NCBI GenBank assembly: GCA_040954595.2
Contig: CM082594.2
Location: 10,730,276-10,794,275, forward strand
Source of the DNA: Balanoglossus misakiensis
Lineage: Eukaryota > Animalia > Hemichordata
Length of the DNA stretch: 64,000 bases
Direction: 5' to 3'
Shown here: in pieces, positions 1-64,000 of the stretch
Layout: the number at the start of each line of letters is the position of its first letter
Numbering within the stretch: the first letter of the stretch is position 1
Translations under genes and position numbers: made by a program
The notes under the pieces: generated by a model
The model's database searches: none
What the model was told of the DNA's origin: nothing
Seen by the model: only the letters and a program-made list of their open reading frames with translations

Positions 1-2196
1 AGGAAGAAGGCTTGCCATAGTCACACTGGGAACACCACATACTGACAAGGCTGATCTGTACGCTTCAGCTGGGCGTTTTTTAATGTCAGCAGCTATGTTT
101 CTCACCCCAGGCCAGAGAAGACAAGGCTACGGCTGTCCAGGGGAACGACTGCCCATTGGCGGCTCTCGACTCGCTAATATTGCAACATCTCAAACCCAGC
201 ATAATTGGCCGCTTGCGCGACCCCTCCCTGACCCCTTGTTTATTATGAGCCGTAACTATACCTTGGGTAAATACAATGTTACAACTTGCAAGAATGTTTC
301 CAATTTACTCGGCAAAGTTGTCCGTCAAATCCTTTGAGATGATTTGCGACCAGAGAATGTGTCGGCCTAAATCAGCATCACAGAATATCAAAGACTAGAC
401 GGGATAACAAGCTCGTCCTTTGCTGACTTTTTAACAAGTTTGGTAAGGCAACGTAAAAATAACACCACAACCAGGATTGAAGTCATTTACTGGTGGGCGG
501 GCGGTGTTGGCCCACGCTCTCTGTTGCAACAGCGGAGTAATTGACAGACCTAATGGGTTCAGTTTGCGGAAAAGTTTGCCAACACCAAGCTCTAAGCTAC
601 ACATAAAACAGGTCATTCGCCAAAAACCACTGTTTACAGTTCTCCGATCCACCGACCGTGTCGTTTGCTTATGAGACCGATATACATCATTTGATGCGGA
701 ATCGGCGATTAAGCACATGTTGGAGATCGCCTGACACCTTTTGCACACAACTCATCGACTAAATACTGTCCTCTGAGCACGTCAGACTCATCTTCAGACC
801 GCTCGGACAGTGGAACTCACAGAGAGAGGCGGGAAAAACATCAGAGCCACCGCTGGCTCAGTCGGTAGAATAGTTCGTCCGCCAACACAAGCAAACACCT
901 CTAGATCTGATTTCACAATGTCAGTCACCTATGAATCTAATACTCGGACCCTCAGTTTTCAGCACTGGGAGAGAAGATATTACCAGTGGGGGGATCACGC
1001 TAGAACTGGTTCTAACAGAGAAGAGAGAATGGTCACTAACAGTCCCACCCTGCCTGGCCGGCCTTCAAACTTCTGGAGATGGCCATGGAGTTTGTTCGTC
1101 CCTAGGGGGAGTCGGTCGATCTAAACAATTCATGCTCAAGCCTGCAGTTTCTGAGCATGTACGAACACTTATCTAACTGCTCAGCAAATAAACATGAGAA
1201 ATCCGAGTTATGGAAAGATAGGTATTCAGAAATCCCAAACATTTGCACACACGCTTCGCCATTGTCAATCGGCCCGTGGCACCACCGCAGTCTTATAGAT
1301 TTCAGGAATGACAGACAAGTTATGAGCTATGCATAATGCAGTGAATGAACACATCATATCAGTTTGATGCTGCAAATTTTCCACATAACATCTAATTAAA
1401 ATTGAGAATAAATATTAGTGGTCACCATGCAAAATTTAGAATGACAGAGTCTCAAAATGGCTGCCACCTCTAAAATCACACACTCAGCAGATAAATCTAC
1501 GGCTTCACTGAAATACAAACTCTATCACTGCCTTTATTCAATTCAAAGACATTCAACTTTCCATATCTTGAGATGCTGTACCTGATTTATCGCCCTTTCT
1601 TCTTTAATCTTAAGGTTGTGAACTTTTACTCACAATCTGTTGAATTTCACTAACTTATCTCGCTGTTGCCATTAATCAAAACCTCCATATCGAACCTGAC
1701 ATGAGGACCTGTTTATTTTCAGTGGGGGGGGGGGGGGGGTGTCACAGTGGAAAGGGTTTACAGACAGAGTACATACAGTATGTACTGCTTTGAAACTTGT
1801 TTCGATTTCACCAGCTGGAAGAGTCGACTGACCGACAGTGGTACTGATGCACAATCCATTACCAAGTTCAACTAACAACCTGTTACCAACTGAAGTATTC
1901 CAACTAGAAACCTGTAGCCACACATCATGACAGGTTGATTATTGTTAGACACTTGTGTTGCAAGGGAGAACCCTGGTGATTGGCAGACAGCAGAGGGAAC
2001 GGTCAGTCCCCATCAGCAGAATGCCACATGCAAGGTCATCTGGATGATCATGAACAGATGTCAGACTCTTATCGGACTGCTCTACCAATACTTTATGCAA
2101 TGTATCTACCGCAGTGACATCACAAGGCGATGCATATGTAAATTCCGATTATTACCCTGTCATGCAATATCCACCTGCATATTATTATCGACTTAC

Positions 2197-2424
2197 CATG
2201 TGTGACTGTACCATTGTGTCGTATTGCCCATGTCCAAACGGTGTCGCGTGTCCCATGTGAGAGTCCATGGCACCGTTAGCGTGAGATGGATGGTGTCCCA
2301 ACACATTGCCACCCATCCCTAGATTGTTCAGATTGCTACTGCCTGGCAGTCCCTGTAACATCCCTTCGGCGTGGGTCCGTAAAACGTTGATTGCATCGTC
2401 TAGCCTCTCCTCCATGCGACTTTG
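2197..2424 (-). CDS. TCF12: E-protein exon with AD2 helix, [21 protein letters not shown]...YDTMVQSHM
   Basis: Acceptor ctttttattccgcacag, donor ATG|gtaagt, 228 nt, phase 0 to 0. Resembles TCF12 [22 protein letters not shown]. Confidence 0.96.
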
Positions 2425-5400
2425 CTGTGCGGAATAAAAAGATGAGACAGACATTTCAAAACCGCAGTCAAGACAAATTCAGCCACTTTTAAGCACTCTA
2501 CTTGGTATATTATGTTCATCTATATATTTCAGAAAAGTTAGCTGGTCTTTTATAAACTGTAAGTAAATTGCATTACAGAGCATTAGCTTATTTGTTAAAA
2601 ACTACACAAAACTCCAAAATATTCCGGCAAACTGAAATTACTTATCGCAATACCGTGAATAAATATTTTGTCTGATTGCATCTACATTTTACTCGGTTAG
2701 TTCTCAGTTAGTTAGAAAGTTAGCTATTAGTACAGTGTTTCTTAAAGGTGCAATTCTTTTGAGGTTCCTTGCGCACTAATCAACACTATTCTCTCATCAG
2801 TAACGACTTGGCTGATTGCCAATCAAATTGAAGGAAAGAAATCGCCAACAAATGCCACTGAGGTCAAAAGTCATGGCAACCACAATTGCCTAGCCATGCA
2901 GCAAGACATTATCTCAAAACCGTCAACTTCATTAGAACTTTTCTGGACCACTAGGTCAATGAGAAACATATGAAGCTTTGAGAGGAAAGGAGATGAATTT
3001 CGCTGCTCGTGTACAATTTTTCATAACAAGCAGTTTTCCGAAATAACAAGGAGCTGATAAAATTGATGGGTGTCCTTTTCTTCTTATTGTTGAGGCAAGT
3101 TTGAATTGGAAGTAATTCCCCAATTTCACGGCAAAAACCCAGTAAGATGAAAGAATTTGCCAATTCTACTGCAGAGAAATCAGAATTGTGTAATTTTTGC
3201 AAATGGGTTGTTCTTCCTCTAACTGGTCACATGTAATGGGGCTGAGCAAATGAGAAACGCCTTCAGCTATCAAATTCTATATCTGGAATTTTTTCGATAA
3301 ACTGATAGGAATTCTGGGAATTCACTGTGTAAATCATGAGTTGGTGGCATGAACGCGGCAAAAATGCATCCATACAGAACAGGACCTGTATGACTGTGGA
3401 AACTACAATGAAACTTTCATTTCGGTTCTGGTTTAATGGTTAGAGAGCTGTGGCCAGTACAGTCGCTTGTGTCAAGCTAAATTCAATCTGACACACAACC
3501 ACGGACCACTGCAACAGTTTGTCTGGATAGTGTGTACTGCTTATGCTGCAGGGTCAGGTCAGAAGATATATCAAAACCAATAGACACGGCTGAGTATAGC
3601 ATACAGTATCACAAAAAGCACACAGTTGAGATAATAAGACTTTGTGATTCAATCCAAATAAGCAAATAATACATCAAATTAAATATCCTCCATTCAACTC
3701 CTTTCACTTTGATCAATTTTAATGTTAAAACTTCACATAACATCACATATATCGTCAACTTTGTAGGAAGTCATCGTCAGAAAAATGTCTGTATATCCAA
3801 ATATATATTTCCACATATTGAAATTTTCAGAAAAATCATCTTGGCATGTTTCTTAAACTTCTTTCAAGCATTTCTACACAAGCACCATCAAAGAGTGTTT
3901 CTACATTTATCACAGTTGCATTACGGAAAAAAAGAATTTCTGTAGTGACATTATTAGCTTTGGATTAATATTACTAAAACACTACAAAGATCAGAAGACA
4001 AGAATAGAGAGATTTAAAAAGGAGTAGGGAGTCATTTACGCACAAATAGAAACTTTTAACTCCCTGACCGTGCGATTGTGAAATCACAACGGGGACCGAG
4101 ACGGCGGAGAAGATCACTATCGGTTGAATAACCACCAACCTAGAACTAGCCACTTCCTTGTAACTTAAGAAGTATGGCTACCACCGACCATAATGAATTC
4201 CAGATTGTCTTGTGGACATCCTTTTGGCTTTGCGTATACATTTTTTTTTGGCGCTCTCCCCATTCCGGATGATCTTGGTGATCCCCGATCGCACACACTG
4301 CGATAATTTGGCCGGGGCTACAAACACCGCCGAATTAAATATTTTCACTGAGCCCCGGTGATAAATGTGAACTGCAGGGCACTGGGGTTGCACTAAATAG
4401 AGAAAACGCTAACCTTATTGGTGCCTGTAAATCTGTTCAGTCTACCGCTGTGGCTTTGTACATGAATTGGTTTGGACACTTGGTCATTATACTACAACAA
4501 ATAACACAGAACAGTTGTAGAAGTCACTTTTTCCCCCTTTGAAGTTCCAACAACATGTGGTACAAACACTTGGGTTTGTTATCGCATATTCTCTACACGC
4601 TATTCCTTAAATATACAACCTGTGATCTTCACTTTTATACAGACATATACGCTTCACCGATACAAGAATTCTTTAACGGTTCTCGAGTTTTTGGATAGAT
4701 AATCACTTCTACATACACTCTCTTGTCTTTATGGAGGATAGATATATTTTTCTGCTGTAGTTTTTATAACTTGACCGCATCAATATGGTGTGTGATCTTA
4801 AGACTTTGTGACTCACCAGTGAATGAAGATGACTTTCTCCGTAAGGCCCTGGTGAAGTTTGGCTGCTGGGTCTCGGCCATTGTGCTCCTGCTGGAAAGTT
4901 GAAACAAATTCTATTAACGACAGATTCCTATAAAATCTTTCATTTTTTTATTAAACATAGGTGAGATTACCAGTGTGGGATATTCTGTAATGAATATATT
5001 GCCTAAGTATGGCATGGTGACTGCCTGCAACCAAGTGACCTAAATCATTCTCTAACTGATGATTGGGAAACTTAGGGCTGTCTACATTAATCATGAACTT
5101 GAGGCGACTTTCTCAATTTTCCACCTTCACACCACCCCGTAATGGACCATTTCCTCCCCATATCTTCCTGTAATAGTGTGACAATGCACGCACTGCACTG
5201 ATCTCAGAGCAGGGTTTATCGCCATGCCGATACATCACATGATCGTAATCAGTCGAAAGCAAGACTTTTCCAGACTGTAGGAAAATGGACCGGCTGTAGG
5301 CAGAGTTCAACATTCCCTGAATAATAATAAGCCTTTTAATGAACTTATTCAATGAAACACTCGGGTAAAGTTTATCACGCTAGTAATACATCATGACGGA

Positions 5401-8400
5401 CTGACCACAGGTTGATTGAACGCGACCACTGTGTGCGTACTTGTAACCAGCAAAAAAAAATTACGATCACTTTTCTTTTTAATTTTCACAATTTTGTGAG
5501 ACAAGTCGCAGGCCTGACCTGTCAGCTCATGAGAGATTCCCTTTCAAGATTATTTTCAAATCTGACCCAGCACTGTTGAGATGCAGGGATGTGGGCTGCC
5601 AGTTTGGTGACAGGGTGGGACTACAATTGATAAAACGGTATATTTAGATAAGTTTCTGTCAATTTGACTCTGAAAGTTGAATTACCATGTCCAAAGCTCG
5701 GTTTTCCATATTTTATGATTCAGCGAACACTGATCATTTTGTAAAACTGTTTTGTTCAGAACAGGAAGTTGTAACAGAGTGTCTTGATTTACGTTGATCA
5801 CACCAACAAATTGAACAAAGTACAACACAGACATCGGCTGATAACTCTCTCCACTATTCCGCAGTCATTTTTCTTTCCCTGACCAAATCACATCAGATTA
5901 TTGTCAACATTTTACAGTGTTTAGCGCCGTGATTCATGTCCCACTCAGAGTAATCGGTGTGTGACTCCACTGCTGATTTCTTATCACTGCGTGTTCATTT
6001 TCTGGCAACTACATATACAAACAAAGTCAATGTGGTCTCCTCATACAACCAGAACCTTCCATCAAAACTTTCCTCTTTTAGTATGCTTGGCCCATCGCCA
6101 TAACTTCTACATAACTTTCCCTGTCTGTTACAATATCATCTTCTTTGGACCCTAGATTTGAGATGGAGGGTGACCCCCCCCCCCCCCCCTCTCATATCAG
6201 AAACAACACAACATGTATCCCTTCAAGGAACACAATCATTAAAGGAACACAATGGTTATATCTCTGTGGTATATAGCAGCGCTGCTCAGTGCAATTGGGG
6301 TACCTTTAAGGTACCTGGCATATTTTCCTTCTTTTTCTGTGAAAAACTCACCTGTCATTGGTGCCGGTGACCCAACTGGAGTTGATGGATTGGAAGGAAA
6401 GCTACTGCTTGTGTGGTCTGGCTGATAAATCTGAAATATACAACAGTAAATCACATGCATTAGTCATTATCGTCCATTTTACAAATATCCTTGTACTTCA
6501 CAGAATGCTGGCGTTTTTTATTTTACAGGGGATCACTCAAGCGGTATCCTGTTATGTTACTCTCACAGTTTTCTGTCCTCCAATAGACTCAAAATGTTCC
6601 AAAATGCATTTATTATATTATTAAAATAAACTGGATAGGAATCAATATTATGTAGGTTTGTTGGACTTCTGTGTGTGAAGCCTCTGTGGCATGTGTTTAG
6701 GATTACACCATCGCTTGATAAATGCCCCCAAAAAGACAAACTGATGTGAAACACATATTTATAAGGGTCTTTGAAAATTGTAGGCCAACTGGTTGAAAGC
6801 GGGGCTGAAACACCCATAGACGATCAAAGCTCGCCATGACAAACTAAACGATCCTTTCCGCCAAAACAGGCCACTCCGGAACAGCAGCCCCGGCAAAACA
6901 TTCCGTGGCAGAGAATAAACACGACCGCCAATAAAAGGCTTTGTAGAAGACGTGATAAAGGCATCATGAAACACGCCGATAAAAGTAAACGATGCAGAAA
7001 CGTCGAGCCGCTTGATGGAAGATTTTAAAAGAAAGACCATCATCATTATATCCACAGAGAGCCCCGCAGAAGCAGCAGGCATCTCCCCTATCACACGCTT
7101 CTGCTACACTGCTTCAGTGGTTACTCAGCCATTTCAAATATGGACACTTTTGGAAGTTTTCCCAACGGAGCTGATATTTCAGAAAATCCACTCAAAGAAA
7201 CAGCTCAGGGAAACTATGTCTATTACATCAAGAATATTTTTGCTGGTATCACTGAACATATGTAGTCTCTGACAAGAATCACTTGGGATTTCACAGATAT
7301 GATAGGGATATTACCATATTTAAGTCAGAAGTTCATCCCAAAAAAATCTCACTGCAGTTGAATACACAAAAGAGTTATTTTATAATAAAAGACTACCACA
7401 TCATATTAAATATTTTACATCCTACTCAATTAAACACAAAAGCAATATCGTATTTCTCTCATCTACATTTTGTCACCGGATAAAAGATTTCCAATTATTT
7501 ACAGATTTCATCCTGCATCCACTGGCCATCGCAGGGATCTTTCTTATCTCACTCAACACCAGTTACTTAAGAATAAAATAAACTCGGTCGGCAGACTCCG
7601 CTTTTTCCCCCTATTTCTCTCGTAAGTGTCTTGACACTATCTCCAGCGATGCTCCCTTGTAGCAGTTTCAGTGTCACTTTTCAATTTGGAATTTCACAAA
7701 GAGTGTTTCTCGACCCGTGGTGTAAACACAACATTGTATGGGGGCCAGTAACTGTGGAGTAATAGGTGTCTTCAGGACCGACTGATGGAGTCTTTCAAAG
7801 ATGGACATGGACATGGTGGTTGCAGTGACCATCAACTCGGTAACGACAGATGGGGCATCTTCAGTCACAGTTTGGCAAAGGAACAGTGTTAGCACTGGCA
7901 GTAACTTTATTTAAAGTCAAAAATGATTTTTTTTGATTAAAACTTTCAATTTCCTCCAAATTTGTGAAGACAATTGGACCGCTTTCAGTTGATAGAAGTC
8001 TCCTCCTGCCGTGAATTCTTGCGAGCTCCTGAGGTTTGCTTTTAAAAGCTCTCGTAAAAATTCATAGCAACATGGTTCGTAACTATGACCGCTGACCCAG
8101 CACTTGCCAATTTTATATTACAACCATGGGAGTCTTGAAAACTACAAGAAGGACATGTTTACGGCGATGTTGACTACGACATTGACTTGGGCGTTTCGGC
8201 CGCTCAAATTTCCAACTAATGGCTCCATTGATCAAATCCAACAACAGCACTAATGAGTTCTACACTCTAATTCACCAAAAACGCAACCTTGGAAGAAGAG
8301 ATTCCTGAAAAATCTCGTCTCAGGGTCTTTCCCTGACTTCGCTTCGTTACTACGGAGATGGCAGAGTAACAGACGATCACAGAGGGAACTGAAATCCAAT

Positions 8401-11400
8401 CTGATTCCTAGCCTTGGCACCCTGCCTGTCTGTCTGCGCCAAAAAGGGATGGTGGTGATTTATTCCGGAAAACAAAACTTCCACCGAAAAATATGAAGAT
8501 TGTAAAAATATTTTCTCAAAACTTGTTTATTTTTCTACAAATTGAAATATTTTTCCCCGAGTTACGCCTGTAAAACCTGTTGCAGATTTATGACCAAACT
8601 GAATAAACACTTTGAGATTCCTCGGTAATAAACTCCAGATTTCATCCCGAACCAGTCAAACTACCTGTTTTCAAGATGCTGACCATGTTTTAACCAAAAC
8701 CACATGGAGTATCTCCACAAACTATTCTTATTCAGTGTCACACTTTTCTGATTTCTCAGAGGTCTGTGTTTTCTGATATTAATTATAGACTGGCATATCA
8801 GGATATGCAGTCTGACCAATACAGAGTGATGTCAAACAGGTGCATGTTAGGAAATTCTATGAAATAACAACGGATTCAGAACATTGAGAATAAACAGTCG
8901 ATGCTCAAGACAAATGATATTCAATGCCACTGAATGACATCTTAAGCTGTGACCAGTACACCTCTGACTTCAAGAACCGATCTCCACATTAATTTCTCCA
9001 CTGACAGGCATCACTCCTGGTGGTTTCATATATGCACTGGGCTTCATCAGAATGAGTTGAATGGAAAAGAACCACATTCAATATCAAACAGCTTTGCAAT
9101 CCTCTTTTATTAGACATGGTGGTCAATGTTTGTCAACTCAAATCTATCTGCATTTACTACAGCTAGACAATGCAGGCTCCACTTTGTAAAGCTGCAGATA
9201 ATCTGAATTTTTCAAAATTGCAAGTAAAGTTGATAACTGTAGTTACACTGTCCACTCCACGATAAAGTCCTACAAAAGTTAACGAAGAACACAAATATCT
9301 ACTTGCACTATCAGAAAAATTGAACAACGGGAACATCCATGTTTTCTGTTTAATACTTTGGTTTCATTGCTTTGTCTCAGTGACTTGTCTGTCATAACCG
9401 AGATTGACAACAAATGATGAATGTGGCCAGTTGCAATCTTCCAGTTGTTCCTTCCAAATTTACGACCACCTTCCGGATGGCATTTCCATACACCCGGATA
9501 AAAAACAGCGACTCGAGTCGACTTGTGCCAGGCGGTCCGAATTTATCAATGAAACTTCAAGTCCGCTGACCTTGAGAATATCATATTTTTACGGTTTCTT
9601 GTCATGCGATATTTCTTTCTTCTCGCTTTTTTATTGGACACACTTGTGACGAATTTTGACAGCTCGGACAAGAGGCATGGTAAGTGAGTTGAACTGGAAT
9701 ACCGGACATAATTTCACAAAATGGGTTTCACATCAGCAGAGGGAAACCATGCGAACAGCATGTCTCGAAAATTACACTGATAGCTCAGAGGAGGCCTCTG
9801 TTGGGTTGTTTAGGAAAGAAGTCCCGCGTTTCCTTCATAAAAGTGAAACGGCCCTGACAATTTCTCCACTTGCAGGAAGGGGGGACAATGTACCTAAGTA
9901 CTAGCAGACTTTGTGGAACTCGGTTGAAACCTCTGTAACCACACAGATATAGAATCTCCCACATACTCCACCTTGATCAGACAGACACTGGACAGTTTCA
10001 CACACTGTTGCTCCACACACACATGCTGTAAACTTAATATGCTTTCTGCAAGGCACCAAACACACACACACACTTACACACCAAACACTTCGCACACCAC
10101 ACCAAACACAGCAATAGGGAACAGCATGGCGATTTCAAGAGAACCTACCCACGGATAGCGGATCTGCCCATAGCTGGAGACGAACATACTGGAAGGAAAA
10201 TCCTTGGGAAAGGCTTACTCCGACAGAGAATCTTCGTCTACACACAACAAGAGAAATATGCTGTTTACACGGAAGATGGCCATACACAACTGATAGCTTG
10301 CATACTGATGGAGTGGACACTGGGAATCAATTACATCTAATTAACCTGTGACCTCCCACTGGAACACGAGACCCGACCCCCATTTCCCAGAAGCCCCTGC
10401 CCGCTTCTCAGCGTCAGACCCACACTTTTCCGTGCTTGACAGGAACCAGTTGCCGGCACTGTCTCTGGCCGGAGTCCGCCAGGAAAACCTGGCATCGGAT
10501 TTTGGTGCCGGACAAGCTGAAAGCACTCAAGCACTCCAACCACTTCAGATACCGGCTCGTCCTGCAGACTAATGTTTAAACACAAAGTCACTAGCACAAA
10601 CCAACAGTTTTCCCAACCGTTTGGGAGTGACAGATTCCAAACGGTCTGCCAAAACCCCAGCTGCTGAGACTTTCTCAACACCCCAACTCCTTATCCTAGC
10701 CAAATAAACACAGCAGAATCTGTGGAAACTTTGGGATAGTTTCAGTCGAAGTGATGATATGAAAAAAGGTAACACATCATGTACTTACATAACCGAGCAA
10801 AAATCCCAAAGCAAAACCGGATACACTTACTTTCGGCTCTCCCCCTGGTAAATATTTTGGGGCAATCCGTGCCCAGTGGGAGTACTCTTAGTTAGTGGAA
10901 TGTCAGAGTGGTGCTCTCAGTCAGGGGGCAAATGATCCTGATGAAATCCAGATTGCTGAGTCAAATTATTTTCTTGGCAAAACTTCAATTTTTTCCCCCA
11001 TTCTTTGAAATGATGGCTTGGGTCATTAAATGTTATCATATCAGGTAGCCAAAATCCAACGGGCTGAGTTCATTTGTCATAACTCGATGATTTCAGTTGT
11101 TATTTATGACCACAAGTGCCGAGAAATTCCCGTTATAAACTCTTTCTGATCTTAAATAACAAGACACTGATGCTGAACTTTCCTGAACTACAACATATTC
11201 CCTGGACTTTATATTATTATTATTTGTTTACTAGCATTTGTAAATCAAGTCTGGTCAACTTCTTGTGCAAAGGACAGCAAAGTGCAAACTAGATTTTCTC
11301 ACAAGATCACTATTCCAATGTCAGCTTCATCAACCAACTTGGTTCTTGTTTGTCCATCTAGCCATGGAAGAACCACCAACACTTTCTATCCACTGAGCAA

Positions 11401-14400
11401 AATAGATGTTATGACAGGAAGTCATAAAAAGCATCATATCTCCATAACCAACGCCCACTCATGTTCATGGCTGTCCAGGGCACTTTACACTCTTGGTATT
11501 CATTTTCCATCTGTACAAGAACTTCAAACTTCAACTCAAGACATTAAAGACACTCTAATGGCATCAAACTGCTCCCCTTGGAGATATGTACCTTCACCGC
11601 CAAGCAATGGATATGCCTCATGGCAGACTACAGAAGAACTACAGCAGTTCAAACTATTGAACAAGATGGAGGCCATCGCTCACATTCAACTTGGACTCAC
11701 AATATGGTCGCTTAAAAATAACAATATGGTATTAATGTAGCATTTTAAATGGAGTTCAACATTTACCAATATGTTAAGTATGCAACAAGCACTTGAAATA
11801 TTAAAAGACTGTTGGTTTTCTTTGTTTTAGGAGAAGTGAATCAACCGTAAAAACCAGGGTCACAGCGTAAACAGTCAACTGCAATACACTTACAGGCATG
11901 TCATCATTCATACGGAAAGATAAAGGGAGGGGGGGGGGGAGGACAGCCATTTCAAACAAAACTTCCAAAGCTTGTATTTCAAGGGGGATTTCAAACCTCA
12001 TTAATTCAACTGAAACAACAGTAAAAACAGGCACCCATGATCTGTCAATCAACATTTTACAGGTCAAGAGGGGAGTCCTGTCATACTTCAGGCCCCGGAC
12101 ACTGCTTCCAGATAAAAAACTGTATACTTTATATGGCTTCAGGCTCGATGGCTTTTCAATTAGTTGTTATGGCAACAGACATAAAATGGCTTTTTATAAA
12201 GAGCTGCTTTTTTTTAAAAACATCTGTGAAAGAGATTTTCATATTTCCACAATCACCCATGAAATCTATCAGTTATAATTCACATAGTAGAATATTTTTG
12301 TTGCCTGTGAATGTTTTCTTTCTGTTCTACTATACACGTTCCCAAGCCTAGCGTGGTATCATCTGGTGTTCTTCCCACAGGTAAGCCTGCAAGCCAACAT
12401 CATAAAAATCTTTCCACAATATCAATATCCACTATTGATTTCCCCGGTAATCAAATTTGTTTTACCTCAACGAAAATTAAAATTCAATAAAGGACAATTA
12501 TTCAAAAAAAATTTCAATTTGTTGCTCCCCTGTGAAAATCCGGTAAAATTCAGTTTTGTTTGTTCGATGTGCACTGCGTTTAGTTTCATAACATGTTATT
12601 CTCCTGTGTTTTACGTTTAATATTTTGAGACAAAAATCAATATTAAAGAAACGGACTGGTGTAGTTGCAATTGCTACAATCCACAGAACAATCCTATAAA
12701 ATAATATTTATTATATTAAATCAGATGTAGTTTCAAACCAGATTGGAGAACATGATTCTAAAATGAAATGACCACCCAATTAATTGGTCAACATAAAATC
12801 TCTAAAACCATGGAATTATTCCCCAAAGTATTTCAAATTCCAACCTGTGGCCAATCAGCATCAAGAACACAGAAATAACAGCGACTACAGATCCTTAACA
12901 AGGTCTTAACAGCGCTCTTTATGGCCATATTTAGCCGATTCCAAAGAGAGTTCTTTTTCAGTCAACCTTGTATCTTGTTTCTGGTTTTGATGGGTGCACT
13001 AGAAAGCATTCGCATGTACCTTGGTTGTTGGTATGCCGTGAGTTTCAGAGAGGACGGAGGTACAGACGTTTTGCGAGATTCCAGCCGCAATCATGTAAAT
13101 AACACTCTTTATTCTAATGTTGTTTGGATTATATCAGTCGCACAGACTATGCGACTGGAGTCAAATTCATTTAGAACTGCCAGACTGGTTTCTGGCGATG
13201 AGAAACGCTACCTTTTATGAGTGAAAAAACACACACATGCAAGGCAGTTTTTCCGATCTCCATAAATTAATGCCACCCTTATCTTGTTTGTCTGCCAATG
13301 TATTATTTGACAATGACTCATTTCTTTTTTTGTACGGCTGAACTCACCCCCCTCTCCAAAAAAGGGTTCGTGGATCAAACCATTTTAGTAGAGAGGGTGT
13401 GTGGTGTGTATATGAAGGAGAAACTTTGAACTTACAGATGCTAATGCTTTTCCTAACGCATCTCCTGTTTGCGAACCACCACCCGATGCACTGCTCGCGG
13501 CCGCTCCGCCAGGTGTCGGGCCCGTGCTACTCCTTCCACCTGGTGAACATATAAACAACAACCAATCAGACAAAAGCTAAACATTTCAATCACATACAAA
13601 AATGTTGTTTAATGCACTGAATACTCTACAGAAACTCAAAGTAAACTACCTTGTTCCCAGGTAACAGGAATTGGTGTGACTTACCCATAATACTTTCCGA
13701 TGCGTTCAATGGTGATGTGTTTGACGGGTAAGGGGCACCGCTACCTCTACTGGGATTCCCACTGAAGCTACTCATTGGTGGAAGACTTTGGTGCATACTT
13801 AGTGGTTCGTGACTGCTTGGTGACATCGGATGACCGTAACCCTGAATAAGAAAACCAAAAATAATTCCTTTGAAACAACAAATCATGATGCCAGGACATT
13901 CAACTACTCAAAACTACTCGTAAAATGGTAAAATTTCACAGAGGTATCCCCATTACAGGTATAAAATGTAGTTTTGCAGCACAGGTTAAACAGTGCCCTC
14001 TAGAGTCCAAATTGTGTCTAATCAGCTGCAGCTTTGATGCAGTCTCGTTCTCTCTCTGCCCTCAGGAACATCAACTTAGCAGAGATAAATATCAAACCAG
14101 AGTACAAACTGATCCCCAACTTCATTAAGAACCCTTTTGGAATAGCTTCCAGGCTGGAAAATTCAAAAGACCTCTTTTGTGTCTGCCCTATTACTTGACA
14201 TTCAAGGTACATTAGCTCCGACAAAACGATCGCTGCTGTTAATGGCGGTGTGCGAGTAATTAAAAGTGACCCTCCTAGTGTTAATTCGGTGCTAATGATG
14301 CTTCAATCCCGTTGTCAGAACTGGTGTTATCAGTGTCGCTGTAATGACAACGTGGCTGTTCTCTCCATTCTGACACTTTTCACACATAGCAGACACTTCG

Positions 14401-17400
14401 ACATTTATTTCGGAAACCAGCAGAAAACCAGAAATCATAATCATGCAGCCACTTATAACAGCAAGATACGACACTCTCCCAGCAATGTCTACAGCCTGGG
14501 TTGCAAGCAATGAAGTCGTGATGCAGTGTCTCTCAGATAAGAATCTAATGTGTGCATTATCTCAAGACATTTTGAAAAATCTACTCCTCACTGTAGACCG
14601 TGGAAATCACAAAACTGAGATGGCACCCTCAGGTCACACATCATATGTACCTGTGGGTACCTCTAAGTTACTGGAATAAAACTTGCATAAGTTTTTGCCC
14701 TGGAGACTCAAAGAAAGTATATCTTCGACAATGAGAAAAGTTGAAGGCACTTTTGTAAACTAGGCTAGATACTGAATATGATCACTTTCAGACTGTCAAA
14801 AAAAAAAAAAATTCCAGACAGAGAAAGTTTCTTGAAATCAAATATGAAAGATAATTTACAATATCCTCTTACAGTTTCTGGGCTGATAGCCTCTACATTA
14901 AGGCCAACATTTCCTGCCCAGGGTCAAAAAAGTGAGATTTTTTTTGACGTTTTCCCATCAAGTCTTTGAATTCAACTGAATTTCATGCCAATGTCCCTTG
15001 ATGACATAAGACAATCACAACAAAAATTGTTTTTATTTTCATTTCTGTTCTGTGCCTGCGTATCTGTTTGATTTACAAAATGGAGTGAGATCACGTACCA
15101 TGGGATCGTGTGGGGCTTGATGTATGTTGCCATAGCTACTTGTCGTATTACTACTTAACATTGCCGACGAGTAAGCGGAGGTGGACGGAGGCATGCCATT
15201 CGGGTGCCAGGCATCTGGACTGTTATGTGACCCATCTAAAACGAGAAGAGAGAGAAAAAAATACAAAGATGAGATGGTCCTAGAAAACTATATTTCTTGA
15301 GGGACATCCATTTGCATGGGTCTCCGTCTCTGCTAATTAAACATGCATACCCAACAGCTAGTGTTACCTTGATAGGCAGCGACCATCTGTCTACACTGAA
15401 CCGACCAATCAAATCGAACCCTCAGCACAAAAATAACACCCTTTTTCATGTTCGCTAGTAGTTCTGAGAAAACAGACCCTGTTTCTAATTTAACTTTCAT
15501 TTTCTCGTTCTTTGCCGTATAAAAGCTCAAACAGGGTAGCTAGCCTGAGTTCAAAAGATAGACGGTACCATCTGACAGGTATACCAGGCACATTTTACAC
15601 TTTTTCTAATTTGAAATTTACGAGATAGCAGATTGAGATGGCGAACTTCGAGATATTTTTAAATCCATCTGCCAGCAAAAACAAATACCATATTGCTCAA
15701 TGCTTTAATTGATCTTGTTTTTTATAGATACTTTTTTAAGATTCAATTTTGGAAGAGGTTTTCTTCATCGACAAGAAAGCTGCTGGTAGATAAGTGGCCC
15801 AGTCTGTTAGAATCTCTAAAAGTGATGGAACTTTTTACGTCCACGTTCTGTCTCTCTTTGCAGGAAGCAGATGTAAGAAAGGAAGAGAATTGTTGAATTT
15901 TCTAAACCAAAAATGTGATATCGAATAAATGGTGAATGCTATAACAATGAACAATATGGTGAAAGTGCAGTAACCATTTTTTATTCAAAGAATACTGAAT
16001 AACATTCACGGAAAGCAAAACCACAAAGGTCTAAGTTCACTTTCCTTTCCTGTTGTTGTTAATGCATGGTTGGCAACACTTTTTCCCCGTTGATTTTCAA
16101 CAACAGAAAATGTTTTGAATTTTCCCACTTACCCATAAATTCTGGATACATGCCGGGTGGTTTGGGTGATGTGTATCTGGGAGAATCCTGATTGTACGGA
16201 TCATATGAACCTGAAGGAGACTCCACCTGGAATAAAATAGAGGAAGGAGATATGTGTTAAAGGCACTGAGGATTTTCATCACATGAATGTCCGATGTCAG
16301 TTGTCTGTCCCAGTATTGTGCCTACCCTTCCCAACACAAACAAGCACCATTTCTGTCTCTATTCAGCAAACATTAACAAACAAGCCTCTTTTTTACAATC
16401 ACCCAGTAACTACCTGCTATGTCTGCGTCATTAATATTCTAGAACAAGGCGCCTCGCACCTCTGTTCAAATATTTACGGTACCAAACACTTTATCACCAG
16501 TAAAACTATCTCTTTTTTCTATCATTTCTGCTGGTATTTTCTATTATTATCTGAAAATGGAATTTGCTTTTGCTCTCTGTCTCTACAGTGATGATGTGTA
16601 CGCACACACATGGATTGTGCACAGCCTGGAATGTGAGAGCACCGACACAGTAAATTTTTCTACTGGTATGAGACAGAAATCAAAAAGGGGAATGGTGTTC
16701 ACTTTAAATAGTATGGGGTATGGGGTAATTAGACAATCTGATATTCTCGGACATATGAACAAAGTGGGCGGTTTACACACTGATATTTTTCTCAATCCCA
16801 GTTTTTATTGAAAGCACGTTCCCCTTTCTGCAATTTTTTACACATCCTTTGTACATCAGTCAGCATGGACGCATCATCTGTTGTGTCTGTCTGTCAGCAT
16901 TGTCCTTGACAACGCACACAAACATGTCCACTTCCCCTGCGACTGAAACACACCACCCGTCACGGTCGTGTTTTGGCGAAAAAGCTCCGGACCACATCTC
17001 TACAACCGATGCAGCCACAACAACAAACAAATTTGCCAGCTCTGATAGACAGAAGTATAAATGCTTTATTTGTAGCGCAATGATGGGGAAAGAAGATGAA
17101 TTCAAAGCACCAGTACAGCCAACCAGCCAAAAAAATTGAAGCAATAAAAAGACCTCCGACAGTGAAACACTCCAAAAATCATAAAGACAGCAAAGTAGTC
17201 CCTATTATGACTCCTTGCAGTGACCTCTGACCTCAGAGGAGACATGCTCCAATTACCAAGCAGTTGCACACTTGTCATTAATACACAATCACCATACTCA
17301 AGAATACTCAACCATTAACTTGATTTCCTTCTGGTCAAATGTTTAAATTCAAACATGCCAGCTTTCACACACTTTAGTGGAGACACGGTTCTGATATAAA

Positions 17401-20400
17401 ACAGTCCAATATTCTCTCTAATATTTGCCTAAAATACCACATTGCCTAAATAAAAGTCTGCATGGCACAAAGTTGGGAGAAAAGTTGGGGGGGGGGGGGG
17501 GGGGGGGGGGGCTTCACCCCCCTCCCCTTGACTGTGCCCGTGATTCAATATTCCCAATATTTCATCAACTGCAATGAGATCTGTCAACTGGCCAAACATC
17601 CACAGTAATGGATGACAGCAGACTTCCAGTCTTTTCCCATCCATTTATTGATCACTAACGGAAATTAAACTGCCGTGGTAATCATCCTCCACTCGGAGAC
17701 CAACCTATCGGATATACCCTCGCTTTTGTGCCAGCCTCTCTTTTTCGCTGCAAGCTATTGCCATGATTTGTACAGATAATGCTTGGCCTCTGACCCTCCT
17801 GCTGTACATCATTTTTATAATAGATTGTTACAACCAGATTAACACTTCGGATAATATTAGCAGCATCCAAAATTAAATTTCAGAATTGTCAAGTGGACGA
17901 ATCAGACAATTTGCCTGCATTCGCCACGAAATACATCGTTCCAAGTCTTACCAAATTGGAAGACAGTTCTCAAAATGCAAAAAATTGACAAATTTCTAAT
18001 GCTATTAATTTATAGCCACTAATACAACTACAGTCACCAAAATTAAATCAAACACTTTTCAAAAATTTGCACAAGTGTTTGTTTCTATGCATTTTTCAAA
18101 CAATTCATGTTTTATCTTCAAAGACTAACCACGTTTTACGCAAATGAAGTTTTAGTAGCTTTTTAAATGCTTTGTTTCCTGACAATAATGTTAGTTTTAT
18201 TCATTCATCATATAGCTCTCTTTCATTAGTCACAATTCTAAGAGTTTGTGGTTTCAAACACTTCTATTCCTTTCTAGTTTGAATTTTCCACAGAAAAAAA
18301 ATCCAGATATTATTAAATTGAGACGTTGTCTCGATGTGGTTATTAATTTCTCCACTCTTTTCTCTGTGTGTGTTGAAATCAGTGAATAGCAGAGACTTCA
18401 AAACACATCTTATTCAGTGTAGATCGCTGAGTGTTTCGGGCATCCCAGCCACTGACTCACAAAGACAGTCCAGAACAAAGGACCAGTCGCAAATCCTGAA
18501 AGACCAAAGACGACATCATACAATGGCCGGGGCCACTGGCCTGGTTCGCAAACCCAGCCACACACACACACGCACGCGTGCGGGGTACACTACTCCAATC
18601 TACATGAAAATAGGGTGAGAGCCAAACTTTTGAAAAGAGTCAATGGGATCCGAGGGGAGGCAGCAGCGTGCTAACTCCTCTGGGATTCAACTGACTATTC
18701 CTAGTCGCCGTGACTAATAAAATTATACGGCCATTGTCCAGCGGAGCAGGCAATAGGGTTTTGTCAACTCATTAGCCCATTCAAGCGAATTCAGATATAC
18801 AGAAACTGTGCCCTTTCCGCTAAAATGTATCCACATGGTTGAATTCGCCTCGTCTTGTTCCTCCTGATGACTAAATGTGTATCTTCAATTTTTGATGACT
18901 TTCTCAAAAACCGAAGCAAAAAGTCGACTTCTGATAGATGCGACAACTTGCAGTGAGAATACAATATTATCTGAAGAACCAGAGACCTACACACAATTGT
19001 ATGCAAGTTCTGCTTGTTCACAAGGTACCAACATTATGCCTTATTGCTGAGAAGTTGAATGCACTATATTTTCTCGGAAAGTCAGAATGGATATGATCTA
19101 AATCAAGGCACTTTCATGAAAGCTGCTGGTGGAATAGAAGAGTTCAAATTGTCCCGTTTTTGGACCACCTTCTTGCTTCTAAGAATTCTCTAAAAGACCC
19201 AACAGCATGAAGTGCAAAAAGGGTGTGAAATGGAAGGTGACAAGTGTGTGAAAATTTATTAACTCATTGTTTTTATTCAACAGTATGTAAAAGTGACCTT
19301 ATGGCAGACTAGAGTTTTTCCTCTCCCTTTTTAGAAAAAAATCTTGTTTCTGAAATAGTCGCTTACATTTGCAGGTACCCACTGAATGGTAAAATATCAC
19401 AAAAAGCCAATTCATTCTCTAACTCCAGATAATGTTTCACAGTTATTCTTAAAATCAATGAAAGTCACAAGATACCAAAGAGTTAAAAAAAAAAAACAGA
19501 ACCATGTTTGAAATGAGGAATTCTTTTCTCTCGCTCTCTCTCTCTCTCTCTCAAGATTTCCTTATTTTAAGAGTTATGGCCGTTTCACCAGACAACATTA
19601 TCTGACTCTTCTGTTTGTCATAAAATTTGACAAAAACGCTTTGTTTTGTTCCATAAATCATAACATTCAGCCAGGAATTACAACTGGACGTGCCTCATAA
19701 AAGAAAATTAGTTTTCCAGACACGCGGCTCTGAATCGGGATATTTTCTTTACTGTCACACTTTGAGAGAAGAATGCGGCCAGTACTGACCCTTCCAAAGA
19801 ATTAAAAGAACATAAACCCTCAACTAATTTCATTTCGGAAGAATCGCTTGTATCAACTTCTCACCCTCAAGCGAATCAAACATACACAGAAGTTAGTTAT
19901 GAAACTGAAATCTATGCAAAAGGGGGAAATATTAGAAAAAAGATTCTCTGCACACTCAAAAATCTCACAGTCGGTTTTTCCAATCAGGGTATTAAATTCA
20001 CATGAGGCACGCTACCTATGATTTCATACCAAACAGGACAAGGGCAAGGGTTGTTTTAATAAACCGTAACGGATGGCCGACTTTCTTCTCAGCTAGACTC
20101 TGTTCTGCATATTAAATACTGTCACAATATTGACTTTGGATTTGCCATGCATGATGGCCAGGTTGAAAATGAGCACGTGGCTCATAAGATGAAAGTTTCA
20201 TAGGAAAATAATGGCTAGCATATTAGTCACTCATGTGAACACAAGTCATTGTCAATGATGTAGTCCCTGCTGCTTAGTAGAATAAGAAAACATTGGGGGA
20301 AGTATGAGCAATGGCTCAAGATATGAAAAAAATTGGCCAAAATAACAAAATGGCGGCCCGGTGGCCATATTGGATCCAAATTGATGTGCATGTGTATCTT

Positions 20401-23400
20401 ACAGTACACTTTCCCCGAAACAAGTTCAATTTCAGTTGGCCCAGACATATCTGATAAATGGCTGGGGACGGACAGACACACAATGCCCAATCTATTAGAC
20501 CCCCTCCCCTTACTTTATCCACAGGGACTAAAATGGACACTCTCACAGAGCATGGAGTATTGATGAAATTAGTCAACTGGAACGTTCACTGTAATTGTGA
20601 TGCTTTTAAAACCTCTAATGGAAATTATACCAACTCTAGCACGACAATGCTGTTTATGATATATACCCCTTCCTCCAGCAACCATAATAGTATTATGTCA
20701 GAAACTGTGTACAACACTGACAACAGAGCAACTGATGCCATTACTTCTGTTTGTAAGACTTGACTACAACAAAAATTTTGAAGTGGAGCCAATACATCTT
20801 GAATCTGAACATTCAGTACATCATAATCATAAACATTGATGATCATTTGATAAAAAACAAACACAAGCGAATTTTATCTTGGTATCTTTGTGATATCTAT
20901 TTGGATAATCGCTAGATGCATTTCCTTGAGACAAATGATCCCGATTGTCTACCCAGGCTGTTGCGTACCATGTTTTCACTGAAAATACAGCATGATTAAA
21001 ATTGAAAAATGTTCACTTTCGGACGAGGGGCAGGAAAACAGTAGAGCCATTATCAAAATAAAGAATTTGCATGGCAATATTTGTACAGATGTAACAGTAT
21101 CCTATCTGGAACTCAACCAACAATGTGATGACAAACATGGTAAGACTAAGAGACAGTTCTAAACAACCATCCATTTTTTTCTGCTTTCCATTACACTTCC
21201 ACCATTAACTGAAAGGCCGTCTTTGTCTGAATCACGAATCACTACAACAACAATAAAAAGCCAGAGTATGGGATTCAGCCATTACCATCTAATGCGCCTT
21301 AATTTAAAGCACTTATTTCTAATTTCCATCTCGTTTATGCTAATCACCAAGACAATATAATTGGGGCGTGCAGGAGGAAGAAAACATTACCATGGGATAT
21401 AATCCACTTTTGGTTTTGAAGACAACAAATGATCCTGTCCACTAAATGTTTCAAAGCTCCATTAAATTGTTTCAAATTAAGGCAGCTTAATTATAAACGA
21501 GATCATCTGCTAGGATTTTGTGCCTGCGTTGGGGGGGGGGGGGGGGGGGGGGGTTCAAACACAAGAAGTTCACAAACTTGATTTGTTTTTATAATTCTCC
21601 CCAACTTCCCTCAGATACACATTACTAATCAGACCAAACAAACTGCTGAATTCCATACACACCCTAATTGACAGCAAAGTGAAAATGTAAATAACACTGA
21701 CGAAAAATTTAAATGAAATTAATCACGAACTCGATTTCAAAGTGAACATACTATGCTCCTGTCATAGTTTGGTTTACAGTGCTATGTGCAGTAGATATCT
21801 GAAAGACTATGTACTTGTAACACTTAGAGATTCACTGATTCTGGTAGTTAATACCACCAAAAAAGTTTGAATTTAGTTCTGTACAATACTGTACAATGTC
21901 AGATAATTGATTCAATCCCCTCACGCATCATTGCCTTGGTGTAGTTCGCAGGCTTAGCTACATGTCCACCACGTGACAGGATAGTGACGCTGCATTTGAA
22001 ACGCTTTTTTTGTTGTATCTGTGGTAGATCCCCCCTCCTCTCATCTGAAACATTGCTACAACGAGATCAGCAGTGAATTTCCACAGCGATCACAGACAAT
22101 AGGGGCATTGGAGAGGACTACTGTACACACTGCAGTGTTTGACGTCAACAATAGAGTACTTCCAACAGGAGTTTCAGATCAATATTGACACTTCTTTGCC
22201 CGAGTGACTGGGCACTGTTTGATTCAGAACTATCTGGAGTGTGGGTCCTGATAACAAAGCTAGATAACACACTATTAATTTCAAATTAGGCACATTTAAC
22301 TGAACCAGGCAGAGAACAATTTAGATCGCATCTCTTGCAGATTGTACAAGTCAACAGACATAGCATCCCGAGGTTCAACTACTCGTGATAAATATTGAGA
22401 ATGGAAAAGGCAATGTGGGAGGAAAGAATCAGGCAAACAAAATGGATGGCTAGGAGAGATGACAGGGATGGATTTTCCGGCAACAGGTGGAGTGGTACTT
22501 ACAGGGTATGAGCCATTATGGAGATACATAACCGGGTTGTAATACGGTCTGTACGTACAGAACATTGGTGCTGCTTCACGATGCAAACGTCTTTTTAGAA
22601 TCAAAGCAACAGCTTCTTTCCTCGACCGACAAAGCTCAGATGACACACCGGATGACCTCTCACCGAAAATTTCAACGGGTCACTCGCTTCGCCAACCACC
22701 ACGCGCGCAGGACGAGACTTCCGCTACTTAGTTCGACCCCCGAAATCTGGGGCAATAAATTTTCCCTTTTAGTCGACTGGAGTCACCACTGGGGTATGTG
22801 TGCTTTTTATCTCGAGCCCATCAAAATCCTCAGTCCAGGAAATCTGACACCAGCATGGAAGGAGTCGCGGACAGACACGCCAGGCACAGAGACAGAGAAG
22901 CGAGACTATCCAGTAGCTAGTACCAGCTCCAGTATTCCTAATCGGTCACTAGACACACACAACCTCTCACTGTGGCTTACTCCAATGAAATCCCCGACCC
23001 AACTACACTCCCCATCACCATATGCCGCCAGCTACCACCCCTCTGTTCATTAATATTCATGAGCCTGGTAATTGGCTACTCTCTCTCTCTGTTTTGTTAA
23101 TTCAATTTGAAACAATAGAAGACACAAGCATATGCTAGCTGCTGTTACCAAAAATTCTCCCTGTACAATGAGAACTTGAATAGAAATGCATAATGTTGTT
23201 GTGATGTGTTGTGTTGGGGTAGGGTAGTAGACACCAAGTTCGCACTTTGGACGATAATTTCAGCTCGTGTGATTCTGATGATTAAGTTCAAAGTTTCCAC
23301 ATATTCCCTGAACTTCGTACAGCCAGCTCGGAATATCAATTTCACTTGCCGAAGTATTGAATGTCAAATAGGGTTTCACAAACACTCCAATGAGCCATGC

Positions 23401-26400
23401 TCCATAGGGAAGATGACAAACACACGATACACATTTGATATGATGTTCCAAACTGCTGGAAGACCTCAATATCCATGGAAACAGAACACATGTAACATCT
23501 TTTAAAGACCACCACTACTATTCTTCGTCTCCAGAAACCACAAAAAGATACAATGGGTCTTACAACGTTTCAAGCGATCACTGAAAGAGAAACTACAATT
23601 TTCAAGGTTTTGTTTCAGCACGCAAGCACTATATGTCTGGCTGTTCAGTGTCTGCGGTTAACAAAAGAATTTTTTAGTCCACTCAAGGTTTGGGGTTTCA
23701 CTCAAGCAAGTCAAATCAGTAAGCAGTCACAAAAGTTCATCAAACAGCTGATGGTTAATACCCAGACTGGACAAAGTCACTAAGAACGCCCTGACACTCC
23801 GAGTTCATACCTCTCTCTCTTTCCCTCTCTCTGGAAAACACCGTACAATCACCGATATTTCAGATAGTTCCAATTCCTGGGTCAAGCTGAACTCATTTAC
23901 TTTTGATACATTCATTAAGTAGGCGATTAAATTTGCCCCAAGGCAACTTCACCACACAGTACATACTTTCGATTTCTTGCTAAATAAACACCTCTATTCA
24001 ACCCTTCAACTACAATGCGGGTTAGTCTTTTCAATACATTTACGTCGTCGGACCTCAAACCTCGGACACCTCACTTTCATCAACCTGCCACACTTCCTCA
24101 TCCTAATAACGTTGAATTAATTTCATCAGTCACGCTGAGAATACTCCAAGAATCTGTGAATAAGATTTCAAAACTTCCAGGCAAGCAGTCTCAGAGAAAA
24201 AGGCTGAAGAAAATCCACTCTACTGCCCAGTATGCATCTACACACCAAATACTAAGATGAAAAGTGAAACAGCACTATACATACAGACATATAGACTACC
24301 AGATGCATGCTAAATATGACCAAATGTAACGTATCTCTGTTATAACCAGACATCATAATTTTATTCCCTATGTATTAAAAAATTTTTTTAATTATTTGTT
24401 GATTTTATAAAGCAGGATAAATTCCTTATGAGCTCAGCTGTGCAATAATAATAACATGAAAAACTTCAATATCCAAATTTTATCTATATTTTTTTAAATT
24501 AAGGGAATGTATCCACGCTATTGAAGCATTAACCTTGTTTTGTCAATTTTTACAACTTAATCTGAATATTGTGAATTTGACAGAATAAAAATAGAGCATT
24601 TATTACTTTTAGGCGCTACATTATATTTGTATGACCAGGTCATAATAGTGGCCAGCTGTTACCATGTCAAATGATGAGCTTCCAAAACTCCTGGCAACCA
24701 AAGCTTTTAAAGAGACAAAGTCTTTCTAGCTCTCTCGCTGCCCTTTTTCCATTAATTATGTTTGATATGGCACAACACAAGATATCAAACAAATGTAGAG
24801 CAGCTACGATTGACCAGCAGTTTCTCAAATTTTGAACAAGTAGAATCAAAATAAATATTTCAAGAAAAGGTGGCATTTGAAAGAAAAAAAATCTATTATG
24901 CAACAAAACAATTCCTAGTATTGCCCCTTTAATGGGGTGATAAACTCTCCCAGAAGTTTTCCAATTTGTCAGACGTTTGTAATGGAAATTTTCTATTTCA
25001 TCAGTAATTAACTCCAAGGTGGTAATATGCCACAGGAAGGAAATATCTTGCACACAAAACATGTCTATGTCTTAATCTGTTCACACATTCTGCTGGGGCT
25101 TTCACAAGAATAGTCTATCTTTTGCACAACAGTAACACATCAACACCCCTTTCGCACTTTCTCCAGGAAAGAAAAAGCCAGCCAAGCTGAAAACACAGCG
25201 CCGTACCGAATCCAGACAGAGGAAGTTTTCACATTGCATAAAACACATAAAATAAACTGACAACACGCTATATTAGAACCAATTCCACCGTGTCAAATTC
25301 TGATATCATAACGACCCACCATAAGGAACACAGAGCTATTTTCACGTATGATTTTCACACCAACAATAAATGCATACAAAGTGGAAATATGGTACTGAAC
25401 AGCCAAAGCTGCACATTGTGGCACACTGTTTTAACCTCTGAGAGGGGACCATTAAAGATCTTTTAAACCCTCTTTGTGACACTGACAGTCAGTATTTGTT
25501 TAATTGACACGGGTCCACAGTTGTCTGTTGTGACGATAGTTTACGGGGACAGCTAATGAACGCTTCCTATTTCTGGATTTTCGCCACAAAATGGATGAGA
25601 GGCTTGACTCATCTGATTGTTTGTCGGACATAATGGCTCCACCCACCATGGCAACAGGTGGTGGTGTCCGTTTATCCGATGATTGACAGGTTGTGTGTTG
25701 CTAATTTTACCATCTCACTCATGTAGTTTTTTTACCCAGAACACACACAGACACACCAAGTAACGACTACACTACCACGCTGGCAAACGATCACCACTAC
25801 CAAGTTCAAGTCCACCAGATCTTTCCGCAACAAAATACCGAACAACGCACAACTTCCAATGAACCAGTCAAAACAAATACAAACTGATGATACCCTCAAA
25901 ACCAACTGAAGACACAGCACGTAAAAATACACAAATACGTTAAAACTACAATTTATCACGCATTCCTATATAACCATAGATCTTTGTTGCCAACTTTAGT
26001 ATCTTATACCTAGAAATAACTTTTCAAGTGTTGAATGACACACCCAGAAAGAGAAGCCAACTAAACCAAAAAAAAAGTCTATCCAAGTGAAAATTCACTC
26101 TTCAGTGAATTGTGGACATTTCTTTTGATCGTGCCGAGCCCCGACACAGCCATGCAGCATACGGGTGCTTCCTTCTCTATTGTTGTCCTTGCCTCTTCCG
26201 TATGTTTCCAGCTAATTGCACAGGGCATTCATACCTTTTCAAAACATCAAAGTAACCCTCTTTTCACAGAGAAATCACTGCACATTACTTACAAGTGAGC
26301 AGTGGCCCTCAGTCTATGCAAACATTGCCCATCTCTGGGATATATACACGAACTAAGCACACAAAACAAGAAAAAACATTCTTTTTCTCGCTCTTCTACT

Positions 26401-29400
26401 ACATGTATTACATAACTGAATTTAATGTCAGAAATATCCAAATGATTGACAAGGCTCACTTTTCAATAAATAATGATGGCTCCACTGAAACACAGCACAC
26501 TGTGTCAATGACATTAGGGATACAGTTTCCAAGAGTTTCACCAGATCACGCACTTGTAAATTTTAATATATGACAGGCCAAAAATTCTGTCTGTCATCAC
26601 ATTCATCACTTCGAGATTTCAATCAACTCTTCCATTGGTATCTGCGACAAAGACCTATCCATATTTGGAGTCCACTGTAAACCTTTGACATATGAACCCT
26701 TCTATAAGATCTGTGTCTTGGTACACATGCACCACCAGTGACTGCATTTTATGGTTTCCGGACATGAAATGTGGGCAGTTGAGATTTACAAGCAAACTGG
26801 GAAGAACACATTTGGCCAGCACTGTAAACCTCTCTTCCCAATCACAACATGCTGGCGAAAGAACCAGTTTTCAGTTGTGTCTCTCACGTAGCGGGTGCAC
26901 GATGGTGCTTCCACACATGCACGTGCATCCATGTGCAACAGAACACTTATGTATACCACCAGATAACAAAACAACAAAGTACTTTTGAAACTTACAGTGC
27001 TTAGACCTCTGGCTCTTTTCGCTGCTGGACCTCCTGCAAAGAAACAGGGAAAAAATTGTCAATACTGATAAAAATCACATTAATATTTGCACATTAATAC
27101 CCACTCTCATCCAGAAAACACATTTTTTATTGTCCAGCATATTGACAACATAGTACACACAGCACATCACAACACCTGGGGTTTCCGTGTGTTAGGATAC
27201 ATGGGACACAGATTTTCATACCATTTTCATAACACTGGAAACTTTGAGCAATCTGGCAACAGACCATATTTTGGCCAAAACTTAGACACCATCATTACAA
27301 TCATTTCTACTACAGATATTTCAGAAAAGCATCATTGCTTGATTATGTGAACATCTAACCACATTCAATGGTCTGTGTTTGAAGTACCAAAACATCATCG
27401 TTACTCTATAACTCGTATTAATTCTGAACGGTGCCTTCATTTATGACGAGAGGAAAAATTGACAGATATGAAAAATGAGAACCAACTCCTAAAATCTGTC
27501 GGGGGCAACCTCTTCTTTGATGTCGACACATTCAGGAATTAAGGTGCCAAAAAAAATGTTTCTATAAGTTGGATTAAAGGCAAATCCTGTGGCTGCAATT
27601 GAAGGTACCCGATACCTTTGTGAAACCAAAGATGAATTTATGAATTCCTCGTGCAGAAAGCTCTCCTTTGGGCACTGCTGTATTGTCAGCTCGGCCGGCC
27701 AAAAACTCACTAACGAGCACAATCTCCCTGACTTAATTAGGGATCTTTCCTGAATAGAAAGCGCTGATTGGGAACGGTTGTGAAAGAGACACCATGCAGC
27801 AAAAGTGGAGAGGGAAATTGTCTGAACACTTCGTCGGAAACTGCAATGCTAACATTCACAAAAGGAGCAGCAAGCAATCAGGTGGGTGCCAGGTTTCAGA
27901 GGCAGACCAAAATGTTTTCATCGGATCTTCACTTGTCATTCTTAATAAAGGGACGCTCCTACTTTGCATTTTGTCGTGCTGAAATCAAATCCTCTTTTTT
28001 TGTTGAAGCGACACAAAATGAGACCTCCCCTTCTTTACGTTCTGCCGACACACGAGAAATTGATAAAATGTAACACTATCTATCATTTTCAGCCAAATCC
28101 CGCATTTTTGGAACTGATTAAAAAAGTTTAGCTTTCCCCATATCAGTCGCATGATATACTTTTGATGCAAGTACAACCTTGCACTGTTGTCAAATGACTT
28201 GGCTAATTTGTAGATTGGAAAATATCACTACAGGTGGCTGGTTCAGCCTTCCGGATCTAAGTTTGCCGCAAAATGCATTTTTCCAGAATTTTCCCTGGTT
28301 TTCCTGCAGCAGTTTACATTACACCTGGTTAATACGAGGCCCTCCAGTGAAATCTTAAACATTTAATGCATTAACTTATCGCTGAAAACATTGCTGCAAC
28401 ATCTTCAATGGGATGAAGCCCAGCATTTAATTTTGTTTTTCACTGTCACATCACAGAGTACCACTTCCAGGAACCGTACTACAACTTCAAAGGGGTTCAG
28501 TAACGATCTCTAAGATGAACAGGAAAAGTATTTCAACGTCATCATGGCAATGACACTCCCCCATCTCAGAAGATGACGACTGTTACACTTCAATAAACAT
28601 CATTTCCTTTTCAGCGATCATCGCAGAACTCATCAACAACTAACAAGCATCTAATTGATGTCTAAAGTGATAAATATCGCCTGAATTCAATTCTTTTTGT
28701 TTAATTCTTTAATGGCAACCTTCTTTAACCAACTGTCCAAAATACACCACCTGCTATAACGGGAAGATGAGATTTCTGAGTAATTAGTTTTACGATTGCT
28801 CCTTTTCATCAATGGCTTTGTGAGACGAGCGACAAAGGAAATCAGCAACAAATAAGGCTTTTATTTGCAAAAATCCGACGCAGACGCCATTTCTCATTTT
28901 ATTTTCCTGGTTGAGCTTAATATATGACGTGTGTTACCACGACAGTTATGGCAGTAATCTGTGTCGTTTCCTCTGCTGTGTAAATATCGGCCGATGTTAA
29001 ATCACCCACACTCTCCACACTCATCATGATGCCTCTAATATACTTTTCATCATTCTCGGCCAGTGTTCCTTGGAAATGGTTCTGTAAACATCGCGATTCC
29101 CCCCGTTTCGAGTGGCTATAAACGTTTCTTTTTCGCCCCATTCATCAACGGTTTGCCAACTGGAGAGCAAACAGATTAAGAGAATTTGACAATTTGCTCT
29201 TCCTATTCGGAACACCTGATGAAATCAATCGTCCGCACTGAGACGATACACATAATTTTCATCTGAGCAACCGTGCCTCTTATTTCGCTTGCCTTGTGGT
29301 CAGATTACAGTTTGCTGCGATGAAGATATTTAATTCCCGATGCCTCGTTGGACTTCTTGCAAAATTTACTCATTTTCTATAGGTTTTCTTGGAACCAGAA

Positions 29401-32400
29401 ACGAGCTTTTTACCCCATTCTAAATTACTACTTGAGAAAGTTTGAAATTCTCTTCAAAGGGCAGACTCCCGCAAGAATTACGATACCACTGAACTTTTCC
29501 ACTTCATAATGTCTTAAAATCCAAGGATATTTATGACAAAAGGCATAAATTTTTCAAATTTCATCTATTTATCAGATCCATGTAACTTGATCTCAGACAG
29601 AGGAAAGGGACTGTACTCATGTCAAAAGAGGAAAAAAAACTGATTACATCAAATTTTTACTTTTGTCTCCAAGCTCCGAATAGGAGTGATCTTTAGAGAA
29701 GACATTCTCCATGCAAGTTTCTCAGTGTTCCAGAAAAACTGAAGTTTATCATTACCGTATTAACTCAGAGGCTGCAATTTAATACACTGGCCCGGTCAGC
29801 TCATTCTTCCCAATAAAAAATAATCACGACTCATTTTCGGCGAATGAAAAGATACCGAAAATGTCACTGACGCACGTTCAGATGTCCCCGGAAAAGACTA
29901 CAGGACAGAATCTTATCTTCTCCAATTAATCATTTTCAATAATTCATTTATCAATTTTTAGTACACAACCGCAAGAGCACTTTTTAATCTTTGTGAAATG
30001 TGGCGCATCTTTGTGAGAGAACTTCATCATCTTGGCTTAAACTTGAGGGCCAACACCTACATCAGTCATTTTAATCTTCTTTCCATGAAGATTATCTCAT
30101 AATGTCTGACTTGATATCAAACTACAATCTTCAGCGTAGAAACTGAACGCGTCTTCAGGCTATGGTAACTAAGCTCTGGTGACAATTTATTTCTCTCTCG
30201 GTGTACATTTCCATTTTTCATTCAAGGATGACGTCTGCAAATTGGTCTTGGCTGGTTTTTATTTTGAAGTCAAGTTGATTTGATGGCCATTTCACAGTAG
30301 ACAGACAGAGAGACACAAACACACAAGCATTTGCATACATACACACACACACATACACCATGCACGTGCACACACGCACACACACACTGTGCAAGCAGTC
30401 ACGCACTTGCTATGATGCAGTTCAGTGGAATTCAGCTAATCTAAACTTACACAGTACGGACCATGTAAAAGTTGCAATGATGCTAAATTCGGCACAAACA
30501 GCTAATCGTTTCCTCCACCCCCTCGCTCTCAGCATTGGTTTTATTTATTTTTCACAAACAACAGTTGACGTGTGAGTTACCTCATCACACCTACATCTCA
30601 AGTGAGCGTGACGTCAGCAGTTGTTTTGTTGTTCTGAGCGCAGAGAGGTTGCAGTAAACTAAAACTCATGGTCAAATTTGACATCGCATGACGTTCACAC
30701 CGAAAAACCAGGCAAGGTACCCATCAATTATGAACCCAAGCAGTAAATTTCAAGTTGAATCTAAAATTAGATTTTTGGGGGGAACATAATTCACGAGGAT
30801 GAGTCATGTGACCATGAAGAGAATGCTACATTGCATGTTTTTCTGTTCACTATTTTTTCCTTCAAATTTTCAATAAAAAACACACAATCATGGATTCAAA
30901 TCAAGGTCTGAAACACTCTTGTATCATAAATGTCTGCTGAATACACTGAGGAAAAGTTACCATGGTGTTTCAGATAGAAAACTTGACCACTGATAGAAAA
31001 CTTGACTGTACATACCTGGTAATCTGGACGATTCAGGCACTATTGGACGTCGGGCGTTCGCGTTGTTGTAACCACCGTACGCATACGGGGAACCTCTTTT
31101 ACTGTGGGGCGAGACTGAATTCGGACTGGATAATGGCATTTCGCTACCCATAGACGACATACTAGGCTGCAATGAAATAATGGAAAACAACACAAAATAG
31201 TCAGATCCTATGGCATTGTTAGTGCACGACGGAAACTTTGATCGTTATCAGTAGGTGTATCTTTGATCTGGTTTTGTCACATTCAATTTAGATCATATCA
31301 TCTTTAATATCATAAAGGAGACAGGTCACAATGAACTTGTTGGGGTGGGGGTTTGTAAGAGCAGTAGAATTTTACATCTCAGTGGCTAGAGCCTAATCAC
31401 ACTGAAAGATATTTTAAAAGGGAACCAGTGATTATTTCTGAATCGTCACAATCTTCTTGTCAGCAGATATATTAAAGATAGCGCAAAATTTCCATGATAT
31501 TTCCAGATTAACTTATTCGTCCGACAATCCTCTCCGCTTCGGTTAAAATTACATAAACTTTTCAGTAAACTGCAGAAACAAATATGTCATCTGGCTGAAA
31601 CTAGAGCGTACCACTTTAACGAGTAGACGCATCTTTCCACAAGTCGAGCGGGGAAGAAATCCCGATTGATAAAATTTCAAAGGTGCCCTTTCAGAGGTCT
31701 TCAACTCCTAACTGATCCGTTAAAAAGAAACAAACCGGGGCAACACTGTACACATGGGCGAAATATTACCCCTCACCATAAATAAACAACGGTAGCTACA
31801 AGCTTTTCGGCAGTTCACAAACATTCCACCGGCGCAAGATTTCTGTATTACGCTACCTACACAGAGAGATCGGATAAAAGACGCCGCGGTCCCACAGACA
31901 CAAGAATGATTTAAGAACTCCGCATTGATCGCCCGATGACATATCAACTGCGTCTTTCTTTTCGGAAGGGAGATGAAAACAAAAAAGTAGCTGTATTATA
32001 TTTTGACACTTAAACGGTGTACGCAGAGCACTGTAAACAAGTCGCGAATGACTTCAAACCCTTTTCAAAGTGATTGCCGCCAAGTTGGTGTAATCCGTTT
32101 ACGGATTTACCCAAGTGCCGGAAATGCTTTGCTAAGCCCGTCGGTCTGTTTTACGCTCGAACTTTTAAATACAATAAAAATGTACTAGTAATTTTGTGCT
32201 AATTTTCACCAATTACTGTACTGATTTCAAAGTACATGTATCTGTTAATTGAAACTAATTAGTGCACTGATTTCAAAGTACATGTTAATCTGCACTAATT
32301 ACTCAAAGTATACAAATTCACACAAGTCTATCAAAGGGTTTTAACATGTGACTCAAGACAATAAGCGTATTTAACAATATCATTATCAGAAAGTGTCCGT

Positions 32401-35400
32401 CAGTAGTTTTGATCATCATCTAGTCATATTCACAATTTTAAAGTACAAAACATAGAGACACTGGTACTCCAAACTTGCAAGAATGCCTTGCATTGTGAAA
32501 CCAAGATGCAAGATTTGACACAACGATCTTTAGCATGTCCCACAGATCAATGCAGAACACTACAACTGACACTGTGCTAGCAAGCGAGTGCAGTGGCAAA
32601 AAGCAGAGTCAGCTGAAGGGTGAAACAGAGAATGAGAAGTGAAGTGTTTCACGGGGAAAAAGACATGTGAGAATGATAGATAATATTCAGTTTATGAAAT
32701 TTTGAGAAGTGAGAAAACGGTTTGTAGGATGCGAAGTATAAAGTGCGGGAGTGGAAATCCGAGATGAAAACTCGGAGAAAATTTGAGATGAAAACTGAGA
32801 AAGATGATTAGCCTTACTGGCATGTAATAGTAGATCCGAGGGCACAACCAAAGCATATTGGGATACACGGCCATGGTGCGGGGAAAACAATGCGACGATC
32901 AGATGACTGGATCGATCAAGGCGTGATACGAAGAGAATCGTTGTCGCTGTCGTCGTCACACTAAAGCACTTTTGATTCAGCGAGTTGCGTTGAATGAGTG
33001 CCAGAGTTGTCATACAGAGACACTTTATGCGATATCAATAGTGTTTCATCGGTTCTGTCAGACACAAAAATCACAGCGTATTGGGAGAGGGGGGGGGACC
33101 TGCTTGCTACCAATGATTTCCAAGCAAAATGACATTCACAAAAACCAATTAATCAATGCAACGGCAAATTGGCTAACGGTCACTTGACCACAAGCGCAAA
33201 CAGAACAAAAAAAAAACCTTCCACACATGAACATCCTCTAAACGCAAGAAACATCTCTCGTGATCAATGACCACGACAATTTCCTCTTTGCTTTAGATCA
33301 CTTTGATGGGCAACTAAGTCTTGGACGGAATTGAAGCAATTGAGTTACATTGACTTCTCCGATCTGATCTCATTAACAATCAAAAGCTATAAACGTTCGC
33401 CCATCTGAGCCACTGCTATTGACACAGGTTTGTCTCCAGCATCATACTCTTCTCTCGCCTCGTGTCCTGGCAACCAGACGTGAAGCATCGCTGGTATCTA
33501 AGCGCCGTGAATGTCTGTCATTTCCTCTCTTGAGAGAAATTTCCTCTCCTCGCTGCAACTTTTCTATCAAGCTATATCTCAATAATTACTTTCTCCTTTG
33601 CACCCTAATGGTCAGATTCAATTCCCTTTCAAGCGCTATCCACCATAAAAAATAACCATCCAACTATCCCCGCCAATCCACTATAGAAGTAACAGGTAGC
33701 CCTGAATGAAACCAAAGCAGAAAAAGCTTGGCTGATTTCACAAAACCCAGAATAAATCCAAGATCATATTTTCATTCGGCAATCTTTTGTCCAACAGCCG
33801 CAACCCGACAACGCTTGAAAAACATCTGCCTATCACATTGGAAATTCCTTCTAAAGGTCAAACGAGCACGACTACCAAACTACTACCATTTTTCATTTTT
33901 CACCACGTAAAATATGCCAACCATTTCAAAAATGCAAGTTTTCATTTGTGTGAGTGTGTGACTTGGTCAACTTTGAAACCATAACAACTTTAGTGCGTGT
34001 GCTACTGCGTGACTCAAGAGAACCCCTTCTCGATCAGAATGTGGTAGTCAATATTCAACCGTTCTGAAAAGTGGGAGATTCTAACACATAGATGCTAACT
34101 TGACACCTCCAAACCAATTCAACATTTTAGTAACTGCTTACTATACCATTCACTGAAGTACGTTAAACACCTGTGAAATTGCCCGTTGCCAAGCCTGTTG
34201 CATGCTTGTGGCAAGCCTGTTCAAAGCTGAAACTACAGATGTTTGCCTCACCTGTTGAAGTATAAAATCAAATCTGAACGCACTATTTTTAACCACCATT
34301 CTCATAGTTTTATCGTGTTATCCCCAAACACTCTAAAAATCAAACTTCTACACATCTTTTTGTCGCAATGTTGATGATTTTTTCTGAAGATGTTTCACTG
34401 TGTATGTACTCATCATATAATGTTGTTCAAGCATAAAGAGTATATAGAAACTAAAGCATGTCTCACTGTAAAATACAACATCGACATCCACCAACGTGAA
34501 AAAAATCTGATTTAACTATTCTTGTTTGGTAAATTCTACAAAACAAAGTCATCAATTTCATCAATGGTAAACAATTGTTGGATCCAGGATTTTTTTGGTT
34601 TCAATCATCTAAATCTCAAATTTAACTATGCTATGCTACACTGATTTAAAGCAAACATGCACACCATGACTGTATCTGCTCTTTACAATAGATGAAATGA
34701 CCCAGTATGACAAATAAAAAAAGATATGAAAAATTAACCCCCCAAATTCCCTTCTCCCCTTTTTGCACTTACTTCTAATGTTGCCAAAAGCTGTAGGTGG
34801 GTAGAAATTGCCATGAAATCCTCGCGTTTCTCAGATTGGCGATGATGTCACGTTTTTTTTACCACAAACCGAACCGGACGCTGATATACACACAAAAAAC
34901 TAGTCCTACACTACAGAATAAGCATGATTGCCAGATCATTTGGTTACTATGCATATGTATGGGATTAGCACTGGTTGCAAGGTCTGCCCACCATGACATA
35001 TAATCCACAATATAAATCAAACAAACGTTTGCCATTTCTAACATACCGGACAAACAATCGAAAAACTGACTGACACTGATTTGGGGTGCGTGGGGGAGGG
35101 ACACAATTTCTATAGGGAACTTTTCTGGATTCTTTTTTTTTAAATTATCAAATTCTATCAGAAATTTTCACCACAGTAATTATAATCTGCAGAATGATGA
35201 GGAGTTAATTTTTAGTTTGAAGCTATACAAGGTTTTCTTTTTGTTAAAATGGACTACTGGTTTAGTTGAACAAGTGTGTGGGTCTTTTTCACAGACAAAT
35301 TTTTGGAGTTGTCATTATTTTTTAAATTTTCTTCTGGTCTACAAGTGGTCAGACCCACATTATTGAGAGGAACTACAGCCAGTTTACAATGTTTTAAATT

Positions 35401-38400
35401 TAATTAGTATTCTATATTAATAATTTTTTTAAATCAAAGCTTTTCTCATTACACCCACCAAAAAATAGGGAAAAATGAACATAAATATTCAGTGAGAATT
35501 ACACGTTCAAGAAGAAAAAAAAACATCATTCAGAATTGTGTGACATGAAAGTTTTCTAAAGATTCCCGTTGTAAAATTATCACTCTGGGTTTTCTTTCTA
35601 GGCAGCTGAGCACACAAGTCCTGAAATTGTGGGCAGGTCAGTCCACTGCCTACCACAATTACTGCTGTGAGACGACATTCAACGCAATGTTTGCTTTTTG
35701 CTAAAATGAATTGCCGGCAAATTAATTGCTAAATGTCATGATATTTAAAGTCTCAGTAATGTAGCTGGTGTTCTTTGTTAAGTGAAAAAGACCGATCACA
35801 ATACTGGAAATTTAATGTAATAGCTAATAGCGCCCAACAGCAATTTGACATAATAAGCTCCACTTGATGAATGAGAAACAAGTAACTGAATTTGTATGGC
35901 CTCTTTGTGATCCTGTACCATCTGTTACGCTGGCAATAATTTTTTCCACCAATCCGGCTTCAGACAAATGGTACACTCGTTGTACGCCCCCCAAAATATG
36001 ATTCTGACCCAATACTTAGTGCATTGCTTCTCTCTTCCTGTGCTTTTTGTCTCATTGTTTTATTTTGTTTTAATAACAGACATCAATTGTTGCCTGTCTA
36101 TATAAGAGCTTAGTCACAGGTGGTTTCAAAGACGATTCTTTTCTTGGCGTTGACTCAACCGAAAAATATTGGTTTTGTTATCTGCACAAAAAAATGGTCC
36201 AATAACTGTGGCTGTAATTAATTCATGTAGTGATAATAACGTAACGCTTTATCATCTATGCATAAATCTACAACTTTACTTATGGCATAAACTCACACCA
36301 GTGCAAGTAAGATACCAAATGAAAAAGTTCATCATCATTTTGAAACTTCTATTTGGTTGTAATCTTGGACATTGTTTTATTTTTGCTCTGTACATCAAGA
36401 GGATCAGGGAAAGGGTTCCCTGAGTCACACACAATAATGTTATGTTACTGTATTCCTATAGCATACAAGACCTATGTATGTCATATACTTCATTCTGCTT
36501 TTACTGAAGAAAATGTCATGCACAAATATGTCTACCAAGGGAAGGTCATGTGACTATGGTTACACGAATTTAAGCGGTCTTTCCAAATTCTAAAAACTTG
36601 AAGACAACACGCATCTGAATAACCTTTTAAGAAGCTAGCTATCTCGGTATGAGAAAACTAGGTTCCCACCATTAAATTTTGTACAATTTGCATAAAATAA
36701 ATACTGATGAGGGATGGATTTTGTCTGTACAATGTGACTACAATGGCTTCATTGTTATCAAGTGTTTCTTCCGCCAATGCTAGACACGATGACATGAATC
36801 ACAGAATGCAAACTCACTAACCTTTTCTCTGACCCTATTTTACACTGACAACTCCGTGATTAGTTTTTCATCAGTTTCATAATTCCGGCAATTTTACAAA
36901 ATGACTCTTTAATTTAGGGAGTCACATCCTAATTTCACTTCCCTTTGTTGTCTGCCAATGAGTCAGGGCTTTGAATCAGACACGGTAAAAGGCCCGTAAA
37001 CCCAGCCATGCAGATGACGACCGACTAAAAAATTGAATTTATCGAGGCTCATTTTCAGATCTGATTTTATCTGTCCCGTATCTATAGCAACACCTCTGGT
37101 AGATAGCTCCATCACCAGTGGGAAACGGAAATATACACCGATTGTCAAAATGGAATAATAACACTCATCGCAAAGTCAAAGTTATTCCAGAATAACATGC
37201 ATGAGATAATATCTAGTTCCATCCTCCCAACAATAATATTTAGTGTTTTAGACTTCCTTTCTCCCACCCTCTTTCGCCTCACCCACTTATATACTAGTCC
37301 CACCCACACCTTTGAAACAACGGAATTGGAATGGTAAAACTGTTGAAATACTTCAATCTAGAATGTCAGGCCTCACTTGGCACTGAGCTGTGACACTTTG
37401 CACTAACACACAGCTAAAATACATAACATTGTCATCTAAACACGGTACAAAATCTGCTGAGACTTCAACTATCAACAGTATGACCTCATCTCATCACAGG
37501 TATAGAATCTGATATATTTGAACAATTCCCAAACTGCTGTCCTTCAACTGACACCAGTTTCGGCGGGAAAAGTAGAAACTCCTCTCACCTGATTGGGTGG
37601 CATTGCAGGTTCTCTGGGCATAGATGAATAAGGCATCGGGTAAGACTTTTCCATTGGTTTCGCTGAAAAAGATAAAAACAGACAATTTATAAATAAATGG
37701 AATTTGACAAATCATCTCAGAGTTTTCTCAATGAAGTTGACAATCTAAAGAAAATAAACAAATACTTGACAATTTGATCGGAGAGCCGGGACAACGTAAA
37801 GCAATGCCATATCACATCACTAGAGGGCGCTGCTCAGCGTACCCGCATCCAACGATGAAGTCAAGATTCAATTTGTATGCAGAGAACGTCGCCAAATGTC
37901 TTATCGTGGCTAATATGAACATGCTATTAGACGGCATGAAGACTGATTTACATGTGAAAAGCACTTGTCACTCTTTTTATATTCTACAAGGGAAGTCCCT
38001 CTCACACAAAGCGAACAGCATTGAAATGACCAGATATGCTCTCAGAATATCAAAAGTTCTTTTTTTCGGGAGAAGAAAAAAAAGGAGATGGCTCAAAATG
38101 TAGAGTGCACTATCATATCTCTGGCAGACATCTCCTAATTTTACAACATTAATCCACTGGGTGGATTTCTGTTACCTGAATGCATGTATCAAGAAATATT
38201 GATTTTTGGGGAAGCTAAGAACCGCCAAACAAACCAGAAAAGTAGAACACCACCGTAGGAGAGGCAGAAAAGACAAGGTCATATTCCAATATTTAACACA
38301 CAAGGGAGATTAAGCATGGGTGTTAAATTTCTGTCACAGAATAAAATGAAAATAATACTCCCTTAATTAAAAAGACGAGGAAATACATTTTTGTAGAATT

Positions 38401-41400
38401 TATACTGATATTTTTTTACTTATGGGGGGAGTTTAGTTGCCATGGTGACATCTAAACCACTGCATGGCATATTTGGTGACTTGAAAATGTTGGTTTTTCG
38501 AGTACCGGCTATTGAGGGATCTGATTGGAGGGCTGTTCTTTTATTCCGTGTTGCTACTTCGTCGAGCTGCTTGGCTAGTGAACTCTTATCCAGCAATCAA
38601 TCTTCTATTGTTTGATGCAGAGCTTTAGCGCCATGATAGATTTCCAATCCTGCATCGAATTATTTCCAAATTAAATTAAAAGGCTTGATTTTTAGACGTG
38701 ATCATTCTCTTCGATTTTGCGCGCGGAGTCTGCCAATCAATTCGCAGACTTGGTTTGTTTTTTTCGATCGCTCGTTCAGTTTGTTGTAATCTTTTTAGGA
38801 CTTCTTCATTAAAGAGGAGAGAGAACATTCATAATTGGTAATATTACTTCCATATCATGACAACTCTTCATCAATCAACGAGCCATGACCTCAACTTGTT
38901 GAATAATGGAGACCCAATATTCCCGATATTTCACTCACACCATATGCTTGTGCATTTACAGCGAAAAATCACTCAAAATCTGATTAAATTGTCATTTCTC
39001 GGCGATTGGCTTCAGACTTTTAGATTTTGATTTTCCACACAAACGATGCCGCAAATCTGCTGTATTAACTTTAACGAACAACAGCAGCAAAATCACACTA
39101 AAAAATATCCCAAACACATTCTTGGACAGAAACCAACGCCAAACACCATGTAATCATTCAACGAACACCAAAATAAGAGAATCGTGCATCTTGTGAAAGT
39201 AATCTCTCTCTCTCTCTCTCTCCTCTTATCCATGGACGCTAACAACCCTATACTTTGCACAATGGGCCACACCAAGCACTACACCTGACTGCAGTGTTTA
39301 ACTTGCCTTGCAATGGTATGGATGGCGTACTGCATTCATTCCTATAGGGATTAGGCCCACACCTGTCCTGTAATACACACTGACAGCTCCCTAATGAAAG
39401 CCAGAAATACTGGCCAATTATAAACCCGGCCATTTTATTGCAACTTCCTCATTACTTCCCCCGATTCCTCCTCTGTGGATAACAGGAGAATATTAAATTA
39501 AATTTAAGTCATTTAGCAGATCCTTGTCTGATGTACAGATGTTTGTTCAACTCGATGCAAACATCAGTGAACAAAAAACGGTGCTTTTAGTACAAGACAA
39601 GTTTCCTTGTTATCACCAAATATCACTCAAGCTATTGCTATTGCCTACTTAATTACTGAAATTGTTGCGATGAAAATAAATTTAATAGCAAATTCCTCAA
39701 AATTTTATACCATTATTTCTCCATAATTTAAACACAGCTACATTGCTTCCAGGAATCTGACATCACGATAGAATTAACAATTTTAATATTCAGATGGACA
39801 CCACATTTTAACGCATGAACATTAAAAATATAATTACAAGACAGAATTAAACTGACATACCATCCTCTTTAAAATGCAATTTTAATTTATTACACATGAT
39901 AAAGTACTTTCGTCACAAAAGTATTATTTTACACAAAAACATGTTTGTCTTGTAAGCCGTACCATACAATATATGATTTTGTGCCATTTTTCACAATATG
40001 TTTACAATGGTAGAGTAAGTCTGGCCGGGACGCTTAATTATTCCCCACGGGGGGAGAGCCCAATACTGCATCTGTTATAGCAATGCTAGCCTCTGGTCTT
40101 TATTAATGAAATCTATGCAGCCCCATTAAAGGCAACAATTTGCCTCAGAATGGAGGGCTCCTCTCGTCATTGTGCGTCCGGAACAATACCAAACAAGAGC
40201 TAAAAAGCTGCAACCTTCAGAGTCCTTTGTTCCTGCCATATTGCACACACCACAAAACCTTCCTTTGTCTCCCGTCTCTTGCACACACAAAAATTTCATT
40301 CACCATCAATTTGACTAGCTATGACTAATTACAGTTAGATTTCATAACAAGCAATCACATTTCAAAATTGTGTTATTTTCATATCTGGTGCCAGAGTCGG
40401 CCATCTTGTGTGTGTGCGGATGTACTGCGGAAACGACTTGAAATTCTGAGCCGTGCTGCGACCGACTGCAATTAAAAACAATGCTAATTGAAAATCTGAA
40501 CACACTATTAAGATTTCCTTCCTCTAAAAATGGAAGAAAATCTCCCCCCCCCCCAAAAAAAAAAAGATACAGGAGCACATATCTTTTGTTCCCTAATAGG
40601 ACCAGTCTAAAGGGTGAAATTTTAAACTTTATGGAAGCAAGCAAACAATTAGATGTCAGAGTATATCAGATTTCATGGCAGAGGCAAAGTGACTAATCAG
40701 CAAGGGATAACAATTTAAAGCCAGCTAACACACATTATCAACAACTAGGCATGGGAGAACAACAGATGTACAGGAACTCACAGCAGCTATTTTGGGACGT
40801 TGCCATGCCAATTGGCACCAGCCTACATAAGACAAGCGCAACGGGGGCTGCCCAGGATTCAGGGGCATTGGGTGCAATTCAGGGGCGTTACACAAGACGA
40901 GCTTCTCCCGGTCGAATGTTTATGTGACAGAATGCAGCTGGGTCTCCCTCTCTCCGACTGCTAAGCACAGATGCTTCGGGAAGGGGTTTTCAGAACAGGT
41001 GCAAAGGGGAATCAGTCGAACAAGGGGCATCTGTCGTAGAGCACTGACTTGCATATGTTAATTCTCAAGCCCAGTTGTTTCCGCCACCTGACCTGAGAGT
41101 GTGTGACTGGGCCAGGCCAGGGCACGGGCGACGCAGTCGGTTGGAAAATATAAACACAAAGCAGTGTACAGATGCCACATTATAAACTGCCCTCCTCAAT
41201 TAGCAGCCAGTCTGTTATGACAACAAATACAGTGATTTTGTCCCCACAACCTTCTCTCACATAGCTGCACACCAGCCTACCAACCTGTACATCAAAAGTC
41301 TAACATTTCTTACAGAGAAAATCTACTTGTCAAACTTTAATATACAAAAGTATAAAGAATCACCCAAATTTCAGGAGGGTAGGGGTGTTAAAATCCATTA

Positions 41401-44400
41401 TTTTCAGTCATATATACTATGGTATCTGTGATTAAATTCAAAGTTCTGGAGCCTTCTATACAAAGAAGTCCTGCCACCCCTCTGTCCATACACATTTATC
41501 ATAGGACGCTTGTTCAGATCAGAAAGCCTGGCCAAAAACAACTTTTTATATCCAAACATTATTTATCAAGAATTGAATGATCATGCAATTCTTTCACTCA
41601 GTCTGTTCAAACAGCTTGCCACCTAAAAATAAACTGTACATACAGCCATCTCCACATTTATGGCAACATTATTTTGCTATTTTAAAATCATCTGGATTTT
41701 TTTGTAATCCACCTGATGGTCATTCCTCGACAAAAAATAGAATCCACTGGAATCTCAACTGAATGACTATTTATCAACGTCACACGAAACACGAAAACAG
41801 ATGGTCAAAAAACAGTGATCTTTTGAGTTTTACGCTCATCATAAGGAATGCAGTTAATCTCAAATAGGAAACATTTGTACATTGTGCATTATGTGTCACA
41901 TAAGAAGGGGAGGATAACCACCACAATGACCTCTGACCGGTAACCTTCATCATGTGACTCGCCAAACGTGTAAATTTATCCCTTTTCAGGCAAAAGCCAG
42001 CCAGGAGGATTAAATATCATAATATATACCTTGGAACAACAAATGTCCAACATACACGTTAACACGCCAAGTAAGCAACCAAAATGCTTAATATCCACTT
42101 GTGCTTTAATGGTGGACAAAAAATATAGAAATATTTTAATTTTAAAATAAAGATAATGTTTTTTTCAATGAAAGAATTCACAGCTGATATAGCTGTACTG
42201 TCCAGTTTACTCAGTTGCTACTGTGCAGGCACGTTACACACCCACAATTACAAGGCACCAGCATATAACACCAATTTGTTACGATAATTTCTATTTTTTG
42301 TTCATACAGCTTCCTGTCTGTGTGCCAGGCGTTTGTTCATACGTACACATCCACGCTGTTGAATCGGGACATTTTTTTATTGCCGCACAAAGCCGGTATA
42401 TAAATACTGGTAGCTATCAACTCAGTAGTGGCGGCCATATTAGAACTGGTATAGCTCTGCCTGCATAATAATACCAGGGATCTATGGGGGACAAACGGCC
42501 AGGCCCAGTGACTGCTCAGTAGAGATCATTATGACGCCTAAAACCGGGTCAGTGAATTTCAACTAAAAATAGCTCTTAAAACTGACACGAAAAACCAGCT
42601 GAAAATCTATTGTGGAATTTTTCTTTCCACCAGACTGCATGAAAAACCTGAGTAACGCCGCTAAAACCATCTCTGACAAAGATACAACTTTGATACTCTG
42701 CTTGTACTCAATATTTTAATAGCTATCACATTTTTAAAATATAAAATAAATTTATTTTCAATTAACCAGACAAAAATGAAGTGAAAATATCAGTTTGATA
42801 GTAAAATTCAAAAACTAGAGCATCAACGGGGGAGTCGCTTGATTTACTGAATCTGTTGGCATTTAACTGCTTTTAAGATTTTAGTGACATAGAAAATCCA
42901 TTCAGTATTTGACGACCGACAACACTCGATTAACTGCTGACATAATTGAAAAACACAAAATCAATAAGGCCTACATGAACAAAATCAAACAGGGGCCGTA
43001 ACAGGCCTACATTAACCTTTACTCTGCTGATATTCTGTCCTGTCTCGTATGTTGTGCTTTTGTTCTGAAAATTTCTGAATTTTTTTTAAAGATGGCCTTC
43101 CTTTTTATTCATGTCCTATTTCCAAATGACGCAATTCATTTGTGAGATGTGAAAGCATACGTTACGATACTTTTATGTCTTTTGCTTGATTTCATGTTAC
43201 AGATTTTTTATTATTTTTTTTCACATTTGAAAATATTTCTAGTCTAATAAATTAATACAATTTGCAATTATAGTTCAGTTTGATGACTAAAAAATATTTT
43301 ATAAGAGACGCCATGTTGATGTAATAAGCATACATCTTGACTTTGTATCGAATGTATCAAATGAGCCAAGATATCCATATTACCTGAAAACAAAAAAAAT
43401 TGCTGCAGATTTTCCGTAGATAGCATTTTCGATGGAATGATAAATGAAACATTATAGCATGATGTACTCTTCAGAGATATCTTGTTGAGATTGGAACTAC
43501 ACAAAATTAACAGTTTGTGATTCGGACTGCTTGAGATACGAACAAACGTTATCAGGCTCCAATACAGCTCTTGTAAAAGGAGGAATTCAGTCTCCTTCCA
43601 GCCCCCTTCAATTTACAACTCACCCGTCCTCTGATAACTACCTACTTGCCCTCTGAGAACTGAACATTTCCAGAAAAACGACGGAAATTACAAAAAAAAA
43701 AATCTGCGGGACTATTATCAGTTTGATAGTGATCCTTAGTAATACAGCATAGTCACTGATCCCCACTGGCAATGAAAATTGGCTACAACAACGACTCGGT
43801 GATTGTGGCGGTCGATGTAGTATTCTTACAGGCACACACAGAGGAATCCATCCGCCGGCTAAATTACAGAGATGACTTGTGAGGAAAGCTGGTGCCATTT
43901 AACTAAGATTAACGTTTCAAGTTAAATCAAAGGGATTAAACTCTAATGATATTAGAAGATTGCAGGCTTAATCTGCCCTGTTCAAACCCCACCGCCATTT
44001 GGAAACCATCTCAAAATGCCAGTTAAAAACTAAAAGATCGGGAGATTAAATATCTGATGAGTCAAAAAATAGTCGATGTTCAAGTGCTGTGAGGGTTAAG
44101 ATGGAATTAGATTTTAAAAAAAGGTTTGCAAGGATGCAGAACATACATATAAGATGAGACTGTGAAACGTGTTTTTCTTGTTGAAACACTGCATGGAGCT
44201 GTGACTGAGGCTGATGCCTTTCTTTAATGGTTTACTCAATTTCCTCGCTAGTCTCGGCATTATGCGTCTGGCCATATGGTTTGCACCAAGCTGCTGACAA
44301 TCAACACTGGCTCAGTCATTGTTTTCACGATCTCGCTCTCTATTCAAATGCACTAATGCTTTCCTTCTCGCTGTTCATGACTATGCATCTCTCAAACATC

Positions 44401-47400
44401 AAACCCGTCTATTCTATTGGTTCCTTCATTTCACTCTCTCTCTCTCTCACGCTCCCTTCTGCATCTCTCTCTCTCTGCATCACTCCATAGTTTCTCCCCA
44501 TATTTCTATCAGGTAACTGGCACTGATCACAAATCACTCACCACTTATTTTTCCTGTATCTTTTATTCAACGCAGCGCGTCGTCTTCCTGTCCATGCCGG
44601 CAATTTATTTGTAGCAAACTCACAAAATGACAGGATCAAAAGACACAAAAACCTTCCTTCATTTCCTCCACACCACTCTCTCCACTGAAAAAATCATGCA
44701 CTAAAATACATAATGGTTAATAAATAGCCGGGATATTTTGGGGGAATTTTTTTTCCTCCTCTAAGCTTTAATTAATTTTAATGTTAGATATAGACTACTT
44801 TTAACAAACAGTCTCCACACACCCTCCCTTGGGGCTTAACCCTGATTTAAATTTGAAGCAGGTCACTTTTTGAGGATAACCCTGGCAACTGTTATGCTAA
44901 TGATATGCAAAGTAGTGCATACATTGCCGACATTGACATGTGAAATAATGAGGTGTGACACATTATTTGGACTGACTCAGTCGCCAGTGTTTATAATAAA
45001 CGGTTTCTCTCTCCACAAGGATTCCTTGTTCCATATCAGTGGCCATTTTCACTCAGACCCCAATTACAGCACAGTTCCCCTTTGACAGAAACTCGGGCAC
45101 ATGGACCTTCATCACGATTCATAGAATATCAAGTTCTGTGTCAAGTTAGCGCATAGTCACATCAATTTATTATTATGCGACTAAATCTGCCCGGTTACCG
45201 CGATAAATATTTCAGGATACTCATCGCAGTTTCACGGCAGAGCCGTTGCATTACAGATGAACTGACATCGAGATGTCACTAGACTTCGCAGGCCACGCGA
45301 CAAACCCATCTACTTTGGTACACTTCGCTGACACTGCGACGTCACCTTCTGCGCAAAAGTGGGTGACACGCTCTCAGCACCTGAGCAGCATTCCCTGAAC
45401 TACAGATGTAGTTCCGCTATGCTGGATTACACATTCTATGCTCCACAAACACAAATAAAACTATCCAAATGTTCTGCAAGGGCAGCTGAAGATGTTTATC
45501 CTTCAAGAAAGGTATAAATACCATACCCAGTTCTAAACTGTATTTGCTTGCATTGAAAAACCATCCATAATACAGCGGGTATACATACCATATTGTATAC
45601 ATATGGTCTTTCATACACTAACACATTTTCCCCATCTGATATTGTTCAATTTCTCACAGATTAATGAAAGGTACATTAGTTGAATTAACGTCCATACATA
45701 TTTATTCTGTCCTAAACTGTGGGTAAAATTTTCAAAATGTTTCAAATGGTCTAACTGTCAAGGCGCTGTTGGAAGAACGTGATTCCAACTTTTCCTGTAG
45801 GCGTTTTTCCACCCACAATTCAAAGACACACTTGGCGAGAGATGAAACTGACAAGCGAAGGGCGTTCTAATGCAATAAAAAGTGCAGAAATTGAAGAAAT
45901 ATCACACATAACTTGTGAAAAAGCTGCATACAACTTTAGGGTCTCCTGAGCCCTATCAACCTGTCATTCCGAATAAGTGTAATTTAGTGGGACGGCGACC
46001 AGGGAGCCTGTTAGCAGAAAACTGGAGACACACCTGTGGTTGGGAAGCATGACATGATCATTAAACCGCTGTGTTCTCTAATAAATAATATTTCCTTTCT
46101 CAGTAGACCTATTTTTTTCCAGGCCATAATTTTCTTGATTGGGTTTGATCCAATTACTCGAGACTTGATGTGACTTTTAATGCTGTTGTTTTTTGCTTCT
46201 CGTAGGATATTCAATGACCTCCGCACGGCCTTTTTTCAAAAATCAGTCAAGGTAGAAAAAAGTTCAAATTTGGGGACAACACCAGATCGCGATGATCAGG
46301 ACCGTACATGGCCACATCTGAACGACTGAACTAATTAGTCCTGGTTGTGAACATCAAGAGAAGCTACTGACAGGAGATAAGCTCTCCGTAACTCTTCAGG
46401 GAAAATTGCAACAAAATATGACAGACAAGTGCAGACTTCAAGAGGAGTACAAGTCTCTCTGGTTCACAGTGCAATGATCTCTTCAATGTCACTGTCACAG
46501 AAGTATTTTCTGGCTAATCAGAGTGTAGCGAACGCAGGAGTGTAGGTCAATAGACTTCTAAGAATAGCTGCGAGTTGCTAAACAGTGTTAAGACTTGATT
46601 CGTCATAAATGCTGTGTAGAAGACACAGATTCGACACTCAACACAGAGAACCTACCAATAAACGACGGAACAGACCAAACAATACTATCTCTAGCATTAT
46701 ACCCTGACATTTTTTGCGTGTAGCTAGGTAGTCACTTTGCTCACAAGAAAGACCTTTAGCGAGATCACGTTTATCATGCTTCCCTGTTCTACAACAAAAA
46801 CTAGTGATGCAGATAAAATAATTAGCTTCAATTTTATAATCTAGTTACTCAAATTAAACACACCATAATCACACTACGCTCCGACACCAAGCTGGAAATC
46901 AATCTCAATATGATGTATAAATATACAAATTGAAATGGTATGCCGATGGTTTTGTGCCTATTACTTTTCAAGGTTTAAAATCAACTCTAATTTGGACAGC
47001 CATAAATCAGAAATTATCCTCACTTCTTTCATCATTACACATTATTTCCCTGTGAATAATTCAGTGAACACAGAGAAAGCAGCCATCAAAGTTACAGAAT
47101 TTCTCCATATTTGTCAGTTGGTGTGTTTCAACATGAATGAGGAGGTAAAACACACTGGTAGACTTCTGCGAGGAAAAAATTTGGATCCAAAATTCATGAG
47201 ATGGAAATCTGGGAGCGGAGAGCTTCAAACGGGATACGTTCATCCACTACAGTGAACCCCTGCCGGAAACTTATCCATCCAAGAAAATCAAATTGAACAA
47301 GAATTCCCCAAACACCAGCAGCAGAATTATAATGATCAACACGTTCTTAAAGATAAACTGAACAAGTGACCTAGAAACACTTCACCCAAACAGCTTCCTA

Positions 47401-50400
47401 TTTTAACACAGTTAACAGAATGTCCAGCCTTCTAAAGCTTCAACACACAAGATGTACAGGCACACCAGTACAGCCATCTCTTCAACTCGACTTCAACTTT
47501 ATTCTGTACATCTCAAAGACAGTATGCGGCACAAACAGGCCACACAAACACATTAACCAAATGCCAATCAACACACTGCATACCAAAACATCTCCCGAAA
47601 TTCTTACCCAGTTAACGTATTAAGCACCGCATGAAATACATCATAATTTTATTTTCTGAAACTGTCAGAAAGTGGAACAAGTCTATTCCTATGTTGGTCG
47701 TATACTCTCAGATGACCGGCCACCTGTCTCTGTTCCAGTCCCTGGTTCATGATGAAAATTATTTTATAGCTGTAATATTTCCGATGTTGGCATTTATTTC
47801 AGTACACAAACAACCAAAGTGAAGGAATAACTGTGCTTCAGTAGAAGTTCTGAAGCCAAGCATCGTACTTGTTAGGTATGGGGGGCACTCGGAAGATAGA
47901 AAACTCAAGCCGGCCGAGTTCCACTAAACAGTCACATCTCCCTACAAGTTAAACTCGCCACAGTTGCCACTTCTAATGCGTGTAAAGCTTAACCAACTCT
48001 CAGCTACAGTTACCGTCACACAATCATCACCTTGATAAAATTGGCTGCGATAGCCGCGCATTGAAAAACCTGACTGTAAAATAGCCACTGCCTCCGGAGA
48101 ACAGTCTCCACAGGGAATCCCCAGTTGCAAAAGAGCTCCCGTGGCTGATAATTTCATATTTCTTGATGTGCATATAGTGAAGTGTTTTCCATCAAAGCAG
48201 TCATTGTGGAATAGTGGGTTGAGCAACACCGGGGCTTAATGAGCCTGTGATAGACTCAATAATGACTGGCAATACAGTGGGAATAATTTGGAAATAAATA
48301 GGAGCAAAAGTGGACGCTAATATGATAAATTATGTTTGGTGTCTATAGGGTTCTCAGTTAATTTGTTTTGTGTCCCCAGACACTGATTCGCAGCATACAG
48401 CACTTAATAGAAACAGCTACTGGGACAAAGTCATTATTCACTGCAATCCATTTTCCGAGAAATTACTTCTTGATACAATTAAGAATTTGATTAGATTAAC
48501 TACAATTCCAGTCGCTGATACACGGCGCGAAATATAGACGCTTAATTGTCGCACTTGTTGGCCGAGAATAGAGGGAGGGAAGACATTATGTCATACAGGA
48601 AACGATGCCTCAATGGAAGGGCTTATGCAAAGCACCTGGGCACAGCATGGCAATTGCGGGCTATCGGAGGTTTTCAATTAGCAAACTTCCATTGATAGAT
48701 CAACCGAACACTCTAAACAGGATACACATATGCCAATTTCTCCACTTGACGGTCTCACACAACACTTGGGCACAACGCCTTTCAAATGATCACTCACTAA
48801 AGCCTTCATGTATCAACAAGTTTATCACAATCGCCAGCGTTACTTCCATCCTCCATTACGCCACATCTTGACTGTCAACTGCATTCGGCTGTCAATGGTC
48901 ACTTTTGATTTGGTCCACTTTTATCTAATCTGGCCCTTTTTGCTCGTTAAATTGATACTGCACATCCGATGTGATGACAATGAGTCAGAACCAATAAAAA
49001 TACTCGCACAGGACAGTATCTTTAGCTTTTGGGAAAAATATTTAGTTGACAGGGACGAAAACGGCTTGTAGTATTCCCCAAAAACATACAGGAATCCTCA
49101 GTATTCGACTCACCAACACCACCTGCATGTAATGTGCACTGTTTTTGTTGAAAACTCCATCAATATTTTACACTTGCTTTCGTTCGAACAAGAAACCCGA
49201 GAAGATACACAGAACAGGAATAGTGAAAACAAAATTATCAAAAAAGTTACAGATACCGCCCCTTGGTCAAGTGTGCACAAGGCAAACCAATGACACAACA
49301 GACTAAACGCCGTAATCCCCAAATAAAGTTTACTTCAGAAAAACTGAAGTTGTGGCACCGATCTCAACATTCCTGACATGTATCACTCATAGTTGATTTC
49401 TCCTTTCCTCGAGATATATCAATTGCAGTTTTGAAGAAATCGCATCTCCTCTGACTTCCTTTCTAAAGCCACTGGTCTCTTTTTATTTATCGCCCTGTTC
49501 ATTTAAACTCATCCTCGGTGTTACAAAATATCCATACCAGGGAATTGCTTCCCTCCAAGGTTTACTTCAAACCAGTCATACGAACCTCATCACATGTCAA
49601 CTGACAGAAACAAATTTCTCCCAAGCAGCCTTTACCATGCAGCCCAGAAAACTGAAACATGACTTAGATCTGCCTCGCGGGAGCTATCAATTTATTTTGC
49701 AGACTTGGAAAATCCACAAGCAGCAAAACATAGTTTTTTATGAATGCCACCAAGGTGTCTGTGGAATACAAATGATGCAGCTGAACAGGCTATATGTCGT
49801 CGTCTCAAACTTTGGGGCGAAGACTCTTTGGGGACAATTTTTCAAGAAAAAGGAAATCGCAAATCCTTATATTCTTTGATTTATTCAATCTTGTGAGATG
49901 GAAAGTAGACAAATTTTGTGCAGCAACCCCTTTGATTTTGAAGAGGAAAAGTTGACCACCAGTTTCTAGCTGCTTGCTGGTCTGCCAGTTTACTTTCTCT
50001 TTTACAAGTCCCTTGTTTTTTCCCCTTCTCAGTTTCTCGACTGCATTTCTGGAAACATGTCCGCACTGTGACCGCACCACTTTTGGAAATATATCATAGC
50101 CGTCTTAATTGAGAAACTCCAGGCCATAATTCACAGTAAGTCATAAATTTTGGCATTTAAATTTTTGCTGGAACATTCCTGACCGTAATAAAAGTTACAA
50201 TGAAAGTAATGAAAAGAACCTGTTTTCCTTCTTGACCACAGAATCACAGTGACACACGATAAATCTCTTCACAACTACAGTTTCAGTATGCAGTGCTCAT
50301 AAATTTTGGCTAATACATAACTTCTGTACAGCCACACGTACTATTACCTTGTTTCCACTTTGGGCAAGAGCTCGGATTTCCAACCCGCAAAAGGAAAACA

Positions 50401-51753
50401 ACAAAGAGCCACAGAAGACGAGACGTGCTTTGCCTTGAAGAGATTTTTGCAGAGGAAACTGGCATTTAAAAAGTCCAAAAAGGCCCGCTTGGAAATCAAT
50501 CGCTGAAGTCTGGAATCTACACATTATACATATCAATCATAAACATGTAATCAAAATCTGCTTAAGAACCAGGGAGAGAAAATTCTAATCCTGGCAAGAT
50601 GGATGAGTGGCTTTTAATTACAAAATCTCCAGTAAAATACTTCTAAGTGAAGAGGTATTATGACTTCGTTATTCAATGATACATCCTGTCCAACAGTGTC
50701 CTGTCCACATCTTGCCTGCACCACCTGAAGATATGATATTGTCAATCACTCAGGCATCTCCTATTAACGTCTGTCACCAGTGTCGAACTCACTCTCAGAA
50801 ACATTCTCCAGTTCAACAGCACAACAAAACCGACAAGAAAAAATACCTGCTAAATGCGTCTTACCTTGCCTCAGCCAACTTGAGATAAGACACTGATTTC
50901 AAACCCCTTGAACATTACTCCCCAGTCGCTGGCTCTTTTATCAGCTAATATCACCAAATTTCAATCATCAAAGATATTCAACCTATAATCAGCAAGCAAT
51001 TGTCTGCTGCTACAAGTCCGCTTTGAGATTCGACAATTTCAATTACACAGCCTTGTGCCCCATAATAACCTAATAAGTCAATATGTCCGCCGGGACTATC
51101 ACCGCTAACACACTCAATGGCATGCTTATTTGGGCAATTTCCTTGTGATGTTTCAAACACAGCTCTGTGCTCCAACTCTCTTGACAGGAGAAGGCAGGTT
51201 AAATGACAATGCTGGTTGACTGCAATTGCTGCTAATTTACTGATTCCTCTTGGTGATATAACAATAAGATGTATGGTAAGGAGCTGCTTTCACCCACACT
51301 TCATCACGGCCTGTCACGACAAAGACACGATTTCGCCTGATTGAAAAATGTACCCAAAGAAATTGAGGGCAAACACTTGACTTGACCCGTTAATCCTATA
51401 TGTTGAACCCACAAACCAAATTACAATTTCAGTGCTTAGTTTGTTTAATAATTTGGCAGCATGCATACTGGTCCCGGTGGAGGTTCGGGGTCAAAAGCCG
51501 GCCCTGATTGTATCAATTGTCTTGTCGATTTTTACACACAGCAGAAGAGTTTGATCACTTGCGCCTATTAACCCTCCTGAACACCTGGACACTCCCAACA
51601 CCTGTGAAGGTTTGCTTTTTCAAATGAAGGTGACAGGTACACGGAGATCAGAAGACTGATAGAGTCAAGATTGTCTCTTTCAGAGATTCGTCATTCTCTT
51701 CACAAGATTCCCTTGGCATGCTTATAAGTTGTGAATTAACTGCTGCCTTTTAC

Positions 51754-51790
<37 letters not shown>

Positions 51791-54700
51791 AGAGAATAAT
51801 TATGTTTCCTCTCAAATCTCCCTTGTTTGTCATTTGACACAACTGCGTGTAATTAATCTTGGCAATGTTTCTGTAAAAACTATAACGAGCAAGAAAAATT
51901 ACTGTCCTTCCTGTGCCGTGTTGCTATCGCTGTCAATTGGTGACAGCACGCAGTTTGTCACTTGCACTGTTTATTGTGCCGTAATGGTCTACTTTTCCAT
52001 AATGGCATCGATTTATGACTTCATTGTTCATAAAATGCATTTGCTATGTTTCATTCAGATTAGCCATGATACCCTTAGAACTGGATTCAGTTACCACCTT
52101 CAATCCACACGGGTTATTGATGGGAATTTTTAAAATTTCACACCGTATCTGTGGATTTTTTTTCTCTCTCGAAGAGTTGCATCTGTATAAATTGGCCTCT
52201 TTCTCAAATGATTTGTATTTCTAATGACAAGTTCTCCCCAGTAGGTCTGTTCAACCAATACTTTATTGTCATTCATCATGGCAATTTCAATGTGAAATGC
52301 TCGTAGATTTACAACAGTATTTTCTTGATGAAAATCAGACACTGATGGTACCGGTACAGGTCAACACTCAGGGTATGCTGTTCAGCAGAGAGGCTGTGGC
52401 GCTCGGTTGAAAACTCTGTGCGAATTTTATCAGAAGAGCCGGACAGCAAACCAACACATGCACAGGTATATTCACAGCCATCCGTTGTACCATCTGACAA
52501 ATTGCAAATTGACCATCAACCTACACACCAATCAATAAGTGTACTCAGTACTAAACTCTCTCTCTCTCTTGCCAATAAAAAAAGACTTGGCAACAGTGTC
52601 CACTCCATCAACTGTTGCACCATCTACCCCACCACACTTAATCAACAGCAGAGCTGATGGAGCATATTTCTCACACATTACTCTCCACACGACATGTAGA
52701 GGCACGCACGACACAATGCCATCACAAAAATATATCTCCAATCAATTCAGGATCTTCTCACTTCACCAATCACTTCAGGCATTTCCTGCACACAGGCCAG
52801 GAAGCACTTCTATCTTCTCCCCGCACAGACAACCACTTACGATCATCACAAAAAACACACACACAATACAAACTGCGCTGTAGAACTTCAAAACGTGGTT
52901 CTGATGGCGCACAAAGACACTCGTGGAAGAAAACACCGCGTCAATCATAAATGCCAGAGATAACTCTCCCTGAAACCGGGACACAATTCCCATAATGTCA
53001 CTCGTCATATTTCCTCTGACGCATTGAAAAATAACAGGGGTTGTCTGAATTACGACTGTCCACGGTCACTTTCTGAGAGCACTTTATAAAAATCATCATG
53101 CCCAACATTTGCATTTCAGAGGCAACACGAATACCAATTTGGATGAGTGACGGTATTTGAGAGAGCGCACAACCTTGTCTCACTGCTGGTCACCTTCTGT
53201 ACAGGTGGATTGTGAAAATGGCAATGCGGAAGGGCACGAAATACTGCAATTGCCCAGAAACAGCGACTGGTGAAACCACAGACGCGACAAGCGCCGCATG
53301 CAATTCGCATGAGATAATGCAATACTTACCCATGAATGACGACATACTACTATTATTGGAGTTCATGTCATAGGGATTGGACATGTTGTTATTAAGCATT
53401 CCTCTGTCGTTCATGTGATCGTTATATGATGAACCCTCGTACCCCTGAAACAAAAAAGATGACAGAAATTACACGTTAAACTTTGCACTATGTATACCTT
53501 TCTTTCTTTCTACATGTATTTTAGTGTTAACAACTTGTTTCTGTCCCATGCACATTTCATAATTGCTGCCACAGTGATATTATTCAAAACTAAGTAATCT
53601 AAATATGAATTTCTTGCAAACGGCATGTAATAAAACTATCACTATGCTCCCTGGCAGGAATCCACTCGCCCTCCTGCATTGGGCGAATAATTGCCGGCCC
53701 TCATGCCCACCAGTTTCATACACAGACTGTGATATATCACATGGCCATAATCAACATTACGATAATGGATTTCCCTAGCTGTATTTACAAAACATGCATC
53801 ACGCTGGCTGCTTGTATGAGACGATATGACACCATGTTAATCTTGAAGATAATGGTACACACTGATCCTTGGGACACTCAAATTGTCTGATACCATGGAA
53901 CAGTGTAATAAATTAGAGTTCCCCCCTACCAGGTCTGCTTTTTTATGTTTTGCCCTGGTGGTTATTTTTTTTATCAAGGGGTGTGTTGGCCATGTACACC
54001 AAAGAGATAGAAAGTTACATTTCAAGAGGAACATTGACAATCACTTTGTTTTAAAATGTTCTAAATCTCCCACGTCAATGCTGCATTACAAATTTTCAAT
54101 TAATTCTCTGAAACTACTCATTCTGCAAACCAGCTTTCAAGGTTAATAGGCCAAAGTTACTTGTACAGGTTGCACACAAAAATAACCCTTGAAATGACAC
54201 TTTAAGTGAAATACCCTTTTTCCTGGCTATGTCTACTGAGTGAATGAGAGCCAATAAAATTGACCATATTCATAAAATATGTAAATATCTTGCCTGATGT
54301 ACGATAATAACCCAGAGATGTATGCTAATCGGCTTTGCATTTAACACCCGCCCCCATCTCTCCAAGAGATCATCTTTACCGCAAAACTTCTCTAGGGAAC
54401 TGAATGGTCATTACCACTTATAGTGACCTTGTAAAACTTTATGTATATTCCGTTACCAAAAGAGAAATTTTGCACACAAAAATATTCACGGACCAAGCAA
54501 ACCCCGTTAAGTGACAGGGTAACTTTTATGAGTGGAAAATCCTGAAAGATGTTATGTTTAAATGACCACTTTCACAAATTTACACAAGTCGTTTTGATTC
54601 ATGACTTGTCTTTAATGCCCGTATGTGAGTTGCATATTTCATGCCGATACTTCCCAAGTCGGATATTGATTTTTTTTTTGTCTGAGAGGCCTTCCCAACA

Positions 54701-57700
54701 GCCATCCCGTTTAATCAAATGGGCTTCGTTTTCCTGGACAGAGAGATAGGTAAACTTGCGAGACCCGAGCCAATTACAGATATTGACTGCGGAAAAGTCT
54801 GACTGGGAAACTGCCGAGCGATGGGAAAAGAACTCATACAGGGCTAGACACTGTGGTTATCAGATAGAATTTTAACACACAGCAAACATTTCCTGTTTCT
54901 TTTCTCCGCATTTCTTTTTCCAGGATGGCGGCAGTTTGCATCTCATCATTTCACACAAATATCGCAATGCGAGGTTGCCGACGACGACAGTGCTCCTTTG
55001 TTTGGACTCGCCAAGGTCAAAAGGTCGCAAGTGCCAGGATATCCTGAGGTTACTCATAAGCTAAAAAATACAACTACCGCCAGTGTCAATCGATAGTCAT
55101 TAAACATTGAAACATGAATAAAATCATGCAGAGAATCAGACTGTTTTGGCAGAATGACATGGACAATATTTCCATGACAACTAAGTACTGATTTTGATAT
55201 TCAGAAGATAACGTTACACAGGAAATGGGGTTATTTTATTATTACTTTTCTTTGTTTCATAAAAAAATCATAAAACAGTCATTCTGGGCTGGTAAACCTG
55301 ACACAAGCATTGGGATCACGTCCAACAGGACGAGGTCATTGGGCCAACCATCCACAGACCTGTCCAGAGGCAGTCAAAAACTTGTCAAGAGCGACTCACA
55401 AATGTCATATCAAAGCAAGATGGTCATCAGATAAAAATCATAATTCCTCATTTGATTGTGTTCTCTCTCCATAAGCTCTACTGTAATGGAGACTGTCGGC
55501 TTGGGAATAAACTCCAGTCGGGAGAAGAGATGGTGTTTTGTGGTTGTTTTTTTACACTGGGCTGCCGTGGCGACGATCATCTTTCATCTGATGACTACTT
55601 GATCGTTTTCTCTATCTTTTTTCTCTCAGCATAGGTTTACCATCAATCAAAGCGAGCCCAGCAACGCATTCATTACCACGCTGACAATGAAAGCTCAAAA
55701 TCAGATTCGGCCAGCTTTTTTGTTCATTACTAGCTGTATCAGTTCCGTAATAGAAAGGTGAGTCATTACAACCGTCCTCGCCGATTGAAGGCACTTTCTC
55801 TTCACTCTCCTACTCCTTTGTTTGCTTTCTTTTCCCGCAATTTCAAAGAAATATTCCTTTGGCTAGGAAAAAGCATGCAAAAAAAAAAAACAGCTGTCAA
55901 AAAGTTGAGCCATAAATTTAAAAGACTGTGACCTTCTATGCAATTCGAGCAGATAGTATGTAGACCAATTTATTTTTCAAAATCAGGAACAGTTTTCGTT
56001 TCTAAGATTTATGTAAATTAGCTACACAACCTCGCCTTTGATTGGCCAGAGTTCCACGCTTATTTTGCAACGAACTCTGTACATAATAAGTGGGTACCAA
56101 CCGTTGAACGACTGAAATAAATTCCCACAAAAGTAGGAGGCTAGTTGGAACGCATCAGACTAGCCTTTCACAAGGCAAAAGTCGATTATCACTTAAGAGA
56201 ATGTTTCGATCTTTGTCATTTAGTTCAGCCACATACTTTTTATCGTCTTCTCCATCATGAACGGAACTGCACACATTTACGCATAAATGACTCATAAAAA
56301 CACTATCCCTACATGTTCTGTGTTTCTTACTCATCAGCCACACCATGTTCCATCAGCTGAAGCTCTTTTTATCTCTCTTTTCTCCTGTGGCCGTCTTTTG
56401 ATTTTCTTTCAAACTGCATAACACTAACAATTAATTCTGTAAACCCGAACCCGCAACACTAACTCGTATCATCTTTCAGTTCAAACGCCATGTGGCATCG
56501 TCAAGTTCAACAGTCTGTCACCAGGTGGGGCTGAACAGTACGCACCAACTGCCCTGGTTACCATTAAAACCTGGCGCGAATCCACTTGCGAGTTAACATA
56601 ACTGACTCTCTCCTATCTTGTTTATAGGATCAAGGAGGAGGGGCCAAATGCTTCCTGTCAAGTTCTGCTACTGTTCCGTGAATTATTCCAACTATGTGAC
56701 ACCGCCACCTAACTCCGGCATATATTCCGCACTATCAGACCCTGTCCGGAAGGGGGTTTTGGATTTCAGCGAGTGTGCATAAGGTCAGCCCGGCAATGGG
56801 CTCCAGACCTGGCAGGTTACTGACACACCCCCACTCCGAGGGAGTCATTACGCGAGAGGTAAAATTTTATTGGGGGAAAGGATAGGAAGCGGAAGCCATC
56901 ACACGCGTGATATACGAGCGGTGTAGCCATGATAAAATGATGATTATTATAGGATAGGGCCAAGTGCTCAACAAAACAACAAATCCAGGCAATGGACAGA
57001 ACATAGCCAGGAGTAAAGAACAACCTCCTGTAAGATGTACGAAGACAGTCTTTCGAGATCAGCTTATCGGGTTAAACATTCGCCACAACATCCAGGAAAT
57101 TTTTCTTTCACAGCGGTACAATGCTTAAAGCCCTCATTTCGGAGATTTCCCAAAATCCCTCGGCTGATGCTTCCATGGAAATGGCCGACCCGCACTTTAC
57201 AGCTATTTAACCCGGAAAAGTAACTAGCTTTAGATCAGAAAACCCAACGAAGATTATTCCCTATAAGCCTGTAGAGGGGGAAAACAGGCAAAAATCTACC
57301 ATTTAAGGGAGATTAAATTTGAAAGGGTCAGAGCAGATGAGGGGTGAGGGGTCGCACAGATTGGACGTAATGATGTTCTTGACGCTACAAGACAATCTGA
57401 CTGCTAAGCCAGCGCTTTTGTCGACATCGCAGTTATACTAGGTGAAACCAAATCAGCAGATACTTCCTAAATCGCTTCTCTGTCACACTCCTTTTACTCT
57501 TATTCCCCAGTCTTTCAATATTTGGAAGTTATTCACTATTAACATTCAATTTTCCCCGGAAAACAAATTGTATGCCGATATAATGAACGGCTAGGGACTC
57601 AATGAAAGGGGGTGAAAATTAAAAGCAGCAGAATTCAATTGATGCAGCAGCCTGTGCTAGCCTCAGGGCACGGGCAGAGGGATTACTGTTGTCCCACTAT

Positions 57701-60100
57701 CAATAGCAATACGGCTACGTTCAAATTGATGGGTCCAGACAAAGAGAGCTATTGTCTATCCCCCTCGCAAAAAAAAATGCTCAAATGCACTTTGCTCACT
57801 TTTATACAAGTTTACTTGCGCAGCTATCTATTCAATTATGGCACTGATCAAAATTCCTGGGCATCAGATCTTGTCAATAAGAAAAGAGGGCCAATCGAGT
57901 CATGTTGTTGTCTGTATCTCGATTTTAACTGTCACAGAATCTACAGTTTTCAAGCACTGTGTGAATCAATAGATACTTCATCAACAAATATAATTTTACA
58001 CAACTCCACTCTACACACAAGCTGAAACGTTTTACAGTAAAAAATGTCCACCATGACCCTCACACAAAAGGATTCTGGATATTTTACCCACAATGCAATG
58101 CAGTTTCATGAGGCGCTTACCCAGAAAAAATTAGCATATTCCGGTTATTTTTGATTCATAACGGTTAAGTATCGCATCAGCTTCCTAGCCAAAGTCGGAG
58201 GAAAGATGGCGTTTATTCTTTTTTCATAAACTCTAACCAGTGACACAATTCCATGATATGGTCATAAACTCGCAAATAAAGACCGTAAAACCTCAAGTCT
58301 GCCGCACTAATTTTCGATATTAACCAGGGCCATTTGCACTAAGTGACACTTACAGCGTCCGAGCAATGCTCACATTCTTTACGTCTCAGACATAAAATTT
58401 TATGTTCAATATTAGTTACTGTATTAAAAGGCAGCTATAAGAAGGCATCCACCGAAAACAAGAAACACTGGCCTCGGTGACACTGTGACACCAACATCTA
58501 ATGCAACACTTCTCCACCTCTCATGTTTCAAAATCCTGGCTCCACACTTGCTGTTTGTTTAAGACATAATTTTAAAAGTGCAATATTTGTAACGGTTAGC
58601 GTTTACTAGGGAGGTGTTGCGCAGGAAGGAGAAGTCGTAACTTTTACTGCCAGAATCCGAGCTGGCTTCTCATTGGCCGAGCTGCACTTACATATTACAG
58701 CCACATTTTGACGGGAGTGGAATTATTGTGGAGTCTCCACCTTAGATGTTAGGTGACGTGTTTGTCATATCACAAAATGGATGTCAAACGGCGCAAATCT
58801 TCAGCACGAATCTTCTCATTCTAGAACGTCAGAGTTTGGCAGAAAGGTGCCGTGTCACTCACTGGAAAAACACTTTCAAGGGACCTAGAAACTGCCCTGG
58901 TGTCTTAAGCTTCAGGCATCCTCAGCAAAAGTGGTTAATTTACTACTTTTATTAAGACTTTATGGTTCTACCACATGAAAATGGATAGGATTTGCGCAAA
59001 ACATTACACCTCCAATGCGAGAGGCTTTTCACAGAGTTACTTAAAACATTAGGAACTGTTGCTTGCCAAAGCTCCGTTTGACCCCATCGCTTGTAGGCAA
59101 AACAGGATAATAAAACTCTGACGTAATATTTGACGCAAAGAACTACATCGTGGAGTTATGTGTGTTACACGCCTACAAGCACGTTGTCAGTAGTTCTCTG
59201 ACAAACCACGACTCACAAGTTAGGGGCCATGGATAATTAGAACATACACACAACAAACAAAATTTAATGTACATCCCCTGCCCCATTACAAATAATTTCG
59301 TTCAGCAGGCATGTTTCAATTATCCACGGCCCCTCGCATAGTGAACTCAAAGACACAAATAACTTCATGCATGCATGCATGCATGCATGCATGAGGACTG
59401 ACTAAATTTACGTCTAAAGGTGGCAACTTTGGCCCCCTGTTAAATCAGCCTCACAACGAAGAGTAGCCATTTGACCACTGGACGTCAGGCTACCCCCTCA
59501 GGCAACAACTTGGTGAAACAAATTTCTGGTGGTGACTTGGCTCAAACAAAGCACTAAATCTAGCTAAAGCAACACACTTTCTATGTTTGACATTATTTGC
59601 GTTAAACTGTTGGGTTTCAGTAGATTTGCAAACAAATTTCGAACTGGCAAAATAGCAAAAGATTGATTTAGTTGTATAGTTGGTGATTTCTTTGTCTTGA
59701 GCCCTGCAAGGAATATGTTGAAGCTGCTCGACAAAAACTGGGTTAATAACAGGAGTTTTGTTGCCAAACACTATTGGTCAGACAACAGCCTTGTGACAGA
59801 TGAAATATAGTGGCTGGAAGAATGATTAATGATGGACATCCCATGCTGCTTAGATTTCCTCCGTTGTTAACTCTTTATCGGATCTGAGTATCGCAACCTC
59901 TTCAAAAAATTGTCGCAAAGATTGGGACATATGTGGACAGGAACTGAGTGTGATAAGACGGACAGACAGTCCTGGAAAAATGTTTTAAGGCAGTTAAGAG
60001 AGAAAAGGAGAAAAATTCCTGCAATGACCTACCCTTGAATCATAACTAGGACTTGGTTGACTACTTGAGCTCCATGAACTTCGACCTTCTTCTACCATTC
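2197..60100 (-). CDS. TCF12: E-protein (class I bHLH transcription factor, TCF12/TCF4/TCF3/daughterless family), partial multi-exon CDS: join of 60100-60033, 53444-53330, 37662-37589, 31166-31016, 27033-26996, 16226-16133, 15235-15099, 13841-13685, 13539-13436, 6430-6352, 4890-4817, 2424-2197
   Basis: 12 GT-AG exons totalling 1319 nt whose phases chain without a frameshift or stop. The translation contains E-protein motifs in the expected order. The symbol means closest resemblance (TCF12-like); it may be the single pro-orthologue of TCF3/4/12. Confidence 0.95.
4817..4890 (-). CDS. TCF12: E-protein exon, (A)[24 protein letters not shown]
   Basis: Acceptor tttcaactttccag followed by a second CAG, donor CTG|gtgagt, 74 nt, phase 1 to 0. 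Resembles TCF12 [22 protein letters not shown]. Confidence 0.94.
6239..6309. mobile_element. Miniature TTAA-flanked foldback element (Kolobok-like relic)
   Basis: TTAA-AGG...CCT-TTAA ends with imperfect ~15-bp inverted repeats and an internal 12-bp palindrome AGCAGCGCTGCT (6275-6286). Confidence 0.4.
6352..6430 (-). CDS. TCF12: E-protein exon, [26 protein letters not shown]
   Basis: Acceptor tgtatatttcag, donor CAG|gtgagt, 79 nt, phase 0 to 1. Nearly identical to TCF12 [22 protein letters not shown]. Confidence 0.97.
13436..13539 (-). CDS. TCF12: E-protein exon, (G)[34 protein letters not shown] (AD3 region)
   Basis: Acceptor tttatatgttcaccag, donor TCT|gtaagt, 104 nt, phase 1 to 0. [13 protein letters not shown] is a hallmark E-protein motif. 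Confidence 0.96.
13685..13841 (-). CDS. TCF12: E-protein exon, [52 protein letters not shown]
   Basis: Acceptor ggttttcttattcag, donor G|gtaagt, 157 nt, phase 0 to 1. Contains the conserved SLPPMSSF motif. Confidence 0.95.
15099..15235 (-). CDS. TCF12: E-protein exon, (D)[45 protein letters not shown]
   Basis: Acceptor ttctctctcttctcgttttag, donor ATG|gtacgt, 137 nt, phase 1 to 0. Resembles TCF12 DGTHNSSDLWSSSNGM. Confidence 0.93.
16133..16226 (-). CDS. TCF12: E-protein exon, [31 protein letters not shown]
   Basis: Acceptor cctctattttattccag, donor G|gtaagt, 94 nt, phase 0 to 1. Resembles TCF12 [24 protein letters not shown]. Confidence 0.93.
17487..17511. repeat. Poly-G run (25 nt)
   Basis: Read directly. 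Confidence 0.9.
19534..19552. repeat. (CT)n microsatellite
   Basis: Read directly. Confidence 0.85.
20241..20533 (+). mobile_element. Non-autonomous Helentron-associated (HINE/DINE-1-like) element
   Basis: Starts ACAAG, then hairpin TCATT-gtc-AATGA (20246-20258). Subterminal inverted repeat TAGTCCCTG (20261-20269) / CAGGGACTA (20522-20530), internal GACGGACAGACACA microsatellite-like tract, ends in an A run. Confidence 0.6.
21531..21553. repeat. Poly-G run (23 nt)
   Basis: Read directly. Confidence 0.9.
22503..22565 (-). CDS. TCF12: Alternative first coding exon, Alt domain homologue, [21 protein letters not shown]
   Basis: ATG at 22565, 63 nt, consensus donor CCT|gtaagt, phase 0 matching the exon at 16226. 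Similar to the HEBAlt/TCF4-A N-terminus MYCAY...NSLMYYYNGK. Confidence 0.8.
22566..23100 (-). promoter_or_regulatory. Putative internal promoter and 5' UTR of the Alt isoform
   Basis: Locally GC/CpG-enriched stretch immediately upstream of the Alt ATG, with a CCAAT (ATTGG on + near 23071) and a short (CT)n tract. The TSS cannot be located from sequence. Confidence 0.45.
26996..27033 (-). CDS. TCF12: E-protein 38-nt exon with putative NLS, (G)[12 protein letters not shown]
   Basis: Acceptor tttttccctgtttctttgcag, donor ACT|gtaagt, phase 1 to 0. Fills the position of the vertebrate TKKVRKVPPGLPSS NLS exon. Confidence 0.88.
30301..30388. repeat. Imperfect (CA)-rich low-complexity tract
   Basis: Read directly: interrupted CA/GA/CG dinucleotide runs. 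Confidence 0.75.
31016..31166 (-). CDS. TCF12: E-protein exon, [50 protein letters not shown]
   Basis: Acceptor ccattatttcattgcag, donor CAG|gtatgt, 151 nt, phase 0 to 1. Resembles TCF4 [23 protein letters not shown]. Confidence 0.92.
32818..32874 (-). CDS. Candidate second alternative first coding exon, [19 protein letters not shown]
   Basis: ATG in strong Kozak context (caccATGG), 57 nt, donor CCA|gtaagg, phase 0 compatible with the exon at 31166. Preceded by a CpG-rich stretch. Confidence 0.5.
37589..37662 (-). CDS. TCF12: E-protein exon, (A)[24 protein letters not shown]
   Basis: Strong acceptor tgtttttatctttttcag, donor CAG|gtgaga, 74 nt. Phase 1 to 0 is exactly what is needed between the flanking exons. 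Resembles TCF4 SKTERGSYSSYGRES. Confidence 0.88.
39203..39222. repeat. (TC)10 microsatellite
   Basis: Read directly. Confidence 0.85.
51757..51788. repeat. (AC)16 microsatellite
   Basis: Read directly. Confidence 0.95.
53330..53444 (-). CDS. TCF12: E-protein exon, [38 protein letters not shown]
   Basis: Acceptor cttttttgtttcag, donor G|gtaagt, 115 nt, phase 0 to 1. Resembles TCF12 GFTDSPHYSDHLNDSRL. Confidence 0.92.
59222..59334. mobile_element. MITE, PIF/Harbinger (Tourist)-like
   Basis: 24-bp terminal inverted repeats AGGGGCCATGGATAATTAGAACAT / ATGTTTCAATTATCCACGGCCCCT with 3 mismatches. TTA on the left of GGGGCC; the right target site is degenerate. Confidence 0.6.
59366..59393. repeat. 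(CATG)7 self-complementary microsatellite
   Basis: Read directly. Confidence 0.95.
60033..60100 (-). CDS. TCF12: E-protein exon, (G)[22 protein letters not shown]
   Basis: Acceptor tctctccttctctcgcag, donor AGG|gtaggt, 68 nt, phase 1 to 0. Resembles TCF12 [16 protein letters not shown]. Confidence 0.93.
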
Positions 60101-62094
60101 CTGCGAGAGAAGGAGAGAGAGAAAAAAAGATGATAAATCTGTCAGTCGATGGCAGAGTGAGGATTCATCATATAATACTGCTATTTTGAACTAACACGTA
60201 CGGCGCATCAAACATCCCATAAAATCACTCCCGGAACAACCAACAACAGTCCGGGGGTTGAGGAATTCTGCCAGCCTACACTCCCCACGCACACACTGGT
60301 CAACTACAGTGATGTAAAAAAAAATACAGAGTGCGCGGCGCGGAGAGCAGAGGGGGAAATTTTGAAAATTAATCAAATTGGCCCCGGGGTCACTGCATTT
60401 GACTGGTAGGAACATTAAAGTGCTATATGGTTGTATAAAGTGTCATTCTCTGTGACAGGTTTTATAGGCCACACTAAGCACCAGAGTCAGGGGGAATTCT
60501 GACAAGGTCTCAGGAACTGGCGTGCCCAGATTAGAGACGGATCAAGCGACGGTGTTCTTCCACACACCCTTGAGGGAGAAGCGATCAGTGGACCGACCAA
60601 TAGCGTCTCAGCCGTCGACTGTAACAGTCTGGCTAGGTAGAGTACCGGCCAATCAAATCGCTGATAACTCAAAAAACTTGTCTTTGACGAAGTATCATCA
60701 ATCCATGCATCTTTGATGGGGCTATTAATTGTTTGCAAACTACAGAATCCTACGACATCTACATTTGTACCAGGCAGTAAAATTTACGAGGAATATTTAA
60801 GACTTTTGTGGCTTATGCTCCCACTCATGTGTACTTATTAAACAGAGCATGCATCTGATTAGCGTTGCTCGTAGCTGGCAAACTGGCAACGTTTTTGAGT
60901 TTCTATTTACAGTCTTGCAGAAGCCCCTAAAAGTCAGGTGAATTCACCCTCCTCTTTTGTAGAATGTTGTCAAACGTCCGAGGCCCACGTGATCTGCACA
61001 AACAAGCTCAATGGGAGAAAGTGCCCTCCTGACTATTGGAGAATGACCTTGCAATTTAACAAGTACCCACTCTATGTCCGAGGGTAGGCAATGCCAAGTG
61101 AAGTTTCGCAGAGAATTATACGGCGGATAAACTAGTTGACATTTGAACTCCCCCTTATTTAGATGGCATCCATTCTCAGCGAAATAAAATGTAGTTTGTT
61201 TAGGCACCAAACAGGCAAATTTACATTTTTCACCTTTCCCGGTAAAACAATTTGACTACGAAAACAGCTAGACTTACAAGCTTGTGTAGAATTTGTTAAA
61301 ATTTACCATCAAGCTGACCAAACAAGAGGCATCTATATCAGTAGTTAAACCACCCCCTGTTGAATTTTGAGTGAACATAAGTATTTATGAATACACCAAA
61401 CAGCTTCATCAAGAGGACTCCCCAGCAAATCCACAAAAACAGAATGCAGGATGCGTATTGTAGGCTTTGAATAAAACACACTTGCATATTTATTTCCAAT
61501 TGATGTTCTTGCTGATTGCTCGAGATATGATGAAACTCAAACTGCGGAGCGTGTGCATTACATTAGTCCACTGACGTAAAAAAACACAGGCCGAGGCAAC
61601 ACTGCAACCCTTTCTGGGCTTTAATGGAGTCACTGCCTGCCCACATCCATCTTATCGATCCTATTATCTGCTAAAAAATGTATCTGCATGAAACTTGAAC
61701 TGGTTCAAACTGCGCCGCGCTGTCAGCGTCGGAGAATCAACACGCTGGCCTGGCAACCCTTCTGCGGAAGTGGCAGTCATTAGACACTGCCTGTGCACAA
61801 TTGGGTCAGACGACCATGTCCATATAAACTCCCACCTCCCAAATCAATATTGCCATCTTTTTTATAAAAAAATTCACCATCAACAGGACAAAGTTTCTTC
61901 ATTCTGAAACACTTGGTGCAACTGTCTGACGTTTCTCTCCTGCTCCAAACTTTACCCATCCGTGAAATTACAGGTTTAATTACACGCAGTTGGGTTAGAA
62001 ATTAATGACAGAGTACAACTTTTAAATTTATGATCCATCTCGGGGAGCTGCTGTTTCTATTGTTGTTGATGGACAAGAGCGGAACAAATGAGCC

Positions 62095-62123
62095 AATCAA
62101 TAATCAATCAATCAATCAATCAA
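62095..62123. repeat. Imperfect (AATC)n microsatellite
   Basis: Read directly: aatcaataatcaatcaatcaatcaatcaa. Confidence 0.85.
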
Positions 62124-64000
62124 GCTGTCGATCAATCACGCTACAGGGCCAATTTGGTCTGATTGTGATATACTGCAGTAGTACACAGTGGGGTGACGGC
62201 AGCCGTAAATACAACAAGTCAAACCAAGTGGACGAGTGTTTTACAGTGCAAGAACATCGTGGGAGCCTCAAAAGTCAGCTTTATACAACAAAAGACGTAA
62301 TTAATGTGACAATGGTGCTCTCGCCTGCTCAGCGATCTCTTTCACGATCGCGTCAATCCACCAAACCCTCTTTCTCCCCCCTCTCCCTCCCCCCTTCCCC
62401 AGATAGCCAGAAGCACAGTGACCTGTTCTGGGCACTTATCAATCCCGGACTCCTCCTGATAAAGTTTTACTCTCCTTGCAACATTTCCAAAGCAGGGTTA
62501 TCAGCGGCAAACAAACGTCGTAACAAGCGAGCCATTCAACAGCTCAGTCTAATATCTCCACCACTGGGTCGCTCTATTGGCCACCTATCTCTGCTTTGTT
62601 CCAAGTGACTGGGCTCGCTGTCGCTCTGGAGTGGAGGCTGATTTACGGCCGTAAAAATACAGATAGAGCATATACCCTTCACTTGTCACCTTTTTGAAAG
62701 CATGGTCCTACATGAGGGCTCGCTTTTATTTTATTGACCAAAAATCTTCATACTTTTCTAATTAACAGACACGTGATAAAACAACCCCCACCATTAGTTA
62801 TTCCTTTTCGCAGTTTTATCCGAGAGAGGATCTCTGACATTTACATACTGGACATGTTACGGAATAAACCCATTCACGATCCCTTTGTCCTGAAATTTGT
62901 CTAGGCAGCTACCGTTCCAAATCCCCATTTCCAAAACACACAGATTTGCTCCAACAAAAGTAAACTTGCCACTGGGTTAGTCCACTTGATCGGCGGGGAG
63001 AACCGACGGTTATTGTGGGATCTGTAATGATCATTATCACCACGACCAAGCGAGACAAATCAATCAATTTGCAGCATCTCAGCAGTGTCTGTGTGCAGAG
63101 CATACATCAAGTCCTCCTACTCGACAATTTCGATTAACCCAAAACACAAACCCACTTCTGCGCCGCAATTCACCTCCTCCGCACAATAATAAGACGAACC
63201 ACTACACAGAAACTCCCGGTCCTTGCTATCAACCAGTTGTTCCCATGGAGTTGATCTAAATATTTTGGTCTGAAGTTTATATTACGCAGGTTTTCTTTCT
63301 CTCCCAATACTTAAATGCTTTTACATACACTATTTCTCAGCTACTGAATATCTGAACAGAGAAGTACCACCAGAAGAGGGGAGTACCAACCCTCTATAGC
63401 ACATGTAGCTACAGAATGAACATCTGATACACGTCAATTTCAAAACACAGACTTGAAATGAACACAGCTACATATCCTAATCAATGGCCAAGTTTGAGAT
63501 GATTCGGATTCTTGGAGCTTTATCTTTCCGGCGTATTCCCGCAATGCTTTCTCCGCCATCCTCAACAAAGGATCATCCAATCCTCAATAATCCCGCTTCT
63601 CTTGTTGACCTTTCCCGGATGATTCAAATTACCAGGTACGGGAGCTCATTAAAACGCAGAATCACAATCCCGCGCCCACTGATAGCCGGGCCAAACTTTT
63701 CTCCGTAAACTTTAATGAAAACAATTTCTCTTCACCCACAACGCACACACCTTTCCAGCTTTCCAGGTGTGATTTTGAACAAAACCACACAATGCTACCT
63801 GTTTGTTGGAAAACTTGATGAGTTTGCCTGAATGCGGGGCCAAATGTCAGCTGCTGTCAAAATTCCCGCAGAACTGCCGGAAATAGGCTTTCAAGCTCCA
63901 TAGCCTCAAATTTTAAGAATATTGTTATCATTTCATAAATTAGCTAAGTGTACAATGAGAAAAAAAATTATGTATTGGGGTTATTTGCCTATCCGCTCTG

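Follow-up and report, generated by a model that had tools for sequence, protein, structure and literature searches.

The closest described systems are the Alt forms of vertebrate E-proteins. HEBAlt, as described in PMC9385190, has its own transcription start site, lacks AD1 and is expressed more narrowly. Human TCF4-A, which lacks both AD1 and the NLS, activates more weakly than the long form does, and its dimer partner carries it into or out of the nucleus (PMC3137626). The Alt domain is reported as conserved across vertebrates (PMC3346973), and in the mouse a 23-residue Alt exon is preceded by the exon that ends after KKVRK and followed by the one that starts with VYAPS (supplement of PMC9385190). 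Phosphorylation of a YYY motif raises the activity of HEBAlt in a JAK-dependent manner, and in E2-2Alt the last tyrosine is phosphorylated (PMC9385190).

Outside vertebrates, Schrankel et al. (2016; Dev Biol 416:149, PMID 27265865) describe an alternative form of a sea urchin E-protein, with the word “conserved” in the title. That title stands in the reference lists of PMC6433000, PMC5660111, PMC6783274, PMC6494969 and PMC5073156; the first of these, citing Schrankel, argues from non-gnathostome loci for an ancestral gene built like HEB/E2-2, and PMC6783274 cites the work as an example of isoforms arising from alternative transcription. The earlier note on the locus analysed here had taken the Alt system to be described in vertebrates only, and an acorn worm Alt exon to be new on that account; this claim fails, given the sea urchin form and the presence of the hemichordate exon in RefSeq models of two species. 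The sea urchin form is reportedly named SpE-Alt, and the abstract of that work is said to make the Alt form older than vertebrates and to place it in the bilaterian ancestor. The supplement of the 2016 paper may already list hemichordate or protostome (annelid) Alt exons. Literature searches for HEBAlt in sea urchin and for TCF4-A in invertebrates gave no match, and we do not claim that the hemichordate exon is unpublished.

The window, by which we mean the whole 64,000-nt stretch of acorn worm DNA analysed here, contains thirteen exons, from 60100 to 2197, that together form 464 stop-free codons (Table 1). The encoded residues are identical to those of Ptychodera flava X1 at 420 positions, of Glandiceps at 351 and of Saccoglossus at 312; the same residues show 177-201 identities to three echinoderms and 118-171 to three vertebrates. 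The exon at 2424-2197 matches three hemichordate “transcription factor 12-like” proteins (E 9e-31 to 4e-9). Judged by these alignments, the host gene is the acorn worm orthologue of the E-protein genes (TCF3/4/12; class I bHLH), near the P. flava record but not identical to it, and the earlier note was right to call it an invertebrate gene. The bHLH domain (PF00010) is present in the relatives’ proteins, and the bHLH exons of the window gene lie beyond its left end. Likewise, AD1, recognizable by its LDFS motif, is found in the relatives’ first exons, and the AD1 exon lies outside the window. Basic clusters in the exons at 31166-31016 and 27033-26996 are inferred to be the equivalent of the bipartite NLS encoded by TCF4 exons 8-9.

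Table 1. Features of the E-protein gene in the window, with positions counted along the window and strand as given.
Feature	Position	Strand	Remarks
Alt first exon, coding part	22503..22565	-	63 nt, 21 codons, ATG start; homologous peptides in P0024 and P0037
Phase-0 splice donor gtaagt of Alt exon	22497..22502	-	Rank 1 of 806 intron GT sites
Inferred 5' UTR and internal promoter region of Alt exon	22566..23000	-	CpG richness; without acceptor up to 22900
First exon common to canonical and Alt forms (VESPSG...; counterpart of vertebrate VYAPS exon)	16133..16226	-	
Last canonical-only exon, basic cluster AKRAR (second half of bipartite NLS-like region)	26996..27033	-	NLS role inferred from PMC3137626
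Canonical exon with first basic cluster (RR) of NLS-like region	31016..31166	-	
Canonical-only exon	37589..37662	-	
Canonical-only exon	53330..53444	-	
Most 5' canonical exon found in window	60033..60100	-	
Seven further common exons	15235-15099, 13841-13685, 13539-13436, 6430-6352, 4887-4817, 4491-4414 (cassette), 2424-2197	-	
Second conserved alternative first exon	34773..34814	-	Phase-0 gtaagt; joins 31166 in frame

Two other variable parts of the gene deserve mention. The exon at 4414-4491 (minus strand) is a 78-nt phase-0 cassette preceding the MEERLDDA exon, and is present in 9 of the 15 listed P. flava isoforms versus none of 13 in Glandiceps. At the same place, 8 of 11 Saccoglossus isoforms carry a 20-residue duplicate of the LDDAI helix; no such duplicate was found at 4816 to 2425 in the window. 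The position of the cassette fits what we take to be the “ankyrin-like” insert of HEB. Alternative first exons, for their part, come in at least three kinds in hemichordates. The one at 34773-34814 shares 12 of 14 residues with P. flava isoform X16 and has a donor that scores just 2.2 on the gene’s donor matrix; a form starting there would lack AD1 and retain the NLS-like region. Another, found in all three acorn worm species (P0004, P0020 and P0033), starts with MC, ends with [YF]YYR, and joins the exon equivalent to that at 60100; two of the species have a tyrosine triplet in it. We rejected this exon as an Alt homologue because it does not beat shuffles and uses a much earlier junction. No counterpart of it turned up in the window, and that exon may be located upstream of 64000.

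The Alt exon lies within a 10,769-nt intron (26995-16227) as an ATG-initiated open frame that reads, at its end on the minus strand, CCT followed by gtaagt. The acceptor side at 16226 reads ag followed by GTGGAG, and joining the two exons gives 337 stop-free codons, reaching as far as the final exon detected in the window. The exon that precedes the host intron (27033-26996) ends in phase 0, so that the Alt and canonical donors both fit the acceptor at 16226. On a matrix built from the gene’s 13 other donors, which score 6.7-12.0 when scored in-sample, the Alt donor scores 9.3, the highest value for any GT in the intron. The intron holds 19 GTRAG sites, three of which close an ATG-initiated phase-0 frame, and with 11 isoforms as queries only the Alt exon among the three matched a relative’s protein. 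The exon and in-frame join described in the earlier note are thereby borne out. The 500 nt at 22501-23000 contain 27 CpG, the joint highest count among 255 windows of this size (median 11), and have a GC content of 0.50 versus a median of 0.40; this CpG peak is not specific to the Alt exon, as two intronic windows near 31,500-32,250 equal its count.

The earlier note had named conservation in related species as a check on the exon. The Alt peptide is present, with 15 identities in each case, in annotated isoforms of two other acorn worms: Glandiceps talaboti X13 (P0024, XP_077993389.1), one of 13 listed isoforms, and Saccoglossus kowalevskii X9 (P0037, XP_006812119.1), one of 11. In both relatives the peptide directly adjoins the V[DE]SPSG exon, which is the same junction as in the window. 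With the window as a tblastn database, P0024 and P0037 matched 22565-22503 with E values of 5e-12 and 3e-10, respectively. Both records are predicted RefSeq models named only “transcription factor 12-like isoform”, and both start 18-19 residues before the conserved Met, at a Met that is absent from the window; likeness between the window and its relatives begins at the Alt Met. When the Glandiceps Alt region was used in a word-index search, five candidates came up, and the three hemichordate clusters were the only matches among them; Pfam has no family for the Alt peptide.

DNA contigs of X1 and X2, which come from one sample, span the Alt exon at 22038-23243 (26 other letters) and 22402-23243 (6 other letters). 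At 21688-21850, both have 24 other letters in place of 161 nt; this allele difference falls within the intron, some 650 nt downstream of the Alt donor. A stretch at about 24707-24767 matches the end of a very high-copy repeat (contig depths of 66,883 and 136,674 in the bin), with loose ends that read ...AAAGGGACAAAGTC, and is probably a transposon end.

We compared the Alt exon with a set of seven vertebrate Alt domains, from hagfish and six teleosts, taken from the best 150 of 1,258 hits of a profile search; for the mouse Alt sequence, outside the scored set, the comparison was visual only. As candidates we scored 1,225 ATG-to-GT phase-0 first exons from both strands of the window by their mean global alignment score. 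The Alt exon ranked first with a score of 26.1 (mean -10.1, sd 6.1), and the best candidate from another ATG reached 15.7. When the Alt peptide was shuffled, 14 of 5,000 shuffles reached its score. Shuffle tests on the three hemichordate Alt peptides gave 3, 8 and 17 of 2,000 (8 for Glandiceps, 17 for Saccoglossus), and as a control, four other hemichordate alternative first exons failed to beat their shuffles (278-814 of 2,000). In a local search of the window’s six frames with a profile HMM of the seven vertebrate domains, the Alt exon was not among the top 8 matches, the best of which had an E value of 0.42; the vertebrate link therefore rests on the start-anchored global comparison and on position. 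The window peptide shares 8-10 identical residues with vertebrate Alt domains when gaps are allowed, and two separate blocks, M-[FY]-C-x-Y at the start and M-Y-x-x-N close to the end, align in order and at the right spacing. Overall, the acorn worm peptide appears to be related to the vertebrate Alt domain by homology, as the earlier note had proposed.

Two annelid models begin in a related way at this junction. In models from two tubeworms, Lamellibrachia (P0069) and Ridgeia (P0257), a peptide beginning MFCTTYPYY... precedes a VYSP-type exon. Eight residues of these starts are identical to the window Alt peptide, and 60 of 2,000 shuffles reach the score of the Lamellibrachia peptide; from their sequence we regard both models as Alt candidates. 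In echinoderms, none of 52 listed cluster members starts M-[FY]-C within the first 80 residues, and at this junction three of the 52 carry a different N-terminus. A horseshoe crab N-terminus (P0234) that is Alt-like by look was rejected after 824 of 2,000 shuffles reached its score. The scallop Mizuhopecten (P0277, XP_021366278.1) has a tyrosine-rich PYYRVYRPYPNMY directly before its VYPP exon, a possible mollusc counterpart of the Alt peptide.

Could the frame at 22503-22565 be an internal cassette exon, or an exon that has fallen into disuse in this species? None of the 15 P. flava isoforms listed, out of 18 in the cluster, carries the Alt exon, and 38 open codons, none of them Met, precede the Alt ATG; the closest upstream ATG, at 22821, is out of frame. 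Against this, no acceptor-like AG stands within 400 nt: none in 22503-22900 scores above 1.7, while the gene’s real acceptors score 10.1-19.7, in keeping with a first exon rather than a cassette. Moreover, the ATG, frame and donor are all intact, and conservation begins at the Met, so that we consider either a cassette or a disused exon exceedingly unlikely.

A conserved hemichordate first exon might also have arisen independently in the same intron, its likeness to vertebrate Alt domains being convergence between short Tyr/Met-rich peptides. This gene family does use many alternative first exons, among them those behind the 18 N-termini described for human TCF4 (PMC3137626) and the several kinds in hemichordates noted above, and the local HMM test was negative. 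In addition, the N-termini of Lytechinus X10/X11 and of the crinoid Antedon X6 at this junction are unlike the vertebrate Alt domain, with 1,243 and 733 of 2,000 shuffles, respectively, reaching their scores. Convergence does not readily account for two blocks that align in order at the right spacing, for the small numbers of shuffles that match the hemichordate peptides, or for the annelid start at the same junction, and we judge an independent origin to be very improbable.

We are thus strongly confident that the 63-base frame with its strong donor is the Alt first exon of the acorn worm E-protein gene, which would give a shorter protein from a predicted internal promoter; that the exon is real is highly probable. 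In the working we propose, this promoter would initiate a transcript within the host intron of the present species, skipping all upstream exons. Splicing across the predicted 22503-to-16226 junction would then give a protein with a 21-residue tyrosine-rich start. Having lost all upstream exons, this protein would lack AD1 and the basic NLS-like region (31166-31016 and 27033-26996), and would retain the activation region further downstream as well as the bHLH domain. By analogy with HEBAlt and TCF4-A, it would most likely be a weaker activator that is regulated separately and relies on its dimer partner to enter the nucleus. Such a form could allow particular cells to switch their E-protein state with the DNA-binding domain unchanged. 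The promoter switch and the partner-dependent behaviour are likely to be shared with vertebrates.

The tyrosine motifs of the Alt peptide follow another pattern. As the earlier note had observed, the triplet aligned to the vertebrate YYY reads YLH in the window, with a YY pair upstream. Across the three acorn worms the triplet reads YLH, YLH and, in Saccoglossus, YLQ, and it is YM in annelids; the vertebrate YYY is present in hagfish and in three of the six teleost sequences. Of the motif that marks the JAK-regulated vertebrate Alt domain, acorn worms keep only the first tyrosine. The third tyrosine, the one phosphorylated in E2-2Alt, is therefore absent, and the vertebrate phospho-switch as described is probably not shared by acorn worms. 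The YY pair at residues 8-9 is found in all four aligned invertebrate peptides and in none of the seven vertebrate ones, and is kept in the three hemichordates and in both annelid models. Speculatively, and with more doubt than conviction, we suggest that the acorn worm and annelid peptides keep an ancestral bilaterian Alt domain in which the YY pair of the first half served as a tyrosine-kinase input, and that the second half acquired the YYY/JAK switch on the vertebrate stem, hagfish already having it. If this is true, and if it is absent from the 2016 paper, an ancestral YY would date the cytokine-sensing switch of HEBAlt and offer a natural swap experiment.

The exon is a hemichordate member of the Alt class. 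It provides a clear hemichordate example, together with two annelid candidates, for the published idea that the canonical/Alt two-promoter design predates vertebrates and T cells, and leaves the main published conclusion unchanged. What is new may be small: a clear bridge in sequence that links annelids and hemichordates with vertebrates, and a shift of the tyrosine cluster. The peptide is useful for asking which Alt residues are ancient and when the YYY phospho-switch arose. Compared with the sea urchin Alt form, which also comes from a single invertebrate deuterostome orthologue of HEB/E2-2/E2A, the acorn worm exon belongs to another phylum, and the Lytechinus N-terminus at this junction is far less vertebrate-Alt-like than the acorn worm peptide. 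Compared with vertebrates, the Alt exon has the same place in the window as in the mouse, after the NLS exon and before the VYAPS-type exon, which is the position that the earlier note had recognized. The acorn worm Alt form is predicted from its exon positions to lose AD1 and the NLS region, like HEBAlt and TCF4-A. Its peptide has 21 residues versus 22-25 in vertebrate HEBAlt (TCF12), TCF4-A and E2-2Alt, and its YY pair occupies the place of the G/P-rich linker of the vertebrate domain.
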